From Patescibacteria group bacterium (lineage in GTDB: Bacteria; Patescibacteriota; Minisyncoccia; Phycocordibacterales; UBA9973): a stretch of 64,000 nucleotides of DNA. This document shows, in pieces, positions 1 through 64,000 of this stretch; position 1 is the stretch's first letter, and the number at the start of each line of letters is the position of its first letter. The stretch covers positions 20,530-84,529 of the forward strand of contig JBBTUV010000004.1 in the NCBI GenBank assembly GCA_038063535.1, read 5' to 3'. The notes beneath the pieces are model-generated. The model had not been told where the DNA came from, searched no databases, and worked only from the letters and a program-made list of their open reading frames with translations. Position numbers and translations under genes: made by a program.

Positions 1-69
1 TTGCGCTACAGCCCCGGTGCCCCATATCCTTATGAACTTCGTGAATTATTACCATAATAAAAAAATAAA

Positions 70-672
70 ATGAGTTGCGATACAATTTCTGGACTAAGTG
101 GTGTCATCTGCAGGATCAGCGATGTTCTCGGCGCCCTCCTTCCTTTTCTTGTCGCGCTCGGGGTTATCTACTTTGTTTGGGGAGTAGTCCAGTATTTTAT
201 CGGCGACTCTGACGAGGCGAAGAAGAAGGGGAGAGACCGGATCATATATGGCCTTATCGGCCTTGCGATTATCATTAGCGTCTGGGGGCTTGTCTATATT
301 CTTCAGGATACTTTCGGCTTGACTCAAGATGCGGCTCCGAATGTATCTAATCTAGTTACGACCTCAAGCACGTCCGGCTCCGGCTGTACCCTCCAGTCAA
401 AACTTCAGGGCCTCATAGGCTACGTGATATGCATTATCGGGAGCTCTGTCATACCGCTTATGTTTGCGCTTGCGGTGGTGCTCTTTGTCTGGGGGGCGGT
501 AAAGTACTTCCTGCTCTCCGGGAGCGAGGAACAAAAGAGAAGTGAAGGCAAACAGTTCATGCTCTGGGGTATAATCGCCTTGGCGGTCATGATCTCGATC
601 TGGGGCTTGGTGAAAATTTTGGGCGAAACGTTCAATATCGGTACCAGTACCCTCCCACAAGTGAAGCCCTAG
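70..672 (+). CDS. Double-module T4SS-pilin-like (TrbC/VirB2-like) small membrane protein
   Basis: 200-aa ORF with two copies of one module: hydrophobic helix ending FVWG(V/A)xxYF, a charged loop (DSDEAKKKGR / SEEQKRSEGK), then a second helix ending (V/I)WGLV(Y/K)IL. The same module recurs in the next two genes. A CATAAT -10-like box lies at 53-58. Confidence 0.6.
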   Translation: MSCDTISGLSGVICRISDVLGALLPFLVALGVIYFVWGVVQYFIGDSDEAKKKGRDRIIYGLIGLAIIISVWGLVYILQDTFGLTQDAAPNVSNLVTTSSTSGSGCTLQSKLQGLIGYVICIIGSSVIPLMFALAVVLFVWGAVKYFLLSGSEEQKRSEGKQFMLWGIIALAVMISIWGLVKILGETFNIGTSTLPQVKP

Positions 673-756
673 GTTTCCACAGGCCACTATCTTGACGCGT
701 GGTATAATTAAAAGGTTAAAATTAAGGTCGTTTACATTATCAACAACATTATTATT

Positions 757-1134
757 ATGAAAAAGAAACTTTTGACACTGGGTCTTACACTCTCGCCGCT
801 TGCAGCTTTGGCGCAGGTGACCGGCGGAACACCTAGTGTTTGCGGATCGGGTTCGATCCAGACTGTTCAAGACGTTATCTGCAAGTTGAACGAGATTCTG
901 GGCGCAATCCTCCCGTTCCTGGTTGCCGTCGGCGTTATTCTCTTCGTTTGGGGGGTACTTCAATACGTCATCGGCGGCGATGAAGAAGCCAAGAAAAAGG
1001 GCCGAACCAAGATGATCTACGGCATCATCGGTCTTGCGGTCATCATCGCCCTTTGGGGACTGGTGAAGATCTTGACCAATACCTTCGGGCTAAGGAACGT
1101 CCAGAACATTGAATATCCGACCGTACCGTATTAA
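757..1134 (+). CDS. T4SS-pilin-like small membrane protein with signal peptide
   Basis: 125-aa ORF. N-terminal signal-like MKKKLLTLGLTLSPLAALAQV, then ILPFLVAVGVILFVWGVLQYVIGGDEEAKKKGRTKMIYGIIGLAVIIALWGLVKIL. It is a paralog of module 1 of 70..672. TGGTATAAT lies at 700-708. Confidence 0.65.
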   Translation: MKKKLLTLGLTLSPLAALAQVTGGTPSVCGSGSIQTVQDVICKLNEILGAILPFLVAVGVILFVWGVLQYVIGGDEEAKKKGRTKMIYGIIGLAVIIALWGLVKILTNTFGLRNVQNIEYPTVPY

Positions 1135-1136
1135 GC

Positions 1137-1460
1137 GTGAGTAGGTTCGATACATTTCTCGTTAACTTAAACAGGGAGATCATAAATCCTCTGATACTCC
1201 TTCTCTTTGCGCTGGCGGTCGCCATTTTCCTCTTCGGCATGCTTCAGTTTTTCCTAAGCGCGGCGAATGATGAGAAGAAAACTGCCGGCAAGCAGCACAT
1301 GATTTGGGGAGTGATCGGGATGACGATAATGATGGGGGTGTTCTTTATCTTAAACCTGATACTCGGCACGCTGAATATTTCTAAGGGCGAAATAGATCCG
1401 GCTAACCCGGGCGGCGTGAATCTCAAAGAATACACTCCTCCGCCGTTCCCGCCGCAATAA
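1137..1460 (+). CDS. Divergent T4SS-pilin-like small membrane protein
   Basis: 107-aa ORF with a GTG start 2 nt after the previous stop. It has the same two-helix/charged-loop layout (LLLFALAVAIFLFGMLQFFLSAANDEKKTAGKQHMIWGVIGMTIMMGVFF) and a Pro-rich tail. Confidence 0.5.
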   Translation: MSRFDTFLVNLNREIINPLILLLFALAVAIFLFGMLQFFLSAANDEKKTAGKQHMIWGVIGMTIMMGVFFILNLILGTLNISKGEIDPANPGGVNLKEYTPPPFPPQ

Positions 1461-1471
1461 TCCGTCCTGAA

Positions 1472-1513
1472 ACGAAGAAAGGGAGTCTCGAAGGAGACTC
1501 CCTTTTCGTTTTC
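1472..1513. terminator. Bidirectional intrinsic terminator between convergent genes
   Basis: Perfect 12-bp stem AAAGGGAGTCTC (1478-1489) / GAGACTCCCTTT (1494-1505) with a GAAG loop, extended by ACGA/TCGT. It is flanked by A-run and T-run sequence. It sits between the stop of 1137..1460 (+) and the stop of 1533..1967 (-). Confidence 0.7.
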
Positions 1514-1532
1514 TGTAAACCTCCTTTCCAAT

Positions 1533-1967
1533 TTAGGGCCACATAATGACCTGGACCCCTGTGGCCGAAGGATCTTCAGGGCGCCACTTCCATTTTCCGG
1601 CCGGGCATCCTCGGTCCGGCTGGTCAACACCGGGGGTGTCGACGTACGGTGCGCCGCAAGGCGGTTCAACGTAAACGCTACCGCCCTTCGGATAGATCCA
1701 CACCTTGCGCGGGAGGTTTTTCTCAATCTCCCTCCCGTATTCCGCAAACGTGAAGAGTGAGTCCGTAGGACCCACCTTCACTTGCCGGGTGACTTGCCCG
1801 TACGTCGCCGGAGCGGGCACAGAGTCATGCTGCTGGCCCGTACCGAGATCCGGCGTGTCGTCGCCAGGACGGAAAACGAGGAAACCAGTGAAGATGATTA
1901 TGCCGGCGATAACTGCCGTTACCACCCACACTGCACTCTTCCTGCTTGTTGAAGTTGCCATGGTCAT
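1533..1967 (-). CDS. Hypothetical single-pass membrane protein, downstream partner of the SPFH gene
   Basis: 144-aa ORF with an N-terminal TM helix (VWVVTAVIAGIIIFTGFLVF) followed by a Pro/Gly/Cys-containing soluble domain. Its start overlaps the SPFH stop by 4 nt (1964-1967), which suggests translational coupling. Confidence 0.5.
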   Translation of the reverse strand: MTMATSTSRKSAVWVVTAVIAGIIIFTGFLVFRPGDDTPDLGTGQQHDSVPAPATYGQVTRQVKVGPTDSLFTFAEYGREIEKNLPRKVWIYPKGGSVYVEPPCGAPYVDTPGVDQPDRGCPAGKWKWRPEDPSATGVQVIMWP

Positions 1968-2866
1968 TTTCCCCTTATTCCTGCTGCAAACCTGCCGATG
2001 ATCTCAGCGGCAATAGGGTCCAGCGATATGTCCTTGCGGTCGATGGTCTTCGTGGCTTTCTCCGTCGCGAGCTGGACTTGTTCTAATGCCTGCTCCCGGG
2101 TGAGCCCAGCGCCACCCTCAGCCTTTGGAGCCTGAAGGAGATTGATCATCTCGGCGCCGAACACGATCTCCACCCTCTGTCCTTTCCGCTGATAGGTCTC
2201 TCGCTCTTGAAGAGCTAGATCCTTCGCTACCTCGGGGTCAAGGGTGATCTCCGGCATGATGACTTGCCGAATGGTGACACCCCAGTGCTCCTCGCTTGCT
2301 TCACAGAGAGCTTGTTCCACTTCCTTGCCGAGCTCCTCATGCATGCCCAACACTTCCTCTTGATGTTTTCCCCGGATGCTCTTCCTGAGAATTTGCTTCC
2401 GGGTACTCTCGAGCCACCCGTCAAGGTCATCGGGGACGACGCTGAAGTATGTGTCAGGGTTGGTGATGGCATAGACCACCGATCCACCAATGGTGACGTT
2501 CACGTTGTCCTTCGTGAGAGCCTGAAGGGGGGTGAAGTTGTGGGTTTGCCTTCGGCAATCCGCCGGCTTCTTCGAGAAGGGAAGCGGAGTCCACCACCAC
2601 CCTTCAGTGAAGACAATGCCCGGCACTCGCTGCCCAAAGAGCAGGAGTTGTGCTTTCCAGCCGACTGGTACTTCCTTCCATCCAATGTCGTGCCATGTTC
2701 CCCAGCCCTGCCATGCCCAGGCCACAATCGCCGCCAGCCAAAGCAGGCGTAGAAGGCTGAGGTCTGAGAACACGGCCCAACCCAGGATCAAGAGGACCAC
2801 AACAAAACCAATCCCCAAGATCCGGTTGATACCCAAGTGACCTTCTCTCTCTTCCGTGTGTGACAT
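1964..2866 (-). CDS. SPFH/band-7 (stomatin/prohibitin-like) domain membrane protein
   Basis: An N-terminal Trp-rich double TM region is followed by an SPFH-like core (TKDNVNVTIGGSVVYAITNPDTYF ... WGVTIRQVIMPEITLDPEV). The start is moved to ATG 2866 (MSHTEEREGH) because AAGGAGA lies 7 nt upstream. The 47 extra codons in the track ORF (to 3007) look non-coding. Confidence 0.75.
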   Translation of the reverse strand: MSHTEEREGHLGINRILGIGFVVVLLILGWAVFSDLSLLRLLWLAAIVAWAWQGWGTWHDIGWKEVPVGWKAQLLLFGQRVPGIVFTEGWWWTPLPFSKKPADCRRQTHNFTPLQALTKDNVNVTIGGSVVYAITNPDTYFSVVPDDLDGWLESTRKQILRKSIRGKHQEEVLGMHEELGKEVEQALCEASEEHWGVTIRQVIMPEITLDPEVAKDLALQERETYQRKGQRVEIVFGAEMINLLQAPKAEGGAGLTREQALEQVQLATEKATKTIDRKDISLDPIAAEIIGRFAAGIRGK

Positions 2867-3041
2867 CGTTTCATCTCCTTGCGCCCGAGGCGCGTTTGTG
2901 TGCGCCCCGCTGAGCGCGGGAAATTGTGTGACAGAGTTGTCACGGTTAGCGGGCAAGGGGGTCGAAAGGGGATTGCAACCACTTAGCCCGCCAACCGTCC
3001 AATTCAATTAGAAAGGATTTCAATGTGCTAAATTCTCAAAT

Positions 3042-3070
3042 AGTATATCACAAAAGAAGCCAAAAGTCAA
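3042..3070 (-). promoter_or_regulatory. Sigma70-type promoter (TTGACT-N17-TGaTATACT) upstream of the SPFH operon
   Basis: The minus strand reads TTGACT (3070-3065), a 17-nt spacer, then TATACT (3047-3042) preceded by TGa. This implies a 5' UTR of about 170 nt before ATG 2866. Confidence 0.45.
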
Positions 3071-3121
3071 TCCCGTTTAGAGGCAGAGGGTCGCTGCGAG
3101 CCCTCGCGGCCTCTAACGGGA
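3071..3121 (-). terminator. Long imperfect hairpin downstream of 3180..3941
   Basis: CCCGTT(T)AGAGGC (3072-3084) pairs with GCCTCTAACGGG (3109-3120), with an inner GAGGG/CCCTC pairing. There is no clean U-run, so terminator function is tentative. Confidence 0.35.
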
Positions 3122-3179
3122 CTAGCAAAACCAAAACCTCCCCTGACAAAAGGGGAGGCTAAGGTGGGGTTATCAATAA

Positions 3180-3941
3180 TTACGCGTGCTTGAGTGGCGT
3201 GGAGTGATATTTGTTCTCAAGATAGAGCTTGCGCACAACGATCACTACCAGAAGGACGAGTATCGCGAAGATGAGCCACTGGGTAAGCCCCGAAGGCATG
3301 AGTCCGTAGCTGGAGCCGTAGAGCGCGTTTGATACAAGCTGGCTCGAGGTCGGTTCGTTCTCCTGGCTTGCTCCCATCACCTCGCCGTTTTGCACGGTGC
3401 TTGTCGAGCGGGAAGTCGAGACAGAAGGAGCCTGGTAAGCTGAGGTGGAAGTGCCGGAACTTGCGCCGACCACCTCGAAGCGTACTCCGTTCGAGTATCC
3501 ACCGCCGGGGCCGGGATTATATACCGAGACATACTTTTCGTTAGCGCCGTAGAGGTCCCCAGACTGAAGATACATTACCAAGTGCGACGGGTCGATGAAA
3601 GAAGTCGTGCGGTTCAAACCGTTCCAGCGGGCCTGTGATCTCGAAGTGAAGCCGCTGCCGGTGACGTTTACGGTGAGCGAGCTTCCGCTTATATTTGCGG
3701 ACTTGGGACTCAACGAGCTTACGCTTGGGGACGGATTCTCACTGGCGGTTGTTATGACACCAGTGTCCTCATCGGTGTCCGGCTCGTTGTAAGAGCTGTA
3801 ATAACCCCGATTTGCCGCTGCTGCGCTTCGCGGGATGACCGAGAAGGCGAGGCTCACAACCAATCCGATTGCCAAAAGGATCAATATTCCCAAGCTCAAA
3901 TTCCTATTTACGCTATTTAATTTTGCCTTATTTTTACTCAT
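3180..3941 (-). CDS. Surface protein with IPT/TIG-like Ig-fold domain, N-terminal TM and C-terminal anchor
   Basis: 253-aa ORF. The N-terminal helix is LSLGILILLAIGLVVSLAF. The central segment PKSANISGSSLTVNVTGSGFTSRSQARWNG...SVYNPGPGGGYSNGVRFEVV fits the IPT/TIG pattern. Ser/Thr-rich linkers follow. The C-terminus is LMPSG + WLIFAILVLLVVIVV + RK. Confidence 0.5.
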   Translation of the reverse strand: MSKNKAKLNSVNRNLSLGILILLAIGLVVSLAFSVIPRSAAAANRGYYSSYNEPDTDEDTGVITTASENPSPSVSSLSPKSANISGSSLTVNVTGSGFTSRSQARWNGLNRTTSFIDPSHLVMYLQSGDLYGANEKYVSVYNPGPGGGYSNGVRFEVVGASSGTSTSAYQAPSVSTSRSTSTVQNGEVMGASQENEPTSSQLVSNALYGSSYGLMPSGLTQWLIFAILVLLVVIVVRKLYLENKYHSTPLKHA

Positions 3942-3977
3942 GCTAGTAGTATAGCATATTCCACCTTAAAAGTCAAG

Positions 3978-4061
3978 TGCCGTGGGGGAGATTTGAACTC
4001 CCAAGAGATTACTCTCAATAGCTCCTGAAGCTATCGCGTATACCAATTCCGCCACCACGGC
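3978..4061 (-). tRNA. tRNA-Leu (anticodon CAG)
   Basis: Reverse complement folds as a cloverleaf. Acceptor GCCGTGG/CCACGGC, anticodon stem ATAGC/GCTAT with loop TTCAGGA, long variable arm, T arm GGGAG-TTCAAAT-CTCCC, discriminator A. No encoded CCA. Confidence 0.9.
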
Positions 4062-4065
4062 TCTG

Positions 4066-4147
4066 TGGGCGAGAGAGGACTCGAACCTCCAAGTCTTTCG
4101 ACACGTGCTCCTAAGGCACGCGCGTATACCAATTCCGCCACTCGCCC
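4066..4147 (-). tRNA. tRNA-Leu (anticodon TAG)
   Basis: Acceptor GGGCGAG/CTCGCCC, anticodon stem CGTGC/GCACG with loop CTTAGGA, long variable arm, T loop TTCGAGT. No encoded CCA. Confidence 0.9.
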
Positions 4148-4151
4148 TCTG

Positions 4152-4224
4152 TCCGCCCTGTAGGATTCGAACCTACGACCTTCTCCTTAAGAGGGAGCAG
4201 CTCTACCAGCTGAGCTAAGGGCGG
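4152..4224 (-). tRNA. tRNA-Lys (anticodon CTT)
   Basis: Acceptor CCGCCCT/AGGGCGG, D arm TAGCTCAGCTGGTAGAGC, anticodon loop CTCTTAA, T arm GTAGG-TTCGAAT-CCTAC. Length 73 nt. Confidence 0.85.
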
Positions 4225-4227
4225 ATG

Positions 4228-4309
4228 TGCCCGGGGTGGGCATCGAACCCACATCTCTTGCGAGACACGATCTTAAGTCGTGCGCGTATACCAATTCCGC
4301 CACCCGGGC
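4228..4309 (-). tRNA. tRNA-Leu (anticodon TAA)
   Basis: Acceptor GCCCGGG/CCCGGGC, anticodon stem CACGA/TCGTG with loop CTTAAGA, long variable arm, T arm GTGGG-TTCGATG-CCCAC. Confidence 0.9.
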
Positions 4310-4341
4310 AATATTCTTTTTTCGATCTACATTCTTCTCCG

Positions 4342-4416
4342 TGGAGGCCTAGGTGGGAATCGCACCCACGTATAAGAGTTTTGCAGACTCTTGCCTTACT
4401 ACTTGGCGACTAGGCC
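4342..4416 (-). tRNA. tRNA-Cys (anticodon GCA), CCA encoded
   Basis: Acceptor GGCCTAG/CTAGGCC, anticodon stem AGAGT/ACTCT with loop CTGCAAA, T arm GTGGG-TGCGATT-CCCAC, discriminator T followed by genomic CCA (4344-4342). Confidence 0.9.
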
Positions 4417-4435
4417 ATAAGGAAATTATATCTTA

Positions 4436-4714
4436 TTATTTTTCAATTTCGATTTCAACAAAGGGAACGTTTTTCACCTGCATGTTAGCTTTGAGGTAAT
4501 CGCGCAAGTCACTCCGCTTGCGCCTTGCGAACTCCAGTGCTTCAAGGGCTTGCTCTTCCGGAAGCACGCTTATGTAAACAGTCGCGTTCCGGAGATCCGA
4601 GGACACGTCGGCCCTGGTTACGGTGATGAGCGAGACGGAATTATTCTCGCGCTCGAGGAACACGGCCGCAAGCTCTTTCACCAGGTTCGCCGCTTTTTCA
4701 TCTCGTCTGCCCAT
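4436..4714 (-). CDS. rbfA: Ribosome-binding factor A
   Basis: 92-aa ORF with an RbfA-like core (SLITVTRADVSSDLRNATVYISVL). It lies immediately downstream of infB, as in the conserved infB-rbfA arrangement. Confidence 0.85.
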   Translation of the reverse strand: MGRRDEKAANLVKELAAVFLERENNSVSLITVTRADVSSDLRNATVYISVLPEEQALEALEFARRKRSDLRDYLKANMQVKNVPFVEIEIEK

Positions 4715-4724
4715 GATTTTTGGT

Positions 4725-6203
4725 TTATTTCTGTACCAGGCTGAAAGATTCTATCGCATCTCCCGGGACTACATTGATTTTCGATTCAAGGAGCATGCCG
4801 AATTCTTCGCCTTCCGCGGCGCTCCCTACTTTGTCTTTGTTCTTTTGCATGTTCACGATCCTGCCGCGCCCGATCTCGAAGTCTCTCCGGAGAATTTTGA
4901 CGTTGCTCTCGACGCGGATTTCGCCTTCGAGCACTTTTCCTCCGAGAACTTGCCGCTCTTTTGTCCGGCCGAAGATTTTCAAAATCTTGGCGCGCCCGGT
5001 CGATTCTTCGGTTTCCACGCGCGGCCGGCGTTTCTCAAGCTCTTCCGTGAGCCACTCGGTCATTTTATAAATGATGTCGAAGAGCGATATGGTAATTCCC
5101 CGTGCTTCCGCGATTTCCGCAACGCTTCGATCCGTCTTCACATGAAAGCCGAGCACTATCGCATCTGACGGAGCGTTCTTCGCGTCGCCTTCGCCGATCG
5201 GCCCCACTCCGGAGAGAACCACGCGAAACTCCGCGTTCTCGGCGGAGATTTTCTCTATCTCCCGCTCGATCGCTTCGAGGGAGCCGAGAGTATCGGCCTT
5301 GAGCACGATCGGGATAATTTTCTTGTTCCCGGATTCCTCGTTCCTACTCGGAATATTCTTCACGACCAAGGCAGACTTTGCAAATTCTGCCGCTTCTTCT
5401 TTTTCTATGAAAGCTCGGAAACGGCTACCGACCTTGGGAATTTCATCGAAGCCGACCAGCCGCACCGGGGAAGAAAAAGAAGCCTGCTCGATAGATTTGC
5501 CGAGAAAATCCTCGATGATTTTCACACGACAGATCGCGCCCTCTGCGCCCACAGTCGTTCCTTTTCGGAGCGTGCCGTCCTTTATGATAATGGTAGCCTG
5601 GATGCCGCGGCGCGGATCGAGATTCGTTTCGATCACCGAGCCCTCTGCAGGAGCGTTCGGGTCGCCGGAGAAATTTTCAAGTTCCGCCAGGACCAGTATT
5701 AAAGAAAGAAGTTCGTCTACACCCTCACCGGTCTTGGCGGAGATAAGGGCGAAGGGCACGTTCCCGCCGTAGCCCTCGAGATAAATTCCCGCTTCGGCGA
5801 GTTCGCCCTTTGTTTTCTCCACGTTTGCCTCAGGTTTGTCGATCTTGGCCAGGGCGACGATGAAAGGAGTGCCCGAGGCCGCGATCGTTTTATATGCCTC
5901 GATCGTTTGTGGCTTCACCCCGTCTTCGGCGCTGACGACGAGGATCGCGATGTCGGCGGCTTCTGCGCCACGCTCGCGCATCTTCGAAAACGCTTCATGA
6001 CCGGGAGTATCGAGGAATGTTATTTTCCCAGAGGTGGTTGTGACTTCATACGCGCTGATGTGCTGGGTGATTCCGCCGATCTCACTCTCGACTACGTTCG
6101 TTTTTCGGATATAGTCGAGGAGCGTCGATTTCCCATGATCGATGTGCCCCATTACTACCACTACCGGCGGGCGGCTTATTCGGTTTTCTTTTTGGCTTTC
6201 CAT
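4725..6203 (-). CDS. infB: Translation initiation factor IF-2 (short form)
   Basis: 492 aa. GTPase motifs GHIDHGKST, DTPGHEAF and AKIDK, followed by the IF-2 C-terminal domains. The long N-terminal region of typical bacterial IF-2 is absent. Confidence 0.9.
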   Translation of the reverse strand: MESQKENRISRPPVVVVMGHIDHGKSTLLDYIRKTNVVESEIGGITQHISAYEVTTTSGKITFLDTPGHEAFSKMRERGAEAADIAILVVSAEDGVKPQTIEAYKTIAASGTPFIVALAKIDKPEANVEKTKGELAEAGIYLEGYGGNVPFALISAKTGEGVDELLSLILVLAELENFSGDPNAPAEGSVIETNLDPRRGIQATIIIKDGTLRKGTTVGAEGAICRVKIIEDFLGKSIEQASFSSPVRLVGFDEIPKVGSRFRAFIEKEEAAEFAKSALVVKNIPSRNEESGNKKIIPIVLKADTLGSLEAIEREIEKISAENAEFRVVLSGVGPIGEGDAKNAPSDAIVLGFHVKTDRSVAEIAEARGITISLFDIIYKMTEWLTEELEKRRPRVETEESTGRAKILKIFGRTKERQVLGGKVLEGEIRVESNVKILRRDFEIGRGRIVNMQKNKDKVGSAAEGEEFGMLLESKINVVPGDAIESFSLVQK

Positions 6204-6640
6204 AGTGCTTCTTTTTCCTCTTCGGTAAGTTCGTATTCGGATTTTCCACCCTTCACCGGCTTGGCAAAGACGCTCATTCTCTCCCTGGCATAAAGGGAAG
6301 AAAGCACCACTCCGTCGCCGCCCTCGTCAACCATTCCGATGGCAAAACTCTGGTTCGAGCCCTGGTCCGGAAATGGATTGAAGCGCACCGTCTCAAGGCC
6401 GCGGATGCTCCCGGCGAGTTTCTTGTTCATCACCGCGATCTCGGCCCCTGATTTTTCGTTTGCCGATTTCAAACTCAAAATGTCGCTGGAGAGTTTCTCA
6501 ATGGTCTCCTCGAGGTCCTTTCCCTTTTTCCCGAGGAAGAACTTTTTCAGGCGCTTCTCGGTGCGGAATAGCCAAAAGAGTTCGACAAGAATTACGAGCC
6601 CGGCCAAAACAAAAAAAGCCATCTCAAGCTTGGTGTTCAT
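6176..6640 (-). CDS. DUF4446-like membrane-anchored protein
   Basis: 154 aa. N-terminal TM, a coiled region, then VRFNPFPDQGSNQSFAIGMVDEGGDGVVLSSLYARE, which is typical of the DUF4446 family as recalled. It overlaps the infB start by 28 nt. Confidence 0.55.
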   Translation of the reverse strand: MNTKLEMAFFVLAGLVILVELFWLFRTEKRLKKFFLGKKGKDLEETIEKLSSDILSLKSANEKSGAEIAVMNKKLAGSIRGLETVRFNPFPDQGSNQSFAIGMVDEGGDGVVLSSLYARERMSVFAKPVKGGKSEYELTEEEKEALWKAKKKTE

Positions 6641-6664
6641 GATTTTTCAATATATACTATTTCG

Positions 6665-7753
6665 GTGCGAAAATCAAAGGAAATCTATTTAGATTATGCT
6701 TCAGGTACTGAGCCGAACCCGAGCGCAATACACGAGCTTGGCGTCGGAGAGAAAAAAAAGCTCGAGGTAGCGCGCGAGTGCATTGCGCGAGTTTTTAGAG
6801 CGAGAGCGAGCGAAATAATTTTCACCTCTGGAGGCACCGAGAGCAATAATTTGGCCATTCTTGGGATGCCGAGAGGGCATGTTGTCACCACCAACATAGA
6901 ACATGCTTCAGTGCTCGAAGCTGCAAAGCAGAGGGGCAAGGTGACATTCGTTCCCGTCGAAAAAAATGGCATCGTCGACCCCCGAAAAATCCGAGACGCA
7001 CTTCGGGGTGATACGGTGCTCGTCTCGGTTATGTATGCAAACAACGAGATCGGAACTATCCAACCTATCCGAGAAATTGCAAAAGAGATCCGGCACTGGA
7101 ATAAAAATCACAGCAAAAAAATATATTTCCACACGGACGCAGTCCAGGCGGTGAATTATTTGCCCATCAATGTTGAGAAGCTCGGCGTGGATTTGATGAG
7201 CCTGAATGCTGCAAAAATTTACGGCCCGAAAGGGGTCGGTGCGCTTTACGTCCGGCAGGGTACACCGCTTCACCCGATTATGTTCGGCGGCAATCAGGAA
7301 GGGAAGCTTCGCCCAGGGACGGAAAATGTCGCCGGCGCTGAGGCACTTGCCGAAGCGCTCGAAGAAACAGAAAGAATAAAAGAAAGGGAGATAAAACGCC
7401 TCACCAAACTCCGAGATTATTTTCTCCACCAATTGGCACGGTTTGATTTTGTCGTAAACGGCGACTTGGAAGCAAGGCTTCCAAACAACGTGAATGTCTC
7501 GGTGACCAAAATCCCAAGCGATCTTTTGGTGATTGAACTCTCCGCGCGAGGGATCATGGTTTCCGGCAAGAGTGCCTGCAAATCAGGCGACGAGAAAGCT
7601 TCGCACGTACTTAGAGCGATTCGCGGGCGCGTGGCCGAGAGCGAGGGGTCCTTGCGATTTTCCCTAGGGCGGGGGACGACAAAAAAGGATATCGAGCGGA
7701 CAGTCCAGGTGCTCGCCCAGATATTTGCAAAGCTAGAAAAGTGGTATCATTAA
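6665..7753 (+). CDS. Cysteine desulfurase (class V aminotransferase, NifS/IscS-like)
   Basis: 362 aa with a GTG start. Motifs SGGTESNN, HTDAVQA, the PLP-lysine region AAKIYGPKGVGALYV and the active-site Cys loop SGKSACKSG. Confidence 0.85.
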   Translation: MRKSKEIYLDYASGTEPNPSAIHELGVGEKKKLEVARECIARVFRARASEIIFTSGGTESNNLAILGMPRGHVVTTNIEHASVLEAAKQRGKVTFVPVEKNGIVDPRKIRDALRGDTVLVSVMYANNEIGTIQPIREIAKEIRHWNKNHSKKIYFHTDAVQAVNYLPINVEKLGVDLMSLNAAKIYGPKGVGALYVRQGTPLHPIMFGGNQEGKLRPGTENVAGAEALAEALEETERIKEREIKRLTKLRDYFLHQLARFDFVVNGDLEARLPNNVNVSVTKIPSDLLVIELSARGIMVSGKSACKSGDEKASHVLRAIRGRVAESEGSLRFSLGRGTTKKDIERTVQVLAQIFAKLEKWYH

Positions 7754-7756
7754 GAA

Positions 7757-8176
7757 ATGCACGGCGAGGAGAATGTTATCAAGAAGTTTCATCCTCATCC
7801 TCTGTTTTATCTTGGCTTTTACCTTGGCGGGCCCATTCTCTCCGGGGTGGGATATTATTTCTTCACTCCGCTCGCATGGGCGGGACCCCTCATTATAATT
7901 CTTGGAGAACTCCTCCGCCGCGCGGAGACATACTATGTGACCGAAGATGGCGTGGTCCACGAATTTCATTTTCTCGCCACTCGTAGAGTTTCCGCTGAGT
8001 ATCGGAGGATACAAAACATCGAGGTCACTCAGTCGTTCTTGGAGAATTTGCTGGGGGTGGGGAATATTCACTTCGATACTGCTGGCGCCGACAGGACCGA
8101 AGTTAATTTCCGCGGGGTAAAGAATCCATACCGCATTGAAAAGATCGTCCGCGAAAGAATTGCCAGCTCAGCTTAA
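7757..8176 (+). CDS. Membrane protein with bacterial PH (YdbS/YdbT-like) domain
   Basis: 139 aa. Two N-terminal TM helices, then ETYYVTEDGVVHEFHFLATRRVSAEYRRIQNIEVTQSFLENLLGVGNIHF, a bPH_2-like pattern. Confidence 0.6.
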   Translation: MHGEENVIKKFHPHPLFYLGFYLGGPILSGVGYYFFTPLAWAGPLIIILGELLRRAETYYVTEDGVVHEFHFLATRRVSAEYRRIQNIEVTQSFLENLLGVGNIHFDTAGADRTEVNFRGVKNPYRIEKIVRERIASSA

Positions 8177-8197
8177 ATTTTGTGCTATAATGCGCTT

Positions 8198-8965
8198 ATG
8201 GACATCAAGGACCTGAATAAATCACAGCTCATTCTGCTTACCCTTTTACTTTCCTTCATCACCTCGATCGCAACCGGGATCACTACGGTCACGCTTCTTC
8301 GGGAACCTCCATCAGCCACAACTACTCCGATCAGCCGGGTGATCCGGCAGACCGTGGAGAGAATCGAACAAGTGCAGGGCAAGACCGTGACCGAGACGAT
8401 TGTCGTCAAAGAAGAAGATCTGGTGGTGGACACGATCGCGAACAATCAGTCCGCGGTTTTCTCCGTTTCTAAGGAGGGATTTAACGAGCTCGGAGCTCAA
8501 GCAGAAGTTTCCGCCGGCCGCGGGTTTGCGGTGACTCCCGAGGGAATTGTCGTCGTTGATTCTGCCCAAGTGTTCGAAGGAGGGACGTATTATCTTACGA
8601 ACGCTAGCGGAAAATTCCATGCCGCATTCCTTGCAGCAAATAACGCGGGTTTCAGCCTGCTTGAACTCGGGGCGCCATTTGAGGAAGGAGTAAAGGCAAC
8701 CTTCAGCGTTCCCGTCGCCGGCGATCTCTCTGCGATGAAGCCCGGGCAGAAGGTCATAATCTTGGGTGAGACGATCACTTCTTTCATTCTTGACAGCAAC
8801 CAGAACATGAAGATAAATACCAGCAAGTCAAATGCCGGAGGATTGGTTCTCAATCTTGACGGCCAAGCGCTCGGCATTGCGCTTACAAGCGAGACCGCAT
8901 CCTTTGCTCCAATTTCGGCGATAGACGAGGCAGTCAAGGCTCTTGCCCCTCCCCCAAATCCCTAA
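8198..8965 (+). CDS. Membrane-anchored trypsin-fold (HtrA-like) protein lacking the catalytic triad
   Basis: The start is moved to ATG 8198 because TGcTATAAT (8183-8191) lies 6 nt upstream. An N-terminal TM is followed by an HtrA-like layout, but the His box reads VDSAQV and the GNSGGP box reads SNAGGLV. Confidence 0.5.
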
Positions 8966-8971
8966 AAAAGC

Positions 8972-9000
8972 TTTACAAATTGAAATTTATAGTATATAAT
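8972..9000 (+). promoter_or_regulatory. Near-consensus sigma70 promoter of clpB (TTTACA-N17-TATAAT)
   Basis: TTTACA at 8972-8977, a 17-nt spacer, then TATAAT at 8995-9000. The clpB ATG at 9010 lies 9 nt after the -10 box. Confidence 0.6.
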
Positions 9001-9009
9001 GGCCCGAAA

Positions 9010-11700
9010 ATGCCTCCCCTTAACCGTTTTACAACCAAAGCGAAAGACGCGATCAAGAAAGCTCACGAGCTGGCGATAGAGCGCGGCCAAAACCACGTCT
9101 CTTCGCTTCATCTCTTGGCAGCGCTCTTGCTCCAGGAAGAGAGCATGGTGAACTCGATTCTCGACAAGATCGAGGTGGATACGATGTTGCTTACCGACAA
9201 CGTGCTTGAGGCGATCGAACTCCCAGAAACCCGCAGCACACTCTCGCCTTCCTATCAGATATATTTGAACCCTGACCTCGCGCAAGTGATCGAGGCAAGC
9301 GCGAAGCTCGCTGAATATCTCAAAGACGATTTTGTTTCGACCGAGCACCTTTTCATCGCGATGCTCGAGGTTCCCGGGGAGGCGAAGGAAACTCTCTCCC
9401 GTCACCGTATCGGCAAAGATGGGGTCATGAAGGTGCTTGAGGAACTTCGCCGCGAGAATGTTACTGATGTCTCTGAGCCGAAACGCTTCCGCCTGCTTTT
9501 AAAATACACCCGCAACCTTACCAAACTTGCGAAAGAAGACAAGCTTGACCCGGTGATCGGCCGCGAAAACGAGATCAGCCGGATCATGCAGATCCTTTCC
9601 CGCCGGACGAAGAACAACCCGATTCTAATCGGAGAAGCCGGCACCGGGAAGACCGCGGTGGTAGAAGGTTTGGCTCAGCGGATCTCGAAAAACAGCGTTC
9701 CGGAGTCGCTACGGGATAAGGAACTTGTTTCTCTTGACCTTGGCTCTTTGATCGCCGGCACGAAGTACCGCGGCGAATTCGAGGAGAGGCTCAAGGGCAT
9801 AATGAAAGAGATCGAACGCGCGGAAGGGAAGGTCATTCTTTTTATCGATGAGATTCACACGATTGTCGGCGCCGGAGGCGCGGAGGGGACACTCGATGCC
9901 TCAAACATGCTCAAACCCGCACTCTCGCGCGGAGAGCTTCGCGCGATCGGGGCGACAACTCTGAAAGAATACCAGCGACACATCGAAAAGGATCCCGCGC
10001 TCGCGCGGCGTTTCCAGCCGGTCTACATCGATGAGCCTTCAGTTGAGGACGCGATTGCGATCCTTCGCGGCCTCAAAGAAAAATATGAGCTGTTTCATGG
10101 AGTCCGTATCACCGATGATAGTATCCTCGCGGCGGTAAATCTCTCCGCGCGTTACATCACCAACCGATTCCTGCCGGACAAAGCGGTGGACTTGATCGAC
10201 GAAGCATCTTCCTCTCTGAAAATTGCGCTCGAGAACAAACCCCCGGTGCTTGAAGACGCCCACCAGCGGATCATGCGTCTGGAGATAGAAAAGGAGGCAC
10301 TGAAAAAAGAAACCGAGAATAAAGAAGCCAGGAAGCGTATAAAGGAGATCGACAAGGAGATCGGAAACCTGAACGAAAAAACAAAAGAGCTCGAGCTCAA
10401 GTGGCAGAACGAGCGCAGGGCGGTGATCGAGATCCGTTCGATCAAGAAGGACCTCGAGACGATGCGCCTGGAGGCCGAGAACGCGGAGGCCCGGGCGGAC
10501 CTCGCGCGCGCAGCAGAGATCCGCTACGGAAAGATCCCGGAAGCGAAGAAAGAACTGGAGACGAAACTTACACGCTTGAAAAAACTGCAAAAGTCGCGCC
10601 GCATCCTCAAAGAAGAAATTACCGCCGAGGATATTGCCGAAGTTGTTTCTCGCTGGACCGGGATACCGCTTACCAAGATGCTGGAGGAAGAGCGGGCGAA
10701 ACTCGAACGGATGGAGGAGGAACTCCGGAAGCGCGTGGTTGGCCAAGATGAGGCGATCAAGCGGGTGGCGGATGTTATTCGCCGCTCCCGCGCGGGCATT
10801 TCCGATCCCTCGCGGCCGATCGGCTCGTTCATATTCTTGGGGCCGACCGGTGTTGGGAAAACAGAGCTTACCAAAGCGCTCGGGCAGTTCATGTTCAACT
10901 CTGACTTAGCCGTCATTCGCGTGGATATGAGTGAGTACATGGAGCGACATAGCATTTCGAAATTAATTGGCTCGCCCCCAGGCTATGTCGGATACGAAGA
11001 AGCGGGTCAGCTGACCGAAGCGGTGCGGCACCGGCCGTATGCAGTTGTCCTTTTCGACGAAGTGGAGAAGGCGCATCCGGAAGTTTTCAATATGCTCCTT
11101 CAGGTGATCGACGAGGGCAGGCTCACCGACGGCAAAGGCCGGGTGGTCAATTTCAAGAACACCATTATTATTCTCACTTCGAACATCGGTTCGCAATTCG
11201 TTGAGAAAATGGAATCGATCGGGTTTTCCAATAATTCGGATATGCAGGATTACGGCCGAACCAAGGAGAAAGTGCTCGAGGCATTGAAGGACCACTTCCG
11301 CCCGGAATTCTTAAACCGACTAGACGAGATCATTGTCTTCGATATTCTCTCGCCTGCGGCGATCAGGGAGATCGTGGATCTGCGCGTTCAAGTGGTGAAA
11401 GACAGGCTCGAGGGCAAAGGCATCGCTTTCAAAATTTCGGAGGAAGCGCTCCTCTTCCTGGCGCAGGCTGGCTATGACCCGCATTACGGCGCGCGGCCCT
11501 TGAATCGCCTGATCCAGAACAAGATATTAAATCCTGTCGCCACTCATATCATCTCAAACGAAGTAAAGAAAGGGGACACGGTAGTGGTTTCCGCTAAAGC
11601 GGGCGAGCTCGTCATCCAAACTCAAAAAGGCGGCCCCGCCAAAGGACGGGCAGGTAGCGTTAAAAGCCCGATCCGCGTCCAGCCGAAATCTTCAGCCTAG
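9010..11700 (+). CDS. clpB: ATP-dependent chaperone ClpB
   Basis: Clp N-domain repeats, two AAA+ modules ([18 protein letters not shown]) and a long coiled-coil middle domain. The start is set at ATG 9010 (MPPLNRFT) because the track start at 8980 falls inside the promoter. Confidence 0.9.
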
Positions 11701-11943
11701 AACGTACACCTCCGAGCCTTCTGGAGACTTCTGGGAGAGCTTGACCGCAACCTCTTGGCCCTTCTTACCTGCTTTTATCACCTGATGATCAAGCTGTATT
11801 GACTCCACGGTGTCTTCAAATTCTTGCTCACCGTGCCTGACCATAACTTTGTCTCCCACCCCCAAAGCACCGGAGAGTTTGATTACCCCGACGCTTATTT
11901 TGTCGTACCAGTGGACGACTTTTCCAACCAATTTTTCCGCCAT
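11692..11943 (-). CDS. Small beta-barrel protein (translation-factor domain-2-like)
   Basis: 83-aa [32 protein letters not shown]...GQEVAVKL. The pattern resembles the EF-Tu domain-2 fold. Function is unknown. Confidence 0.4.
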
Positions 11944-12011
11944 ATTTTTATCGACGTTTAACTACGACCTTTTTTATAGACTATTACAAACTGCCCAATA
12001 AGTCCAATTTG

Positions 12012-12094
12012 TGCGCCGGGAGGGATTCGAACCCCCGTAGCCCGAAGGCGATTGGTTTACAGCCAATTGCAATTGACCACTCTGCCACCGACGC
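12012..12094 (-). tRNA. tRNA-Tyr (anticodon GTA)
   Basis: Acceptor GCGTCGG/CCGGCGC, anticodon stem ATTGG/CCAAT with loop CTGTAAA, long variable arm (bacterial Tyr type), T arm GGGGG-TTCGAAT-CCCTC. Confidence 0.9.
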
Positions 12095-12194
12095 ATGCCT
12101 ATAAAATAACACAAAAAAACCCTTCGCGCATCTTTTTTGTTGTTATTTCTGTAAAATATGTTATTATTTCAAAAAGCCCCCGGGCTTTTTTTAT

Positions 12195-14006
12195 ATGGAA
12201 ATTAGAAATATAGCTATAATCGCCCATGTGGACCATGGCAAGACCACTCTAACCGATGCTCTAATGAAGCAAAATGGAATACTCTTGGATGAGGGAGTGT
12301 CTATGGACTCAAACGCTCTGGAAAAAGAGCGCGGTATTACTATATATTCCAAAAACACATCAATCTATTACAAGGGTACAAAGATAAACATCGTAGATAC
12401 TCCTGGCCACGCGGATTTCGGAAGCGAAGTGGAACGCGTTTTGCGAGCCATTGATTCGGTACTTCTTTTAGTGGACGCCGTTGAAGGTCCCATGCCTCAA
12501 ACCAGGTTCGTTCTGAAAAAATCTTTAGAGCTGGGACTCCAGCCGATTGTGGTTATAAATAAGATAGACAAGTCAGCTTCAGATCCGCACCGAGTGCACG
12601 ATGAAATTCTGGGATTGTTTTTTGAACTGGGTGCTTCTGAAGAGCAAGCAAATTTTGAGACGATTTATGCTATTGGGCGAGAGGGGAAAGCCTTTAAAAA
12701 TCTTGGTGATACGTCGGCAGACCTGTCTCCACTGCTAGACTTGATTCTAGAAAAAGTTCCACCAGCTTCAAAGAAAGAAAATGAAAAGATGTCGGCACAG
12801 GTTTTCAACTTAGCTTATGACAATTTCCTAGGCAGAATGGCAGTCGCGCGAATTTATTCGGGTCAAATGAAATCCCCCGCCGCTGTTTTTGTGAAGGGCG
12901 AGAAGGGAAGTCGTGCAGGTAAGATCACGAAACTTTTTACCTTCGAGGGAATAAGCAGGAAAGAAGTCGAGAAAGCTTTATCGGGCGACATAGTGCTCTT
13001 GGCTGGTATTCCAGACATATATATCGGTGAGACCATTTGTGAAGATGAAACGGTAGAGGAAATGCCACACATTGCTATCGACGAGCCGACGCTCTCACTC
13101 AATTTTTTGGTTAACGACTCTCCATTTGCTGGTCGGGAAGGAAAGTTTGTAACTTCAAGACAGCTTAAAGAAAGATTAGAAAAAGAACTTGAGATAAATG
13201 TCGGTCTTAGAATCAATTTTTCACCGGATCAGGGTGAAAAAATGGGGCCGAGCTTTTTTAAAGTTTACGGTCGCGGTGAATTACACATTGCTATCCTTCT
13301 CGAAAATATGCGACGCGAAGGATTTGAAATGCAGGTTTCGGAACCAGAAGTAATTATCAAAGAGAATGATGGCGAGCTTGTCGAACCATATGAAGAACTA
13401 GTTATTGACGTACCTGTAGAATCAAGCGGAAGCGTTATTGAAAAAATTGGCAAGCGTAGAGGCATCATGAAAGACATGGTAGAGAAAGAGGGCATAGCTC
13501 GAGTTATTTTTGATATCCCAACTCGCGGACTTCTGGGGTATCGTAGTGAGTTTATCATCGACACCAAAGGGGAAGGTATCATGTCTTCTCGTGTCACTGG
13601 CTTTCGAAAGTACGCAGGGGATATAAATAAGCGCGAATTCGGCTCGATGGTTTCGATGGTGTCCGGCAAGGCAGTCACCTTCTCCCTTGCAAATTTACAA
13701 GAACGTGGTATTATGTATATCGAGCACGGAGCCGAGGTATATGAGGGCATGGTCATAGGGAACGTGTTAAAAGGGGAGGATATGTCAGTAAACCCTACCA
13801 AAGGCAAGCAGCTTACCAACATGCGTGCTTCCGGTACCGATGAGGCTTTGTTTTTAAAGCCTGCTTTTACTTTAAACATAGAAAGGGGCCTAGAAGTTAT
13901 GAATAGAGAAGAATATCTCGAAATCACTCCCGAGTCCGTGAGACTTCGCAAAAAGTACCTCACCGAACTAGATCGGACAAGGCAGGGGAGGCAAAGCAAG
14001 AGATAG
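12195..14006 (+). CDS. typA: Translational GTPase TypA/BipA
   Basis: 603 aa. [31 protein letters not shown] and a BipA-type C-terminal domain. Confidence 0.9.
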
Positions 14007-14011
14007 TAGAT

Positions 14012-14039
14012 TTGACACTGGGCCGGCATTGTGTATAAT
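14012..14039 (+). promoter_or_regulatory. Consensus sigma70 promoter (TTGACA-N16-TATAAT)
   Basis: TTGACA at 14012-14017, a 16-nt spacer, then TATAAT at 14034-14039. It lies 24 nt upstream of ATG 14064. Confidence 0.6.
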
Positions 14040-14063
14040 TAAGGGGTAGACTTTCTCAAATTT

Positions 14064-15095
14064 ATGGCAAAGGTATCCTTCAAACCCAAGCAAGTCACCA
14101 AAAGAATCACTTCCCATCTTCATGACCGAGCGAACGATGTTATCATGAGCCGCTTCGGTCTCACTCCGGACGCGGTCCGGAAGACTCTCGAGGAGATCGG
14201 CAAGCGTTACAACATTACCCGCGAGCGAGTCCGTCAGATCGAAGACGCGGCCATCGCGCTTATCAAAAAGTCCGAAGCCTACAAACGGGAACAGGTAGCC
14301 TTCGATGAACTCAAAGAGCTGATCGTCTCACTCGGTTCGATCGTCGCCGAGCACGAGTTGCTTTCGCACATAAGCGATGATAAAGCGACCCAGAACCATA
14401 TTCATTTTTATCTTGTCTTGGGCGATACTTTCAAAAAACATCGTGAGGACGAGCATTTTCATGCGCGTTGGAGCGTGAACGACGCGGTGGCGGAGAAAGT
14501 ACACGACGCACTGAAGCGTCTTTATGCCTCCCTCTCGGACGAAGATCTTGTCCCGGAGTCTGAGATGATTAAAAGATTCCTCGAGCATTTGAAGGACGCC
14601 TCGGATCATTATCGGGACGAGGAGATTGCCCGCAGATGGCTGCGTATCTCAAAGACCATCAAGAAGAATCCCTTGGGCGACTGGGGCAAGGCGAGCTCTC
14701 CGAACGTCCACACTCGTGGCGTGAAAGATTACGCGTTCCTGGTGATGCGCAAGCACGGCTCGCCGATGCATTTCCGGGAAGTTGCCGACGCGATCTCGAA
14801 AACTTTCGGGAAGAAGACTCACTACGCCACTTGCCACAACGAACTGATCAAAGACCCGCGCTTCGTCTTGGTGGGGCGGGGGATCTATGCGCTCGCCGAG
14901 TGGGGCTACAAGCCCGGCATCGCTCGCGAAGTCATCAGGGATATCCTCAAGCGCGAAGGTCCGATGAACAAGGACGACGTCATCGAGCGGGTGATGAAAG
15001 AGCGCTACTTCAAGAAAAATACTATTCTCGTCAACCTGGTGAACCCGAAGTATTTCAAGAAAAACAAGAACGGCCTCTATTCGCTCGCCGCATAG
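14064..15095 (+). CDS. Sigma-70 region-4-like HTH fused to a HARE-HTH-like domain
   Basis: 343 aa. The N-terminus RFGLTPDAVRKTLEEIGKRYNITRERVRQIEDAAI matches the sigma70 region 4 pattern. The C-terminal part DYAFLVMRKHGSPMHFREVADAI...FVLVGRGIYALAEWGY matches the HARE-HTH (RpoE-delta N-terminal-like) pattern. Confidence 0.6.
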   Translation: MAKVSFKPKQVTKRITSHLHDRANDVIMSRFGLTPDAVRKTLEEIGKRYNITRERVRQIEDAAIALIKKSEAYKREQVAFDELKELIVSLGSIVAEHELLSHISDDKATQNHIHFYLVLGDTFKKHREDEHFHARWSVNDAVAEKVHDALKRLYASLSDEDLVPESEMIKRFLEHLKDASDHYRDEEIARRWLRISKTIKKNPLGDWGKASSPNVHTRGVKDYAFLVMRKHGSPMHFREVADAISKTFGKKTHYATCHNELIKDPRFVLVGRGIYALAEWGYKPGIAREVIRDILKREGPMNKDDVIERVMKERYFKKNTILVNLVNPKYFKKNKNGLYSLAA

Positions 15096-15107
15096 TAAAA
15101 TATAGAA

Positions 15108-15284
15108 ATGCCCATTTTCCCCATAGTTTTCATGCTCTTCGTCCTCCCGTTCCTGATCATCCAGGAGGGGTATAAGATGCTCAAGGGTGCTCTCTCCCGC
15201 CCGGGTTTCGCCAGGAATTTTCTCTATATTTTGGTGCTCTTGCTTGCGCTAGTCGGCATCTCTCTCTTTCTCGCCGGCTTCTAG
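15108..15284 (+). CDS. Possible 58-aa two-helix membrane mini-protein (below ORF-track cutoff)
   Basis: The ORF from ATG 15108 to TAG 15282-15284 was hand-translated as MPIFPIVFMLFVLPFLIIQEGYKMLKGALSRPGFARNFLYILVLLLALVGISLFLAGF. It fills an otherwise empty 200-nt gap. Confidence 0.35.
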   Translation: MPIFPIVFMLFVLPFLIIQEGYKMLKGALSRPGFARNFLYILVLLLALVGISLFLAGF

Positions 15285-15313
15285 ATTTCCTCTTTTTATA
15301 CTAAAATATAGGC

Positions 15314-16666
15314 ATGGACGAGCTTTTTGATTTCCTCGAGCATCATCTCCCCAAGATCCTCCTGGTCGTTATCGTCGCATTCCTTGCCTGGGTGCTTTTC
15401 CGAGCCGAACTTCTTTTTCCGCTTCTGGGTACGATTATCCTCGGCTGGATCGGCTGGAAGGTATGGGTGCATTACGTCCAGCAAGACTTCATCTCCGGCA
15501 TCGAGTGGGTGCTCCTTGAGATAGTGCCACCGCGGGAGGTCATGCGCTCTCCGAAAGCGATGGAGCTTTTTATCACCAACGCTCTCTATCACCTTTCTTT
15601 CAAAGGGGGCAAAGAAGAGTTCTGGCAGGGCGCGGTCTGGTTCTGGCATTCGCTCGAGATCGCTTCGATCGAGGGGCAGGTGCATTTTTATGTCCGCAGT
15701 CCGTCGCGCCTCCGGGGCCTCATTGAAACACAGTTGTACGCGCAGTACCCCCAGGCGCAGGTGCGGGTGGCGGAAGATTACACGCTCGCCGTGCCGGAAA
15801 TTTCCCAAAATAGTGAATGGAACGGCTGGGGTTGTGAATTCAATCTTGTAAAAAGCGAGGCTTACCCGATCAAGACCTACACCGATTTCGGTTTGGACAA
15901 AGATCCCAAAGAAGAATACAAAGTGGACCCGATCTCTCCGGTGATCGAGTTCTTCGGCGCACTCGGCAAGAATGAGCAGGCGTGGCTCCAGTTTGTGATC
16001 AAGCCCGCGGGAGCCACCGGCGGCACGAAACATAAACGGGATTGGGTGAACCAGGCGAACGACACCATGAAAGATTTGCTCCGGCCCTACACTCGTACGC
16101 AAAGAGGCATAGAAGAGGGAGAAACTGCACTCGAGATCCGCGCGCCGAAATTCTACGACAACGTTATCACCGCTATGAACATGAAGACAGGCAAGCTCGG
16201 TTTCGAAACGGGCATCCGGCTCGTCTACGTGGCCAAGAAAGAACACTTCAGCATGAACAATCGCCGCGACATCCGTCTTATTTTCCGCCAATACGCCAAG
16301 CCCGATTGCAACGAGCTCCTGCGCATAAATTCCGCGCAGGCGGACCGCTACAGCGGCGTCTTTTCCGCCTCGCCGAAGACCGTCATGATGCTCGCAAACA
16401 GGATGGTGCATGAATTCCGCGACCGGGCATTCTTTCACCTCCCACTCCGGCACCACATTTTCTCCCAAAAGTATTGGAGCTGGCCCTTTCCGACGTTTAT
16501 CTCCATAGACGGCATCATCAAGGCTTACATTCATCACCATACCTTTATCCTGAACACCGAAGAGCTCGCGACCCTCTGGCATTTCCCGGGCCAGATCCTG
16601 AAAGTCCCGTCCCTCGAGCGCATCGAATCGAAAGAAGCTTCTCCGCCTCCAAACTTGCCGACATGA
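15314..16666 (+). CDS. Hypothetical membrane-anchored protein (CPR-type, resembles N-terminal domain of CPR VirD4/TraG-like proteins)
   Basis: 450 aa. Two N-terminal TM helices, then LLEIVPPREVMRSPKAMELFITNALYHL ... SLEIASIEGQVHFYVRSPSRLRGLIETQLYAQYPQAQV. No Walker A motif was found. Its stop overlaps the mltG start (ATGA at 16663-16666). Confidence 0.5.
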   Translation: MDELFDFLEHHLPKILLVVIVAFLAWVLFRAELLFPLLGTIILGWIGWKVWVHYVQQDFISGIEWVLLEIVPPREVMRSPKAMELFITNALYHLSFKGGKEEFWQGAVWFWHSLEIASIEGQVHFYVRSPSRLRGLIETQLYAQYPQAQVRVAEDYTLAVPEISQNSEWNGWGCEFNLVKSEAYPIKTYTDFGLDKDPKEEYKVDPISPVIEFFGALGKNEQAWLQFVIKPAGATGGTKHKRDWVNQANDTMKDLLRPYTRTQRGIEEGETALEIRAPKFYDNVITAMNMKTGKLGFETGIRLVYVAKKEHFSMNNRRDIRLIFRQYAKPDCNELLRINSAQADRYSGVFSASPKTVMMLANRMVHEFRDRAFFHLPLRHHIFSQKYWSWPFPTFISIDGIIKAYIHHHTFILNTEELATLWHFPGQILKVPSLERIESKEASPPPNLPT

Positions 16667-17544
16667 TTTTTTACCAGAAAGCATTTCCGCTTGCGCTCGG
16701 CGCTGTTTTACTCATCGCGGGCGTGAATTATTTTCTCATCTCTCCGCCCGGCGATTTTCCGGAGGGGCGCATTGTTTCTCTCGAGCAGGGGATGAGCCTG
16801 CGAGCCGTATCGGCCAAGCTCAAAGAGGAAAATTTTATCCGCTCGCGAGTGGCGTTCGAAGCGTTCGTCATCATCTACGCCGGTGAGCGGCATGCCGTCG
16901 CGGCCGATTACTATTTCGAAAAGAAACTGCCGGCTTTTGAAGTTGCGCGCCGGGTCGCATTCGGCAAAAGCGCTCTGGCGCCGATCCGCTTCACCATCCC
17001 CGAGGGCTTCACCAACCAAGAGATCGCCGCCTCCGCCGCGCGCCTGCTCCCGAACTTCGTTCCGGAAATATTTCTCAAGGACGCGAGCGACAAAGAGGGT
17101 TACCTTTTTCCCGACACTTATTTTTTTATTTTCCGCGCAAGTTCGGAGGACGTGCTCGGGGCTCTGGAGAAAAATTATGAGAAGAAAATAGTACCGCTCC
17201 GGCCGGAGATTGCTGAATCCGGGAAAAGTGAAGACTCGATAATCACCATGGCCTCGCTCATCGAGCGCGAGGCCAAAGGCCTCGAGCGCGCTGTAATCTC
17301 GGGAATTTTGTGGAAACGCCTTGCGCTCGGCCGAGCGCTCGAGGTTGATGCTGCGCCGGACACTTACCAAAAGCGGGGTTTGCCGGAAGCCCCCATAGCC
17401 AACCCCGGCCTAGCTTCGATCAAAGCGGCCATCCACCCCGAGAACTCGCCCTATCTTTACTACCTGCACGACTCGGAAGGCAATATTCATTACGCCCGCA
17501 CTTTCGAGGAGCACAAGAAGAATAAAGCGCTGTATTTAAAATAA
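16663..17544 (+). CDS. mltG: Endolytic murein transglycosylase MltG (YceG-like)
   Basis: The start is set at ATG 16663 (MIFYQKAFPLALGAVLLIAG), giving an N-terminal TM. YceG motifs are LEKNYEKK, ITMASLIEREA and EGNIHYARTFEEH. The upstream 63 codons of the track ORF overlap the previous gene. Confidence 0.8.
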   Translation: MIFYQKAFPLALGAVLLIAGVNYFLISPPGDFPEGRIVSLEQGMSLRAVSAKLKEENFIRSRVAFEAFVIIYAGERHAVAADYYFEKKLPAFEVARRVAFGKSALAPIRFTIPEGFTNQEIAASAARLLPNFVPEIFLKDASDKEGYLFPDTYFFIFRASSEDVLGALEKNYEKKIVPLRPEIAESGKSEDSIITMASLIEREAKGLERAVISGILWKRLALGRALEVDAAPDTYQKRGLPEAPIANPGLASIKAAIHPENSPYLYYLHDSEGNIHYARTFEEHKKNKALYLK

Positions 17545-17546
17545 GC

Positions 17547-18074
17547 ATGAAGAAACTCAACCTCGCTTTCATAGATATGGAGATGACCGGGCTAAACCCA
17601 ACCGAACACGAGATCCTCGAGCTTGCAGCCATCATAACCTCGCCGAATTTGAAAGTCCTCGACGAGTTCGAGGTGAAAGTAAAGCCCGAGCATATCGAGA
17701 CCGCGGACCAGACATCGCTTAAGATCTCAAATTATAGCGCGAAAGAGTGGGGGAGCGCCGTCTCACTTCGCGAAGCGATGGAAACTCTGAACGCAAAGGC
17801 GAAAGATTGCGTCATGATCGCTCACAATGTCGCTTTCGACTCGCTTTTCATTGAAGCCGCGTTTGCGAAGCTCGGTATCGCAAACGCTCTGCACTATCAC
17901 AAGCTCGACACTGTCTCGGTCGCCTGGGCGAAACTCCACCGCGAGCCAGATCTCGAGCATTTTTCCCTGCGCGAACTGTGCCTGCGCTTCGGCATCGAAA
18001 ACCCGAAAGCGCACACTGCTCTCTCCGACGCCCGCGCCACTTACGCGCTTTACAAGAAACTCATGGAGCTCTGA
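17547..18074 (+). CDS. DEDDh 3'-5' exonuclease (DnaQ/epsilon-like)
   Basis: 175 aa. Exo I FIDMEMTGL, Exo II IAHNVAFDSLF, Exo III HTALSDARAT. Confidence 0.8.
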   Translation: MKKLNLAFIDMEMTGLNPTEHEILELAAIITSPNLKVLDEFEVKVKPEHIETADQTSLKISNYSAKEWGSAVSLREAMETLNAKAKDCVMIAHNVAFDSLFIEAAFAKLGIANALHYHKLDTVSVAWAKLHREPDLEHFSLRELCLRFGIENPKAHTALSDARATYALYKKLMEL

Positions 18075-18094
18075 CGTAGTATAATTAGGAAGTT

Positions 18095-18454
18095 ATGTCG
18101 GAAGGACCACCGAAAAATCCGAGAGATCGAATTCTCCATGAAAAGGAGCTCGCAAGGCATGGTGTCATCAGAGATCCTTTCAATGACTGGGCCGCAGTTT
18201 TAATGTTTGCTCGCCCCGGTTCGGACTCAGGTCTTCTTGCAGCGATCCCCACTTACGAAGCGAGCGTTCGCGCCCATCCTCTTTTTGCGCCGCATGCCGA
18301 TTTTATTCTTGAGGCGAGCGATCCGGAGAAAGTCCGTAAGTACAACGAACTTGCGGCAATTTACAACCAGGAACTTCCTGCCATCAAAAGATCAAAGGAC
18401 TATAAGCGGGCGAACGAGTTGGCACACGAAGCCATGGCACTTATCAAGCTCTAA
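18095..18454 (+). CDS. Hypothetical protein
   Basis: 119-aa ORF. TATAAT at 18080-18085 lies 9 nt upstream. No family was recognised. Confidence 0.45.
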   Translation: MSEGPPKNPRDRILHEKELARHGVIRDPFNDWAAVLMFARPGSDSGLLAAIPTYEASVRAHPLFAPHADFILEASDPEKVRKYNELAAIYNQELPAIKRSKDYKRANELAHEAMALIKL

Positions 18455-18617
18455 AATTAAAATTCATGCCCGAGCGATTCAATTTTTTCAAAAACCCGAA
18501 CGGCGCCTCGCGCCTAGTGGGTTATACTATGATGTAAGTAATCGACCTGTCCCGTATGAGGCTTCGCCTTCGTTCGGGACTACGTAATACTTTAAGTAAA
18601 TGTTATAATATATTCCT

Positions 18618-19013
18618 ATGAGCACAGCATCTCTCCTCTATCTCTTCGGGACACTAGGCGCGCTCGACACCCTTTATCTTATATATCACAAGATCCGGGG
18701 GACTGATGTTGCCTGCCCTTTCTTTCCGAAAGAGTGGTGTCGGACGGTGCAATACAGCCCCCAGAGTAAAACGCTCGGTATTCCCAATTCGTTTCTCGGC
18801 TTTGGCATGTATGTTGCGATTCTCGCGCTCACCTATCTCCATGCCGGCGGGGCAGTGGCCTTTTGGCCGATTCAGGCGATCGTAACTTTCGGCTTTTTGT
18901 TTTCCCTCTACTTTACTTACGTGCAGGCCTTTGTGCTTCGGGCGTTCTGCACCTGGTGCGTCATTTCCGCGATAAATTTCACAATCATGTTTCTCGCGGT
19001 CTGGTTTTCATAA
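18618..19013 (+). CDS. Vitamin K epoxide reductase (VKOR) family membrane protein
   Basis: 131 aa with four TM helices, the Cys pair CPFFPKEWC and the redox motif CTWCVISA near the last helix. TGtTATAAT lies at 18601-18609. Confidence 0.7.
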   Translation: MSTASLLYLFGTLGALDTLYLIYHKIRGTDVACPFFPKEWCRTVQYSPQSKTLGIPNSFLGFGMYVAILALTYLHAGGAVAFWPIQAIVTFGFLFSLYFTYVQAFVLRAFCTWCVISAINFTIMFLAVWFS

Positions 19014-19022
19014 CTGCGAACA

Positions 19023-19292
19023 ATGCCTGATCCGATAGAACATATCGATAAGACGCTGCGCGACGCGCAAGAGATGGCAGGGAAGTATACTCAGCCGGTC
19101 CTTAGGCGCTATCCGTTACTTTTCGCTCTTCTCCTTGCCTTCGGCGCGGCGGCTCTTTTTACCGGCTTTCACCTCTGGGCCGAGACGGTTCCACTTTTTC
19201 ACGAACGGCCCGCGATTCTCATTTTCATCGGTGTAATCGTCCTTTTCCTCACCGGCACTCTCTACAAAACCCTCGACAAAGGCCCCCACTAA
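19023..19292 (+). CDS. Hypothetical two-helix membrane protein
   Basis: 89-aa ORF with two hydrophobic helices. No family was recognised. Confidence 0.4.
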   Translation: MPDPIEHIDKTLRDAQEMAGKYTQPVLRRYPLLFALLLAFGAAALFTGFHLWAETVPLFHERPAILIFIGVIVLFLTGTLYKTLDKGPH

Positions 19293-19390
19293 CCCTACAT
19301 CCCTACAAACTGGAGTTTGTTAGGATGTTGTTGCACTCTTGATATGTTACAATCTTCCGTTTTTCCACTTTTAAATGATATAATCCCGGT

Positions 19391-19594
19391 ATGAAAGGTT
19401 ATGTGGACAATATCGAGAAGCTCGCGCTTGCGAACGACAATTTTCGCAAGGTCCTTATCGTAAACGGGAGGGCGGAGCCGATGAAGCTCTATACTCTCTA
19501 TATGCCCCCGCACCACAGAGACGGGGTTGTCCACAAGACGAAGGCGGAAGCCGAAGCGGACACCGAGCACTGGCAGGGAGAGACGACCGAATAA
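19391..19594 (+). CDS. Cupin-like remnant (N- and C-terminal ends present, barrel core missing)
   Basis: 67 aa. GYVDNIEKLALANDNFRKVL resembles the N-terminus of small cupin_2 proteins, and MKLYTLYMPPHHRDGVVHKTKAEA resembles their C-terminus. The metal-binding core of about 45 aa between them is absent. TGaTATAAT at 19376-19384 lies 6 nt upstream. Confidence 0.4.
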   Translation: MKGYVDNIEKLALANDNFRKVLIVNGRAEPMKLYTLYMPPHHRDGVVHKTKAEAEADTEHWQGETTE

Positions 19595-19597
19595 CCG

Positions 19598-20536
19598 ATG
19601 ATTAAAACCGCTGAATTTGTGAGCCCGAAGCATCCTGATAAGCTCTGCGATTTTATCGCCGATTCGATCCTTGACGTGTATCTTGCGAAGGACAAAGAAA
19701 GCCGCGGAGCGATCGAGGTGATGGGCGGGCACGGCTTGCTCACGATAAACGGAGAAGTTCGGAGCGGCGAGCGTCCAGATGTCGAGAAAATAGTGAAAAG
19801 GATAGTCGGCGAGGCTTATAAGGTGATAGTCAATATTGCTATCCAAAGCCCGGAAATCGCGCGCGGAGTGGATGCGGGCGGCGCGGGCGATCAGGGTATA
19901 ATGCGCGGGTACGCCACGGCCGAGACCGCGAGCATGATGCCGCTTGAGTACGAACTTGCGCGGAACTTATGCATGAAGATTTTCGAGCGTTATCCTTACG
20001 ACGGAAAAACACAGGTGACGGTCGAGAACGGCAAGGCCAAGATAGTGGTCGCGAGTTTTCAGAACACAAAGAACACCGAGCTTCTGCCCTATGTAAAAAG
20101 TATTATCGAAGCGGAGGAATATTTAATTAATCCCGCCGGCGAGTGGTCGCTCGGGGGGTTTGACGCTGATGCGGGGCTCTCCGGCAGAAAAATAATCGTG
20201 GATAATTACGGGCCGGAAGTTCCGGCGGGCGGCGGGTCTTTTTCCGGGAAAGATTACACGAAAGTCGATCGCTCCGGCGCGTATATGGCAAGGAAGATCG
20301 CGGTGGATTACCTCAAAAAATTCAATGCGAAGAAAGTCAAAACCGCGCTTGCCTACGCGATCGGGAAAGCCGAGCCGGTCGCGGCCGTCGCGAGAGTGGA
20401 CGGAAAAGAGATCCCGATCGAGGGCTATGATCTCTCGCCTCTGGGGATCAAGCGGTTTCTCAAGCTTGATCAGGTGAAATTTGCGGAAACTGCGAACTGG
20501 GGCCACTTCGGGAGAGGATTTTCTTGGGATAAATAA
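19598..20536 (+). CDS. metK: S-adenosylmethionine synthetase (compact form)
   Basis: 312 aa. HPDKLCD, GAGDQGIM, GLSGRKIIVDNYG, GGGSFSGKDYTKVDRSGAYMAR and WGHFGR. It is shorter than the roughly 384-aa canonical MetK. Confidence 0.85.
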   Translation: MIKTAEFVSPKHPDKLCDFIADSILDVYLAKDKESRGAIEVMGGHGLLTINGEVRSGERPDVEKIVKRIVGEAYKVIVNIAIQSPEIARGVDAGGAGDQGIMRGYATAETASMMPLEYELARNLCMKIFERYPYDGKTQVTVENGKAKIVVASFQNTKNTELLPYVKSIIEAEEYLINPAGEWSLGGFDADAGLSGRKIIVDNYGPEVPAGGGSFSGKDYTKVDRSGAYMARKIAVDYLKKFNAKKVKTALAYAIGKAEPVAAVARVDGKEIPIEGYDLSPLGIKRFLKLDQVKFAETANWGHFGRGFSWDK

Positions 20537-20554
20537 CTCTGGTATAATCTCGGG

Positions 20555-21610
20555 GTGAAAAAGGTGGTTTTTGTAGGATTATCCGGCGGGGTTGATAGTG
20601 CCGTTTCGGCGGCGCTCTTGAAACAGAAAGGCTACGAAGTAGTCGGGGTCTTTATGCAGACTTGGCATCCGGAATTTTTGGAATGCAACGAGGAGGAAGA
20701 GCGCCGCGACGCTATGCGCGTCGCGGCTGCGCTCGACATCCCGTTCCTTACTTTCGATTTTGAAAAAGTTTATAAAAAAGAAGTGGCGGACTATATGATA
20801 GCCGAGTACCGCGCAGGACGGACGCCGAACCCGGATGTGATGTGCAACAAGGAAGTGAAGTTCGGCGCGTTTTTGCGCAAGGCGCTCGCGATGGGGGCTG
20901 ACTATGTTGCGACGGGGCATTACGCCAAGCTACGCAAATATAGCAAAAATTCGCCTTTGCTACACTTGCTGCGCGGGCGCGACGGCGCCAAGGACCAAAG
21001 CTATTTTCTTTGGACGCTCACGCAAAAACAGTTAAGTAAAATCTTGTTTCCCGTGGGGGATCTGAAAAAGAGCGAAGTGCGCAGGCTCGCGAAGAAGCTC
21101 GGGCTTCCGGTCTCGGAGAAAAAGGACAGCCAAGGCATCTGCTTCCTCGGCGAAGTTGATCTCAAAAAATTTCTTAAGCATTACATCAAAGAAAAAAAAG
21201 GAAAAGTTGTGAGCGATATGGGGGAGGTGATCGGCCGGCACGACGGAGTCTTTTTTCATACGCTCGGGGAGCGGCGCGGTTTTACTATCACCAAGAAAAG
21301 TCCAAAGGACAGGCCTTACTATATCGTCGGTAAGAATGTAAAAAAGAATATTTTAGTCGTTTCACAGAGATTTCCCCCTGACAAGGGGGAAGCAAAAGGG
21401 GTTCTGGAACTTAAAAATATTAATTGGATTTCGGGAGTTCCCAAAGAAAATAAAAAGTATACAGCGCAAGTCAGGTACCACGGGGAAAAAGTCCCATGCA
21501 AAATAAGCGGGAGGGGAGTCGTCTTCGAAAAGCCGGTCCTTGCGGCCGCGGGGCAGTCGGCGGTGATCTATGACGGGGATGTTTGCCTGGGCGGGGGAGT
21601 TATCATATAA
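20555..21610 (+). CDS. mnmA: tRNA 2-thiouridine(34) synthase MnmA
   Basis: 351 aa with a GTG start. PP-loop GLSGGVDSAV, NPDVMCNKEVKF and ATGHYA. Confidence 0.9.
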   Translation: MKKVVFVGLSGGVDSAVSAALLKQKGYEVVGVFMQTWHPEFLECNEEEERRDAMRVAAALDIPFLTFDFEKVYKKEVADYMIAEYRAGRTPNPDVMCNKEVKFGAFLRKALAMGADYVATGHYAKLRKYSKNSPLLHLLRGRDGAKDQSYFLWTLTQKQLSKILFPVGDLKKSEVRRLAKKLGLPVSEKKDSQGICFLGEVDLKKFLKHYIKEKKGKVVSDMGEVIGRHDGVFFHTLGERRGFTITKKSPKDRPYYIVGKNVKKNILVVSQRFPPDKGEAKGVLELKNINWISGVPKENKKYTAQVRYHGEKVPCKISGRGVVFEKPVLAAAGQSAVIYDGDVCLGGGVII

Positions 21611-21617
21611 TTAGACA

Positions 21618-22061
21618 ATGGAACAATTTTTCTCTATCGACGGCGATATAGTTCTCCGACTCGTGGTTGCGCTCGCGCTCGGCATGGTGATCGGCGCGGA
21701 GCGGTATCTCGTGCATAAAGAAGCGGGAGTAAAGACGCATGCGCTCATCTCGCTCGGCTCGGCGATCTTCGTGATCATCGGCCTCGCCGGGCCGGAGCCG
21801 GCGCGTGTCGCTTCGCAAATCATCGTCGGCATCGGATTTCTCGGAGCCGGCTCGATCATTTTCCAAGGTTCACGCTTGACCGGGCTTACTACGGCTGTGG
21901 GCTTTTGGGTTACCGCCGGCATCGGCATGGCGGCGGGGTTTAAATTCTATTCGCTTGCCGTTTTGGCGACAATCCTTACGCTTTTCGTGCTCGTCGCCGG
22001 CAATTTTATAGAGAAACCGATCAGAAAAATTTCAGAAGAGGCAGATCAAAACAAGGTTTAG
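21618..22061 (+). CDS. MgtC/SapB family membrane protein
   Basis: 147 aa. RLVVALALGMVIGAERYLVHKEAGVKTH...GIGFLGAGSI...GLTTAVGFWVTAGIGMAAG. Confidence 0.75.
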   Translation: MEQFFSIDGDIVLRLVVALALGMVIGAERYLVHKEAGVKTHALISLGSAIFVIIGLAGPEPARVASQIIVGIGFLGAGSIIFQGSRLTGLTTAVGFWVTAGIGMAAGFKFYSLAVLATILTLFVLVAGNFIEKPIRKISEEADQNKV

Positions 22062-22062
22062 C

Positions 22063-23673
22063 ATGGATGCAAATGAGGTCAGAGATAAGTTCCTAAAGTT
22101 TTTCGAAAAGAGAGGTCATAAAATAATTCCTTCTTCTTCACTTGTGCCGGAAAACGACCCGTCGGTGCTTTTTACCACCGCCGGCATGCAGCAATTCAAG
22201 CCCTACTACACGGCGCCCGAGAACGCGGTCCGTGATTTCGGCGCGAAGAACGTCGCCTCGGCGCAGAAATGTGTCCGTACCTCGGACATCGACGAAGTCG
22301 GCGACGACACTCATCTGACATTTTTCGAAATGCTCGGGAATTTCTCTTTCGGCGGATATTGGAAAGAAGAAGCAATAAAATACGCGCACGAATTTATCAC
22401 CAAAGAGCTCGGGCTCAGGATAGATTACGTTTCTGTTTTCGAAGGAGATGCAGAAACTTCTGCCGACGAAGAATCGCGAGCAATTTGGGCGGAAATCGAT
22501 TCGAGCCTGGAAATCAAGAATCACAATCGAGCAGATAATTTCTGGGGTCCGACCGGGGAGGAAGGCCCCTGCGGTCCGACGACGGAGATATACGTAAATG
22601 GAGTGGAAATTTGGAATCTTGTTTTCAACGAATTTTATAAAACCAAAGACGGAAAGTATGAAAATCTAGAAACAAAAGGAGTAGATACAGGCATGGGTCT
22701 AGAGCGTCTCTTGGTGCAGATCCAAAAGAAAACTAATGTCTATGAGACCGATCTCTTTGGCGGAGAGAAAACGAGGGAAGAAAGAATTATCGCCGACCAT
22801 GTAAAGGCATCACTTTTTTTAATAGCTGACGGCGTGAGGCCTTCGAACACCGGTGCGGGCTACGTGCTTCGCCGTCTGATACGTCGAGCAGTCCGGCTTT
22901 CTGAAAGACCGCTGGCGGAGGCCGCGAACAAAATAAAAAATATATATTTAAATATATACGATCTTGATGACGAGGGAGTTATCGAGAAAGAAGAAAAAAA
23001 ATTCCGGGAAACACTCGCGAAGGGGCTCAAGGAGTTCGAGCGCGGCACGGACCCCTTCGTTCTTTTCACGACCTACGGCTTTCCGATCGAGCTTACGCTT
23101 GAGCTTGCAAAAGAAAAAGGAAAAATAATCAACCTCGAGAGTTTCGAGCAAAAAATGGTGGAGCATCAGAAGCTCTCGCAAACCTCGAGTGCCGGCATGT
23201 TCAAAGGGGGGCTTGCCAACAGCGAACCGAAAACCATTCGCAATCATACTGCGCATCACCTGCTCCTCGCTGCGCTTCAAGCAATTCTAGGGAAAAGCGT
23301 AAAACAGCGCGGCTCAAACATAAACGAAGAGCGCTTGCGGATGGATTTTTCATACGAGCGCAAATTGAGCGATGAAGAAAAGAAAAAAGTCGAAGACTGG
23401 GTAAACGACAAGGTCAAGCGGGGTTTAAAAGTAGAGAGGCGGGAGATGCCGCGCGAAGAAGCTGAGAAGCTCGGCGCGGAGATGGAATTCGGCGCGAAAT
23501 ATCCGGCGATTGTGTCCATATATATGATACTCGACGAGAAAGGTAACCCTCTTTCGAAAGAATTCTGCGGCGGACCGCATGTCGGAAACACCCGGGAGCT
23601 TGGAGAGTTCAAGATCCAAAAAGAAGAGGCGGTCTCGGCCGGGATTCGCAGGATAAAGGCTATTTTGCTATAA
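22063..23673 (+). CDS. alaS: Alanine--tRNA ligase, compact (no C-Ala domain)
   Basis: 536 aa. The class II core is FTTAGMQQFKPYY, FFEMLGNFSFG and VDTGMGLERL. The editing-domain His motifs are HTAHHLL and CGGPHV. The protein ends right after the editing domain. Confidence 0.85.
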   Translation: MDANEVRDKFLKFFEKRGHKIIPSSSLVPENDPSVLFTTAGMQQFKPYYTAPENAVRDFGAKNVASAQKCVRTSDIDEVGDDTHLTFFEMLGNFSFGGYWKEEAIKYAHEFITKELGLRIDYVSVFEGDAETSADEESRAIWAEIDSSLEIKNHNRADNFWGPTGEEGPCGPTTEIYVNGVEIWNLVFNEFYKTKDGKYENLETKGVDTGMGLERLLVQIQKKTNVYETDLFGGEKTREERIIADHVKASLFLIADGVRPSNTGAGYVLRRLIRRAVRLSERPLAEAANKIKNIYLNIYDLDDEGVIEKEEKKFRETLAKGLKEFERGTDPFVLFTTYGFPIELTLELAKEKGKIINLESFEQKMVEHQKLSQTSSAGMFKGGLANSEPKTIRNHTAHHLLLAALQAILGKSVKQRGSNINEERLRMDFSYERKLSDEEKKKVEDWVNDKVKRGLKVERREMPREEAEKLGAEMEFGAKYPAIVSIYMILDEKGNPLSKEFCGGPHVGNTRELGEFKIQKEEAVSAGIRRIKAILL

Positions 23674-23684
23674 TAAAAGGGATT

Positions 23685-24851
23685 ATGGGAATTTTTTCTC
23701 GCGGGAGTAAAAAGACATTGGCGGCGGTTTTTGACATTGGTTCGTCTTCCGTCGGGGGAGCGCTAGTCGCGCTTTCGAAAGGTAAGGCGCCGGAGATACT
23801 CTTTGCCGCGCGTGAGCCGATACTCGTTCTTCCTGAACTTGACCCGGATCAATTCCTTTCGCTTACCCTGAAATCTCTCGAGGCCGTGGCGGCGGCTGTC
23901 GCGGCCAGTAAAGCAGGAGCACCGGAGAAAATTTTCGCTGTCCTCGGTTCACCCTGGTACAGCTCGCAGACTCGGATGATCCGGATGGAGAAGAACAGCG
24001 AATTTGCTTTTTCCGCGAAGTTGGCGGACGAACTGGTCGCCAAGGAACTTACTCAATTTAGAGAGGAGCACGAGCTCAAATATCTCGCTGACGAGGAAAA
24101 GGTTGTGCCGATCGAACTGAAAAACATGAGGATCGCCTTAAACGGATATGTTACGCCCGAGCCGATCGGCAAACGCGCTTCAAAGCTCGAGATGACGATA
24201 TTCGTTTCAATGAGCGGCCGGCAATTTCTCAACAAAGTGAGAGAAACGATGGGAAAACATTTTCACCGGGACGAGGTTAAGTTCTCGTCTTTCCTTATGG
24301 CGTCTTTCACCGCGGTGCGTGATCTTTATCCAGCTTCGCAGTTTCTCCTCTTAGATGGGGGAGGCGAGCTGACCACGGTTTCGCTCGTGAAAGGGGATAT
24401 TCTCTCCGAGTCGGGCACCTTTGCCATTGGGCACAACTTTATTATCCGGGAAACAGCACGGGAGCTGGGAAAGACCCTTCCCGACGCGAAGACACTTTTC
24501 ATGCTTTTCAAAGAGGGGCATGAGAGCGAACGGCAGAAAGTGAAGCTTGAGAATGCGATCGGCGCAGCGCGGGCCAAATGGCTCGAAGCTTTCCAGAAGT
24601 CGCTTGCCACTCTCTCGGGAGATATCTCCATTCCCTCGGATGTTTATGTGACGGCAGACCCGGACTTCGCCGAATTTTTCGCCGATGCGATCAAGGGCGA
24701 GCAACTCTCGCAGTACACGCTGACCGATTCGAAACTCCAGGTCCATCTCTTCAATCCGGATTCGATCACCGGCAAAATGTCGTTTTCGGCGAACGCCCGG
24801 CATGACCCGATCCTCTCGCTTGAGTCGGTTTATATTAATCGCTATCTTTGA
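23685..24851 (+). CDS. Actin-fold ATPase-like protein (FtsA/PilM-like)
   Basis: 388 aa. The phosphate-1-like motif is AAVFDIGSSSVGGALV and the phosphate-2-like motif is LLLDGGGELTTVSLV. TGcTATAAT (23666-23674) overlaps the alaS stop. Confidence 0.5.
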   Translation: MGIFSRGSKKTLAAVFDIGSSSVGGALVALSKGKAPEILFAAREPILVLPELDPDQFLSLTLKSLEAVAAAVAASKAGAPEKIFAVLGSPWYSSQTRMIRMEKNSEFAFSAKLADELVAKELTQFREEHELKYLADEEKVVPIELKNMRIALNGYVTPEPIGKRASKLEMTIFVSMSGRQFLNKVRETMGKHFHRDEVKFSSFLMASFTAVRDLYPASQFLLLDGGGELTTVSLVKGDILSESGTFAIGHNFIIRETARELGKTLPDAKTLFMLFKEGHESERQKVKLENAIGAARAKWLEAFQKSLATLSGDISIPSDVYVTADPDFAEFFADAIKGEQLSQYTLTDSKLQVHLFNPDSITGKMSFSANARHDPILSLESVYINRYL

Positions 24852-24863
24852 TAAAATATACCA

Positions 24864-26147
24864 ATGCCTAAAAATTTGCTTCAAGACTTCCGAATGAAAA
24901 AGGGTTCCCCCGAGGAAAAAGCCCCGCCACTCTCTCCGACTCCGCCAGCGAGGAATACGGAAAGCTATGAAAACTATTCCGACTTTTCCTACTCAGGAGA
25001 GGAGCCCGCTCCAGGCAGCCGGTCCAAGTACGGTCTCTGGGTTGTGGCGCTGGTTTCAGTCGGTTTTCTTCTCTTCGCCCTCTCCTTTTTATTTACGAAG
25101 GCGAAAGTCGTAGTTGTTCCGAAAAGCTTCGATGAAAATTTGAGCTTGAACCTTTCTGCGACGAAAGATTCGGCGGATCCCACCGCACTTTCTTACGATT
25201 TGGTAGTGCTTGAGGGCATCGAAGAAAAAAGCGTGGCGGCTGGTACGGAGGAAGATGTCCGCGTGCCTGCGACCGGACGAGTGGTGATTTACAATGCTTT
25301 CAGTACGGCTCCGCAGCTACTGGCGATCGAGACGCGTCTCGAGGGCTCGAATGGGAAAATTTACAAAACCGATACCAAGCTCACAGTCCCTGGCATGAAA
25401 GGAAGCTCCCCGGGCTCGATCGAAGTCGGCGTCTACGCAGCCGAAGCCGGGCCGGATTACAATTCCGAGCCGCTTGATTTTAAGATATTCGGATTCAAAG
25501 GAACACCGAAGTATACGAAGTTCTACGCGCGAGGGAAGGGCGAGATCTCAGGAGGATTCATCGGCAAGCGTACGGTGGTCGCTCCGGCGGACCGCGATCG
25601 GGCGGTAGCTGAGCTCAGGATCGGCCTCCAATCAAAACTTTACAAGAAGGCAGCGGATCAATTGCCCGCCGGATTTATTCTTTTCAAGGGCGCAACGGTG
25701 CTCGATGTGCCTGAATCAGGAATTTCCGCGGAGCCAGACGCGAGCGGTGGAACAACGCTCTCGATCAGGGGCACTCTCTCCGGAGTTCTTTTTGACGAGA
25801 AGAAACTCGCGAAGAAAATTGCGGAGAATACCGTCCCGAAATACAACCAGGAAGATGTTTTTATTCCGAACTTCGGCTTGCTCGACTTTTCCCTGACCGG
25901 ACTTGTCGGGGCGCTGGCGGAAGCGAACAACGTGGTTTTCAATCTCACCGGCCCGGCCAAGATCGTTTATGGGCTAGATCAGAAGAAAATAGCCGAAGAT
26001 CTTGCCGGAAAGGCGAAAAAAGAATACAATGCGATTCTCTCCACTTACCCCGTCGTCTCCGCCGAGCTCGTCCTGCGACCTTTCTGGAAAACCTCTTTCC
26101 CCGAGAAACCGGAAGACATCGAGATCAAGGTGAACTACCCGCAGTAA
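24864..26147 (+). CDS. Hypothetical single-pass membrane protein
   Basis: 427 aa. A disordered N-terminus, one TM (LWVVALVSVGFLLFALSFLF) and a large beta-rich ectodomain. TGaTAAAAT at 24849-24857 lies 6 nt upstream of the ATG. Confidence 0.45.
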   Translation: MPKNLLQDFRMKKGSPEEKAPPLSPTPPARNTESYENYSDFSYSGEEPAPGSRSKYGLWVVALVSVGFLLFALSFLFTKAKVVVVPKSFDENLSLNLSATKDSADPTALSYDLVVLEGIEEKSVAAGTEEDVRVPATGRVVIYNAFSTAPQLLAIETRLEGSNGKIYKTDTKLTVPGMKGSSPGSIEVGVYAAEAGPDYNSEPLDFKIFGFKGTPKYTKFYARGKGEISGGFIGKRTVVAPADRDRAVAELRIGLQSKLYKKAADQLPAGFILFKGATVLDVPESGISAEPDASGGTTLSIRGTLSGVLFDEKKLAKKIAENTVPKYNQEDVFIPNFGLLDFSLTGLVGALAEANNVVFNLTGPAKIVYGLDQKKIAEDLAGKAKKEYNAILSTYPVVSAELVLRPFWKTSFPEKPEDIEIKVNYPQ

Positions 26148-26156
26148 ATATTTATA

Positions 26157-26381
26157 ATGAACGAACGCAAAAATGAAATGACGGTGCGGGGAGTGGTGAC
26201 CGAAGCTCTACCTTCGACTTTGTTCCGGGTAAAAACCGGGAACGGCGGTGAAGAGAAAGAAATTTTGGCGTACCTCTCAGGGAAAATGCGGATGCACCGG
26301 ATCAAGGTACTGATCGGCGACGCGGTCGAGATAGTACTTGACCAATACGGGGGAAAGGGCCGAATAGTGAAAAGGCTTTAG
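26157..26381 (+). CDS. infA: Translation initiation factor IF-1
   Basis: 74 aa. S1-like VRGVVTEALPSTLFRVK...AYLSGKMRMHRIKVLIGDAVEI. An alternative start at ATG 26178 is possible. Confidence 0.9.
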   Translation: MNERKNEMTVRGVVTEALPSTLFRVKTGNGGEEKEILAYLSGKMRMHRIKVLIGDAVEIVLDQYGGKGRIVKRL

Positions 26382-26495
26382 TCAAGATTGTAATAATTAT
26401 AGGGATAGTGTATAATACCGGGGCAGTATAAACGAATAGTTATACGTTGAAAAATAAGGGTCTTTCCCTTGTTTTTCTCTTACACTGATTGAGTT

Positions 26496-26606
26496 ATGAA
26501 AATTAGGTCGGCCGTGCAAAAAATTTGCGAGAATTGCAAGATCGTCAGACGCAAAAGACACTTGTGGGTCATTTGCACGAACCCCAAACACAAACAAAAG
26601 CAATAA
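26496..26606 (+). CDS. rpmJ: 50S ribosomal protein L36 (missed by ORF track, 36 aa)
   Basis: Hand translation gives [36 protein letters not shown] with the zinc-ribbon Cys/His pattern. The stop TAA (26604-26606) overlaps the rpsM ATG by 1 nt. Confidence 0.85.
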
Positions 26607-26986
26607 TGAGAATATCGGGCATCACAGTTCCAGATGACAAGCGTCTTCTAATCGGTCTCACCGCTTTTTACGGCATCGGCAGATCAAAAGCAAGGCAAAT
26701 TTTAACGACTGCCGGGGTTTCTCCAAGCAAGCGCGCCAAGGAGCTTACTCCGGAGGAAGAGAGCAAGATCCGCGTGATCGTGGAAGCTACTTCGATCGAG
26801 GGAAATTTGAAAAGAGAGATCGCCGCGAACGTGAAGCGCTTGAAGGACATTAAAAGTTACCGCGGCATTCGGCATCTGCGCCGCCTGCCGGTGCGGGGTC
26901 AGCGAACCAAGACTAATTCCCGAACAGTAAGAGGGAACGTCCGAAAGACGATGGCCTCGGGAAGACGCAAGGAGAGCAAAACATAA
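26606..26986 (+). CDS. rpsM: 30S ribosomal protein S13
   Basis: [29 protein letters not shown]... The start is set at ATG 26606, the in-frame Met of track ORF 26525..26986. Confidence 0.9.
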   Translation: MRISGITVPDDKRLLIGLTAFYGIGRSKARQILTTAGVSPSKRAKELTPEEESKIRVIVEATSIEGNLKREIAANVKRLKDIKSYRGIRHLRRLPVRGQRTKTNSRTVRGNVRKTMASGRRKESKT

Positions 26987-26992
26987 TTAGCG

Positions 26993-27430
26993 ATGGGTAA
27001 AACAAAGATCGTAGAAGAAAAAAAAGAAGCGGAAGGAAACGCGAAACCGGAAGCAAAAACTTCAGCAAAAAGCTCGAAGAAGAAAATAACCTCCGGGGTC
27101 GTTTACATTGATGCCACTTTTAATAACACGAAAGTTCTCTTCACGGATAAAATCGGTAACACGATTTTTTGGTCTACCGCCGGGGCACTTGGATTCCGTG
27201 GAGCAAAGAAAGGAACACCTTTTGCCGCCGGTAAAGTGGGTGATCTGGTCGGCGGAAAAATGGCCGCGGCCGGGGTGGCGAATGCGGATGTAGTTGTGCG
27301 CGGAGTCGGATCTGGCCGGGAACCGGCGATCCGCTCGGTATCGGCGCACGGGATCGAAATAACTTCGATCCGAGATGCAACCCCGATCCCGCATAACGGT
27401 CCGAAACCCAAAAAGCCAAGGAGAGTATAG
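26993..27430 (+). CDS. rpsK: 30S ribosomal protein S11
   Basis: 145 aa. GVVYIDATFNNTKVLFTD...GFRGAKKGTPFAA...DATPIPHNGPKPKKPRRV. Confidence 0.9.
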   Translation: MGKTKIVEEKKEAEGNAKPEAKTSAKSSKKKITSGVVYIDATFNNTKVLFTDKIGNTIFWSTAGALGFRGAKKGTPFAAGKVGDLVGGKMAAAGVANADVVVRGVGSGREPAIRSVSAHGIEITSIRDATPIPHNGPKPKKPRRV

Positions 27431-27432
27431 AT

Positions 27433-28035
27433 ATGATAAAGAAACCGAAATATAAAATCGCAAGAAGGTTGGGAGCAGGCGTTTTTGACAAGACACAGAC
27501 TCCGAAATTTTCCGCTGTTTCCGGGCAATTCACGCGCGGCGGCAAGCGTCCGAAAGCGCTTTCCGAATACGCCAGCCAGCTCCTGGAGAAACAGAAGATC
27601 CGATTTTCTTACGGTATCACCGAGCGGCAACTCTCAAACTATGTTAAAAAAGCCACCGAAAAAGCGGGCACTCAAGCGGCGGTCAAATTCTATGAAGAAC
27701 TCGAATCGCGCCTCGATAATGTCCTATATCGGATGGGGCTTGCGCCCTCCCGCCGAGCGGCAAGGCAGATGGTTTCCCACGGGCATTTTACAGTCGGCGG
27801 AAAGAGAGTGACCGTTCCTTCCTACCGAGTACGGCCGGGAGATGCCATCCGAGTCCGTGAAGGATCGAAAGGAAAGAAGATTTTCGAGGGTCTCGCGGAG
27901 AGACTCAAAGAATACAATTTTCCTACGTGGCTTTCGTTCGATCCGGGAAAGATGGAAGGGGAAGTAAAAGCTGCCCCGGAGAACACACAGACATTTATCG
28001 ATATCGAATCAGTGCTTGAATTTTATAGTCGTTAA
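27433..28035 (+). CDS. rpsD: 30S ribosomal protein S4
   Basis: 200 aa. YGITERQLSNY, the S4 RNA-binding domain RLDNVLYRMGLAPSRRAARQMVSHGHF, and GGAGAG upstream. Confidence 0.9.
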   Translation: MIKKPKYKIARRLGAGVFDKTQTPKFSAVSGQFTRGGKRPKALSEYASQLLEKQKIRFSYGITERQLSNYVKKATEKAGTQAAVKFYEELESRLDNVLYRMGLAPSRRAARQMVSHGHFTVGGKRVTVPSYRVRPGDAIRVREGSKGKKIFEGLAERLKEYNFPTWLSFDPGKMEGEVKAAPENTQTFIDIESVLEFYSR

Positions 28036-28075
28036 CTTTTAGCTTTATAAACTTTATAACTTTTAACTAACAATT

Positions 28076-29062
28076 ATGCCTGAATATAAAATCATTTTAC
28101 CATCGAAGCCGAGAATTGTGAGCGAAGAGGGGAATAAGGGAGTCTACGAAATAGACGGCCTTTACCCGGGCTACGGGCACACTCTCGGAAATTCGCTCCG
28201 CCGGATCGTCCTCTCATCTTTGCCGGGAGCTTCGATCACTTCGATCAAAATCGACGGCGTAAGCCACGAGTTCCAGGCGCTTGACGGCATCCGCGAAGAC
28301 GTAGTGGTGATGATACTCAATTTGAAAAAAGTCAGGTTTAAAATGCTCTCGGACGAGCCGCAAACGGTTACGCTTTCGGTCAAAGGTCCCCGAACGGTCA
28401 CCGGGGGCGATATAGAGATCGGCGGTCAGGTGGAAGTGCTCAATCCGGAGCAGTATATCGTTGAAGTTACCGGCAAGGTCAATTTGAACGTCGAAATGCG
28501 GGTGGAGAAAGGTTTGGGCTTCATCCCGAAAGAAGTTATGCAGAAAGAAAAAGTGGATATCGGTACGATCGCGGTTGACGCGATCTTCACCCCGATCCGC
28601 CGGGTTTCTTATGAAGTCGAGAACATGCGCGTCGGCGACAAGACTAACCACAACCGGCTTCGGATCGTGATCGAGACGGACGGCACGCTCTCACCGCGTG
28701 AAGCGCTTTCTGAATCTATTACGATAATGATCCGGCAGCTCTCCGCGGTCGTGGATTTCAAAGAGGCTGAGCCGGAAACCGAAGCGGCTCCGACGGCCCA
28801 GGAACTTGGACTCCCGAGCACTCCGATGGCACCTTCGGGGGAGGCAGGGAGAGATTTCACTGATGTACTGAAGACCCGTACCGACAGCTTGGAACTTTCC
28901 ACTCGAACGATGAACGCGCTCGTGGCTGCCGGAGTACGGACGCTTGGGGGCCTTGCCAGGAAGAAAAGGGAAGACCTACTTGAAATAGAAGGGATAGGGG
29001 AGAAGGGAATCACCGAGATAAAAAAGGTGCTCAATTCCTTCAGCCTTAATTTGAAAGAATAA
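28076..29062 (+). CDS. rpoA: DNA-directed RNA polymerase subunit alpha
   Basis: 328 aa. GYGHTLGNSLRRIVLSSLPGASITSIKIDGV in the N-terminal domain, and a C-terminal domain with LELSTRTMNAL...LEIEGIGEKG. Confidence 0.9.
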   Translation: MPEYKIILPSKPRIVSEEGNKGVYEIDGLYPGYGHTLGNSLRRIVLSSLPGASITSIKIDGVSHEFQALDGIREDVVVMILNLKKVRFKMLSDEPQTVTLSVKGPRTVTGGDIEIGGQVEVLNPEQYIVEVTGKVNLNVEMRVEKGLGFIPKEVMQKEKVDIGTIAVDAIFTPIRRVSYEVENMRVGDKTNHNRLRIVIETDGTLSPREALSESITIMIRQLSAVVDFKEAEPETEAAPTAQELGLPSTPMAPSGEAGRDFTDVLKTRTDSLELSTRTMNALVAAGVRTLGGLARKKREDLLEIEGIGEKGITEIKKVLNSFSLNLKE

Positions 29063-29063
29063 A

Positions 29064-29414
29064 ATGCGGCACCATAACGTCAATCGAAAATTCGGACGAG
29101 TACGCAAGCAAAGGAAAGCACTTCTTTCCTCGCTGGCTCTCAATCTCATGGTGCGCGGGAAAATAAGAACAACGGAAGCGAAAGCGAAAGAACTCCGGCC
29201 ATTCGTGGAGAAGCTAGTAACCCTCGCGAAAAGCGGCTCGCTCGCGTCGCGGCGGCTTATCATCTCACGGCTTTCGAACCGGAGCCGAGAGACAGGGAAG
29301 CTCTTTACTCTTGCGGAACAATACAAAGAAAGAAAAGGCGGCTATACACGAATATTGAAACTTGGAAGGCGGGTGTCCGACAGCGCGAAGATGGCGATAA
29401 TAGAATTTGTATGA
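29064..29414 (+). CDS. rplQ: 50S ribosomal protein L17
   Basis: 116 aa. MRHHNVNRKFGRVRKQRKALL...GGYTRILKLGRR. Confidence 0.9.
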   Translation: MRHHNVNRKFGRVRKQRKALLSSLALNLMVRGKIRTTEAKAKELRPFVEKLVTLAKSGSLASRRLIISRLSNRSRETGKLFTLAEQYKERKGGYTRILKLGRRVSDSAKMAIIEFV

Positions 29415-29752
29415 AAAAGATCGATGCAAAAGGAAGAACCCTTGGCAGAGTCGCCTCCGAAGCGGCGGTAATTCTTATGGGGAAGGACAAAGCGAAATTC
29501 GAACGCAATGTTTATTCCGGTGAAGCGGTAGAAATCATAAATTCTTCGAAAATAAGGATTACCGCAAAAAAACTTGACCAAATCATGCACTTGCGCTATT
29601 CCGGTTATCCAGGGGGATTACGAAGGATGAAGGGGACGGAAGTGCGGGAAAAGAAAGGCATGAAGGAGCTCCTCTCTCATGCAATATACCAGATGCTTCC
29701 TTCCAACAAACTGCGAAGAGAAATGATGAAAAATCTAAAGATAGAAGAATAA
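29411..29752 (+). CDS. rplM: 50S ribosomal protein L13 (short)
   Basis: 113 aa. GRTLGRVASEAAVILMGKDKAKF...YSGYPGGLR...MLPSNKL. There is a 4-nt overlap with rplQ. Confidence 0.85.
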   Translation: MKKIDAKGRTLGRVASEAAVILMGKDKAKFERNVYSGEAVEIINSSKIRITAKKLDQIMHLRYSGYPGGLRRMKGTEVREKKGMKELLSHAIYQMLPSNKLRREMMKNLKIEE

Positions 29753-29753
29753 T

Positions 29754-30152
29754 ATGGCCACAAATCAGACAAAATATTGGGAGGCGATCGGGCGAAGGAA
29801 AACTTCGACTGCTCGCGTGCGGATTTCTTCAAGCACGAAAAATTCACTTACGGTAAATGGGCGAGAAGTGAAAGATTATTTCAAGACAGATTCGGAGAAG
29901 AAAATAGTGAACGCGCCTCTTACTTCTCTCGAAACAAAATGGAATGTCTCTGTGAAAGTCTCCGGCGGAGGGACGCACTCGCAGGCGGAAGCTGTGCGGC
30001 ACGGCCTCGCCCGGGCGCTTTCTCTCTTCGACCAGGCGCTGCGCCCGCCGCTTAAATCTCTTGGATATCTCAAACGCGACCCGCGAGCCAAAGAGCGCAG
30101 AAAATTCGGACTGAAGAAAGCCAGGAAAGCGCCGAAGTGGAGCAAGAGATAA
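29754..30152 (+). CDS. rpsI: 30S ribosomal protein S9
   Basis: 132 aa. GRRKTSTARV...SGGGTHSQAEAVRHGLARAL...LKRDPRAKERRKFGLKKARKAPKWSKR. Confidence 0.9.
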   Translation: MATNQTKYWEAIGRRKTSTARVRISSSTKNSLTVNGREVKDYFKTDSEKKIVNAPLTSLETKWNVSVKVSGGGTHSQAEAVRHGLARALSLFDQALRPPLKSLGYLKRDPRAKERRKFGLKKARKAPKWSKR

Positions 30153-30172
30153 TTCTGTGTTAGTATAAAATT

Positions 30173-30751
30173 ATGGCTGACGAACCCAGACAAAACGACG
30201 AAACAGCGCCGGAGGAGGATGACGTTGTCGAATTTGAATTTAACGAGGATGGGGAAGAGGATCTGAAGAAAACCTTGAAGAAACTGCGGGCGGACCTCAA
30301 GCAGACGAAAAAAGAAAAAGAAGAATACTTGACCGGTTGGCAGAAGGAGCGGGCGGATTTTATCAATTACAAAAAGGAGGAGGATAATCGCAAGGCGCTT
30401 TTCTCGGAAGCGGTGCGCGAGCGCATACTTACTCGTTTTCTTTCTATCATAGACAACTTCAATATGGCTATGGGCGATCGGGCGGCCTGGGAGAAGGTGG
30501 ACAAGAATTGGCGCGTGGGGATTGAGCACATATATTCAGAGCTCGGTAAAATTTTCGAAGAATATGGAGTCAAAGCAATTGGCGAAGTCGGAGAAATTTT
30601 CGACCCGAGCATTCATCAGTCTATTGACGTTGTGCCGACTCCCGATAAAGAAAATGATCACAAAGTCGCCGATGTCATCCAGAGGGGCTACCGCCTCGGC
30701 GAGCGCATCCTCCGCCCCGCGCGAGTGAACGTATATGAGCACAAAGGGTAA
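30173..30751 (+). CDS. grpE: Nucleotide exchange factor GrpE
   Basis: 192 aa. An acidic N-terminus, a coiled region with RADFINYKKE, and a C-terminal beta domain with FDPSIHQSI...VIQRGYRLGERILRPARV. Confidence 0.85.
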   Translation: MADEPRQNDETAPEEDDVVEFEFNEDGEEDLKKTLKKLRADLKQTKKEKEEYLTGWQKERADFINYKKEEDNRKALFSEAVRERILTRFLSIIDNFNMAMGDRAAWEKVDKNWRVGIEHIYSELGKIFEEYGVKAIGEVGEIFDPSIHQSIDVVPTPDKENDHKVADVIQRGYRLGERILRPARVNVYEHKG

Positions 30752-31511
30752 ATCCAAGAGACCCAAAGCGATCGTGATGTCCGGGTACGGGCTTAATTGC
30801 GAGGAGGAGACGGCGTTCGCATTTGGGCGTGCCGGTGGAGGAGTGGATATTGTGCATATCAATGACTTAATAAAGAAGCCTAAAATGCTCGCAGGTTACG
30901 ATATTCTCGCTTTCCCGGGCGGCTTTGCCTACGGCGACGATACGGGGAGTGGCAAGGCCTATGCGCTCAAATTCAGGAACCATTTGGCGAAGGAGCTAAA
31001 GGCGTTCCTCGCGCGCGACACTCTTATCATCGGCATTTGCAACGGCTTTCAGATAGTCACGAATCTCGGCATTCTCCCCGGCGCGCTTACTTACAATAAA
31101 AATCCTATCTACATGGACAGATGGGTGGATCTCAAGGTTGTCGGAAAGTCCCCGTGGCTTACCGGCATAAAAAATATTTCATTACCGATTGCTCACGGGG
31201 AGGGCAGGTATGTGGTAGGTAGAGGCAAGAAACCATCTGTCGCTTTAAAATATGTTAAAGGAGAGATTTGTAAATTCCAGAGTCTCGAACCGAACCCGAA
31301 CGGCTCGGAGAGTGCGATTGCAGGGGTTCTCGGTTATAATGGAAGAGTGCTCGGCCTTATGCCGCATCCCGAGCGGGCGATGTTTTTCCACCACTCGCCG
31401 CTCTGGCAATTGAAGAAGGAAAAATTAAAAAGGGGAGCCGCGAAAATTCCGGAGGATGGCGACGGAATTCTTTTATTTAAAAACGCAGTAAACTATTTTG
31501 TCGGAGCTTAA
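30735..31511 (+). CDS. purQ: FGAM synthase glutamine amidotransferase subunit (PurQ-type)
   Basis: 258 aa. FPGGFAYGDD, the nucleophile elbow GICNGFQI and the catalytic-dyad region LMPHPER. Confidence 0.75.
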   Translation: MSTKGKSKRPKAIVMSGYGLNCEEETAFAFGRAGGGVDIVHINDLIKKPKMLAGYDILAFPGGFAYGDDTGSGKAYALKFRNHLAKELKAFLARDTLIIGICNGFQIVTNLGILPGALTYNKNPIYMDRWVDLKVVGKSPWLTGIKNISLPIAHGEGRYVVGRGKKPSVALKYVKGEICKFQSLEPNPNGSESAIAGVLGYNGRVLGLMPHPERAMFFHHSPLWQLKKEKLKRGAAKIPEDGDGILLFKNAVNYFVGA

Positions 31512-32922
31512 AGAAAAATGCGGAATAGTTGGAATTTACGCTCCGGGTCGGCCGGTTTCCCGCCTATGCTTTTTCGGTCTCTTCGCGCTCCAGCACCGTG
31601 GGCAAGAAGCTTCGGGGATTACTACGAATGCGGATGACAAACTGAAAACCCACATCGGGGCGGGTCTCGTAGGGCAAGTTTATAAAGAAGAAGATATTGA
31701 TAATCTCTCTGGCTACATCGGCATCGGGCATAATCGATATTCAACTTCGGGCGGGAGCGTCTTCAAGCACGCCCAGCCAGTTTTAAATGATGACGAAACG
31801 TTCGCTCTGGCTCACAACGGAAATCTCCCGAGCGTTACAGCCCTCAAAGATTTTTTGAAATCCGAGCGAGCGCTCAAGGAGGACAGGAACGACTCGGAAC
31901 TTATCTCGGACGCCGTAGATGTTTATCTCAAGAAGGGAATGCGGCTCGAGGGTGCGGTGGAGAAAGTTTTCCCCCTTCTTACCGGCGCATATGCGCTGGT
32001 GATGATGACGCGTGACACGCTTGTGGCCCTACGCGACCCGTTTGGCATGCGGCCGCTTTGTATGGGAAGTCTAGGTTCTTCAGGGGAAGGTTTTGTGGTC
32101 GCATCGGAGACCTGCGCTCTGAAGACGATCGAGGCCGGCTTTATTCAGGAGATTCTACCCGGTGAGATGGTGGTGATAAACCAGGAAGGACTTAAGTGCC
32201 ACACCCTCGCCCCCGCGACGCCTAAGCATGATATTTTCGAATACGTTTACTTCGCCCGGCCGGATTCCGTGATGAACGGAAAGCTTATATACAGTGTCCG
32301 CAAGGACTTCGGCAAAGCCCTGGCCCGGGAATTTATAAAGAAGCACGGTAAAAAGTTCGAGATAGACGCTGTCGTGCCCGTGCCCGACACTTCCATGCCT
32401 GTGGCGATCGGCTTTTCCGAAGCGAGCGGGATACCGCTCGAGCTTGCGCTCGTCAAGAACCGCTACGTACACCGGACATTTCTCGAGCCGGACCAGGAGT
32501 CGCGCCGTGCGAGCGTTGCCCTCAAGCTCATACCTCAGCCTGAAGTACTCGCAGGCAAACGCATCGCTGTGATAGACGACTCCATCGTGCGCGGCCATAC
32601 TTCAAGGAAATTGGTGCAGAGGCTCTATGAGAACGGCGCCAAAGAAGTGCACCTGGTCATCTCTTCGCCACCGATAAGATATCCGGATTTTTACGGCATC
32701 GACACGCCGAAGCAGACGGAACTGATAGCGGCCGGTAAGACTGTGGAAGAAATGCGGGAATGGCTTGGCGTGACCTCGCTTATGTTTCTCTCGCTCGAAG
32801 GCTTAGTGGAGGGGGTAGGCATACCGAAAGAAAATCTCTGCACCTCGTTTTTCACCGGCGAGTACCCTATAGACTTGAAAGAGCGCAAAAGTGAGGTCAG
32901 CTACGATGTCCCAAAAGATTAA
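31498..32922 (+). CDS. purF: Amidophosphoribosyltransferase
   Basis: 474 aa. The Ntn Cys in KCGIVGIYA, RGQEASGI and the PRPP loop VIDDSIVRGHTS. The start is a non-ATG codon at 31498. Confidence 0.9.
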   Translation: MSELKEKCGIVGIYAPGRPVSRLCFFGLFALQHRGQEASGITTNADDKLKTHIGAGLVGQVYKEEDIDNLSGYIGIGHNRYSTSGGSVFKHAQPVLNDDETFALAHNGNLPSVTALKDFLKSERALKEDRNDSELISDAVDVYLKKGMRLEGAVEKVFPLLTGAYALVMMTRDTLVALRDPFGMRPLCMGSLGSSGEGFVVASETCALKTIEAGFIQEILPGEMVVINQEGLKCHTLAPATPKHDIFEYVYFARPDSVMNGKLIYSVRKDFGKALAREFIKKHGKKFEIDAVVPVPDTSMPVAIGFSEASGIPLELALVKNRYVHRTFLEPDQESRRASVALKLIPQPEVLAGKRIAVIDDSIVRGHTSRKLVQRLYENGAKEVHLVISSPPIRYPDFYGIDTPKQTELIAAGKTVEEMREWLGVTSLMFLSLEGLVEGVGIPKENLCTSFFTGEYPIDLKERKSEVSYDVPKD

Positions 32923-33438
32923 ATTGGCATTGCTGGTTCACGCAGGAGGAACCCAAACAAACTTGAAAGCGATACAAGAAGCCGTCCAGAAAGAGCGGGT
33001 CAATGCCGAAATTGCCGCCGTAGTTTCGGACGCGGAAGCTGTCTTGCCTGCGCTCACAGAAGCATCGCCCGACTATATCTGCCTGGCGGGGTGGAAAAAA
33101 ATTATTCCCGATGAATTAGTCCAAAAATATCAGAATCGAATTTTGAATATTCATCCGGGTTTAATTCCGGATAAAATGGACGGGCAAGTCTTGAATCCCG
33201 ACGGGACGTATGCTCTCTGGAACAAAGGCATGTATGGCGAGAGAGCGATCCAGAATTTTCTCGACAAGAAAGCAACCTATGCTGGCTCCTCAATCCATTT
33301 TTTGACTACAGAATTTGATTTCGGGCCAGTCCTAGGCAGAACATTTGAGAAAATTGAAGAGGGAGACACGGTAGAAACTTTGTATACTCGTCTGAAGAAA
33401 AAAGAAAATGAATTGTATGTAGAGGTGCTGGAAAAATT

Positions 33439-33451
<13 letters not shown>
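32906..33451 (+). CDS. purN: Phosphoribosylglycinamide formyltransferase
   Basis: YICLAGWKKIIP and ILNIHPGLIPD motifs. The start is placed at ATG 32906 (MSQKIKL), and GTG 32891 is also possible. Confidence 0.75.
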
Positions 33452-38688
<5,237 letters not shown>

Positions 38689-38689
38689 T

Positions 38690-40138
38690 ATGGAGAAGAA
38701 AAAAATCAAAACGGCGCTGATTTCGGTTTTTAATAAAGAGGGTCTTACGCCCGTTACCGAGCTCCTCAAAAAAAACGGCGTAAAAATTATTTCTACCGGC
38801 GGCACGGCGGAATTTATACGGAAGCTCGGTGCAGATGTCACAGAAGTGGAAAGCCTAACAAATTTTCCTTCAGTTTTCGGCGGGCGAGTGAAGACATTGC
38901 ACCCAGCGATCTTCGGGGGGATCTTGAATCGCCGAGATAATCCTGAAGACCAAAAATCCAAATATGCCCATAAAATAGAGGATATTGACTTGGTTATTGT
39001 GGATTTGTATCCATTCGAAGAGAAACCAGAGATCGAGACTATAGACATCGGCGGGGTGTCGCTTATCCGCGCGGCGGCAAAGAATTATGAGGATGTGGTG
39101 GTAATCTCTTCTCGCGAGCAATACAAAGACCTAAAAATCGAAACGACGCTCGAAGAAAGGAAAAAACTGGCAGGGGAGGCGTTTGCGCGGACTTCAAGTT
39201 ATGATTTTGCTATCCGAGAATATTTCCAGAGTATACCGCTTCGTTACGGCGAGAACCCGCACCAGAACGCGAGCTTTGTCGGCGACTTAACCGAAAGTTT
39301 TTCGCAACTTCATGGCAAAGAACTCTCTTACAACAACCTCCTCGACACCGAAGCGGTGATTGCCGTAATAAATGATTTCAAAGAGCCAGCTTTTGCGATC
39401 GTAAAGCACATGAATACTTGCGGGCTTGCGGTACGGCCGGAAGGGAAACTTTTGGAAGCATATCAGGCCGCGTATGCAGCTGATCCGGTTTCGGCATTTG
39501 GCGGGATTCTTGCGGCGAATCGTGAGATAGGGGAGGATGTTGCCAAACTCATCCGCGAGCAGAAACTTTTTGTAGAAGTCGTAATCGCGCCCGGTTTTTC
39601 CGAGGAGGCGCTTAAAATTTTAGAACAGAAGAAAGATTGCCGTATTTTACTTTGGCACGAGCCCCAACTACCCAAGAAACAAATTCGCAGTTCTTTTACT
39701 GGAATGCTCGTGCAAGATCGGGATATGCATGTTGAAACTGAAAAAGATTTGAAAGTTGTAACAACGAGAGCGCCGACAGAAAGAGAAAAAGAAGACTTGC
39801 TTGTGGCAGCTGTCGCCGTGAAGCATTTGAAATCAAACGCTATCGCGCTTGTCAAAGACAAAACACTTATCTCGATGGGCTGCGGACAGACTGCGCGCGT
39901 GGACGCGCTCAAACAGGCGATAGAGAAAGCTAAGAATTTCGGCTTACTACTCGAGGGCGCGGTAATGGCATCGGAGGCGTTTTTTCCTTTCCCGGATTGC
40001 GTGGAAATTGCCGGCGGGGCTGGTATCAGTGCCGTCATCCAGCCAGGTGGCTCCAAGAATGATCAAGCCTCAATTGACATGGCAAACAAGCTCGGTATGG
40101 CTATGGCCACCACAGGATATAGGCATTTTAAGCATTAA
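38690..40138 (+). CDS. purH: Bifunctional AICAR transformylase / IMP cyclohydrolase
   Basis: 482 aa. ALISVFNKEGL, GGRVKTLHP, YPFEE, and the C-terminus ends in TGYRHFKH. Confidence 0.9.
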   Translation: MEKKKIKTALISVFNKEGLTPVTELLKKNGVKIISTGGTAEFIRKLGADVTEVESLTNFPSVFGGRVKTLHPAIFGGILNRRDNPEDQKSKYAHKIEDIDLVIVDLYPFEEKPEIETIDIGGVSLIRAAAKNYEDVVVISSREQYKDLKIETTLEERKKLAGEAFARTSSYDFAIREYFQSIPLRYGENPHQNASFVGDLTESFSQLHGKELSYNNLLDTEAVIAVINDFKEPAFAIVKHMNTCGLAVRPEGKLLEAYQAAYAADPVSAFGGILAANREIGEDVAKLIREQKLFVEVVIAPGFSEEALKILEQKKDCRILLWHEPQLPKKQIRSSFTGMLVQDRDMHVETEKDLKVVTTRAPTEREKEDLLVAAVAVKHLKSNAIALVKDKTLISMGCGQTARVDALKQAIEKAKNFGLLLEGAVMASEAFFPFPDCVEIAGGAGISAVIQPGGSKNDQASIDMANKLGMAMATTGYRHFKH

Positions 40139-40155
40139 TATGGTAGGATATTTTC

Positions 40156-40680
40156 ATGATATCCAAAAATCCGCTGGTGGGCATAATCATGGGCTCGGAT
40201 TCGGATTTGGAGGTGTTCGCCGAGGCGGCTAAGGTTCTCGAAGAATTCGGCATCTCTTATGACATGACGGTGGGCTCCGCGCACCGCTCGCCGGAGCGAG
40301 TGCAAAAATATGCTGGAGGAGCAGCGGGGCGCGGTATCAAAGTTCTCATTGCCGGCGCCGGAGGCGCCGCGCACCTAGCAGGGGTCATCGCTGCGCACAC
40401 GACCCTCCCCGTCGTGGGCCTCCCGGTCAAAGCAAAGTCGCTCGACGGACTTGATTCGCTCCTCTCAACCGTTAACATGCCGCCGGGTGTGCCGGTCGCG
40501 ACTGTGGGTATCAATGCCGGCAGAAACGCCGGATTACTTGCAGTACAGATTCTCGCCCTCTCTGACGCGATCCTTGTAGACAAACTTTCCTCATACAAGG
40601 AAAAAATGGCGCGCGAAAATGAAGAAAAAGGCAAAAAAATGAGCGAACTCGGCTATAAAAAATACCTCGATAATAAATAA
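40156..40680 (+). CDS. purE: AIR carboxylase / N5-CAIR mutase catalytic subunit
   Basis: 174 aa. VGIIMGSDSD, SAHRSP, AGGAAHLAGV and VGLPV. Class I versus class II cannot be decided by eye. Confidence 0.9.
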   Translation: MISKNPLVGIIMGSDSDLEVFAEAAKVLEEFGISYDMTVGSAHRSPERVQKYAGGAAGRGIKVLIAGAGGAAHLAGVIAAHTTLPVVGLPVKAKSLDGLDSLLSTVNMPPGVPVATVGINAGRNAGLLAVQILALSDAILVDKLSSYKEKMARENEEKGKKMSELGYKKYLDNK

Positions 40681-41684
40681 TGAAGAGCGATTATGCACAA
40701 GCTGGAGTGGACATAGATAAAGGGGAAGAAGTAGTGCGAAGAATAAAGAAATACCTGCCCGATATAGGAAGCTTCGGCGGGCTTTTTGATTTAAGTGGAA
40801 TTTTGAAATCCTACAAACGTCCCTTCTTGGTGCAGAGTATCGACGGCGTCGGTACCAAGCTCACCGTGGCCAAGATGATGAATAAATACGATACGGTCGG
40901 CGAGGATATCGTAAACCACAGCGCCAATGACATTGTGGCTATGGGCGCGCGGTCCCTCACGTTCCTCGATTATGTCGCCAATGAAAAACTGGAGCCCGAT
41001 GTGATGGAGCAAATTGTCGCGGGTATGGTCCGGGCTTGCAAAGAGGCGGGCATAGCTCTCGTCGGCGGAGAAACCGCGGAGATGCCGGGGACTTATGCGC
41101 CGGGCGAGCACGACATCGCCGGCTGCATCACCGGCATCGTTGAGAAAGATAAAATTATTACCGGGGAAAAAATTAAAGAAGGTGACGTAATTTTTGGATT
41201 TCCTTCTTCGGGTCTGCATACCAACGGCTATTCTCTTGCCCGCAAATTACTTTTCGATGTTGCTGGGCATGATGTAAGCACGCAAGTTCCCGAACTCGGC
41301 GAATCGGTGGGCGAGGCTCTGCTTCACGTCCACACAAATTACAGCGGGCCTGTCCTCTCGCTCCTTGGTGCTGGCGTGGACGTAAGAGGTATTGCGCATA
41401 TTACCGGTGGGGGATTTATCGAGAATATTCCTAGGGTTCTGCCAAAAAATTTGGACGCGGAAATCAGAAAGGGAACCTGGCCGATACTTCCGATATTTTC
41501 ACTTCTGCAAGAAATTGGCAAAGTTCCCGATTCGGAGATGTATAGAACATTTAATATGGGGATTGGGCTTGTTTTTGTAGTTGCTCCGGCGGATAAGGAA
41601 AGGGTTGAAAAAATGCTTAAAGGTTATAAAATTTACGGGATTGGTAAAATTATCAGGGGGGAGAAGAGAGTTAAATTTATATGA
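40680..41684 (+). CDS. purM: Phosphoribosylformylglycinamidine cyclo-ligase (AIR synthase)
   Basis: 334 aa. YAQAGVDID, DGVGTK, GGETAEMPG and GLHTNGYSL. The ATG overlaps the purE stop by 1 nt. Confidence 0.9.
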   Translation: MKSDYAQAGVDIDKGEEVVRRIKKYLPDIGSFGGLFDLSGILKSYKRPFLVQSIDGVGTKLTVAKMMNKYDTVGEDIVNHSANDIVAMGARSLTFLDYVANEKLEPDVMEQIVAGMVRACKEAGIALVGGETAEMPGTYAPGEHDIAGCITGIVEKDKIITGEKIKEGDVIFGFPSSGLHTNGYSLARKLLFDVAGHDVSTQVPELGESVGEALLHVHTNYSGPVLSLLGAGVDVRGIAHITGGGFIENIPRVLPKNLDAEIRKGTWPILPIFSLLQEIGKVPDSEMYRTFNMGIGLVFVVAPADKERVEKMLKGYKIYGIGKIIRGEKRVKFI

Positions 41685-42649
41685 TCGACATCGAAACAAT
41701 AAAAAAACACATCGGGGACGTGGTAAGGGAAACGGATTTTCCGTTTCTCGGCGAGAAAAAGGTCGGCAAGGTGCGGGACGCTTATGCCAAGCCCGATCGC
41801 ATCACTCTTGTCTCTACTGACCGGCATTCTTCCTTCGACCGCATTATCGCGCATATTCCCTTCAAGGGAGAAGTTCTCAACCGAACGAGTCTTTTTTGGT
41901 TTGATAAAACCAAAGATATTATTCAGAACCACGTTATTTCCTCACCCGACCCGAATGTAGTGATGGTGAAAAAGTGTAAAGTGATCCCTGTCGAGATGGT
42001 AGTGCGTGGATATATTACTGGCGTAACTTCCACAAGTCTTTGGACGCACTACGCGGCGGGCGAGCGCGATTTCGGGGATTTTGTGCTTCCGGATGGAATG
42101 AAAAAGAACGAGAAATTAATTGAGCCGGTGTTAACGCCCACCACCAAGAGCGAGGACCATGACCGGCCGCTCACCTCGAAAAAAATCTTGGAAGAGGGAA
42201 TAGTTGAGAAAGATTTATGGGAGAAGATGGCAGATACCGCACTCAAACTTTTTAGGCGCGGACAGGAGATAGCGTTTCGGCAAGGACTCATCTTGGTGGA
42301 CACCAAGTATGAATTCGGCTTGGATGAGAAGGGGGAGCTGACATTAATCGACGAAATTCACACCCCGGATTCTTCGCGCTGGTGGAAGGCAGTTTCCTAC
42401 GAAGGGCGCTTCAACGCCGGCGAAGAACCGGAATATTTTGATAAAGAATTTTTGCGACTCTGGTTCAAGGACCACTCCGATCCCTACAAGGACAAAGTTC
42501 TGCCGCCCGCGCCGCCGGAGCTAGTAGCGGAACTCTCCCGGCGATATATCGAAATATATGAGATGCTCACCGGCAAGAATTTCGACCACGATCTCTCGCA
42601 GACGACTCTTGAGCGCATTGCCAAGAATTTAAAAAACTATGTCGCTTAA
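41681..42649 (+). CDS. purC: SAICAR synthase (long form)
   Basis: 322 aa. GKVRDAY, STDRHSSFD, VVRGYITG, LILVDTKYEFG and HTPDSSRWW. Confidence 0.85.
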   Translation: MIDIETIKKHIGDVVRETDFPFLGEKKVGKVRDAYAKPDRITLVSTDRHSSFDRIIAHIPFKGEVLNRTSLFWFDKTKDIIQNHVISSPDPNVVMVKKCKVIPVEMVVRGYITGVTSTSLWTHYAAGERDFGDFVLPDGMKKNEKLIEPVLTPTTKSEDHDRPLTSKKILEEGIVEKDLWEKMADTALKLFRRGQEIAFRQGLILVDTKYEFGLDEKGELTLIDEIHTPDSSRWWKAVSYEGRFNAGEEPEYFDKEFLRLWFKDHSDPYKDKVLPPAPPELVAELSRRYIEIYEMLTGKNFDHDLSQTTLERIAKNLKNYVA

Positions 42650-43994
42650 TTCCAGCTTAAATTCTCTGTCGCCGATAGACGGAAGGTACAGGAAGTTCAG
42701 CGAAGTTCTGGCGCCGTATTTCAGCGAGCGAGCGCTTATGCGCCATAGGATCATAGTGGAAGGGGAGTATCTGATCGCGCTTTCGGAAGCAAGAGGAGTT
42801 AACCTCCGTAGGCTCTCGACCAAAGAGAAGAAATTTATTCGTGGGCTATATAACCTCAAGGAAAAAGATGCGGAGCGAATCTCGGAGCTGGAAAAGACAA
42901 CCGATCATGACGTCAAAGCGCTCGAATACTATATGAAAGAGAAGTTAACACGGACGTCGCTTAAAGATGTCTCCGAATGGCTCCATTTCGCGCTTACCTC
43001 CGAGGACACGAACAATATCGCTTACGCGCTCATGCTCTCGGAATCGCTCGAGAAAGTTATGGTCGCGAAAATAGAAGAGATTGCCAAGGTACTTAACAAT
43101 CTTGCAAAACGATACAAGAGTCTCCCGATGCTTGCACGCACCCACGGCCAGCCGGCCAGCCCCACCACCTTCGGCAAGGAGATGAAAGTTTTTGCCGGGC
43201 GGCTCGAGAAGCAACTAAGTGTTTTACGAAATACTAAAATAGAAGCTAAGTTGAACGGCGCCACGGGAAACTGGAATGCGCATGTGATCGCATATCCAAA
43301 AGTAAACTGGATTAAATTCTCTGAAAATTTTATCCGAAAGCTCAAACTTGAGCCCAACTCGATAACTACCCAAATCGAATCACACGATAGCTATATTGCA
43401 GTCTTCGACACATTACGCCGGATAAATACGATCCTAATCGGATTCAATCAAGATATCTGGCGCTACATTTCAGATGATTGGATAGGGCAGACTTCAATTG
43501 GCTCGGTTGGTTCCTCCACCATGCCGCACAAGATTAATCCGATTAAATTCGAGAACAGCGAGGGGAATCTCGGTGTCGCGAACGCACTCTTTGAATTCTT
43601 CGCCCGCAAGCTCCCAATTTCGCGTCTGCAGCGCGACCTTTCCGATTCAACCGTCGAGCGGAATTTCGGAGTCGCTTTTTCTCATTCGCTAATTGCTTAC
43701 GAGTATTTACTGAAAGGCCTAAGCACGATAAAAGTAAATGAGAAAAAGGTAAAAGAAGACTTAAATAATCATCCGGAAGTTATCGCCGAGGCGATACAGA
43801 CAATTCTGCGACGCGAAGGCGCAAGGATGCCGTATGAAGAGTTGAAAGCCCTGACCCGCGGGAAAAAAGTTACCCTCGAAGATTTCCGAAAATTCATCGA
43901 TAATTTGGATGTCTCCGAAAAAGTCAAAAAAGAATTACGTAAAATTACTCCCGCGAACTACACTGGGCTCGCTTCTCGTTTGACTTCTCCCTAG
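42639..43994 (+). CDS. purB: Adenylosuccinate lyase
   Basis: 451 aa. LSPIDGRY, TSEDTNN, and the signature GSSTMPHKINP. Confidence 0.9.
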   Translation: MSLNSSLNSLSPIDGRYRKFSEVLAPYFSERALMRHRIIVEGEYLIALSEARGVNLRRLSTKEKKFIRGLYNLKEKDAERISELEKTTDHDVKALEYYMKEKLTRTSLKDVSEWLHFALTSEDTNNIAYALMLSESLEKVMVAKIEEIAKVLNNLAKRYKSLPMLARTHGQPASPTTFGKEMKVFAGRLEKQLSVLRNTKIEAKLNGATGNWNAHVIAYPKVNWIKFSENFIRKLKLEPNSITTQIESHDSYIAVFDTLRRINTILIGFNQDIWRYISDDWIGQTSIGSVGSSTMPHKINPIKFENSEGNLGVANALFEFFARKLPISRLQRDLSDSTVERNFGVAFSHSLIAYEYLLKGLSTIKVNEKKVKEDLNNHPEVIAEAIQTILRREGARMPYEELKALTRGKKVTLEDFRKFIDNLDVSEKVKKELRKITPANYTGLASRLTSP

Positions 43995-44095
43995 GCATCT
44001 AACTTCTTCACTTTAGTAAACTAGAGTACTTTACTTGGATAAAGTCAACAGGTTGGACCATCGCGGGGCTTCTTGTTTTATGGTAAAATATTTAC

Positions 44096-44455
44096 ATGAA
44101 GAAGTTGGCAATAATTTTTCTCCTGGTGGCAATTGTAATTCCCGCCATTTCTTTTGCTCAAAGCGGTGATACGGTAGATCGAGCCGGGGATCCGAACCCC
44201 GACGTGCCGACGAGCTATATACGAAGTTCGGAGATACGAAATATCCAAACGATAGTCGGCGAGAAAACTCCTGATTTCATTAAAAAGCCGATAATAGCCT
44301 CGATAACCTGGCTTGAGAATTTTCGCCTTACCGGAGCAGAGAGGAGCGAAGGCCAGTTCTACCATTTCGTTTTCGCAAACGTATACGTCTTCTACGGCAT
44401 ATTTATCGTGATCGTCCTTTTGGTGCTCCGCACGATTTGGCGTATAATTTTTTAA
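44096..44455 (+). CDS. Hypothetical secreted/membrane protein
   Basis: 119 aa with a signal peptide (MKKLAIIFLLVAIVIPAISFA) and a C-terminal TM. TGgTAAAAT at 44081-44089 lies 6 nt upstream of the ATG. Confidence 0.4.
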   Translation: MKKLAIIFLLVAIVIPAISFAQSGDTVDRAGDPNPDVPTSYIRSSEIRNIQTIVGEKTPDFIKKPIIASITWLENFRLTGAERSEGQFYHFVFANVYVFYGIFIVIVLLVLRTIWRIIF

Positions 44456-44724
44456 TGGCCCGGCGGATCGCGTTCTCCCTAATACTTCTTACCTCGGTAC
44501 TCTTTTTTCCTTTCTGGCTCTCGGTTATTTTAGCCTTATTCGGTATGATTTATTTCCGGCTTTATCTCGAAGCAATCACAGTTTTCTTCGTCTCCGACCT
44601 TCTTTTTGGAGTTCCGCAGGCGAGATTTGGGGGCATCACTTTTCTCTCCGCGCTCGTTTCTGCAGTTGTTCTCTTTTTAATAGAATTCATTAAAAGGCGT
44701 TCAATCTTATCTGCAAAGCAATGA
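44437..44724 (+). CDS. Hypothetical three-helix membrane protein (position suggests MreD-like role)
   Basis: 95-aa hydrophobic ORF that overlaps both neighbours and lies directly upstream of the PBP2 gene. The MreD assignment rests on position only. Confidence 0.35.
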   Translation: MAYNFLMARRIAFSLILLTSVLFFPFWLSVILALFGMIYFRLYLEAITVFFVSDLLFGVPQARFGGITFLSALVSAVVLFLIEFIKRRSILSAKQ

Positions 44725-46394
44725 TTCGAAAATTTTTTACGAAAAGGAAAGTCAAGGAAGCAAATTTTTTCGTTGAGCCGGACGAGATATTTCTCGATTC
44801 CAAGAACATCGGCAATTTCGACCGCCAGCAATTCGAGGGCAGGCTTGAAAAATCCATTTCGAAAAATACCGTTCTCTTTCTCGGGCTAGCATTCCTTCTT
44901 GCCACTTTTATTTTCGGAACACGCCTAGGGTACCTCCAAATCGTGAAAGGAAACGCCTATCTCCTACGCAGTGAGAAAAATGTTCTCTCCCAAGACATAA
45001 TTTTCGCCGACCGGGGAATCATCTACGATCGCAATAGAGTAGAACTTGCCTGGAACAAGGAATCGACCCGCGCCTATTTTTCGCCCGGATTCTCCCACGT
45101 TCTAGGCTATGTGAGCTACCCGGCGCGAGACTCAAGCGGGGTCTGGTGGCAGACGGAATTTATCGGGCGTGACGGCCTTGAGAAAGAATACAACGACAAG
45201 TTGAATGGAGTGAACGGTTCGAAAATAGTGGAAGTCGACGCGGCCGGAGAAGTGCACTCGGAAAACATCGTGAACGCTCCGGTGCGAGGGGAGGACTTGG
45301 TTACCACTCTCGATTCGCGTCTCTCGAGTGAGCTTTACCGCTTGATCAAGGGTCTCGCGGAAGGCAACGCGTTCACCGGGGGCGCGGGAGTGATCCTCGA
45401 TGCGAGAAACGGGGAAGTGCTCGCCGCGACCAGTTTTCCGGAATACGACTCGGAAGTGCTTTCTCGCGGAGAGGATTCAAATCTGATCGATGGCTACATT
45501 TCTGACAAGAGAAAAGTTTTCCTTGATCGTACCATCTCTGGGCTTTACACTCCGGGCTCGATCGTAAAGCCGTTCCTCGCGCTTGGGGCGCTCGCGGAAA
45601 AAATTATCGACCCAGCCAAGAAAATCCTCTCAACCGGATCGATAGCGATACCGAACCCATATGACAAGACCAAAGAAACCATCTTCAGGGACTGGAAAGC
45701 CCACGGCTGGACTGACATGCGCCAGGCGCTTGCCGTGTCTTCGGACGTTTATTTTTATACGATTGGCGGCGGGTTTAAAGACCAGAGGGGTCTAGGAATT
45801 TTAAACATTAAAAAATATCTAGAGCTCTTCGGGATCGGGCAGAAATCTGGCGTGGACTTGCCTGACGAGAAGGGCGGGACGATCCCAAGCCCGGAGTGGA
45901 AGATAAAAAATTTCCCCGGCGACCCTTGGCGAGTAGGCGACACCTACAATACTGCGATTGGGCAGTACGGATTCCAAGTTACGCCTATGGAAATGGCTCG
46001 CGCTTCTGCTACGATCGCGAATTACGGAAAGTTAGTGACACCGCATTTCCTCGCGGGAGATAAAGCGAAAGAGGAGGTGGTCGTTGACCTAGGACTTCCG
46101 CAGGAATATTTCAAGGTGGTGTATGAAGGAATGCGAGGGTCAGCCACCTATGGCACTGCCAGTATTCTTAATGTCCCGTATGTTGAAGTTGCGGCAAAGA
46201 CCGGAACTGCGGAGCTCGGCGCCGCCAAGAACCGCATCAACTCTTGGATAGTAGGGTTTTTTCCTTACGAGGATCCCAAGTACGCCTTTACTGTCCTGAT
46301 GGAATCGGGCCCGACCGGCGCCTCCGGCGCCTCCGGCGTCATGCGCGGACTTCTCGACTGGATGAGCATAAATACCCCGGAGTATTTCGAGTAA
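44721..46394 (+). CDS. mrdA: Penicillin-binding protein 2 (elongation transpeptidase)
   Basis: 557 aa. An N-terminal TM, a PBP dimerisation domain, SxxK (PGSIVKP), SxD (SSDVYF) and KTG (AKTGTAE). Confidence 0.85.
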   Translation: MIRKFFTKRKVKEANFFVEPDEIFLDSKNIGNFDRQQFEGRLEKSISKNTVLFLGLAFLLATFIFGTRLGYLQIVKGNAYLLRSEKNVLSQDIIFADRGIIYDRNRVELAWNKESTRAYFSPGFSHVLGYVSYPARDSSGVWWQTEFIGRDGLEKEYNDKLNGVNGSKIVEVDAAGEVHSENIVNAPVRGEDLVTTLDSRLSSELYRLIKGLAEGNAFTGGAGVILDARNGEVLAATSFPEYDSEVLSRGEDSNLIDGYISDKRKVFLDRTISGLYTPGSIVKPFLALGALAEKIIDPAKKILSTGSIAIPNPYDKTKETIFRDWKAHGWTDMRQALAVSSDVYFYTIGGGFKDQRGLGILNIKKYLELFGIGQKSGVDLPDEKGGTIPSPEWKIKNFPGDPWRVGDTYNTAIGQYGFQVTPMEMARASATIANYGKLVTPHFLAGDKAKEEVVVDLGLPQEYFKVVYEGMRGSATYGTASILNVPYVEVAAKTGTAELGAAKNRINSWIVGFFPYEDPKYAFTVLMESGPTGASGASGVMRGLLDWMSINTPEYFE

Positions 46395-46416
46395 TTGATA
46401 AATATGAGTCAATATC

Positions 46417-47400
46417 CTAAATTTCTAGGCTACTTTCAAATTTTTTCTTCAGAGTGCCGAGTTTCATTCCCGCATTAAGAAGATGACCTATTGATACTTT
46501 GGTTAAAAACGCTTCAGATAACTTTTTCTGTATATAGAACTCTACGCCATGAAGTACGATGCCGAAAATGTAACAATGCATTGCTCCTAATAAAGCAGAT
46601 TTTTCTTCTTTGCCTAATTCTCTGACGGTCATATATCCTTTATATAAACTTCGTAGCTTTGCGAAATCAAACCTCCCATTACTGTATCCGAACCAAACAA
46701 GCGCGCCCCCTAGATCAAGCACGAGAGGCCCCTTGTATGAGTTATCAAAATCCACCACCCCAGTAAGTTTCTTGCCAGAGAATAGAACATTGCTGGGACT
46801 AATATCTAGGTGCATTGCACCATTTGGCAAACTACGGGGCAATTTGTATTTAAATGCGTCTCTCTTTATGAGAGATATGGCTTTTTTTATCTTTTGATTA
46901 GAAATATTTTTCCCGGCCTTTACGGTATAATTTATTTTTTTCTCGGTAATGGAGTACAACTTCACTCTGCTGATTTTTGAATTAAAATTTTCTGTTTGTA
47001 TATGCAATTTACCCAAAAACACCCCAATTTCATATGCCATTTTCTCATCAATATTATCAGCTATATATCCTTGCAAATATTTATAAAGCATCGTTTGGTG
47101 TTTTTCGTAAAGAACTAGATATCTATCGTTTTGAGCCTTTATTAGTTTAGGTGTCGGAAGTTTTTTTATTTTATTTAGGAGTTCGACTTCGTATTTAACA
47201 CGATGAGGGTTGTTTCTGACAGCAATTTTCAAAATGAAATACCCTTTTGTTGTTTTCACTTTATAGGCATAGTTTGCCACCCCTCCCTCAAGTTTTTTGA
47301 AATTTATTAATCTGCCAAGCCCAGGATATTGCCTTAAATGCTTTTTGAGTGTTTCAAAAGTAAAAGCTGGTGCTTTAAGAATGTTCTCTCGAATCTTCAT
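46417..47400 (-). CDS. Aminoglycoside-phosphotransferase/homoserine-kinase-II family kinase
   Basis: 327 aa. A Gly-rich loop region (LEGGVANYAYKV), FILKI, the catalytic HLDISPSNVLF and VVDFDNS. It is clearly more AT-rich than the flanking genes. Confidence 0.65.
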   Translation of the reverse strand: MKIRENILKAPAFTFETLKKHLRQYPGLGRLINFKKLEGGVANYAYKVKTTKGYFILKIAVRNNPHRVKYEVELLNKIKKLPTPKLIKAQNDRYLVLYEKHQTMLYKYLQGYIADNIDEKMAYEIGVFLGKLHIQTENFNSKISRVKLYSITEKKINYTVKAGKNISNQKIKKAISLIKRDAFKYKLPRSLPNGAMHLDISPSNVLFSGKKLTGVVDFDNSYKGPLVLDLGGALVWFGYSNGRFDFAKLRSLYKGYMTVRELGKEEKSALLGAMHCYIFGIVLHGVEFYIQKKLSEAFLTKVSIGHLLNAGMKLGTLKKKFESSLEI

Positions 47401-47403
47401 TTC

Positions 47404-48006
47404 TTATTGCCTATTTTTTAGCGCGTTTCGGAGGGTTTCGTTGTCCGAGTACTCGAGCTCGGTGCCGGTCGAGAGGCCGCGGCCCAATGAAGAAATCTTG
47501 AAAGAGATTTTTGCGCTGGCTTCTTTCAATTCGCTCCGCACATATTGGTCAGTGTGTTCTCCGTGGGGATTCAGGGAAAATGCGAGAATCACTTCTTTCG
47601 GTTTCTCTTTTTGAATTTTCTTTTTTAATGCTTCTATGCGAACTTGCTGTTTGGTGTTTTTTTCCACGATCGGGACAGTTCCGCCCAAAATAAAGTATTT
47701 TCCGTGGTAGGTTCCGCTCTTCCGTACGCTTTCGAGATCCGAATCTTTTTCAACCACCATGAGCGTTTTGCCCTCGATATTCGGGTCGGCGCAGATCTCG
47801 CAAACCTGCCCTTTTTTTGATATAAAAAATCTGTAACACTCTCTGCATTGGGCGACCTCCTTTTTTAATTCAGCGATTAATCGGGTTAAATTTTCCGCGT
47901 AAACATCGCCACGAGACATGAGATAATAAACAAACCGCCGAGCCTGCCGCTCGCCGATGCCAGGAAATTCCTTGAAGATCTCTGAGAGCTTATCTATGAT
48001 ATCCAT
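47404..48006 (-). CDS. recR: Recombination protein RecR
   Basis: 200 aa. The HhH motif is FPGIGERQARRF, the zinc finger is CRECYRF...CEIC, and a Toprim region follows. Confidence 0.9.
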   Translation of the reverse strand: MDIIDKLSEIFKEFPGIGERQARRFVYYLMSRGDVYAENLTRLIAELKKEVAQCRECYRFFISKKGQVCEICADPNIEGKTLMVVEKDSDLESVRKSGTYHGKYFILGGTVPIVEKNTKQQVRIEALKKKIQKEKPKEVILAFSLNPHGEHTDQYVRSELKEASAKISFKISSLGRGLSTGTELEYSDNETLRNALKNRQ

Positions 48007-48021
48007 CCCGTTAGAAAATTC

Positions 48022-49434
48022 CTAAAATTCATCCAGTTCGCCGCCGGTTTTCGAAGGCGCGAATTCCGAGAGGGTGCTTTTTTCGAGGTTCAGGAATGTA
48101 GTCGTCTTCTCGTTGAAATAAAGTTCCACCTGCCCGACCGGCCCGTTTCGGTGTTTGGCGACGAGGAGCTCCGCGATGTTCGTCTTTTCCGATTCATCGC
48201 GCACCTTGTCTTCGCGGTGAATGAAGATAACCACGTCTGCGTCCTGCTCGATCGAGCCGGAATCTCGGAGGTCTGAAAGGCGGGGCTTGCCGCCGCGCGA
48301 CTCGATTGCGCGGGAGAGCTGAGAGAGGGCGAGGACCGGCACGTTCAATTCTTTGGCGAGGGCTTTCAAGGAACGGGAAATTTCTGTCACTTGGTTCACC
48401 ATCGAATCGTAATTTTTATTCGTGGTCATGAGCTGGAGGTAATCGACGACGATTAGGTCTAGCCCTTTTTCGACCTTAAGCCTGCGCGCAAGCGCTTTCA
48501 TTCGGACGATGGTATTGCCGGGTTGATCATCGATGAAGATCTTTGCCTTTGCGAGCTTGTCGAGCGAGTCACGGAGCTGGGAGAATTCCCGGTCAGAAGA
48601 AAGGCGGCCGGTGCGGAGGTTCCAGGCGTTCACTTTCGATTCGGCAGAAAGCATCCGGTCCACCAGCTGCTGCGAGGACATTTCCAGGGAGAAAACGAGC
48701 ACCGATTTGTCGTCGCGGGTGGCGGAGAGGCGCGCCATATCAAGTGCCAGCGTGGTTTTTCCCATCGAGGGGCGTGCCGCCAGTATAATCAGGTCGGCTT
48801 TCTGAAGACCGGAAAGAAGGGTATCGAGGTCGCGAAAGCCGGTGGAGAGCCCGCGAAGCATGCCTTTGTGTTCGTGCAGTTTCTCGAGGCGCTCCCAGGC
48901 TTCCGGCAGAGCGTCCTTCAAACTCGTGTATTTCTGATTTTTCGGGCTGGAGATGACGCTGAAGATTTTTTTCTCGGCGTGATCGAGAACTTCGGCGATA
49001 CTCTCATCACCTTCTTCGAAAGCAAGCTCGGAAACGTAATCGGCCGCCTCGATCAGGGAACGCAGCACGTATTTTTTCTGGACTATTTCCGCATAATGCC
49101 GGGCGTTGGTGGAAGAGGGAACTTCGTTCACAAGTTCGGTGAGGTACGAGTTTCCGCCGACCCGTTCGAGGTTCTTCTGCTCGGTGAGCTTGGCGGAGAG
49201 GGAAAGCATATCGATCGGCTCGCTTTGGGCGGACAGATCCAGCATCGCCCGGAAGATTATCTTATGTTTTTCGGCGTAAAAAGAGTCCGGTGTGAGCACG
49301 TCCTCTACCTCGTGCATCGCGTCTCTCCGAAGCATGATAGAGCCGAGCACGGCGCGCTCGGCTTCAAGATTTTGAGGCGGGATCCGGAGCTCGGTCCGGG
49401 AGGGAGTATTCCTCTTTGCCTTTTCCTTGGCCAT
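48022..49434 (-). CDS. dnaB: Replicative DNA helicase DnaB
   Basis: 470 aa. IPPQNLEAERAVLGS, the Walker A motif ARPSMGKTT, VVDYLQLM and SQLSRAIESR. TGcTAGAAT (minus strand; hexamer at 49446-49441) lies 6 nt upstream of the ATG. Confidence 0.9.
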   Translation of the reverse strand: MAKEKAKRNTPSRTELRIPPQNLEAERAVLGSIMLRRDAMHEVEDVLTPDSFYAEKHKIIFRAMLDLSAQSEPIDMLSLSAKLTEQKNLERVGGNSYLTELVNEVPSSTNARHYAEIVQKKYVLRSLIEAADYVSELAFEEGDESIAEVLDHAEKKIFSVISSPKNQKYTSLKDALPEAWERLEKLHEHKGMLRGLSTGFRDLDTLLSGLQKADLIILAARPSMGKTTLALDMARLSATRDDKSVLVFSLEMSSQQLVDRMLSAESKVNAWNLRTGRLSSDREFSQLRDSLDKLAKAKIFIDDQPGNTIVRMKALARRLKVEKGLDLIVVDYLQLMTTNKNYDSMVNQVTEISRSLKALAKELNVPVLALSQLSRAIESRGGKPRLSDLRDSGSIEQDADVVIFIHREDKVRDESEKTNIAELLVAKHRNGPVGQVELYFNEKTTTFLNLEKSTLSEFAPSKTGGELDEF

Positions 49435-49517
49435 GGAGCCATTCTAGCACAAACGTATCGGGGCGAAAGTTCCATTCTTGGAAAATATGTTATTAAAATG
49501 TTAATATAATAAAGACG

Positions 49518-50465
49518 ATGAAAAAAGTGTTTTTATCGGGGATTCAGCCCTCCGGCAAGCCGCATATCGGCAATTATTTCGGAATGATAAAGCAACTTCT
49601 TGAGGCACAGGGAGAGTATGATGTCTATGCCTTAGTCGTTGACTACCACGCGCTCAAGTCGATACAGAGCCTCGAGGAGATGAAACAAAACATCATTGAT
49701 GTCACGCTCGACTACCTGGCGCTTGGCCTCGACCCAAAAAGAGCGATATTTTTCAAGCAGAGCGACGTGTCCGAGCATACCGAGCTGGCCTGGATTTTCG
49801 ATACCATTACCACCATGCCGTACCTCATGCGGGCGCATGCTTTCAAAGACGCGGAAGCCAAAAATAAAGAAATAGATGTTGGCACCTTCAATTATCCTAT
49901 GCTTATGGCCGCGGATATCCTGCTCTATGCTCCCGACGTAGTGCCGGTCGGCGCTGATCAAAAACAGCATATCGAGATCGCCCGCGACACTGCTCTTAAG
50001 TTCAACAGAATCTATGGAGAGACTTTTAAAATTCCGGAGGCAATGATCCTCGAGAATGTGGCAGTAGTGCCTGGCACGGACGGGCGTAAGATGTCGAAGA
50101 GCTACGGCAACACGATTCCGCTATTTGCCGAGTATGAAGAGATAAAAAAATGCGTGATGAGCATCGTTACCGACTCAGGAGAGGGAATCCCGAAGAATGT
50201 TTTTGAGATTCATAAATTGTTCCGTACAGAAAGTGAATTAAAAAAGATTTATGAGAGCAAAGCAGGGAAGTATCAAGAACTAAAAGAGGCGCTCATAGAA
50301 GACATCGAAAAATTTGTCGCACCAATGCGGGAGAAGAGAAAAAAACTTGAGAAAGACATACCTGTAGCGTTAGCAGTACTAAAGGAAGGAGGCAAAAAGG
50401 CCAAAACCGTCGCTTCGGCCAAAATGGATGAAGTTCGCAAAAAAATCGGGGTGCACGTTTACTAA
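49518..50465 (+). CDS. trpS: Tryptophan--tRNA ligase
   Basis: 315 aa. The HIGH motif reads GKPHIGNY, GADQKQHIE is present, and the KMSKS motif reads KMSKS. Confidence 0.9.
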   Translation: MKKVFLSGIQPSGKPHIGNYFGMIKQLLEAQGEYDVYALVVDYHALKSIQSLEEMKQNIIDVTLDYLALGLDPKRAIFFKQSDVSEHTELAWIFDTITTMPYLMRAHAFKDAEAKNKEIDVGTFNYPMLMAADILLYAPDVVPVGADQKQHIEIARDTALKFNRIYGETFKIPEAMILENVAVVPGTDGRKMSKSYGNTIPLFAEYEEIKKCVMSIVTDSGEGIPKNVFEIHKLFRTESELKKIYESKAGKYQELKEALIEDIEKFVAPMREKRKKLEKDIPVALAVLKEGGKKAKTVASAKMDEVRKKIGVHVY

Positions 50466-50466
50466 T

Positions 50467-50757
50467 ATGAAAAGTAATTCGAAAGAATATAAAAAGGAAA
50501 TCGTGGAGGTCCTTTCCAGGGTAGGGGATAAGAGGGCCTTAATGCGGGATTTCATTGAGGACCTTTTAACTCCGCATGAATTTGAGAACATTGGTTTTCG
50601 CTGGCAAATAGTGAAGCGTTTAGCGAAAGGAGAAACTCATCAATCTATCGCAGAAGATCTGCGCCTTGGCGTAAGCACGGTGACTCGGGGTTCTCGAGAG
50701 ATGCGTAACAAGGAAGGGGGCTTTCATAAAGTTCTCCGGCTTCTCAAGCTGGAATAG
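50467..50757 (+). CDS. TrpR-related YerC/YecD-family DNA-binding protein
   Basis: FIEDLLTPHEFENIGFRWQIVKRLAKGETHQSIAEDLRLGVSTVTRGSREMRN matches the Trp-repressor-like HTH pattern. The start is set at ATG 50467, 1 nt after the trpS stop (the track ORF starts at 50428 inside trpS). Confidence 0.7.
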   Translation: MKSNSKEYKKEIVEVLSRVGDKRALMRDFIEDLLTPHEFENIGFRWQIVKRLAKGETHQSIAEDLRLGVSTVTRGSREMRNKEGGFHKVLRLLKLE

Positions 50758-50833
50758 GTAGAAAAAGAAAGGGCAAGGGAACAGCGAGGTTATCCACACC
50801 TTGCTTTTTCTGCCCTTGACTTCTCCCACTATT

Positions 50834-50855
50834 CCATACTAGTATACTAGTATGG
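50834..50855. promoter_or_regulatory. 22-bp perfect palindrome, trp-operator-like (ACTAGT-N2-ACTAGT)
   Basis: CCATACTAGTA|TACTAGTATGG is its own reverse complement. TTGACT lies at 50816-50821, 18 nt upstream of the embedded TAGTAT. Operator function is inferred. Confidence 0.5.
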
Positions 50856-51045
50856 CAAGGATAGAAAGAAACGGAACGGAAATAAGTTCTAAAGGGAAGT
50901 GGTGGAGCGCAAACACACTTGTTTTTGCGTCTATCTTTTGATTTCTCTTTATTTTCTAAACTAAAAAAGGAATCCAAAAATCGGCGCATGAGCGTCGATT
51001 TTGTTCTTTAACAGTATACATAAACCTAAACAAAAAGGAGAAGAC

Positions 51046-52482
51046 ATGAAAATAGTTTCAGTTGGTGGACGCATTAAGTCAGCAAGTGTGGGACTTGATG
51101 TGTTCGTGCCGGGGAATGATAATTTCCAGACGCAGATGAAGCAGGCGCGAGACAACCCTCCGATGCCAATCTTGAGCGCATTCTTTCCTTCAGACAAAAA
51201 CCGTATGAAGCAAATGATGCAGGGTATCGGCTTCTATCGCCCGATGCTCAAGACAGATCAAGGAATGGGCGGAAACTTTCTCCCGTTCTACGTAGACCCA
51301 GTTCTAAGGACAACAGACCTCTCGCCCCGGCAGATCGTCCGAGAAGAGGGTTTGATCATCCCTGAACTCTACCTGGAGCATGACCCAGGGACACTTCAAG
51401 AACTTCGGGAAACGTTCCAAAGATTAGATCTATGGAACGCTGACCGGATTCTCACTCCACTACTCACGCAGTCCCGCGAAGCGGAGAAAGGAAGAACACC
51501 GTTCTTCTTTATCCGCCCAGCCTTGCTTTCGTCACCAATTGTGTTTGGTGATGACATCGTGAAGAAGGTCAACGAAGTTGTAGGACAGTTGCTGAAAACA
51601 GTTGAAGACCATGCGACCGGAAAGGCGGGCTTCAACCAAACAGGCAACTATCTCTACTTTCTCGCGGACGTATTCGTGACGACTGAAGGCGAGGTGGTAG
51701 TCGAGAAACTCCACTTCCCCGATGTCGGATTCTTCATGAGTGAGTTGGAGCTCAAGGACTCGATCGCTTTCGAAACTCAAGGTGTAGTACGCCAGATTCT
51801 AGATCAAGTTTTCGGACGGGTTCTAGGTATGGTCAACTCTCGGGTGGTCTACATAATCACTCGAGATGAAGTACTACAACGAAACGAGGATGTTTTGGAA
51901 ATCTTCGAGATACGAAGCATCTCTCGTAAGTTCTGTGAGGCGGGCATTCAGGTAGAAGTACGAAGTGTCAGCCAGGCGGGAGAAATTCCTTCTGGAGCAA
52001 CCTGTCTGCTTCTCAACATAGCCGAACACGGCTCTGTACTCCTAGAGCGCTACGGACGCGGAGAACTCGTCTGCTATCCGAGCCCGTATCTCCAGTTGGC
52101 ATCACGTGAGTTGACGGGGCTGAGAGAAAGCGTCGTTCCCCGCCAGTTCATGAGCAAGTTCATCAGTCTCATCGACTGTAGTCCGAAAGAACATGAGGAT
52201 GCCGAGACCGTAGTGTCAAAAATCAACGTTATACTTTCAAAAGATGGAGTTGTCTCGGAGCTACTTCATGTTGAAGTTGACGGCGAAACTGTTCCTGTCC
52301 ACCGAAGGATTCACCACTCGTGGAAGCAGTTGGTGAAAAGAGTTCACAGACATAGGGGTGATAAACCTCTTGAAGATGTAGCTCTCAAAATCCGCGAGCT
52401 TCCACTCACGCATCGGAACAGTATGGTAACAAGTACCACTGGTCCAAGGCTCCATGTGTTCAGGTTTACGTTTACTGCTTAG
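51046..52482 (+). CDS. Orphan 478-aa hypothetical protein (possible ATP-grasp-like fold)
   Basis: The start is set at ATG 51046 (MKIVSVGG) with AAAGGAG 5 nt upstream. No TM was seen. The segment YLYFLADVFVTTEGEVVVEKLHFPDVGFF loosely resembles the xDxxxxxxGxxxxxExNxxP strand of ATP-grasp/GSP-synthetase-like enzymes. Codon usage is unlike neighbouring genes. Confidence 0.5.
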   Translation: MKIVSVGGRIKSASVGLDVFVPGNDNFQTQMKQARDNPPMPILSAFFPSDKNRMKQMMQGIGFYRPMLKTDQGMGGNFLPFYVDPVLRTTDLSPRQIVREEGLIIPELYLEHDPGTLQELRETFQRLDLWNADRILTPLLTQSREAEKGRTPFFFIRPALLSSPIVFGDDIVKKVNEVVGQLLKTVEDHATGKAGFNQTGNYLYFLADVFVTTEGEVVVEKLHFPDVGFFMSELELKDSIAFETQGVVRQILDQVFGRVLGMVNSRVVYIITRDEVLQRNEDVLEIFEIRSISRKFCEAGIQVEVRSVSQAGEIPSGATCLLLNIAEHGSVLLERYGRGELVCYPSPYLQLASRELTGLRESVVPRQFMSKFISLIDCSPKEHEDAETVVSKINVILSKDGVVSELLHVEVDGETVPVHRRIHHSWKQLVKRVHRHRGDKPLEDVALKIRELPLTHRNSMVTSTTGPRLHVFRFTFTA

Positions 52483-52525
52483 TCTCCGATTAAATTATGG
52501 AGACAGAAAAGGAGGTATCAAGGAC

Positions 52526-52560
52526 GGGGGCTCGTTCATTGCAACAGCCCCCAACCTTTT
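52526..52560 (+). terminator. Intrinsic terminator after the 478-aa gene
   Basis: GGGGGCT (52526-52532) pairs with AGCCCCC (52546-52552) across a 13-nt loop, followed by AACCTTTTTA. Confidence 0.5.
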
Positions 52561-52599
52561 TATGTTAAAATTAACAATGAGTAAATTTAAATATAAAAA

Positions 52600-53010
52600 A
52601 TGAAAAATCTTGCGGAAATAAAAAAAGAAAACATGTGGCGCGCAGTAATGTCTCAAATTTACAAAGCAAAAAAGGAAATTTTAGCCACTATGGATATAGC
52701 TGAAGAGCTAAAAAATCCTTTACCTAAAAAATATTTTTCTTTATTATATAAAAAACACAAAGAAGGTATTAAAATTAAACGAGTAATTTTTGGTTCCACA
52801 AAACAATATAAACATTTATTAAAAGAAGCTGTAGATAAGAATTTGTTTTTTATAGGCAAACATACAAAATCAACAAATTATAAAAGGATGATTCTTATTG
52901 ACCGAAGCAAACTTTTTTTCTCCAGGGGGCATGGAGGTAAAAAAAAGTTTTATTTCACAACTGATGAGATCTATCTGAAGGAATATCTGGATTATTTTAA
53001 TGAGATATAG
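52600..53010 (+). CDS. Hypothetical 136-aa Lys-rich protein, very AT-rich gene
   Basis: This is the only long ORF in this stretch. There is a weak resemblance to TrmB C-terminal/PLD-like domains (KRMILIDRSKLFF). No HTH was seen. Confidence 0.4.
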   Translation: MKNLAEIKKENMWRAVMSQIYKAKKEILATMDIAEELKNPLPKKYFSLLYKKHKEGIKIKRVIFGSTKQYKHLLKEAVDKNLFFIGKHTKSTNYKRMILIDRSKLFFSRGHGGKKKFYFTTDEIYLKEYLDYFNEI

Positions 53011-53061
53011 AGTTTTCCGCAGGTGCTTGTCAAAAAATGAAATAACTGATACAGTTAAAGA

Positions 53062-53612
53062 GTGAGTAAAAGTACACAGCCGAAGAATGTTATCCTTGCC
53101 AGCCTTTAATCTAGAAGGCTGATCTTTGCGCTGTAAAAATCTCTCAACACTTACAACCCAAACACCAGCCTTCTAAACCTAGAGGCTGGTGTTCTCGTTT
53201 ACGAGAATAGTTGTTCTTCCCAAGCTCCGAAAGAGAGACAATAATGCCCAAGTCGTCCAGTTTGGAAGAGTGGTTCGTAGGGGCAATCAGATCGGGGAGA
53301 GACTTTCTGACTGTGCCTCCCCACATCACGGAACTTCCGTGCGGGCATCGACGAGCCCGCACTGATAGACCCTTCGAATTACGAAGGATACTGTTCCAGC
53401 TGGTTTGGGCCCACCACAACAGAGAACACCAGGGTCAGGGTTGTTTCTTGCCTCTGTCTTCAATTCTTCGGGAGAGCAATCTCCCGGAGAGAACAGACCA
53501 GCAGGAACGACCCCGTTACATGGCCGACGTTGGACGACCACGCTGAGTTCCGCCAGTGCAAGCAGTATGCGGAACACGGGGGGCTGTCGCGCGCGACAGC
53601 CCCCCTATTATT
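53062..53612 (+). ncRNA. Candidate structured non-coding RNA of unknown class
   Basis: There is no credible CDS here. The sequence is GC-rich with at least 8 local hairpins, including an 11-bp GCAA-tetraloop helix (53465-53490). A long-range helix is possible between 53252-53260 and 53530-53538. A promoter-like TTGTCA-N17-TGaTACAGT lies at 53027-53055. The stretch ends at the 53578-53605 terminator. The 5' end is uncertain; an alternative start is near 53252. Confidence 0.4.
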
Positions 53613-53619
53613 TTTTATT
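53578..53619 (+). terminator. Strong intrinsic terminator
   Basis: GGGGGGCTGTCGCG/CGCGACAGCCCCCC is a perfect 28-nt inverted repeat at 53578-53605, followed by TATTATTTTTTATT. The T-run is on the plus strand only. Confidence 0.75.
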
Positions 53620-53649
53620 CCGCTTTTTTTATGCTAAAATACTTTTACC

Positions 53650-55071
53650 GTGAAAAAAAGGATTTATATAAAAGATTTGAAAGACAATGTCGGCAAAGAA
53701 ATCACCATCGCCGGGTGGGTGGATGTCAGGCGCGATCAGGGCAAAATGGTATTTTTCGATATGCGGGATATGACGGGTAAGGTGCAGTGTGTGGCACTAC
53801 CAAGCCATGCCGAAGTAATTGAAACGGCGAAGGAGATAAGGCCGGAGTGGGTTTTGAAGATCATCGGGAAGGTAAACAAACGGCCGGAGAAAAATGTAAA
53901 CAAAGAAGTGCTAAATGGCGACATTGAACTTGAGATTACCAGCATCGAAGTTTTAAATAAATCTGAAACGCCGCCGTTTCCGATTGATGCTGACACTCGC
54001 GAAGTGGATGAAGATTTGCGTCTGAAGTACAGATATCTTGATCTAAGGAGCGACAGGATGCAGAAAAATGTCCGCATGCGCGACAAGGTTATTTCTTTTT
54101 TCCGCGACCACATGCACCAGAACGGCTTTGTCGAGATAGAAACCCCGATACTTATGCGCGGTACGCCTGAAGGCGCGCGCGAGTACGTAGTGCCCTCGAG
54201 GGTGTGGCAGGGAAAGTTCTATGCTCTGCCGCAATCGCCCCAGCAGTTCAAGCAGCTCTCGATGGTTGCCGGCTTTGAAAAATATTTCCAGATTGCTCGC
54301 TGCATGCGCGATGAGGACACAAGAGGGGACAGGCAGCCGGAATTCACCCAGCTCGACTATGAGATGTCATTCGTCGAGCGCGATGAGGTCCTGGAATACA
54401 CTGAAGGTATGTTCATTAAATTGATTGAAAAAGTTTATCCGGAAAAGAAAATTTCACAAATTCCGTTCCCGCGGCTCACTCACGCTGAATCAATGGAAAA
54501 ATACGGTTCGGACAAGCCGGACTTGCGTAAAGATAAAAACAATCCCGACGAGCTTGCATTTCTCTGGGTTGTTGATTTCCCGATGTTTGAAAAGACTGAT
54601 GAGGGAGACCCCGCAACGCAGGCTAACGGGGCAAGATTACAAGCGGTGCACCACCCTTTCTGCTCGATTCACCCGGAGGACAAGGAGAAATTCATGAAAG
54701 GCAAGGACATTTTCTCTATCCGCGCGAATGCTTATGACTTGGTCTTAAACGGCTACGAACTTTCTTCCGGCTCGATCCGCATCCACGACAGCGCCGAGCA
54801 AAAGAGGGTTTTTGATTTGCTGGAAATCAGCGAAGAAACTCAAGCAGCGAAATTCGGCCACATGCTCGAGGCTTTCAAATACGGCGCGCCGCCGCATGGC
54901 GGTTTTGCGCCCGGCATCGACCGCATTGTCATGATTCTTCAAAATGAACCGAATATCCGCGAAGTGATTCCTTTTGCCAAAACCGGCGAAGGCAAGGACC
55001 TCCTCATGGGCTCGCCGGCTGAAATTTCCGATAAGCAATTGAAAGAGTTGGGAATAAAATTAGGCAAATGA
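53650..55071 (+). CDS. aspS: Aspartate--tRNA ligase lacking the GAD insertion domain
   Basis: 473 aa with a GTG start. An OB-fold N-domain, the motif 2 region FYALPQSPQQFKQL...FQIARCMRDEDTRGDRQPEFTQLD, and motif 3 GGFAPGIDR. DKPDLRKDKNNPDELAFLWVVDFPMFE joins directly where bacterial enzymes carry about 130 aa. TGcTAAAAT lies at 53632-53640. Confidence 0.9.
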   Translation: MKKRIYIKDLKDNVGKEITIAGWVDVRRDQGKMVFFDMRDMTGKVQCVALPSHAEVIETAKEIRPEWVLKIIGKVNKRPEKNVNKEVLNGDIELEITSIEVLNKSETPPFPIDADTREVDEDLRLKYRYLDLRSDRMQKNVRMRDKVISFFRDHMHQNGFVEIETPILMRGTPEGAREYVVPSRVWQGKFYALPQSPQQFKQLSMVAGFEKYFQIARCMRDEDTRGDRQPEFTQLDYEMSFVERDEVLEYTEGMFIKLIEKVYPEKKISQIPFPRLTHAESMEKYGSDKPDLRKDKNNPDELAFLWVVDFPMFEKTDEGDPATQANGARLQAVHHPFCSIHPEDKEKFMKGKDIFSIRANAYDLVLNGYELSSGSIRIHDSAEQKRVFDLLEISEETQAAKFGHMLEAFKYGAPPHGGFAPGIDRIVMILQNEPNIREVIPFAKTGEGKDLLMGSPAEISDKQLKELGIKLGK

Positions 55072-55376
55072 TTCGCGACATTGTCAGAAAGGGCAGGGGA
55101 TACGGTAAGAAGATTGGATACCCGACGATAAATATAAATAATAAATCTAAGATTAAACACGGAGTATATGCGGGAGTTGTGCGGCTCGGTAAAAGAAATT
55201 ATCGAGCTGGGATAGTGATAGGGGAAAATGCGGAAGCGTATTTGGTGGGGTATAGAGGTAATGCATATGGAAGAACGGCAACAATGGAAGTGGGCAAATT
55301 CATCCGCAAATTTAAAAAATTTAAAACCGAAAAAGAATTAATCGCACAAATTAAAAAAGATCTAGAGAATGTCTAA
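55068..55376 (+). CDS. Stand-alone riboflavin-kinase-like domain protein
   Basis: 102 aa. GRGYGKKIGYPTININ...HGVYAGVV...EAYLVGYRGNAYGR...FIRKFKKFKTEKELIAQIKKD fits the RibF C-terminal kinase pattern. The ATG overlaps the aspS stop (ATGA). Confidence 0.6.
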   Translation: MIRDIVRKGRGYGKKIGYPTININNKSKIKHGVYAGVVRLGKRNYRAGIVIGENAEAYLVGYRGNAYGRTATMEVGKFIRKFKKFKTEKELIAQIKKDLENV

Positions 55377-56265
55377 CTACTCCGGCCCAATTTTCATTAT
55401 CACTGCGGCGCTTCTCTGGGCCTTTGACGGGCTTATCCGCCAGCATCTTTACACCCTGCCGCCTATCACTATCATATTCTTTGAGCATCTCTTCGGGCTT
55501 GTCATCCTTTTCCCGTTTGTCGTAAAGCTGGTTCTCCGGACCCGATTCACGAAGCGAGAATTCTGGCTACTCGTTTTGATTTCCGTTCTCTCTGGACTTC
55601 TGGGAACACTTTGGTTTACCACGGCGCTTGGAAAAGTGCATTTCATCTCGCTTTCGGTCGTATTTCTTCTCCAAAAACTCCAGCCGATTTTTGCGATCTC
55701 ATCTGCGTCACTTCTCCTGAAAGAGAAATTCGAGAGGGGATACATTCCTTGGGCGGTGCTCGCGCTTGTGGCTGCATACTTTGTCACTTTCCCGACAGGC
55801 AAAGTTGACCTCGCAACCGGCGCAGGTACCGCAGTAGCCGCGCTTTATGCGCTCGGTGCAGCATTCGCCTGGGGAACCTCTACCACGTTTTCAAAAATGC
55901 TCCTCGGAAAAGTTGAAGCAAAAGCGAGCACTTTTTTCAGATTTCTTTTTACTCTCATTATCGCGCTTTCCGTCCTCTTGATTTTCGGCTACGGCTCATC
56001 GCTTTCGGCCCCAACCACCACACAATTCGGATTTCTCGCGCTCATCGCCGTCTCAACTGGCATGGTCGCGCTTCTAATTTATTACAAAGGTCTTGCCAAG
56101 ACTCCCGTCCACATTTCAACGATTCTTGAGCTTACGTTTCCATTTATCGCGATTATCCTGGATAAAATAGTTAATGGCACAAGCCTAAATGCCGTTCAGT
56201 GGGTTGCAGCACTGGTTCTCGTCTATAGCATTTATAAAATTTCTAAACTGCGCGAGGGAGTTTAA
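55369..56265 (+). CDS. EamA/DMT-family transporter
   Basis: 298 aa with about 10 TM helices in two EamA-like halves. Confidence 0.75.
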   Translation: MSNYSGPIFIITAALLWAFDGLIRQHLYTLPPITIIFFEHLFGLVILFPFVVKLVLRTRFTKREFWLLVLISVLSGLLGTLWFTTALGKVHFISLSVVFLLQKLQPIFAISSASLLLKEKFERGYIPWAVLALVAAYFVTFPTGKVDLATGAGTAVAALYALGAAFAWGTSTTFSKMLLGKVEAKASTFFRFLFTLIIALSVLLIFGYGSSLSAPTTTQFGFLALIAVSTGMVALLIYYKGLAKTPVHISTILELTFPFIAIILDKIVNGTSLNAVQWVAALVLVYSIYKISKLREGV

Positions 56266-57022
56266 GGATTTTTACGCCTTTTATTTTTTGTGGAATCGAA
56301 TCAGTCACGAAAAGTTCTCCGCAGTTTCTTTTTATTTTGTCAGCCATACTAGGTATAGCGAAAACCCCATGCGTCGCCCCGACGATTATTTTCTTCGCGC
56401 CGAGTCGCTTCAGGTGCTTGATCGCGTGGAGGATGGTGCCGCCGGTCGAGATGATGTCGTCCAGGATGCAGACGTTTTTGCCGCGGGCGTCCACCTTACT
56501 TTCCATCTTATGGATCTCGTGCGCATCCTTGCGAGTTTTCTTAAAGGCATGTTCGGACATATATGCGGTGCCGTGGTCCGGGGAGATGATCAGAAATTCT
56601 TCCTTTCCGAAAAATTTTTTCGCGTGAGCGCGAAGTAGCGGTCCGGCGGAGCGATTCTCGATTAGAAGCCCCGTCCGCACGAACCTGCCGGGGCGGGGGA
56701 GGAAGTGGCAGTCGTAAGTGATTAATCTCTTAACTCCGGCACTTTTGAGAAGTCTGCACAGCACGTCTGCACTTACTGCTTCGCCTTTTTTGTTTTCCTT
56801 ATCCTGCCGGGCGTAGGGGAGATAGGGGACGAGGACGGATATCTTGCGCGTCGATTTTCTAACTGCGGAAAGAGTAAGCAGAAGCTCGAAAATATTTTTC
56901 TCGGGGTCGGGGTAGAGCCTTTTGAACAGAGTGACTTTTTTGTTCTTTAGAGAACTTACGTTTGCGACCCGAATATAAGATTCGCCGTCTGGGAAAAGCT
57001 TCGATAAAATAATCGGGCGCAT
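56243..57022 (-). CDS. prs: Ribose-phosphate pyrophosphokinase (short form)
   Basis: 259 aa. FPDGESYIRV, PYLPYARQDK, and the PRPP loop ILDDIISTGGT. Confidence 0.8.
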   Translation of the reverse strand: MRPIILSKLFPDGESYIRVANVSSLKNKKVTLFKRLYPDPEKNIFELLLTLSAVRKSTRKISVLVPYLPYARQDKENKKGEAVSADVLCRLLKSAGVKRLITYDCHFLPRPGRFVRTGLLIENRSAGPLLRAHAKKFFGKEEFLIISPDHGTAYMSEHAFKKTRKDAHEIHKMESKVDARGKNVCILDDIISTGGTILHAIKHLKRLGAKKIIVGATHGVFAIPSMADKIKRNCGELFVTDSIPQKIKGVKILKLPRAV

Positions 57023-57039
57023 TGTGTTACTATTATAAT

Positions 57040-57366
57040 ATGGATTTGCTTAAGAAAAAATGTATTCCTTGCGAAGCTGGAGCTGAACCACTGGGCGAGA
57101 AGCAGGCGAAGGATTATTTGGTAGAGGCGCCAGGCTGGACGCTCGATGAGAACTATAGAAGAATTTCCAAAGAATACAAATTTAAGGATTTCATCGGCGC
57201 GATGAATTTCGTGCAGCGTGTAGCAGACCTCGCCGAAGAAGAGGGCCACCATCCGGACATCCATATTCATTACAACAAAGTTAGGCTAGAACTCTGGACG
57301 CACGCCATCGGCGGCCTCTCCGAGAACGATTTCATCCTCGCCGCCAAAATCGACGCCAGTAAATAA
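57040..57366 (+). CDS. Pterin-4-alpha-carbinolamine dehydratase (PCD/DCoH-like)
   Basis: MDLLKKKCIPC...WTLDENYRRISKEYKFKDFIGAMNFVQRVADLAEEEGHHPDIHIHYNKVRLELWTH. The start is set at ATG 57040. Confidence 0.75.
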   Translation: MDLLKKKCIPCEAGAEPLGEKQAKDYLVEAPGWTLDENYRRISKEYKFKDFIGAMNFVQRVADLAEEEGHHPDIHIHYNKVRLELWTHAIGGLSENDFILAAKIDASK

Positions 57367-57402
57367 CTTTGCCTTTTCTCAAAAAATCTATATAATATAA
57401 GT

Positions 57403-58776
57403 ATGAAATTTGCTTTTATTAAAGTCCAAAAAGAAGCGCCGAAGGACGCTCTTTTGGTGTCGGTGGGAACTAAAAACAACGATGAAATAATTAGGGAAGA
57501 CAGGGTAAAGACCCTATACCTGAAATCCGACGAGAAAATGAACCTCCGGAAGCTATATTTGCTGGCGCGGAAAATGGTTGCGCTTGCGAAAGGCGCGAAA
57601 GCGAGCAAAATCGCTTTTGATTTTAATGATTGGAAATTGGCAAAAGCCTCTGATGCCGAGCTTGGCGAGCTCATCGGCACTCAGCTTGACTTTGCGAATT
57701 ATGAATTTACCGAATATAAAACTCCGCCGGAAGAAGGATTCTCTTTTATAAGAGAAGTTTATGTTACCGGCGCAGGCCTCGTAGCCCGAAAAGCGATGTT
57801 AAGAGGCCATGCTATCGCAGAAGAAGTTAACAAGACTCGCTCGCTTGCGAACACGCCCGGCGGAGATATGACTCCGACTATACTTGCCCAAAGGGCAAGA
57901 GAAGCAGTCAAGGGACTGCCTGTAAAAGTCACGATCCTCGGCGAGAAAGAGATGGAGAAGCAAAAGATGCACGCAATACTTTCTGTGGGCAAGGGAAGCG
58001 ACGAAGAATCGAAGTTCATCATCATGGAGTATTGGGGGACCTCGAAAAAAGTTAAACTGATAGTTCTCGTAGGCAAGGGCGTCACCTTCGACACCGGCGG
58101 AATCAACTTAAAGCCGACACCGTCACTCCTTGGCATGAATATGGATATGTCCGGAGGTGCGGCTGTCATCCATACTGTCGCGCTAGCCGCCCGCATGAAA
58201 CTCAAAAAAAATATTATTGCCCTTGTGCCTTCGGTAGAGAATATGGCTTCAGGCAAAAGTTACCGCCCCGGCGACGTAATTCGCTCGCTCTCCGGCAAAA
58301 CTATCGAAGTTTTGAATACCGACGCGGAAGGACGGGTCATCCTCGCGGACGCGCTTACCTATGCCGAGCGTTACAAGCCGGAAGTAGTGATAGACACGGC
58401 GACACTCACCGGTGCGGCGGCGGTCGCGCTTGGCGAGCGTGCCAGCGCGCTTTTTACTCCAGATGATACTCTGGCAAAAGCCCTTGAAAATGCTGGTGAA
58501 GAAATGGGAGAATATGTATGGCGCTTGCCGCTTTGGGAGGAATATGAGGCGGACATAAAGGGCAACCTAGGCGACTGGGCCAACATACACAACAAAGATT
58601 CCAAATACGGCGGGGCGATTCACGGGGCGATGTTCTTATACCAGTTTGCCAAGAATTACAAATGGGCGCACATCGATATTGCTCCAAGGATGACATCGAT
58701 TCCAGGCGAATATTTAGCTCCGGGCTCGATCGGGACGCCTGTCCGACTTCTCCTTAAATTTATCGAAGAGAATTAG
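57403..58776 (+). CDS. pepA: Leucyl aminopeptidase (M17)
   Basis: 457 aa. VGKGVTFDTGG, MDMSGGAAV and the signature NTDAEGRVILADAL. Confidence 0.85.
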   Translation: MKFAFIKVQKEAPKDALLVSVGTKNNDEIIREDRVKTLYLKSDEKMNLRKLYLLARKMVALAKGAKASKIAFDFNDWKLAKASDAELGELIGTQLDFANYEFTEYKTPPEEGFSFIREVYVTGAGLVARKAMLRGHAIAEEVNKTRSLANTPGGDMTPTILAQRAREAVKGLPVKVTILGEKEMEKQKMHAILSVGKGSDEESKFIIMEYWGTSKKVKLIVLVGKGVTFDTGGINLKPTPSLLGMNMDMSGGAAVIHTVALAARMKLKKNIIALVPSVENMASGKSYRPGDVIRSLSGKTIEVLNTDAEGRVILADALTYAERYKPEVVIDTATLTGAAAVALGERASALFTPDDTLAKALENAGEEMGEYVWRLPLWEEYEADIKGNLGDWANIHNKDSKYGGAIHGAMFLYQFAKNYKWAHIDIAPRMTSIPGEYLAPGSIGTPVRLLLKFIEEN

Positions 58777-59481
58777 ATGGAAACGGCATACAAGGTGAAG
58801 ACCCGGGTATTTGAAGGGCCTTTCGGTCTACTTCTCGACCTGGTGGAGAAGAGAAAGCTTTTCATCAACGATGTCTCGCTTGCGGAAGTGACCGAAGACT
58901 ACCTGGCCTATGTAAAGACCGCGCCACCCGCGGAAATTTCGAGTTTCATCGTCGTCGCGGCCACGCTCATCCTCATTAAATCAAAGTCGCTCCTGCCGTC
59001 ACTTGATCTCTCGAGCGAGGAAGAGGGAGACATCCGAAGTCTCGAGGAGCGCCTACGGCTCTACGAACTTTTTCGCCGGCTCTCGGCCGGGGTGAAGAAA
59101 AGATTCGGGCAGGATATGATCTTTCACGCCGAAGAAAGAAAAAACGAAATGGTGGTATTCTTGCCCGATGAGCAGATCACCCGGGAGCGCATGATGGAGC
59201 TTGCGCGAGGCGTGATCGGCGCGATGCCGAAAGTTACAGCGCTTCCGGAAGTGCCGGTAAAAAAAATAGTGACGATCGAGGAGATGATAAAACGGCTCAC
59301 TGAGCGGATAGAAAAATCGATAAAAGTGAGCTTCAGAGATTTTACCCGCGGAGGCAAGGGGAAAGAAGGGAAAATCAGCACAATCGTGGGGTTCCTGGCG
59401 ATGCTCGAGCTCGTGCGGCAAGGACTGCTTCGTGCGGAGCAGGAGGGAAATTTTGAAGAGATAATGATAGAAAAAGCATGA
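58777..59481 (+). CDS. scpA: Segregation and condensation protein A
   Basis: 234 aa. FEGPFGLLLDLVEKRKLFINDVSLAEVTEDYL. Confidence 0.85.
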   Translation: METAYKVKTRVFEGPFGLLLDLVEKRKLFINDVSLAEVTEDYLAYVKTAPPAEISSFIVVAATLILIKSKSLLPSLDLSSEEEGDIRSLEERLRLYELFRRLSAGVKKRFGQDMIFHAEERKNEMVVFLPDEQITRERMMELARGVIGAMPKVTALPEVPVKKIVTIEEMIKRLTERIEKSIKVSFRDFTRGGKGKEGKISTIVGFLAMLELVRQGLLRAEQEGNFEEIMIEKA

Positions 59482-60026
59482 CCCTGGAAACTAAACTAGA
59501 AGCGATATTGTTCTTTAAAAATGAACCGCTCTCGATTAAAAAATTGGCGGAGATCTTGAAGGCTAAGGAAGGGGAAGTCAAAGATGCGATCTTCAATCTT
59601 AAACGGAATCTCGAGGGAAGGGGGATAGTCTTACAGGAGAAAGATGACGAGATCTCTCTCGGAACCGCCCGGGAGTATTCGGCCCTTATTGAAAATTTAC
59701 AAAAAGAGGAACTCTCCAAGGAGCTTTCGAAGGCATCACTTGAGGCGCTCTCCATCGTACTTTACAAAGGGGGAGCGAACCGCGCCGAGATCGACTATAT
59801 CCGAGGGGTTAATTCGAGCTTTACCTTGCGAGCGCTCTCGGTGCGAGGGCTCGTCGAGCGGATAACCGATCCCAGAGACGCTCGACGTTTCTTCTACCGG
59901 CCGAGTTTTGGTCTCTTGTCGTACCTCGGAATAAAATCAATCGAAGAGCTTCCAGAATTCGCTGAAGTGAACAAGGAACTTCTTGGCGCGGAGGAACAGG
60001 CGAAAGAGGCAGGAAAGGATGAATGA
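59478..60026 (+). CDS. scpB: Segregation and condensation protein B
   Basis: 182 aa. LEAILFFKNEPLSIKKLAEIL...SKASLEALSIVLYKGGANRAEIDYIRGV. Confidence 0.85.
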   Translation: MTLETKLEAILFFKNEPLSIKKLAEILKAKEGEVKDAIFNLKRNLEGRGIVLQEKDDEISLGTAREYSALIENLQKEELSKELSKASLEALSIVLYKGGANRAEIDYIRGVNSSFTLRALSVRGLVERITDPRDARRFFYRPSFGLLSYLGIKSIEELPEFAEVNKELLGAEEQAKEAGKDE

Positions 60027-60888
60027 TGATGCGGACAATCGTTTTCTCGTTTTTCTTTTGGCGTTTTTTCTTCTCGTAGCAGGATTGTTCTCAGCGGGCA
60101 ATTTCAAATCAAACGGAATAATTCGTTTGGAGGACATCCAAGCGATGCAAGCTGAAAGATCCCTTGCCGGGCTCGCACTCGAAGCAAAAGCAGTTTCGGT
60201 TTACGATTTCACCGCGAATAAAAAAATTTACGGGGGGGGCGACGAGCTGCCGCTTGCGATGGCGTCGCTTGCAAAGTCGATGACGGTTACGCTTGCGCTC
60301 AATGTTTTGGGTGAGGATGGTGCGGTACGCATTTCCAAAGAAGCGGTTTCTCAATCGGGGGATTTCGGGCTTACGGTCGGCGAGAGCTGGCGAGCGGGGG
60401 AGCTTGCGAAGCTTACCCTTATCGCTTCCGCGAACGACGGCGCTTATGCTCTGGCAGAGGCAGCCGGAGGAAATTTCTTGGATAAGATGAATGAGAAAAC
60501 GCGGAAAATAGGCATGGAGCACGCGGTCTTTCTCTCCGTGACCGGACTCGATGAATTGGAAGAGGGCGTCCCGGTCCTTGCCAGCGGGTTCGCATCAGCC
60601 TCAGACTTGAACACTCTCGCGTATTACGCCCTCCGCTCGCATCCGGAAGTTTTTACGGCTACAACCTCCGAAGGAGCCTATGGTTTTCAGAATACCAACC
60701 CCGCCGCGGGGAAAATCCCGAATCTTCTTTTTTCCAAAACCGGCTTCACTGATCTCGCCGGCGGGAACCTCTCGATAATTTTTAAAAATCGCGACGAGCA
60801 CATTATCGCCGTCACGATCCTCGGCTCCAGCTACGAGGGACGATTTTCCGACATGGAAAAGATCGTGAGCGTGTTGTATAGTGAGTAA
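60019..60888 (+). CDS. D-alanyl-D-alanine carboxypeptidase (S11, PBP5/DacB-like)
   Basis: The start is set at ATG 60019 (GGAAAGG upstream), with an N-terminal TM. SxxK (ASLAKSMT), SxN (ASANDGA) and KTG (SKTGFTD) are present. Confidence 0.75.
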   Translation: MNDDADNRFLVFLLAFFLLVAGLFSAGNFKSNGIIRLEDIQAMQAERSLAGLALEAKAVSVYDFTANKKIYGGGDELPLAMASLAKSMTVTLALNVLGEDGAVRISKEAVSQSGDFGLTVGESWRAGELAKLTLIASANDGAYALAEAAGGNFLDKMNEKTRKIGMEHAVFLSVTGLDELEEGVPVLASGFASASDLNTLAYYALRSHPEVFTATTSEGAYGFQNTNPAAGKIPNLLFSKTGFTDLAGGNLSIIFKNRDEHIIAVTILGSSYEGRFSDMEKIVSVLYSE

Positions 60889-60890
60889 AT

Positions 60891-62627
60891 ATGGAGGCAC
60901 AAACTAGAAAGTGCCAGAATTGTAAGCACGACTTCACTATCGAGCCCAACGATTTCGGTTTCTATGAAAAAATAAAAGTTCCCCCGCCGACATTTTGCCC
61001 TGATTGCCGAAGGCAAAGGCGTTGGGCTTGGAGAAACAATGTTTCGCTTTACAATCGCAAGTGCAATCTCTGTGAAAAATCTGTTATCTCGATCTATGCG
61101 CCTGATTCAGGGCTTACTATTTATTGCAATAAATGCTGGTGGAGCGACAAATGGGATCCGAAATCCTACGGCGTTGACTATGATTTTTCTAAACCTTTTT
61201 TCACGCAATTTCGAGAACTTTTACAAAAAGTTCCGCAAATGGCAATTGTAAATGACGACGGAATTGCATCGCTCAATTGCGAATACACGCATGATTGGTG
61301 GTTTTCTAAAAATTGCTACATGTGTATCTCGGGGTGGCACACAGAAAATACTATGTATAGTCACTTTATACTTGCAGGCAAAAATATGGTGGATTGTAAT
61401 ATTATTCGATCAGAGAGCGAATGGCTTTATGAATGTTTTATGTGTTCACATTGTTATCAAGTTAAAAACTCTGAATACAATCTTGCGTGCATAGATTCAC
61501 AATTCATTTTTGACTGCAGGGATTGCTCAAATTGTTTTATGTCATATGGGCTTCGTGGAAAAAAATATCATTTTAAAAATAAACTTTATTCTAAAGAACA
61601 GTACGAAGAGATTATAAAAAATTATAATTTAGATACTTGGGTTGGGGTTGAACAAGCTCAAAAAGAATTTGATTTATTTCTTCTTTCTTATCCTCGCAGA
61701 TTTACTCAAATTTTTCAGAGTCTCAACTGCACGGGCAACCTCATTTCTCAAGCAAAAAACTCAAAAAATTGCTTTATAGTAAAAAACGCAGAAAATTGCA
61801 GCTATTGTGATTATGTGGGAGACACTACAAAAACCACAAAGGATTGCTATGACCTTACGACCTCGGGGGGCTTGTCAGAAAGTTATGAGGGAATGGTTTT
61901 GGATCATTCCCAGCTAAATCTATTTGGAGTTTTTTCGGTCAAAAGCCAAGATATTCAATATACCCAGCATTGCCACAATGTGAAGCACGCGATTGGTTGC
62001 GTGGGGGTTCGGAGTTCAAATTATTGCATTTTCAATAAGCAATACACAAAAGAGGAGTATCAGAGACTTTTACCGAAAATTATAGAGCACATGAATGAGA
62101 TGCCATACACAGATAAGCAGGGGATAGAATATAAATATGGCGAATTTTACCCGATTGAACATTCGCCGTTTGGTTATAGCGAAACATTTGCACAAACACT
62201 TGTGCCATTAAAAAGAGAGGAAGCGCTAAAGAGGGGATACAAGTGGCAGGATAATATCCAGCGCACGACAGGGAAGGAAACTTTGAAGCCTAAGGATATT
62301 CCCGAATCAATCAATGACGTGAAAGACGATATATTAGAAGAAGTACTCGCCTGCATCGATTGCGGAAGAAATTACAAAATTGTCGTGAACGAACTCAATT
62401 TTTACCGAAAAATGAACATCCCGATCCCGCGCCGCTGTTTTCACTGCCGGCACGCCACGCGCCTGGCGCGGCAGAACCCGCTCAAGCTCTGGCACCGGCA
62501 GTGTATGTGCACCCTAGAAACTCATGACCACAGGGATAAATGCCCAAATGAATTTGAGACCAGCTACGCACCCGACCGACCAGAGATGGTTTACTGCGAA
62601 AAGTGCTACCAGAAGGAGGTATATTAA
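60891..62627 (+). CDS. Cys-rich protein with duplicated terminal zinc-ribbon modules and a Cys-repeat core
   Basis: 578 aa with more than 45 Cys. The N-terminal module (CQNC...FYEKIKVPPPTFCPDCRRQRRWAWRN...YAPD...IYCNKC) is homologous to the C-terminal module (CIDC...FYRKMNIPIPRRCFHCRHATRLARQN...YAPD...VYCEKC). The centre carries about 12 xNC/xDC repeats. The gene is AT-rich. Confidence 0.6.
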   Translation: MEAQTRKCQNCKHDFTIEPNDFGFYEKIKVPPPTFCPDCRRQRRWAWRNNVSLYNRKCNLCEKSVISIYAPDSGLTIYCNKCWWSDKWDPKSYGVDYDFSKPFFTQFRELLQKVPQMAIVNDDGIASLNCEYTHDWWFSKNCYMCISGWHTENTMYSHFILAGKNMVDCNIIRSESEWLYECFMCSHCYQVKNSEYNLACIDSQFIFDCRDCSNCFMSYGLRGKKYHFKNKLYSKEQYEEIIKNYNLDTWVGVEQAQKEFDLFLLSYPRRFTQIFQSLNCTGNLISQAKNSKNCFIVKNAENCSYCDYVGDTTKTTKDCYDLTTSGGLSESYEGMVLDHSQLNLFGVFSVKSQDIQYTQHCHNVKHAIGCVGVRSSNYCIFNKQYTKEEYQRLLPKIIEHMNEMPYTDKQGIEYKYGEFYPIEHSPFGYSETFAQTLVPLKREEALKRGYKWQDNIQRTTGKETLKPKDIPESINDVKDDILEEVLACIDCGRNYKIVVNELNFYRKMNIPIPRRCFHCRHATRLARQNPLKLWHRQCMCTLETHDHRDKCPNEFETSYAPDRPEMVYCEKCYQKEVY

Positions 62628-62651
62628 ACTCTAATCTGTTATAATTTCTAG

Positions 62652-63707
62652 ATGGATTTCATGAACCTGGTGAAGATATTTTTGCCTACGGCGGTGGCGT
62701 TCTTTCTAGGCCTCGCCTTTACGCCGATTGCGACACATTTTTTCTACAAATACAAGATGTGGAAAAAATACTCCAGGAACGGCGCGGTAGATGCGCCGGA
62801 TTTTCCCAGGATTCACGACGAGGTGAGGGAACTCAACACTCCGCGCATCGGAGGCATAATCGTCTGGACCTCGGCGCTCCTCACCACTTGCCTTTTTTCT
62901 TCGATTGCCGTACTTTGGCCTAATCCAGTCACCGAGAAGCTCAATTTTCTCTCACGTAGCCAGACCCTCATCCCATATTTTACCCTCCTTCTGGGGGCGA
63001 TGCTTGGCCTCTGGGAAGACCTGGCGCAGATCTATGGCGATGGGAAACTTGCCCGGGACGATTCCTCTTGGCGCAAATGGAAGGTGTTGCTTGTTTTTAT
63101 TCTCGCCCTTCTGGTCGGGGTCTGGTTTTTCTATAAGCTCGAGCTCACCGGATTTCACATTCCCTGGGGCGGTGAAATCGAGCTAGGTCTTTTGATCATC
63201 CCGTTTTTCGTATTGGTCGCGCTCTTCACTTGGTCTGGGTCCGTGATCGACGGCATCGACGGCCTCGGGGGCGGGGTGCTCGCATCCATCTTCGGTGCAT
63301 ACTCGGCGATTGCCTTTGCCAACAATCAGATCGATCTGGCCGCTTTCTCCGGAGTTATCACCGGGGCGCTTCTCGCATTCCTTTGGTTCAATATCCCGCC
63401 GGCGCGCTTCTATATGGGGGAGACGGGCATGATGGGGCTTACCATCACCCTGGCCACGCTCGCGTTCCTGACCGACTCGGTGCTCATCCTTCCGATCGTA
63501 TCTTTTGTTCTGGTGATTACGTCGCTTTCGGTGATCCTTCAGTTTTTTTCAAAAAAGTTCCGCGGCAAGAGGTTGTTTCGGCTGGCGCCACTCCATCACC
63601 ACTTCGAGGCGATCGGTTGGCCGCCGTACAAAGTGACAATGCGTTTCTGGGTGCTCTCTGTCGTTTTTGCGATTATCGGCATAATCTTAGCCATAATCAG
63701 CCGATAA
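62652..63707 (+). CDS. mraY: Phospho-N-acetylmuramoyl-pentapeptide transferase
   Basis: 351 aa and polytopic. DGIDGLGGG, FYMGETG and LAPLHHHFE. TGtTATAAT at 62637-62645 lies 6 nt upstream of the ATG. Confidence 0.9.
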   Translation: MDFMNLVKIFLPTAVAFFLGLAFTPIATHFFYKYKMWKKYSRNGAVDAPDFPRIHDEVRELNTPRIGGIIVWTSALLTTCLFSSIAVLWPNPVTEKLNFLSRSQTLIPYFTLLLGAMLGLWEDLAQIYGDGKLARDDSSWRKWKVLLVFILALLVGVWFFYKLELTGFHIPWGGEIELGLLIIPFFVLVALFTWSGSVIDGIDGLGGGVLASIFGAYSAIAFANNQIDLAAFSGVITGALLAFLWFNIPPARFYMGETGMMGLTITLATLAFLTDSVLILPIVSFVLVITSLSVILQFFSKKFRGKRLFRLAPLHHHFEAIGWPPYKVTMRFWVLSVVFAIIGIILAIISR

Positions 63708-63708
63708 A

Positions 63709-64000
63709 ATGAGGCACGCAAGGAGCGAAAGGAAAAAGAAGGTAGACAAATTTTTTCTGACCGTGGTCTTGCTCTTGGCGGGAATCGGGATCGCGATCTT
63801 TATCTCCGCCTCGCTCGGAGTGCTGGCCCGAAGTAAGGACACTTTTTATCAGGTCCTTATAAGCCAGATCGGGCTTGGGATTGGGCTCGGAATCGTCGCG
63901 ATGTATTTCACGAGTAGGATAAACTACAAATTCTGGCGCAAGTCCGCCCTGTTTATTTTTATCGGCACGCTCTTTCTCACCGCGGCGGTTTTTATCCCAT
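63709..64000 (+). CDS. FtsW/RodA/SpoVE-family glycosyltransferase (5' part, runs off window)
   Basis: The frame from ATG 63709 stays open to the window end: MRHARSERKKKVDKFFLTVVLLLAGIGIAIFISASLGVL...QIGLGIGLGIVAMYF. This is a SEDS-type N-terminus, and the gene follows mraY. Confidence 0.7.
   Translation, partial: MRHARSERKKKVDKFFLTVVLLLAGIGIAIFISASLGVLARSKDTFYQVLISQIGLGIGLGIVAMYFTSRINYKFWRKSALFIFIGTLFLTAAVFIP

Follow-up and report, generated by a model that had tools for sequence, protein, structure and literature searches.

A -10 promoter box 6–10 nucleotides before start codons and probable leaderless expression in a Paceibacteria-type bacterium

The window, by which we mean the whole stretch of 64,000 nucleotides that was analysed, is from a Paceibacteria/Parcubacteria-type member of the CPR in Hainich groundwater. 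Identical genes are present on contigs from Hainich well H41, and its ClpB is 75–83% identical to those of Paceibacterota, Nomurabacteria and Patescibacteria genome bins, with conserved synteny. The GC content is about 50% (30–50% in relatives), and the window uses genetic code 11, its ORFs reading cleanly with TGA as stop. A -10 box lies 6–10 nt before the start codon in 30 of the 71 genes. Fifteen of these sites came from an earlier sequence-only reading; they are given here with the gap between hexamer and start codon:

8183..8200 (+): TGcTATAAT, gap 6, ATG 8198; 255-aa protein
8972..9012 (+): TTTACA-17-TATAAT, gap 9, ATG 9010; clpB
18080..18097 (+): TATAAT, gap 9, ATG 18095
18601..18620 (+): TGtTATAAT, gap 8, ATG 18618; VKOR family
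19376..19393 (+): TGaTATAAT, gap 6, ATG 19391; 67-aa ORF
20540..20557 (+): TGgTATAAT, gap 6, GTG 20555; mnmA
23666..23687 (+): TGcTATAAT enclosing the upstream stop TAA, gap 10, ATG 23685
24849..24866 (+): TGaTAAAAT, its TGA being the upstream gene's stop, gap 6, ATG 24864
30158..30175 (+): TGtTAGTAT, gap 6, ATG 30173; grpE
40141..40158 (+): TGgTAGGAT, gap 6, ATG 40156; purE
44081..44098 (+): TGgTAAAAT, gap 6, ATG 44096
49432..49449 (-): TGcTAGAAT, gap 6, ATG 49434; dnaB
49505..49520 (+): TATAAT, gap 7, ATG 49518; trpS
53632..53652 (+): TGcTAAAAT, gap 9, GTG 53650; aspS, directly behind a terminator (53578-53605)
62637..62654 (+): TGtTATAAT, gap 6, ATG 62652; mraY

The fifteen further sites are:

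3939..3976 (-): TTGACT-17-TGcTATACT, gap 6, ATG 3941; choice-of-anchor Z repeat-domain protein, 253 aa (NCBIfam)
6638..6654 (-): TATATT (6654-6649), gap 8, ATG 6640; DUF4446, divergent from 6665
6653..6667 (+): TATACT, gap 6, GTG 6665; NifS/IscS-type cysteine desulfurase
7742..7759 (+): TGgTATCAT, gap 6, ATG 7757; bPH_2 protein, upstream stop TAA (7751-7753) in the discriminator
15096..15110 (+): TAAAAT right behind the upstream stop TAG, gap 6, ATG 15108; 58-aa ORF
15302..15316 (+): TAAAAT, gap 6, ATG 15314; 450-aa protein, related locus L037 arranged alike
21606..21620 (+): TATAAT enclosing the mnmA stop TAA, gap 6, ATG 21618; MgtC family, related locus L025 alike
37139..37157 (-): TGaTATACT, gap 7, ATG 37141; guaB-type IMP dehydrogenase, divergent from guaA
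37131..37167 (+): TTGAAA-16-TATCAT, gap 6, ATG 37165; guaA
44443..44457 (+): TATAAT, gap 6, ATG 44455; start overlaps the upstream stop (TAATG), promoter or stop-start coupling possible
55055..55070 (+): TAAAAT, gap 7, ATG 55068; riboflavin kinase domain, start overlaps the aspS stop (ATGA)
57020..57037 (-): TATAAT, gap 9, ATG 57022; ribose-phosphate diphosphokinase
57025..57042 (+): TGtTACTAT, gap 6, ATG 57040; pterin-4a-carbinolamine dehydratase, divergent from 57022
57369..57405 (+): TTGCCT-16-TATAAT, gap 6, ATG 57403; leucyl aminopeptidase
60877..60893 (+): TATAGT, gap 8, ATG 60891; upstream stop TAA 2 nt before the ATG

Position and form of the box

The gap is 6 nt at 19 of the 30 sites, 7 nt at three, 8 nt at three, 9 nt at four and 10 nt at one, and the start codons behind the boxes are 27 ATG and three GTG, with no other codon. 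Eight of the hexamers at the first fifteen sites are TATAAT, the others being TAAAAT (three), TAGAAT, TAGTAT and TAGGAT. TGn stands before 16 of the 30 hexamers, whereas in the window as a whole 5.7% of such hexamers have it (P = 8e-13). We also compiled an unfiltered upstream profile of the 41 uncoupled genes, that is, genes whose upstream neighbour is divergent or at least 5 nt away. This gave a -10 consensus including TGn with the hexamer at -12 to -7 from the start codon (T-15 in 21, G-14 in 12, T-12 in 26, A-11 in 31 and T-7 in 25 of the 41), a position at which the start codon's first base (A or G) is base 7 after the hexamer. The -35 elements are weak. A match of at least 4/6 at a spacer of 16–18 nt occurs at 9 of the 30 sites, against 11% expected (P = 0.004), and full -35/-10 matches exceed those in shuffled sequence in each of three 20-kb segments.

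The sequence-only reading had placed the feature at positions 8183-9012; this span holds its first two examples, but the feature extends over the whole window, and about two thirds of the transcription units have a -10 box 6–10 bases before the start. Many boxes sit in the 3' end or the stop codon of the preceding same-strand gene, and upstream stop codons lie in or beside several of them (21608-21610, 23671-23673, 24849-24851 and 15093-15095).

Controls, start codons and related loci

Some curated starts were picked after the motif had been seen; the motif-first and automatic analyses avoid that but are noisier. In the motif-first analysis, which involves no choice of gene starts, 14 of the 37 exact TATAAT sequences on both strands led to an ATG or GTG opening an ORF of at least 60 aa at gap 5–10, seven of them at gap 6 (Poisson P = 2e-8 against other gaps), while the other 19 A3T3 permutations showed such a link in only 1–8 of 22–146 sites. 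With an automatic ORF set, gap 6 held 13 genes against about one per gap elsewhere. In the curated set the motif precedes 26 of the 41 uncoupled genes, compared with 5.8 ± 2.2 in shuffled upstream sequences, and none of 5000 shuffles of each upstream 30 nt reached 26. At a 4-of-6 threshold, other gap windows in the same sequences hold 3–8 genes and one (gaps 11–15) reaches 16; at 5-of-6 they hold 1–5, against 23 in the motif window. The motif stands before internal in-frame ATG/GTG codons in 3.8% of cases. SD motifs before the genes of the window are at background level with no positional peak. The observation of the sequence-only reading is thus confirmed, and in a stronger form than that reading gave it.

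All fifteen hexamers and start codons of that reading lie where it had placed them, at gaps of 6–10 nt, and it was right to move two starts, from TTG 8180 to ATG 8198 and from TTG 8980 to ATG 9010 (clpB). The N-terminus MDIKDLNK of gene 8198 is conserved in 23 related loci, the first ten residues of clpB are conserved in about 40, and independent gene calls on public contigs give the same two starts. Residue 1 of both trpS and aspS corresponds to position 1 of a full-length HMM, and the aspS N-terminus is conserved across orthologous loci. Residues 6–507 of guaA match model positions 1–512, residues 8–149 of the DUF4446 protein (6640) match Pfam positions 8–149, and the dnaB start is likewise supported independently by homologue/HMM comparison. 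The start of mnmA may be GTG 20564, behind GGTGA, rather than GTG 20555.

For three genes the arrangement persists in orthologues with as little as 25–55% protein identity. For gene 8198 (orthologues 25–66% identical) a -10 box is found at gap 5–10 in 21 of 23 loci, 13 with TGn; for aspS (54–88%) at gap 6–10 in 39 of 72 loci, 29 with TGn; and relatives of clpB carry TTGACA or TTGACT, a 16–17 nt spacer, TAnnnT and then 6–9 nt to the ATG. In ClpB-anchored CPR loci (515 genes) the gap-6 peak comprises 43 genes where the background is about 9, and in AspS-anchored loci (391 genes) 48 where it is about 7; a -10 peak at gaps 6–7 is common to these two independent sets. The same analysis of 479 non-CPR genes showed no -10 peak, and a strong SD peak instead.

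Promoter or translation signal

An A/T-rich box close to start codons could also act in translation rather than as a promoter, initiating it on polycistronic mRNAs without an SD. It would then be an A/U-rich site that is unstructured or binds S1, of the kind seen in Bacteroidota (GeneMarkS-2 'group B'), or else a signal for reinitiation. The boxes often lie only 7–30 nt behind a same-strand gene and intrinsic terminators are no more frequent than chance in the three 20-kb segments, so that the start codons should also occur within longer transcripts; and with SD motifs no commoner than background, the organism must have some means of initiating internally without an SD. A-rich regions are found upstream of coupled genes too, and group B resembles our case in its very low SD usage and A-rich sequence before starts. 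However, in group B the motif stands before every gene, internal ones included, and cannot serve as a promoter (PMC6028130). Here the box precedes 26 of the 41 uncoupled genes but 4 of the 30 that are tightly coupled (Fisher P = 2.6e-5), and infB, rbfA and the genes of ribosomal-protein operons lack it. The conserved T-12, A-11 and T-7 and the TG at -15/-14 are exactly the positions read by sigma-70, and a recognisable -35 stands at 16–18 nt before clpB, guaA, 3941 and 57403, and before clpB of relatives. Further, the box is also found before an untranslated gene, and relatives have a -10 box at gaps 8–12 before their tRNAs:

4417..4430 (-): TATAAT (4430-4425), 8 nt before the mature 5' end of tRNA-Cys, first of a five-tRNA cluster

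Finally, three divergent pairs carry boxes in spacers of only 17 nt (57022/57040), 23 nt (37141/37165) and 24 nt (6640/6665) between start codons, where no upstream transcript exists. Given all this, we consider a translation element improbable as an explanation of the box.

The opposite-strand -10 hexamers of each pair overlap by 2 bp. Their predicted TSSs are 15–23 bp apart (the first bases of the 57022 and 57040 start codons are 18 bp apart), within the 7–29 bp range of bidirectional promoters with overlapping -10 elements (Warman et al., bioRxiv 10.1101/2020.01.31.928960). With start codons so close there is no room for a leader. Unlike those promoters, both arms here would yield leaderless housekeeping mRNAs (guaB/guaA, prs/pterin dehydratase), so the whole intergenic region would be a shared core promoter.

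Leaderless expression and known systems

TSS mapping in 49 bacteria puts the centre of the TSS distribution 7 bp downstream of the -10 element (PMC12641261). With a box 6–10 bases before the start codon, mRNAs should therefore begin at the start codon without a ribosome-binding site. Eleven of the 30 sites have gaps of 7–10 nt, with predicted leaders of 1–4 nt; gaps of 8–10 nt imply leaders of 2–4 nt, not none. Together with the few terminators, these eleven sites fit the proposal that the promoters are real and the transcripts not functionally leaderless, with TSSs elsewhere or with read-through polycistronic mRNA being translated and the internal promoters minor. In addition, the -10-to-TSS distance was more variable in Nanosynbacter lyticus, the one CPR species with (RNA-seq-derived) TSS data (PMC12641261). 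Against this, the sharp gap-6 mode, which returns in both independent sets of relatives, would be difficult to account for unless the first base of the start codon is the selected TSS; the starts are ATG or GTG only; and in Deinococcus deserti and M. tuberculosis dRNA-seq has confirmed that the same signature marks leaderless expression (PMC6028130). We regard this proposal as slightly less probable even than a translation element. The weakest alternative, a by-product of A/T-rich intergenic DNA and packed upstream stops (TAA, TAG, TGA) with starts picked to fit, can point to the stop codons in or beside several boxes and to the curated starts, but is strongly disfavoured by the shuffles, the 5-of-6 gap windows, the A3T3 permutations, 13 sites at divergent or distant genes without an upstream stop codon nearby, and conservation in orthologues combined with absence from identically analysed non-CPR loci.

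The sequence-only reading had also named a minority of genes with a clear SD instead, and this was borne out by AAGGAG at three genes; at the dacB-like gene at 60019 the site is weaker and purine-rich. At the SPFH gene the SD goes with the presence of a long leader, and the upstream spacer of gene 51046 holds a TTGACT-18-TAGTAT site at 50816-50845:

2866..3070 (-): TTGACT-17-TGaTATACT, 170-nt structured leader, SD AAGGAG, ATG 2866; SPFH gene
27415..27435 (+): SD AAGGAG, no -10 box, ATG 27433; internal operon gene, rpsD in the sequence-only reading
51030..51048 (+): SD AAGGAG 6 nt before ATG 51046; 288-nt upstream spacer

Leaderless expression is known from other phyla, as GeneMarkS-2 'group C', and we found no report of it in the literature for this lineage. 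Mollicutes promoters are dominated by the -10 element. Group C consists mostly of Actinobacteria and Deinococcus-Thermus, with leaderless transcription predicted for 25–50% of transcripts; in D. deserti 167 of the 262 genes verified were leaderless (Lomsadze et al. 2018, PMC6028130). Our case shares with it the Pribnow-type TAnnnT box 6–8 nt before operon-first genes, a dual architecture of leaderless first genes and other signals for the rest, and a comparable share of genes. It differs in that CPR/Paceibacteria are not among the phyla named in the main text of that paper, in that code-11 members of group C are almost all high-GC (bioRxiv 10.1101/2022.07.25.500264), and in that many promoters here lie within the 3' end of the same-strand gene before them, or within its stop codon. 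Internal genes of group C use SD, and the same preprint reports SD-consensus RBS models, whereas internal genes here mostly overlap or abut the preceding stop. Code-4 Mollicutes, also classed as group C with 30–60% of transcripts predicted leaderless (MetaGeneMark-2, same preprint), are alike in their reduced, low-to-mid-GC genomes and high predicted leaderless share, and unlike in phylum and genetic code. In contrast to group B, the motif here is a sigma-70 -10 signature that avoids coupled internal genes and also precedes tRNA genes. As in extended -10 sigma-70 promoters (Mitchell et al. 2003, as cited in PMC12641261), TG stands one base upstream of the hexamer at 16 of the 30 sites, and the weak or missing -35 is expected where the TGn contact compensates; the position is fixed relative to the start codon here, whereas E. 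coli promoters of this class have no such tie.

Our results suggest that extended -10 sigma-70 promoters very probably yield leaderless mRNAs in this organism, with downstream genes translated by stop-start coupling. The leaderless interpretation of the sequence-only reading is supported by each of its sequence-level predictions that we examined: the box position, the ATG/GTG starts, the lack of an SD peak, the few coupled genes with a box, the tRNA box, divergent spacers too short for a leader, and conservation. Its 'largely leaderless' holds for about 63% of the genes outside tight coupling (26/41) and for about 42% of all genes (30/71). A further 40% or so of the genes seem to depend on a start codon that overlaps or adjoins a stop. 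Such coupling alone could explain four sites where stop and start are adjacent, 7757, 44455, 55068 (start overlapping the aspS stop) and 60891 (TAA 2 nt before the ATG).

Most transcription units would thus start at a sigma-70-type promoter in which the extended -10 (TGnTAnnnT) dominates and the -35 is weak or absent. RNA polymerase would begin on the first base (A or G) of the start codon or 1–4 nt upstream of it, giving an mRNA with neither 5' UTR nor SD, whose 5'-terminal AUG or GUG is presumably bound directly by ribosomes and initiator tRNA, as shown in Actinobacteria and Deinococcus. Later genes of a unit, which mostly overlap or abut the preceding stop (ATGA, TAATG, TAAnATG), would probably be translated by termination-reinitiation coupling, and a classical SD would survive only where the leader is long or at a small number of internal operon genes. 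Because the genome is very compact, many promoters would lie within the last codons of the upstream gene and may include its stop. Read-through transcripts would hold the same starts internally without an SD, so that either a second initiation route would serve them or they would go untranslated.

The -10 box before start codons

The sequence-only reading had placed a TATAAT-like hexamer 6-10 nt before 15 start codons, and all 15 hexamers and their start codons were located where it had put them. It had also called for a positional analysis against shuffled controls, and analyses of this kind revealed enrichment at a gap (nt between hexamer end and start codon) of 6, both in the window and in relatives from the Candidate Phyla Radiation (CPR). 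In the curated set of 71 CDS, comprising 41 uncoupled genes (upstream neighbour divergent or at least 5 nt away) and 30 tightly coupled to an upstream stop, we scored as a box any TAnnnT with at least a 4/6 match to TATAAT at gaps 6-10. A box is present in 30/71 genes (19 at gap 6, 3 at 7, 3 at 8, 4 at 9 and 1 at 10), and the start codons at these sites are 27 ATG, 3 GTG and no TTG. The TGn extension precedes the box at 16 of the 30 sites; over the window as a whole its share among such hexamers is 5.7% (P = 8e-13). Uncoupled genes have the box in 26/41 cases, compared with 5.8 ± 2.2 for shuffled upstream sequences (0/5000 shuffles reach 26) and with a frequency of 3.8% at internal in-frame ATG/GTG codons. 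The unfiltered base profile of the 41 uncoupled genes reads TGnTAtaaT, with the hexamer filling -12 to -7: T-15 (21/41), G-14 (12/41), T-12 (26/41), A-11 (31/41), then A/T-10, A-9 and A-8, and T-7 (25/41). Upstream of the 30 tightly coupled genes the profile is merely A-rich.

A second assay began from the hexamer and is independent of the choice of gene start. Exact TATAAT occurs 37 times on both strands of the window, and 14 of these are followed by ATG or GTG at gap 5-10 opening an ORF of at least 60 aa, 7 of them at gap 6 and none at gaps 1-5 or 11-14 (Poisson P = 2e-8 against the other gaps). The 19 other permutations of A3T3 gave 1-8 such cases per 22-146 sites. An automatic ORF set of the window, in which all candidate starts within the first 20 codons were taken in, contained 13 genes with a box at gap 6 versus ~1 per gap elsewhere, and showed no positional peak whatever of the 4-mers GGAG, GAGG and AGGA.

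Several candidates were discarded. At gap 34, -10-like hexamers seemed to form a further peak, which consists nearly entirely of internal in-frame codons and was taken as chance; the pairs found by blind scan at 21053, 21663, 27469, 41641, 43251, 50043, 58225 and 7111(-) are internal to genes; and the TATAAT 12215/GTG 12228 pair falls within typA, a gene that truly begins at ATG 12195 (residues 3-596 = model 1-594). A short antisense ORF opposite 3180-3941(-) was displaced by the minus-strand gene, which has a promoter and a family match.

The gene starts themselves agree with full-length family models: in TrpS and AspS residue 1 is model position 1, GuaA residues 6-507 correspond to model positions 1-512 and DUF4446 residues 8-149 to 8-149, and the starts of DnaB, MnmA and PurE fit to within a few residues. 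Five genes have the same starts in gene calls stored with public contigs, and one start is ambiguous (GTG 20555 vs GTG 20564). The N-termini of ClpB (start 9010) and of gene 8198 (MDIKDLNK) are conserved in relatives, which confirms the earlier correction of the longest-ORF starts 8180 and 8980, off by 6 and 10 codons, respectively.

Promoter or ribosome-binding site

A motif before the start codon is also found in the GeneMarkS-2 group B genomes (Bacteroidota), where it is an A/T-rich, non-SD ribosome-binding site on leadered mRNAs and precedes all genes alike (PMC6028130). Here, unlike in group B, the motif is depleted at coupled and internal genes, and it also precedes tRNA genes. The box is rarer at genes that overlap or abut the preceding stop (4/30 vs 26/41, Fisher P = 2.6e-5), and infB, rbfA and the genes of the ribosomal-protein operon lack it, in relatives as in the window. 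The tRNA-Cys gene, which heads a cluster of five tRNAs, has a TATAAT 8 nt upstream of its mature 5' end (4417-4430 (-)), and relatives have -10 boxes 8-12 nt before a subset of tRNA genes (public loci L006, L010, L013, L015, L018, L021, L029 and L041). The primary transcripts of such tRNAs would have 5' leaders of only ~1-5 nt for RNase P. Before tRNA-Tyr (12095-12125 (-) in the window) the box TGTGTTATTTTAT is kept in loci L002, L025 and L037.

In the 41-gene profile, conservation falls on the bases that sigma-70 contacts, the TG of the extended -10 among them. TG occupies -15/-14 in 16/30 sites, as in extended -10 promoters, for which the -35 is dispensable. A -35 match of at least 4/6 was found in 9/30, at 16-18 nt spacing, above the expected 11% (P = 0.004); recognisable -35 hexamers precede clpB (TTTACA), gene 3941 (TTGACT), guaA (TTGAAA), gene 57403 and others. 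Full -35/-10 matches per 20-kb segment also exceed those of shuffled sequence (22 vs 13.2 ± 3.6, 26 vs 15.4 ± 3.1 and 31 vs 21.2 ± 4.2). Finally, the opposite-strand -10 hexamers of three divergent gene pairs overlap by 2 bp:

57020-57042, starts 57022/57040, 17 nt between start codons
37139-37167, guaB 37141/guaA 37165, 23 nt between start codons
6638-6667, starts 6640/6665, 24 nt between start codons

Spacers of 17-24 nt leave no room for leaders. This hexamer geometry fits the bidirectional promoters described by Warman et al., with overlapping -10 elements and divergent transcription start sites (TSSs) 7-29 bp apart (bioRxiv 10.1101/2020.01.31.928960), the TSSs of our pairs being predicted ones. 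Since two polymerases could not occupy both overlapping elements, the arrangement suggests built-in competition, for example between guaB and guaA. Taken together, the sigma-70 positions, the avoidance of coupled genes, the tRNA boxes, the -35 hexamers and the divergent pairs point to the box being a promoter.

Thirty of the 71 genes overlap or lie at most 4 nt from the preceding same-strand stop (ATGA, TAATG, TAAnATG); most of these have neither box nor SD, and from this layout they are likely translated by termination-reinitiation coupling. Clear SD sites are found behind long leaders, at the SPFH gene (2866, 170-nt structured leader), at gene 51046 and, in relatives, at the small ORF 53245, and also at a few internal genes (rpsD, purN, purD); the SD-led minority described from the sequence alone was thus recovered at the SPFH gene, 51046 and rpsD. 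Strong AAGGAG sites at 2866, 27433 and 51046 suggest that the anti-SD would be retained in 16S. Neither the window nor any of the CPR loci compared contains a 16S gene, and the sole one among 167 loci plus the window is alphaproteobacterial.

The genes are very tightly packed, and many promoters reach back into the end of the gene before them. The TAA of the upstream gene lies inside the next TATAAT at 21608-21610 (box 21606-21611) and 23671-23673 (box 23669-23674), the TGA at 24849-24851 supplies the TGn of the promoter that follows (24849-24857), and a TAG abuts the hexamer at 15093-15101. Read-through transcripts would carry these start codons internally without an SD. The mnmA/mgtC case of a stop within a promoter is kept in L025. 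Terminator-like hairpins occur at chance frequency, with a few convincing exceptions at 1477-1506, 3160-3135(-) and 53578-53605.

Conservation in relatives and candidate leader RNAs

ClpB of the window (GC ~50%) is 75-83% identical to proteins from Paceibacterota, Nomurabacteria and Patescibacteria metagenome-assembled genomes, and those loci have in common with the window a tRNA-Cys/Leu/Lys/Leu cluster ~5 kb upstream of clpB and a tRNA-Tyr downstream. Identical genes are found on contigs from Hainich groundwater well H41 (ERZ1292630/33) and on contigs of several sequencing runs. These observations identify the window as a CPR bacterium of the Parcubacteria/Paceibacteria type. The titles (Gammaproteobacteria, Saccharibacteria) of loci L030, L034 and L038 and of many 'uncultured Candidatus Saccharibacteria' records in L001-L029 conflict with ClpB similarity, and for L001-L029 also with the Paceibacteria-type tRNA/clpB synteny; these are probably taxonomic mislabels in public records.

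The box was followed in two sets of orthologues:

Orthologues of gene 8198: 23 loci, identity 25-66%; -10 at gap 5-10 in 21, TGn in 13
Orthologues of aspS: 72 metagenome loci, identity 54-88%; -10 at gap 6-10 in 39, TGn in 29

Around the 8198 box the DNA is otherwise not conserved, and in the 72 aspS loci visual inspection of the 50 nt preceding the start showed no SD. Several clpB relatives carry TTGACA or TTGACT, 16-17 nt, TAnnnT, 6-9 nt and ATG, and the closest relatives keep the arrangement at the divergent DUF4446/nifS pair, mgtC, gene 15314 and the RNase T gene. Start-centred profiles were then compared between clades; raw TATAAT counts per related locus were dropped as too noisy in low-GC relatives.

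Table. The -10 box (at least 5/6) and SD 4-mers upstream of genes, scored by one automatic procedure for all sets. Gaps: -10, 6-9 (control 16-19); SD, 5-10 (control 18-23).
Window, 64 genes: -10, 36% (control 6%); SD, 14% (control 8%)
Close CPR loci, 314 genes: -10, 25% (control 8%); SD, 11% (control 7%)
Distant CPR loci, 201 genes: -10, 15% (control 6%); SD, 12% (control 9%)
Non-CPR loci, 479 genes: -10, 4% (control 4%); SD, 32% (control 10%)

The peak appears in the CPR sets and not in the non-CPR set, so it is a property of the lineage and not of the window alone, and within CPR the more distant loci seem to have a weaker signal (15% of genes, down from 25%). A further, independent set comprised 391 genes from 80 metagenome loci anchored on AspS; here 48 boxes lie at gap 6 and 24 at gap 7 over a background of ~7, with only a faint SD bump.

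Other regulatory features were observed beside these promoters. CIRCE-like inverted repeats (TTAGCACTC-N9-GAGTGCTAA; CIRCE is the HrcA operator) overlap the clpB promoter in the more distant CPR loci L031, L032 and L065; that of L031 spans the -10 of a TTGACA-18-TAGAGT-6-ATG leaderless promoter, and related inverted repeats lie upstream of clpB in L034 and L038. The repeat is not present in the clpB promoter of the window. The remaining features of the window are the following:

53027-53612 (+), leader RNA (~150 nt, about 53062-53215), small ORF and terminator upstream of aspS
2866-3070 (-), promoter and 170-nt leader of the SPFH gene (ATG 2866)
14012-15095 (+), promoter and gene with ATG 14064
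12140-12197 (+), upstream region of typA (ATG 12195)
4725-6203 (-), short IF2 gene
26382-26620 (+), putative promoter of the ribosomal-protein operon, and rpmJ

The 640-nt gene-free stretch before aspS, which folds with z = -8.8, carries a conserved promoter (TTGTCA-17-TGaTACAGT) that the leader RNA follows at gap 6. A single large ncRNA covering the stretch was rejected, as the aligned relatives show a leader RNA and a small ORF instead. The leader contains a stem ACAGGCAAAUA/UAUUUGCGCUGU, the invariant single-stranded blocks GGGCUGAUAUUUGCGCUGUAAAAA and ACUUACAACUCAAACACC, and a terminator-like hairpin that keeps its pairing by compensatory changes (7/27 pairs altered on both sides), and it is found in synteny upstream of aspS in eight relatives (L125, L093, L128, L141, L138, L096, L088 and L097). 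The small ORF begins at ATG 53245, shares WF and PCG motifs with relatives, in which it has a GGAGG-type SD, and is followed by the strong terminator 53578-53605. Rfam gave no match for the leader at E up to 0.1, and at a permissive threshold only the six tRNAs. We consider the leader a candidate new cis-regulatory RNA, riboswitch-like or an attenuator. Long leaders are few in the window; that of the SPFH gene lies behind a TTGACT-17-TGaTATACT promoter, with fold z = -5.2 versus shuffled sequence, its AAGGAG SD within the last hairpin and no Rfam match; this leader may also be a cis-regulatory RNA.

A perfect consensus promoter (TTGACA-16-TATAAT, 12/12) lies 24 nt before ATG 14064, one of the few short-leadered genes, whose 343-aa protein has an unusual pairing of sigma-70 region 4 (18-68) and a HARE-HTH domain (220-280). 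The typA gene is not leaderless: TAAAAT lies 37 nt upstream and a hairpin, AAAAAGCCCCCGGGCTTTTT, ends 4 nt before the ATG; it may act as an attenuator, or as a terminator that also serves the divergent tRNA-Tyr side, and L025 has a similar one. IF2 is short (492 aa, aligned from position 79 of 587 in TIGR00487) and lacks the N-terminal extension; infB and rbfA show no SD either, in the window and in relatives. Further, ORF lists with a 60-aa minimum miss rpmJ, whose start is near 26496, the listed ORF 26525-26986 over-extends rpsM, and TTGTAA-17-TATAAT at 26388-26416 would give the ribosomal-protein operon a leader of ~70-80 nt.

Probable leaderless initiation in the lineage

In 49 bacteria, TSS positions centre 7 bp downstream of the -10 element (PMC12641261), so that with a 6-nt gap +1 falls on the start codon's first base. 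The predicted mRNAs would begin with a 5'-terminal AUG or GUG and have no spacing for an SD downstream of the predicted TSS; SD 4-mers occur at two of the 30 sites (18095 and 40156), each inside or directly beside the hexamer. Position, start codons, SD background and conservation all support, at the level of sequence, the leaderless interpretation first proposed, and we consider it very probable that extended -10 promoters give leaderless mRNAs in this bacterium.

The closest known system is GeneMarkS-2 group C, a class widespread in Actinobacteria (90%) and Deinococcus-Thermus (97%), in which first genes are leaderless and have a Pribnow box at 6-8 nt from their start; dRNA-seq in M. tuberculosis and D. 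deserti bore this out (PMC6028130). For Mollicutes with genetic code 4, which also belong to group C, 30-60% of transcripts are predicted to be leaderless (bioRxiv 10.1101/2022.07.25.500264). As in group C, the box signature stands at the leaderless distance before the start: TAnnnT is localised, with T-12, A-11 and T-7 and the mode at gap 6 (19/30). Internal operon genes of group C lack the motif and have an SD-type ribosome-binding site instead; here 4/30 coupled genes have the box, SD shows no peak in the window and only a faint one among the CPR relatives, and most internal genes overlap the preceding stop or directly adjoin it. This lineage further differs from group C in its mid-to-low GC, in having almost no SD even before internal genes, and in how densely promoters are set and how they are built into upstream stop codons.

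The mechanism is thus already known, and the lineage is new as far as we found. No report of leaderless expression in CPR/Patescibacteria appeared in the literature searched, which mostly excluded subscription journals, so that a prior description is possible; the only CPR TSS set encountered, that of Nanosynbacter lyticus and derived from RNA-seq, has been used without comment on leaders (PMC12641261). Tentatively, Paceibacteria-type CPR as a group may have almost given up SD initiation, with dense extended -10 promoters (~1 per two genes, often in the preceding stop) giving leaderless mRNAs and the rest of the genes stop-start coupled. If so, this would be a lineage-wide expression architecture so far undescribed for CPR, and CPR would join two other large bacterial lineages in which leaderless initiation dominates, as the first of them composed of ultrasmall cells with mid-to-low GC and reduced ribosomes.

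In that case, default SD-based prediction would mis-call starts in CPR genome bins. The -10 box can serve to position gene starts and small ORFs in such bins, and promoters can be predicted gene by gene; the rare genes with a long leader and an SD are conspicuous candidates for regulation by RNA. What is gained is taxonomic scope and genome organisation rather than principle, the mechanism being well known in other phyla. Leaderless initiation is often held to be the ancestral mode of translation, and CPR bacteria have reduced ribosomes and few regulators. A large CPR class relying on leaderless mRNAs and coupling and hardly using SD, if shown, would tie a minimal translation apparatus to a minimal mRNA architecture.

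Follow-up and report, generated by a model that had tools for sequence, protein, structure and literature searches.

A purine biosynthesis operon of ordinary gene content with purL unlinked from purQ in a Nomurabacteria-like CPR bacterium

Introduction

How would a bacterium carry out step 4 of de novo purine biosynthesis (FGAR to FGAM) if its purine gene cluster contains purQ, which encodes the FGAM synthetase glutaminase subunit, but no purL next to it? The question is raised by a 64-kb stretch of DNA (the window) from a groundwater MAG sampled at Hainich, whose host belongs to the Paceibacteria (CPR) and is Nomurabacteria-like. In the initial annotation, the near-complete purine pathway was considered notable for a CPR genome, and the missing purL, purS, and purK were considered conspicuous gaps. 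However, published work already describes de novo IMP synthesis in Paceibacteria (PMC9166423) as well as in Peribacteria (PMC4736985).

Results

All 12 pur and gua genes named in the initial annotation lie where it had placed them, and their families were matched by NCBIfam and Pfam (Table 1). The set required for IMP synthesis comprises PurF, PurD, PurN or PurT, PurL (with PurQ), PurM, PurE (with PurK), PurC, PurB, and PurH, of which all but PurL and PurK are encoded in the window. According to the ORF coordinates of the cluster, same-strand neighbors either overlap by 1 to 32 nt or are spaced by 1 to 17 nt, while the convergent purD and purA genes overlap by 4 nt. Scores under the model cutoff were obtained for PurQ (156 bits against TIGR01737 of NCBIfam, cutoff 177.8), PurN (93 bits against TIGR00639, cutoff 150), and GuaB (a two-stretch match of 462 bits to TIGR01302, cutoff 481.5). 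PurN keeps the motifs ILNIHPGLIP and EFDFGPV, which by-eye alignment places at the positions of Asn106/His108 and Asp144 of the E. coli enzyme. An Rfam scan returned tRNAs as its sole matches and no purine riboswitch; promoter-like sites occurred at chance level, and terminator-like sites were rarer than in shuffled controls.

Table 1. Purine biosynthesis genes and associated features of the window
Feature	Position	Strand	Remarks
grpE	30173..30751	+	NCBIfam GrpE models; directly upstream of purQ
purQ, FGAM synthetase glutaminase subunit	30735..31511 (or ATG at 30777)	+	258 aa (or 244 aa); Pfam GATase_5 (PF13507) full length, 9e-62
purF, amidophosphoribosyltransferase	31498..32922	+	TIGR01134, 441.8 bits (cutoff 350)
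purN, compact GAR formyltransferase	32891/32906..33451	+	181-186 aa; PF00551, 8.5e-28
purD, GAR synthetase	33439..34701	+	TIGR00877, 493.5 bits (cutoff 288)
purA, adenylosuccinate synthase	34698..36038	-	NF002223, 404.2 bits (cutoff 402)
guaB, IMP dehydrogenase without CBS/Bateman subdomain	36038..37141	-	367 aa; PF00478, 2.5e-155
guaA, GMP synthase	37165..38688	+	NF000848, 484.3 bits (cutoff 400)
purH, AICAR formyltransferase/IMP cyclohydrolase	38690..40138	+	NF002049, 581 bits (cutoff 402); MEK7569690.1
purE, class I (N5-CAIR mutase type)	40156..40680	+	TIGR01162, 204 bits (cutoff 149.6)
purM, AIR synthetase	40680..41684	+	TIGR00878, 370.9 bits (cutoff 236)
purC, SAICAR synthetase	41681..42649	+	NF009251, 415.9 bits (cutoff 371)
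purB, adenylosuccinate lyase	42639..43994	+	NF006764, 632.9 bits (cutoff 446); MEK7569694.1
prs, ribose-phosphate diphosphokinase	56243..57022	-	259 aa, N terminus short; TIGR01251, 182 bits (cutoff 113), model positions 30-281 of 309
zf578 family protein	60891..62627		

The assignment of the host to the CPR was borne out. PurQ (MEK7569683.1), PurH (MEK7569690.1), and PurB (MEK7569694.1) are NCBI proteins of a "Patescibacteria group bacterium", and a homologue search retrieved the best PurQ matches from Candidatus Nomurabacteria and Paceibacterota at ∼70% identity; nearest homologues and shared gene order both place the window with CPR genomes. More than 20 genes are syntenic between the window and a Nomurabacteria locus (L005/L006), which has the same order: mnmA and alaS, then ribosomal genes, grpE, and purQ through purM. 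The G+C content of the pur cluster (0.49 to 0.50) matches the window mean of 0.496. Because the cluster is syntenic with those of relatives and resembles the rest of the window in G+C, we regard it as inherited and reject a recent en bloc horizontal transfer.

Other Nomurabacteria and Paceibacteria (e.g., L004, L007, and L106) have purine clusters with the same gene set in largely the same order and with the purA-guaB pair inverted at the same place. The window differs from them in its unlinked purL, in a shortened PurN, and in a GuaB that lacks the CBS domain (367 aa), whereas the relatives' GuaB proteins are 492 to 496 aa long and contain it. Its G+C content is 50%, compared to 31 to 49% in Nomurabacteria-like relatives. 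The purine operon is thus real but ordinary for Nomurabacteria-like CPR bacteria: since many relatives share it and IMP synthesis is published, its near completeness is not in itself notable.

The reported absence of purL, purS, and purK from the window was confirmed by profile scans covering essentially all ORFs of at least 100 aa in the 64 kb, and for purL also by a tblastn search with a relative's PurL as the query, which gave no match in the window. Exact-protein look-ups of window proteins led to a contig (L008) in which the 10 kb further upstream contain no purL either. Among the matches listed, 44 Nomurabacteria-like loci were informative, and purL lies just upstream of purQ in 43 of them. 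This adjacency is not found in the window, where grpE occupies the place of purL; the close relative L109 and one Nomurabacteria lineage (L005/L006) share this layout. Lineages of 38% to 50% G+C retain the purL-less arrangement together with all other pur genes. The unlinking of purL and purQ is the only unusual trait of the cluster.

A stand-alone purL was not present in any Nomurabacteria-like locus among the matches listed. The genome of the window was absent from the 600 matches listed in a genome-collection scan by PurL alignment, and none of the PurL sequences from two homologue searches was tied to its MAG by accession, sample, or context. The PurL candidate nearest to the accession range of the MAG (MEK7569683-94), MEK7539428, was rejected as belonging to a different MAG. 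The candidates P0189, P0246, P0290, and P0255, whose source pattern resembles that of the window, each have their own purQ close downstream and therefore come from other organisms. Ranking of PurL sequences by an amino-acid proxy for high G+C yielded no convincing candidate clade.

PurQ itself shows no sign of decay. Its identity to the counterparts in relatives, 71 to 75%, is the highest in the cluster (PurF, 51 to 53%; PurD, 64 to 68%), and both catalytic motifs, GICNGFQ and MPHPER, are preserved and invariant in all 30 sequences compared. It has the GATase_5 fold and the Cys-His-Glu triad required of a two-component FGAM synthetase. We therefore rejected the idea that PurQ is a decaying orphan; because it is the best-conserved protein of the cluster and retains its catalytic motifs, a partner PurL is very probably encoded elsewhere in the genome.

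In the relatives, PurL is 950 to 1,010 aa long, contains FGAR-AT_linker, AIRS, and AIRS_C domains, and is encoded directly upstream of purQ (L004, L007, L012, and L013) or within ∼3.5 kb upstream of it (L102, L104, and L106). These proteins align to solved structures of both small and large PurL from residue ∼184 to 222 onward, and their N-terminal ∼180 to 220 residues have no sequence match to solved structures. They are named "PurSL" by JGI but mostly "AIR synthase-related protein" by NCBI PGAP. A free-standing purS was not found in any of the relatives' loci examined. The same combination of a long PurL with an ∼200-aa N-terminal extension and a separate PurQ characterizes the mdPurL (KEGG/JGI "PurSL") systems of Methanomicrobiales and Methanococcus, in which the extension has been proposed to replace PurS (Brown et al. 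2011, PMC3261824). Among the matches listed, the PurL proteins of Methanoregula and Methanoculleus are 51 to 53% identical to the CPR form, and their genes are likewise followed by purQ. Judged by sequence, the relatives' FGAM synthetase is a two-part enzyme, predicted to consist of mdPurL/PurSL and a separate PurQ. Unlike in these systems, the window shows the PurQ half alone, with the PurL half not adjacent. A free-standing purS is not expected, because the PurL of this lineage appears to be the long, PurS-less form, and the missing purS would thus not be a conspicuous gap.

The two classes of PurE differ in their signature loops, which are of the SAHR and AGGAAHLPG type in class I and of the SAHK and AGRSNGLGP type in class II. 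PurE of the window carries GSAHR and AGGAAHLAG, and class I mutases rank first among its PDB matches (1o4v, 1.6e-58), compared to 6e-15 for class II (3rg8). Both the motifs and the PDB ranking thus identify a class I enzyme and reject class II, for which purK would be unnecessary, so that the question of purK was a legitimate one. Neither the window nor any of the seven clusters of relatives for which Pfam gene tables were available contains purK. Class-I-like PurE without PurK is reported for methanogens, Desulfurococcales, some Thermococci, and other anaerobic inhabitants of CO2-rich niches (PMC3261824). The window resembles these archaea in combining class I motifs, closest similarity to solved class I structures, and the absence of purK; the precedent is archaeal, whereas the window host is a CPR bacterium, with purK absent from both the window and the annotated clusters of relatives. 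Given the relatives' clusters and the published precedent, the missing purK does not stand out as a conspicuous gap.

Discussion

We consider it likely that the locus represents an inherited, functional de novo purine operon with AMP and GMP branches, in which step 4 is carried out by mdPurL/PurQ with purL unlinked and located elsewhere, and in which a class I PurE operates without PurK. FGAR would be converted to FGAM by a two-component enzyme consisting of PurQ and a PurL with an ∼200-aa N-terminal extension in place of PurS. A rearrangement in the sub-lineage of the window may have broken the cluster at the purL-purQ boundary, setting purQ through purB behind the ribosomal-protein/grpE block, while purL would have survived elsewhere in the genome. 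Conversion of AIR to CAIR would proceed via class I PurE, presumably acting on N5-CAIR that forms non-enzymatically. By analogy with the published precedent, formation of N5-CAIR might rely on high CO2/bicarbonate in the habitat.

Alternatively, purL could be truly lost in this sub-lineage, such that step 4 is broken and the pathway is either partly vestigial or fed with an intermediate by a host. Patchy pathways are common in CPR bacteria (PMC4742961), and purL was found neither in the window and the 10 kb upstream nor among the candidates checked. Yet we regard this loss as unlikely: the remaining pur genes are all intact and densely packed, PurQ would have no use in the absence of PurL but is the protein under the strongest conservation in the cluster, and the purL-less layout has been maintained in at least three diverged lineages (the window, L109, and L005/L006), although streamlined genomes are expected to drop such genes.

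Two further readings would retain step 4 without PurL. It is quite improbable that the grpE-purQ sub-lineage (the window, L109, and L005/L006) lacks any PurL homologue and still has a working pathway in which PurQ feeds an unrecognized FGAM-forming partner; no specific candidate is indicated. Very improbable, too, is that ammonia from PurQ is passed to a non-canonical partner, either PurM or an unrecognized protein, instead of PurL. PurQ is indeed kept and conserved without an adjacent PurL, and several window proteins have no family match; however, the 71 to 75% identity is to PurQ proteins encoded beside a normal PurL, which gives no sign of a changed partner, PurM is standard in length and score, and zf578, the one unknown family linked to the clusters, does not have the fold of an ATP-dependent enzyme and co-occurs with PurL in relatives. 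Finally, chimeric contigs are possible in MAGs, but an assembly or binning artifact at the grpE-purQ junction is hardly credible, because the junction is identical in independent Logan assemblies from different samples (ERR3858120, L001; SRR32696680, L002) and recurs in L005/L006 and L109, which come from related organisms sampled elsewhere.

If the preferred reading of a functional operon with a distant purL holds, the window adds one more CPR lineage able to make its own purines, which matters little, as this capacity is already published. A practical lesson is that automated reconstructions may score a probably complete pathway as gapped, because PGAP mostly gives PurL the label "AIR synthase-related protein" and neither purS nor purK is seen in the clusters of the lineage. 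Should purL truly be missing, the conserved orphan PurQ would point to a novel FGAM-making route and be of real interest.

Two proteins of the relatives' clusters were also considered as substitutes for PurK or PurL. Some relatives encode, between purE and purM, a 280-aa protein that is absent from the window; its sole match was to Peptidase_M24, at chance level. The uncharacterized zf578 family was rejected as such a substitute on the basis of its fold (zinc fingers and a beta-solenoid) and its co-occurrence with PurL. Its genes lie repeatedly between purL and purQ in relatives.

Gene content of the purine cluster

The identities that the initial annotation gave to the twelve cluster genes, purQ to purB, were confirmed with NCBIfam and Pfam. 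Strong matches, mostly above curated cut-offs, were obtained for purF, purD, purA, guaA, purH, purE, purM, purC and purB, leaving PurQ, PurN and GuaB below their equivalog cut-offs. PurQ scored 156 bits (cut-off, 177.8) because its type is akin to the glutaminase domain found in large PurL; Pfam GATase_5 matched it end to end (9e-62). The low score of PurN (93 bits; cut-off, 150) is due to its compactness (181 to 186 aa). It retains ILNIHPGLIP, EFDFGPV and the N-terminal glycine-rich loop, and in our own alignment the first two motifs fall on the Asn/His and Asp catalytic positions of E. coli PurN. GuaB scored low since it has lost the CBS/Bateman regulatory subdomain, which is kept in the GuaB of relatives (492 to 496 aa). 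Same-strand neighbors in the cluster, which is already annotated in GenBank, overlap by 1 to 32 nt or are separated by at most 17 nt. Profile scans of essentially all window ORFs of at least 100 aa revealed no PurL, PurS or PurK, and tblastn of the window with a relative's PurL gave no match, in agreement with the reported absence of all three genes from the window.

Features of the window and of related loci (L-numbers, relatives' loci; L008, DNA reaching 10 kb upstream)
Feature	Locus	Position	Strand	Remarks
Purine cluster	window	30735-43994		twelve genes
guaB	window	36038-37141	-	367 aa; 462 bits (cut-off, 481.5)
prs	window	56243-57022	-	profile match
zf578 ORF	window	60891-62627	+	578 aa; between D-Ala-D-Ala peptidase-like gene and mraY, 17 kb from cluster
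AlaRS	window	22063-23673		536 aa
AspRS	window	53650-55071		473 aa; matched in two stretches
MetK	window	19598-20536		312 aa
RibF	window	55068-55376		stand-alone 102-aa riboflavin-kinase-like fragment
T4SS_pilin (PF18895) genes	window; L008	70-1460; 8208-10704		about six, small, tandem
Five tRNA genes	window	3978-4416	-	within 440 nt
Sixth tRNA gene	window	12012-12094
zf578-family copies	L106	12895-16372
zf578-family copies	L112	4739-9968
zf578-family copies	L007	16146-20611
zf578-family copy	L109	358-2019
280-aa protein	L102	19386-20228		between purE and purM
280-aa protein	L106	21856-22698		between purE and purM
280-aa protein	L026	19435-20277		between purE and purM
purN-purD fusion	L102	16884-18845		653 aa; Formyl_trans_N and GARS domains
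MazF/PemK-type toxin gene	L025	13658-14056		with a methyltransferase-like gene, between purL and zf578 gene

Host and inheritance of the cluster

The cluster proteins are deposited at NCBI under a "Patescibacteria group bacterium" MAG (PurQ, MEK7569683.1; PurH, MEK7569690.1; PurB, MEK7569694.1), where their contigs measure 183 to 187 kb, and the window DNA is also present in the Hainich groundwater assemblies ERR3858120, SRR32696680 and ERZ1292628. The best PurQ homologues were ~70% identical, the named ones belonging to Candidatus Nomurabacteria or Paceibacterota, and the gene order mnmA, alaS, rpsM, rpsK, rpsD, rpoA, rplQ, rplM, rpsI, grpE, purQ...purM was the same in Rifle Nomurabacteria (loci L005/L006). 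The assignment of the host to the CPR therefore holds. G+C content was 49.6% in the window versus 31 to 49% in Nomurabacteria-like relatives (loci L004-L027, L102, L104 and L109-L165), most of which were below 45%. The G+C content of the clade seems to have risen; the close relative L109 is at 46%. Since the cluster has the G+C content of its surroundings and gene order is conserved, sequence composition and synteny argue against a recent en bloc horizontal acquisition, which had been considered initially.

The amino acid ratio GARP/FYMINK of the window PurQ was the highest of 121 homologues, tied with one other protein (P0005). AlaRS, AspRS, MetK and RibF are markedly short, consistent with CPR genome reduction. 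Tandem pilin genes are found on both sides of the window's upstream edge, and tRNA genes were found at two sites.

purS and purK

Judging from relatives, two of the three gaps flagged by the initial annotation, purS and purK, are probably only apparent. Directly upstream of purQ, locus L004 (PurQ 71% identical) encodes a 990-aa protein that combines FGAR-AT_linker, AIRS and AIRS_C domains. The best 120 of at least 8,000 matches to this PurL were 913 to 1,030 aa long, as were those to a second family member, and the named sources among the best 120 of each search were Nomurabacteria or Paceibacterota. In a comparison with solved structures, small PurL and the large PurL core matched residues ~184-222 to 957 of the relatives' PurL, and nothing matched the first 180 to 220 residues. 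By its N-terminal extension and separate PurQ, this protein fits mdPurL, a PurL with ~200 extra N-terminal residues that is paired with PurQ in organisms lacking purS (Brown et al. 2011, PMC3261824). Among the matches listed from species-representative genomes, a PurL of 950 to 1,000 aa followed by a separate purQ occurred in many CPR groups, Methanomicrobiales, Desulfuromonadales and Syntrophaceae. Given this widespread form in relatives, a free-standing purS is not expected in the window lineage.

PurE carries two loops typical of class I, GSAHR and AGGAAHLAG, and its best PDB matches were N5-CAIR mutases (1o4v, 1.6e-58), class II enzymes ranking far lower (3rg8, 6e-15). As PurE is thus class I, the concern about purK was valid in principle. 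No purK was found in the seven annotated clusters of relatives, and the combination of class I PurE with no purK in the window resembles the class-I-like PurE without PurK known from methanogens and from further organisms living in CO2-rich habitats, where N5-CAIR can form non-enzymatically (PMC3261824). Even in E. coli, a purK deletion can be rescued by excess PurE (PMC3261824). By this precedent, the groundwater host may convert AIR to CAIR via class I PurE without PurK, using N5-CAIR formed non-enzymatically.

Nor is the pathway itself exceptional for CPR, as had been suggested. Published accounts attribute de novo IMP synthesis to Paceibacteria, Microgenomatia and Gracilibacteria (PMC9166423) and to Peribacteria (PMC4736985), although the general description of CPR remains that most members lack it (PMC4742961). 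Published precedents also exist for the enzyme variants of the operon (mdPurL with PurQ; class I PurE without PurK). The long PurL is named "PurSL" by JGI and mostly "AIR synthase-related protein" by the NCBI annotation pipeline; because of this naming, and because neither purS nor purK is to be expected, automated reconstructions can report false gaps.

purL is unlinked from purQ

The missing purL proved to be the one real oddity of the cluster. With the window PurQ as query, at least 80 metagenome loci were recovered, including 44 Nomurabacteria-like loci (PurQ at least 64% identical) with informative upstream DNA. Among these matches, purL lay upstream of purQ in 43 (directly in 23, and with one to three zf578-family copies in between in 20). 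The sole exception, L109 (order grpE, zf578-family gene, purQ), was the closest relative among the matches listed (PurQ, 83%; PurF, 84%). In the window and L005/L006, grpE directly precedes purQ. The position of grpE ahead of purQ in these three lineages thus marks a break between purL and purQ, which is common to lineages of 38% to 50% G+C and was confirmed in independent assemblies.

purL was also absent from the 10 kb upstream of the window. Very probably it lies elsewhere in the genome, because PurQ is the best-conserved cluster protein (71 to 75% identity to relatives, versus 51 to 53% for PurF and 64 to 68% for PurD and PurA), its catalytic motifs were invariant in all 30 sequences compared, all other pur genes are intact in the three grpE-purQ lineages, and in other phyla a long PurL often occurs without adjacent purQ (e.g., Wolbachia and Thermodesulfobacterium loci among the matches listed). 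A true loss of purL is unlikely by comparison, and a non-canonical partner in place of PurL is highly improbable. The candidate PurLs for the window genome that were checked by accession or context belonged to other organisms.

The zf578 family and other variation in related clusters

About half of the Nomurabacteria-like pur clusters encode proteins of the zf578 family (550 to 590 aa) precisely in the purL-purQ interval, as one to three genes in tandem; in other clusters, the genes follow purN. The window member was 37 to 45% identical to most pur-linked copies and only 28% to that of L109. Searches of Pfam, NCBIfam, PDB, PADLOC and PHROGs gave no match, while a search of 50%-identity cluster representatives at E up to 0.001 yielded 3,706 relatives. 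An alignment-based AlphaFold model was confident (pLDDT, 89.8; pTM, 0.91); from its secondary structure and conserved CxxC motifs, we interpret the predicted fold as two cysteine-rich beta-solenoid domains with zinc fingers at either terminus. Since this differs from both the ATP-grasp and the PurM-like fold, and the family co-occurs with PurL, zf578 fills neither the purL nor the purK gap.

The purL-purQ spacer seems to be an insertion hot spot; in a Hainich relative (L025, H52-bin059_1), it additionally contains toxin and methyltransferase-like genes. The conserved 280-aa protein of some relatives had no family match (its sole hit, Peptidase_M24, was at chance level) and has no counterpart in the window, where purE abuts purM. 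In one relative, purN and purD are fused.

Follow-up and report, generated by a model that had tools for sequence, protein, structure and literature searches.

The E. coli trpEDCBA operon is controlled both by a TrpR-family repressor and by ribosome-mediated attenuation. Its operator, in which ACTAGT units are 8 bp apart, overlaps the −10 promoter element; its leader contains two adjacent Trp codons and four RNA segments that pair as 1:2, 2:3, and 3:4, with the stop codon at a place where a terminating ribosome covers segment 2. We predicted each of these features in a genome of the Patescibacteria (CPR), uncultivated, reduced bacteria for which, to our knowledge, no cis-regulatory circuit has been described. 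Neither TrpR operators nor trp attenuators of CPR were found described in the literature searched, which in itself does not prove novelty. The patescibacterial locus differs from trpEDCBA in several respects. Its transcript is predicted to be leaderless, the start codon being part of the operator; the invariant operator unit, present one to three times per site, is a palindrome built on a single CTAG; segment 1 follows directly on the Trp codons, and segment 2 contains the stop codon; the repressor gene is next to the module and apparently co-transcribed with trpS; and the cargo in this genome is not trp biosynthesis.

In S. meliloti, the ribosome-mediated Trp attenuator trpL/rnTrpL lies upstream of trpE(G) and is leaderless, the 5′ end of the attenuator RNA being the trpL ATG (PMC7298713). 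The promoter there operates without TrpR repression (PMC7298713), whereas the leaderless start predicted here falls inside a repressor operator. TrpR of the reduced, host-dependent bacterium Chlamydia trachomatis is a Trp-dependent repressor (PMC7755916). Chlamydial trpR is followed by an intergenic regulatory region and then by trpBA; several relatives here have the similar order trpR, regulatory module, trpBA. The main chlamydial operator and promoter are upstream of trpR and the intergenic region is under the iron repressor YtgR, whereas the intergenic region here is predicted to combine a promoter with a TrpR operator and a leader-peptide attenuator of the classical type. Regulators of the HisR (YerC/YecD) type share with the protein studied here the PF01371 domain and a length below 100 aa; they bind palindromic operators, of 20 bp, and frequently regulate their own genes (PMC9413887), but differ in their operator (cacTTTAnnnnnnTAAAgtg), their his gene targets, and their histidine effector. 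Mycobacterial leaderless polycysteine sORF attenuators (bioRxiv 10.1101/834739) are similar in that a leaderless sORF rich in one amino acid senses its supply and controls an operon. They involve another amino acid and another phylum; the module here has a repressor operator as well as a terminator and an antiterminator that covary.

Organization of the Locus

The locus was studied within a 64,000-nt stretch of DNA (hereafter, the window). All features described are on the plus strand, save the strand-symmetric operator. The first gene of the trpS–trpR pair, trpS (49518–50465), encodes a tryptophan–tRNA ligase; its product matched Pfam tRNA-synt_1b at 2e-61 and scored 278 bits with NCBIfam TIGR00233 (trpS), above the cutoff of 176.75. 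The gene of a 96-aa TrpR-family repressor (50467–50757) follows after 1 nt, and trpS is upstream of trpR in most relatives as well. From the trpR stop codon (50755–50757) to a 22-bp palindrome there are 76 nt. Both spacings agreed with the original prediction, as did the lack of trp biosynthesis genes: trpA, trpB, and trpE were not found in the 64 kb by tblastn. A terminator scan revealed a weak terminator-like hairpin 3′ of trpR (50783–50805; eight pairs, then TTTTCTG) with a DnaA-box-like element in its loop. The hairpin was not kept in relatives.

The 96-aa Protein

The 96-aa protein scored 55.4 bits against Pfam PF01371 (Trp_repressor; cutoff 27), matching profile positions 5–86 of 88. It had originally been labeled as YerC/YecD-type, but the scores place it closer to TrpR. 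With TIGR01321, the TrpR equivalog, it reached 43.2 bits, which is below the cutoff of 67.25 though still the best score of any NCBIfam model, while TIGR02531 (yecD_yerC) gave 23.1 bits, below the cutoff of 42.2. In comparisons with solved structures, the family profile matched E. coli TrpR at 3e-8, and the HisR/YerC-type structures 3g1c, 3frw, and 3kor at 2e-4 to 8e-3. By these comparisons, the protein, whose family is highly conserved within Patescibacteria, is a divergent, Patescibacteria-specific branch of the TrpR family. The accompanying statement that YerC/YecD proteins have no defined operator is also incorrect, since YerC is HisR, and its operator, cacTTTAnnnnnnTAAAgtg, was validated in vitro (PMC9413887). 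A HisR-type context is absent from the locus: the site is CATACTAGTATACTAGTATG and not cacTTTAnnnnnnTAAAgtg, and the neighbors are trpS, trp genes, and the gene pair X–Y described below, with no his genes.

The DNA-contacting residues of E. coli TrpR are R69, I79, A80, T81, T83, and R84 (PMC9413887). In an HMM alignment, the recognition helix GVSTVTRGS of the window protein corresponds to GIATITRGS of E. coli; T81, T83, and R84 are kept, I79 is replaced by V, the A80 position is occupied by S (A in most relatives), and R69 falls inside a one-residue indel. The tryptophan pocket of E. coli TrpR is formed by T44, R54, R84, G85, and S88. LTP, the arginine of RW, and RG do not vary in the protein alignment and are aligned with T44/P45, R54, and R84/G85, respectively. 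One pocket position is changed, S88 being aligned with E in the window protein. Because of this change, and because the protein scores below the TrpR equivalog cutoff, tryptophan is the presumed corepressor; the context, namely trp genes and a leader with two Trp codons, supports this role.

A Conserved Probable Operator Downstream of trpR

The palindrome CCATACTAGTATACTAGTATGG (50834–50855) is perfect over its 22 bp, as had been noted. It consists of two overlapping units, CATACTAGTATA and TATACTAGTATG, with CTAG cores at 50839–50842 and 50847–50850. The sequence ACTAGT-N2-ACTAGT occurs once in 64 kb, and a weight matrix built from 36 sites of relatives found no further site in the window. 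The palindrome is the second longest of the perfect palindromes in the window. A chance origin is unlikely, and it is conservation, rather than within-window statistics, that is decisive for its significance. We found the core TACTAGTA, within the motif [C/T][A/G]TACTAGTA[T/C][G/A], beside the TrpR-like gene in virtually every Patescibacteria relative examined. Comparison of related genomes, suggested along with the original prediction, showed the motif to be kept beside the trpR-like gene in about 44 genome loci. It lies 40–130 bp 3′ of trpR, is exact in about 35 of the 44 and has one or two changes in the rest, and its conservation reaches Doudnabacteria, at 45–49% protein identity. Among the 36 matrix sites, positions ATACTAGTATG show little or no variation.

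The association with trpR was evaluated on 44 loci fetched via an unrelated protein, i.e., chosen without reference to either the core or trpR. The core was present in 18 of 19 loci with a trpR-like gene and in 1 of 25 loci without it (p = 3e-10). Many relatives contain additional operator copies just upstream of trpR, which implies autoregulation, and in some Doudnabacteria the operator's ATG is the trpR start codon. The consensus of gamma-proteobacterial TrpR sites is TGTAcTnGTnnACnAgTACA (PMC9413887); the palindrome matches it at 12 of the 16 specified positions, the mismatches to this gamma-proteobacterial consensus being the two outermost positions on each side. The proposed TrpR-type operator is thus supported by the 8-bp spacing of the CTAG cores, by the consensus match, and by co-occurrence with trpR. 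Judging from these comparisons, the neighboring tryptophan repressor very likely binds to the palindrome, and comparative genomics points to a putative repressor operator in front of trp genes and of the repressor's own gene, at their promoters.

The palindrome could also be viewed as an RNA hairpin that ends or stabilizes the trpS–trpR transcript, or as a chance or restriction-site-like palindrome. It is located 76 nt past the trpR stop codon and could form a 9-bp stem with a 4-nt loop, and palindromes of at least 22 bp arose in 3 of 200 block shuffles of the window. Yet there is no T-tract after it on either strand, its sequence is conserved across species beyond what pairing demands (including the invariant ATG), a conserved −35 element precedes it at fixed spacing, and the same element is found upstream of trpR, where a terminator would make no sense. 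We consider both of these readings very improbable.

A Predicted Promoter Overlapping the Palindrome

A promoter scan selected exactly the pair TTGACT (−35; 50816–50821) and TAGTAT (−10; 50840–50845), separated by an 18-nt spacer, with the −10 hexamer located within the operator. TAGTAT matches TATAAT at only four of six positions. The −35 element and the spacing (17 or 18 nt) are conserved in about 35 species. Nearly all relatives have TTGCTT or TTGACT starting 35 nt before the leader ATG (36 nt in the window), and their −10 sequences, TAGCAT (23 loci), TATCAT (5), or TAGTAT (3), are always at positions −12 to −7 relative to the ATG, so that 6 nt separate the end of the −10 element from the leader ATG. 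Transcription is accordingly predicted to start at 50852, on the A of the ATG that forms the right edge of the palindrome, and the transcript is predicted to be leaderless. Both the −10 element and this putative +1, placed by the conserved geometry, are inside 50834–50855. The original prediction of a promoter embedded in the palindrome was correct for the TTGACT/18 nt/TAGTAT pair, given the scan result and the conserved spacing. The other proposed −10 hexamer, TATACT at the dyad center, was rejected together with the upstream TATACT of relatives, as the resulting spacers of about 12 or 20 nt are incompatible with the promoter geometry.

A perfect DnaA-box consensus, TTATCCACA (50790–50798), spans roughly −62 to −54 with respect to the predicted promoter; the window contains no other perfect copy. 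Of 32 Nomurabacteria-type loci, 28 have such a box starting 61–63 nt before the leader ATG; it is absent in Doudnabacteria. One-mismatch DnaA boxes are not enriched in the window (11 observed, 8.2 expected), and there is no sign of an origin there. The operator and attenuator model does not account for this conserved element upstream of the −35.

The strict positioning of the TTATCCACA box beside the promoter in Nomurabacteria-type loci means that at least one further factor may act at this promoter. It could also be taken to indicate that a different protein, such as an HTH regulator or DnaA-associated machinery, binds the palindrome, the TrpR-like gene being a syntenic bystander. We consider this highly improbable: the core follows the presence of trpR in loci chosen without regard to either (18/19 versus 1/25), many genomes have the element in front of trpR as well, Doudnabacteria keep it although they lack the DnaA-like box, E. 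coli TrpR operators have the same CTAG-N4-CTAG geometry, and the protein has a conserved recognition helix.

A Predicted Leader Peptide and RNA Switch

A trpL-like leader ORF of 29 codons (50852–50941), coding for MARIERNGTEISSKGKWWSANTLVFASIF, begins at the edge of the operator. It contains tandem Trp codons (50900–50905) and ends with a TGA stop codon (50939–50941). The original prediction caught half of the module, as it overlooked both this Trp-codon leader and the covarying switch at the palindrome's edge. Such leader ORFs were present in 39 of 45 loci, with WW in 32 and a single W in 7. Their lengths vary from 14 to 51 aa, the W codons are always in frame with the ATG, and for 36 of the ORFs the start codon is the operator's own ATG. 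Apart from the W codons, there is little conservation of the peptide sequence.

The RNA downstream of the Trp codons can adopt alternative folds. Hairpin 1:2 (50907–50930), an anti-antiterminator or pause hairpin, has its 5′ arm directly after the Trp codons. In the leader alignment, its columns 16–20 and 30–33 are paired with columns 60–68 in about 87% of cells, with double changes in three pairs, and in one locus (L022) the hairpin is kept despite a wholly different sequence. Segment 2 (50926–50947), which can pair with either segment 1 or segment 3, always contains the leader stop codon. Segment 3 (50967–50988; AAGGAATCC...GGCGCA) is either the 3′ half of the antiterminator or the 5′ arm of the terminator. 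Antiterminator 2:3 (columns 63–85 with 151–172) was paired at 90.7%, compared to 38–52% with slid partners, and had ten pairs with compensatory changes; none of 500 shuffles reached the observed values. The intrinsic terminator 3:4 (50977–51009; AAAATCGGCGCATGAGCGTCGATTTT followed by GTTCTTT) was identified by the terminator scan as an 11-pair stem (50977–51002) followed by a T-tract, with a free energy of −13.8 kcal/mol. An equivalent terminator was found in 39 of 39 loci, and five of its nine pairs have double changes. Both alternative folds covary across 32 species, and column 167 shows covariation with columns 68 and 184 alike.

When the W codons were masked by a ribosome, the terminator 5′ arm paired with segment 2 in 38 of 39 loci, with a median gain of −10.4 kcal/mol. 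This calculation was co-transcriptional, with segment 4 still unmade, because in the window the whole-leader minimum-energy fold with a stalled ribosome stays unflipped; whole-leader folding gave the antiterminator in some loci, whereas the window kept the terminator. In the window, 17 of 19 pairs of the antiterminator form and the leader RNA folds at z = −4.9, but 2:3 pairing brings a modest gain of −7.0 kcal/mol (z = −1.3). The persistence of the terminator at the thermodynamic minimum means that either switching is kinetic or this copy is weaker than those of relatives. A “shielding” attenuator, with hairpin 1 alone serving as the terminator, was rejected because the leader ORF crosses this hairpin and the ribosome would disrupt it either way; the second, canonical terminator and the covarying 2:3 helix give a consistent logic.

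A search of Rfam with positions 49000–54000 (E ≤ 1) revealed no riboswitch, T-box, or Trp leader, the only matches being a sub-threshold caiA and a spurious miRNA. The Rfam Trp_leader, RF00513, represents the leader of the gamma-proteobacterial trp operon, to which the switch described here has no sequence or Rfam similarity; the likeness is one of mechanism and not of sequence-family membership.

The unit from promoter to terminator is self-contained and about 160 nt long, its downstream cargo is highly variable, and some loci have no plus-strand ORF of at least 80 aa starting within 450 nt of the terminator. With S. meliloti peTrpL and rnTrpL as a precedent (PMC6614838, PMC7298713), the short ORF and its RNA might therefore act chiefly in trans, as a micropeptide and/or a small RNA, and not solely as a cis attenuator of X–Y. 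We regard such a primary function as very unlikely. The peptide is poorly conserved outside its W codons, the C-terminal likeness of the leader peptides arising because hairpin arms covary at the RNA level, and the stop codon is always in segment 2, as cis attenuation demands. Action in trans would, moreover, be compatible with attenuation in cis.

Proposed Two-Level Control

We hold it highly probable that the palindrome serves the adjacent TrpR-family repressor as its operator and forms the front of a complete E. coli-style two-level Trp control region. We infer the repression level, while the attenuation level is strongly supported by the comparison of loci. At the first level, a σ70-type promoter (TTGACT, 18 nt, TAGTAT) would have its −10 element and start site inside the operator, so that when free tryptophan is ample, the Trp-loaded repressor would occupy the CTAG cores and block RNAP. 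The 8-bp core spacing would leave room for tandem dimers, as in E. coli.

At the second level, a leaderless transcript starting from the A of the ATG would immediately direct synthesis of the 29-aa peptide with its two adjacent Trp codons. Should charged tRNA-Trp be scarce, the ribosome would stall on the Trp codons and cover segment 1, allowing the 2:3 antiterminator to form and RNAP to read into the downstream genes. With ample Trp-tRNA, the ribosome would reach the stop codon within segment 2 and mask this segment, the 3:4 terminator would form, and transcription would end at about 51009. In the absence of any translation, 1:2 and 3:4 would form and transcription would likewise end. X–Y (51046–53010), being behind the module, is thus predicted to be on under tryptophan starvation.

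Genes Behind the Module

In relatives, the module precedes trpBA, trpB2, or trpEG, with TrpB/TrpA, TrpE/TrpG, and TrpB2 confirmed by Pfam. Trp biosynthesis cargo was found in at least 12 of 39 relatives, and the cargo in the window is X–Y. The location of the module before trp genes in relatives argues that the repressor genuinely regulates trp and that its cargo was exchanged in this genome. In this tiny groundwater bacterium, the module is predicted to drive the conserved X–Y pair instead of trp-synthesis genes. Control of the downstream 478-aa gene (X) by the site is one of the originally proposed points that the analysis supports.

X (51046–52482; 478 aa) belongs to a Patescibacteria-specific family and had been called an orphan, but about 70 full-length homologs exist. 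Among solved structures, its fold comes nearest to the aminoacyl-tRNA-dependent glutamylation domains of LanB dehydratases and to ATP-grasp acid-amine ligases. For its partner Y (52600–53010; 136 aa), a structure prediction run with database homologs gave a PLD-like fold, similar to those of FAM83, Nuc, and the TrmB C-domain. Pfam and NCBIfam searches with X and Y found nothing, and neither did a tRNA/tmRNA scan of 52900–53750. In several distant lineages, X–Y is linked to trpR, trpS, WW or WWW leaders, or shikimate/prephenate genes. Genomes in which the pair is under predicted control by TrpR and a WW leader have no trp biosynthesis genes at this locus. We tentatively suggest, as a possibility somewhat short of even, that X–Y is a hitherto unrecognized Trp-starvation response or Trp/tRNA-Trp handling system of Patescibacteria, and that X is an enzyme. 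Elsewhere, the “cargo slot” behind the trp leader is occupied by a family of about 366 aa, by a “CPDY” family, or by DUF6875. The 366-aa family looks like ATP-grasp; a profile comparison revealed no relationship between it and X.

Discussion

The observation with which this work started is confirmed, and its interpretation is supported in part: the operator, the promoter, and the control of X stand, while the family assignment, the orphan status of X, and the TATACT hexamer do not. The analysis yields, from sequence alone, a full testable circuit composed of a repressor, an operator, a promoter, a leaderless leader peptide, and a covarying RNA switch; this predicted circuit is shared by several classes of the phylum. 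The E. coli scheme, in which repression is combined with attenuation, would thereby reach far beyond Proteobacteria, in a compact version that fuses the operator, start site, and start codon. Promoter and start-site prediction in CPR genomes may benefit from the −35, −10, and +1 positions predicted here. Any gene located behind the module is predicted to be responsive to tryptophan supply, which provides a physiological context for X–Y and for several unannotated families. If this is true, the families in the cargo slot would point to unfamiliar Trp-related biochemistry in reduced bacteria.

Results

The original prediction, a trp-operator look-alike beside a trpS/TrpR-like gene pair, was confirmed in its layout. 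trpS (49518–50465) is followed after a 1-nt gap by the gene for a 96-aa TrpR-family protein (50467–50757), and 76 nt past the stop codon of the latter begins a perfect 22-bp palindrome, CCATACTAGTATACTAGTATGG (50834–50855), with CTAG cores at 50839–50842 and 50847–50850. It is the single occurrence of ACTAGT-N2-ACTAGT in the 64-kb window and ranks second in length among the perfect palindromes there; a palindrome of at least 22 bp was found in just 3 of 200 block shuffles of the window. An operator weight matrix run over the 64 kb returned no other site. The sequence derives from a MAG of Patescibacteria recovered from groundwater at Hainich.

The 96-aa protein scored 55 bits against Pfam Trp_repressor (cutoff 27). 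Among NCBIfam models, that of the trp operon repressor gave 43 bits and yecD_yerC 23 bits, both under their cutoffs. A profile built from alignment A1, which comprises 36 members of the family, matched E. coli TrpR structures with E = 3e-8, and the HisR/YerC-type structures 3g1c, 3frw, and 3kor more weakly (2e-4 to 8e-3). The recognition helix, G-V-(A/S)-T-V-T-R-G-S, aligned to G-I-A-T-I-T-R-G-S of E. coli. Of the six DNA-contact residues that PMC9413887 lists, the alignment of A1 to E. coli TrpR shows five retained. Judged by these comparisons, the protein is a TrpR-family repressor and not of the YerC/YecD type, the label it had first been given. The accompanying remark that no operator is defined for YerC/YecD is outdated, because YerC has since been identified as HisR, the histidine repressor, with a defined operator (cacTTTAnnnnnnTAAAgtg) validated in vitro (PMC9413887); it is irrelevant here in any case.

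A protein-anchored scan, using one genome per species, yielded 62 loci, of which Patescibacteria contributed 45. In about 35 of the Patescibacteria loci, TACTAG[C/T]AT[A/G]CTAGTA is kept 40–130 bp 3' of the trpR-like gene; in the rest it is altered by one or two changes, mostly CTAT replacing the first core. The altered loci include Doudnabacteria, whose repressors are merely 45–49% identical. The invariant unit is a 12-bp palindrome, [C/T][A/G]TACTAGTA[T/C][G/A], centred on one CTAG (50847–50850 in the window). Sites contain one to three of these units, repeated every 8 bp, the periodicity used by tandem TrpR dimers in E. coli; one relative (L029) has a perfect 28-bp palindrome and another (L012) three CTAGs. 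An independent set of 44 loci was retrieved via the 478-aa product of the downstream gene X, blind to TrpR and to the motif. Here, the TACTAGTA core was present in 18 of 19 loci encoding a TrpR-like protein versus 1 of 25 without (Fisher p = 3e-10), and in all 18 it adjoins trpR.

Many relatives have a second operator copy between trpS and trpR. A copy lies just 5' of trpR in L008, L013, L017, L018, L020, L021, L024, L026, L030, L040, L048, L049, L052, L070, and L074. In L018, L048, L049, and L052 (some Doudnabacteria are among such cases), the trpR start codon is the operator's own ATG, so that trpR would be leaderless and autoregulated. An operator upstream of trpR thus implies, at the level of sequence, trpR autoregulation in these relatives. 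The window has no such second copy, since its trpR begins 1 nt after trpS. In the close relative L070, an additional core, CATACTAGTATG (at 7849), is located between aspS and flavokinase-like/EamA-transporter genes, which hints that the transporter may belong to the regulon; the window counterparts of these genes overlap aspS, and no operator site is present there.

The operator overlaps a conserved promoter. In nearly all relatives, a TTGCTT/TTGACT hexamer begins 35 nt 5' of the ATG at the end of the operator core (in the window, 36 nt) and is followed, after a 17/18-nt spacer, by TAGCAT, TATCAT, or TAGTAT within the operator. For the window, a promoter scan chose the same pair as had been proposed before, TTGACT (at 50816) and, after an 18-nt spacer, TAGTAT (ending at 50845). 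In relatives and window alike, 6 nt separate the end of the −10 hexamer from the A of the ATG, which is the canonical distance to the transcription start; the transcript is therefore predicted from this geometry to be leaderless and to start at the ATG. The ATG side of the palindrome does not vary among the 36 matrix sites, and 32 of them keep the mirror-image C; such an asymmetry is expected if a second constraint acts on the ATG. A core that is conserved, tracks the repressor gene, and overlaps a conserved promoter supports the reading of the palindrome as a TrpR operator.

By sequence criteria, the operator's ATG opens a trpL-type leader peptide. The window ORF (50852–50941) encodes MARIERNGTEISSKGKWWSANTLVFASIF, with TGG TGG at 50900–50905. 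A leader ORF was present in 39 of 45 Patescibacteria loci, beginning at the operator's own ATG in 36 of the 39. The leaders are 14–51 codons long with an unconserved middle portion, and Trp makes up 5.8% of their total residues: 32 contain consecutive Trp residues (WW) and 7 a single in-frame Trp. The seeming conservation of the C-terminus (...GAE..AFALFC) is a product of the covarying RNA hairpin arms. In one locus (L022), the hairpin is kept despite an entirely different sequence.

Directly 3' of the Trp codons lies hairpin 1:2 (50907–50930). Segment 2 (50926–50947) contains the leader stop codon, and about 35 nt beyond it is an intrinsic terminator of canonical type, 3:4 (50977–51002, T-tract to 51009; −13.8 kcal/mol), which was found in 39 of 39 loci. 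Alternatively, segment 2 (CTTTTGCGCC...GATTTCTT) can pair with segment 3 (AAGGAATC...GGCGCA). When 32 leaders were aligned with MAFFT (A2), the terminator conformer was 87.9% paired (38–55% with slid partners), with 36 double-change cells and a covariation score reached by none of 500 shuffles. The antiterminator was 90.7% paired (38–52% with slid partners), with compensatory changes in 10 pairs, and no shuffle of 500 reached it by any measure. Column 68 covaries with columns 16 and 167, and column 167 with 68 and 184, a dual-partner pattern characteristic of helices that exclude each other. When the ribosome footprint was masked on the Trp codons and the RNA was cut before segment 4, the 5' arm of the terminator paired with segment 2 in 38 of 39 loci (medians: 80% of arm nucleotides paired, stabilisation of −10.4 kcal/mol), with z < −2 relative to shuffles in 24 of 39. 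In the window itself, the 2:3 helix is weaker (−7.0 kcal/mol, z = −1.3); 17 of 19 alignment-defined antiterminator pairs form in it, and the entire leader RNA folds at −48.9 kcal/mol (z = −4.9).

The cargo behind the terminator in relatives is TrpB+TrpA in 6 loci, TrpB2 in 2, and TrpE+TrpG in 4; 3 loci encode a PRPP synthase within about 1 kb and 1 a prephenate dehydratase. An Asp/Glu/hydantoin-racemase gene begins at the operator's ATG, replacing the leader peptide, in L015 (4403–5135) and L035 (4324–5066), and L035 has a second operator and WW leader downstream of it. The leader slot is also occupied by an unannotated family of about 366 aa with the motif R.D....G..K.AE.DP (L011, L030, L039, L048), which has no profile similarity to X, and by a 223–317-aa family with a CPDY motif, a DUF6875 protein, and an AstE/AspA-like protein (L023, L033, L045; L025; L037).

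As originally noted, the window appears to lack trp biosynthesis genes: trpA, trpB, and trpE were not found in its 64 kb. The terminator is followed after 37 nt by X (51046–52482, + strand), preceded by a good Shine-Dalgarno sequence, and then by the 136-aa gene Y (52600–53010, + strand). X had been described as an orphan, which proved incorrect: about 70 full-length homologues exist (32–88% identity), the few with a taxon name being from Patescibacteria. None of these has a Pfam domain, and X–Y is a conserved Patescibacteria pair that Pfam does not match. The fold of X is LanB-glutamylation-domain/ATP-grasp-like, and the predicted structure of Y (pLDDT 91) shows a PLD-like fold, similar to those of FAM83, Nuc, and the C-domain of TrmB; an HxK motif is not among the invariant columns of Y. 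Tryptophan is scarce in both products (2 of 478 residues in X, 1 of 136 in Y). The order trpS-trpR-operator-leader-X-Y is found in close relatives (L070, L075–L079, L104, L112), and operator-trpR-WW leader-terminator-X-Y on a 283-kb contig with a 34%-identical homologue (L074). Elsewhere, X–Y stands behind WWW or WW leaders with no visible trpR (L084, L098, L110), beside trpS (L073, L090, L110), or between shikimate and prephenate dehydrogenase genes (L071). The X–Y intergenic region (52517–52595) contains a terminator-like hairpin, GGGGGCT...AGCCCCC (52526–52553), and a T-run; its sub-threshold match to Rfam caiA (27.8 bits, gathering score 55.5, E = 0.14) is probably meaningless.

Upstream of the promoter, TTATCCACA (50790–50798) is the sole perfect copy of the DnaA-box consensus in the window. 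Among 32 Nomurabacteria-type loci, 28 hold it at a fixed place, 61–63 nt 5' of the leader ATG; Doudnabacteria loci lack it. Its position would suit an upstream activator or DnaA as a transcription factor. A TTTTCCACA-like box also precedes other promoter-like sites (window 53012–53020; around 4540 in L032). The window region 53010–53622 comprises such a site, GTTTTCCGCA-ggtg-cTTGTCA-17-TACAGT, and, 3' of it, some 565 nt of GC-rich sequence. This sequence is far more stably folded than its shuffles (−227.9 kcal/mol, z = −8.9) and ends just 5' of aspS with a 28-bp perfect palindrome (53578–53605), the longest anywhere in the window, and a T-tract. It had no Rfam, tRNA, or tmRNA match; Pfam gave no match for an internal 100-aa ORF, and comparable ORF text is seen again in L023, L027, and L037. 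The sequence may represent a large structured RNA or an unusual small gene.

Discussion

Comparison of relatives gives the parts of the module, their order, and their covariation, and we infer the dynamics from them. At high free Trp, holo-repressor on the operator would block the −10 element and +1. When charged tRNA-Trp is low, a ribosome stalled at WW would cover segment 1, allowing 2:3 to form and RNA polymerase to read through. With ample Trp-tRNA, the ribosome would reach the stop codon within segment 2, and 3:4 would form and terminate transcription; without translation, both 1:2 and 3:4 would form, again with termination. Hairpin 1:2 and the T-rich tract may act as a pause that synchronises ribosome and polymerase, as in E. 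coli.

The functional logic is that of the E. coli trp operon. The module differs in being predicted leaderless, with operator, +1, and start codon fused, in operator unit structure, and in where the Trp and stop codons fall with respect to the RNA segments; the Rfam Trp leader shows no similarity to it. The window operator matches 12 of 16 specified positions of the gamma-proteobacterial TrpR operator consensus (PMC9413887). The trpL of S. meliloti is leaderless, without repression (PMC7298713), whereas the module adds a repressor operator. Leaderless amino-acid-sensing sORFs have been described in mycobacteria (bioRxiv 10.1101/834739). Chlamydia shares the order trpR-intergenic region-trpBA, but its intergenic mechanism is different (PMC7755916). 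A literature search for TrpR or trp attenuation in CPR/Patescibacteria found nothing relevant.

From comparative sequence analysis, the operator reading thus very probably extends to a full repression-plus-attenuation module, and from this regulatory context X–Y is predicted to be induced under Trp starvation.
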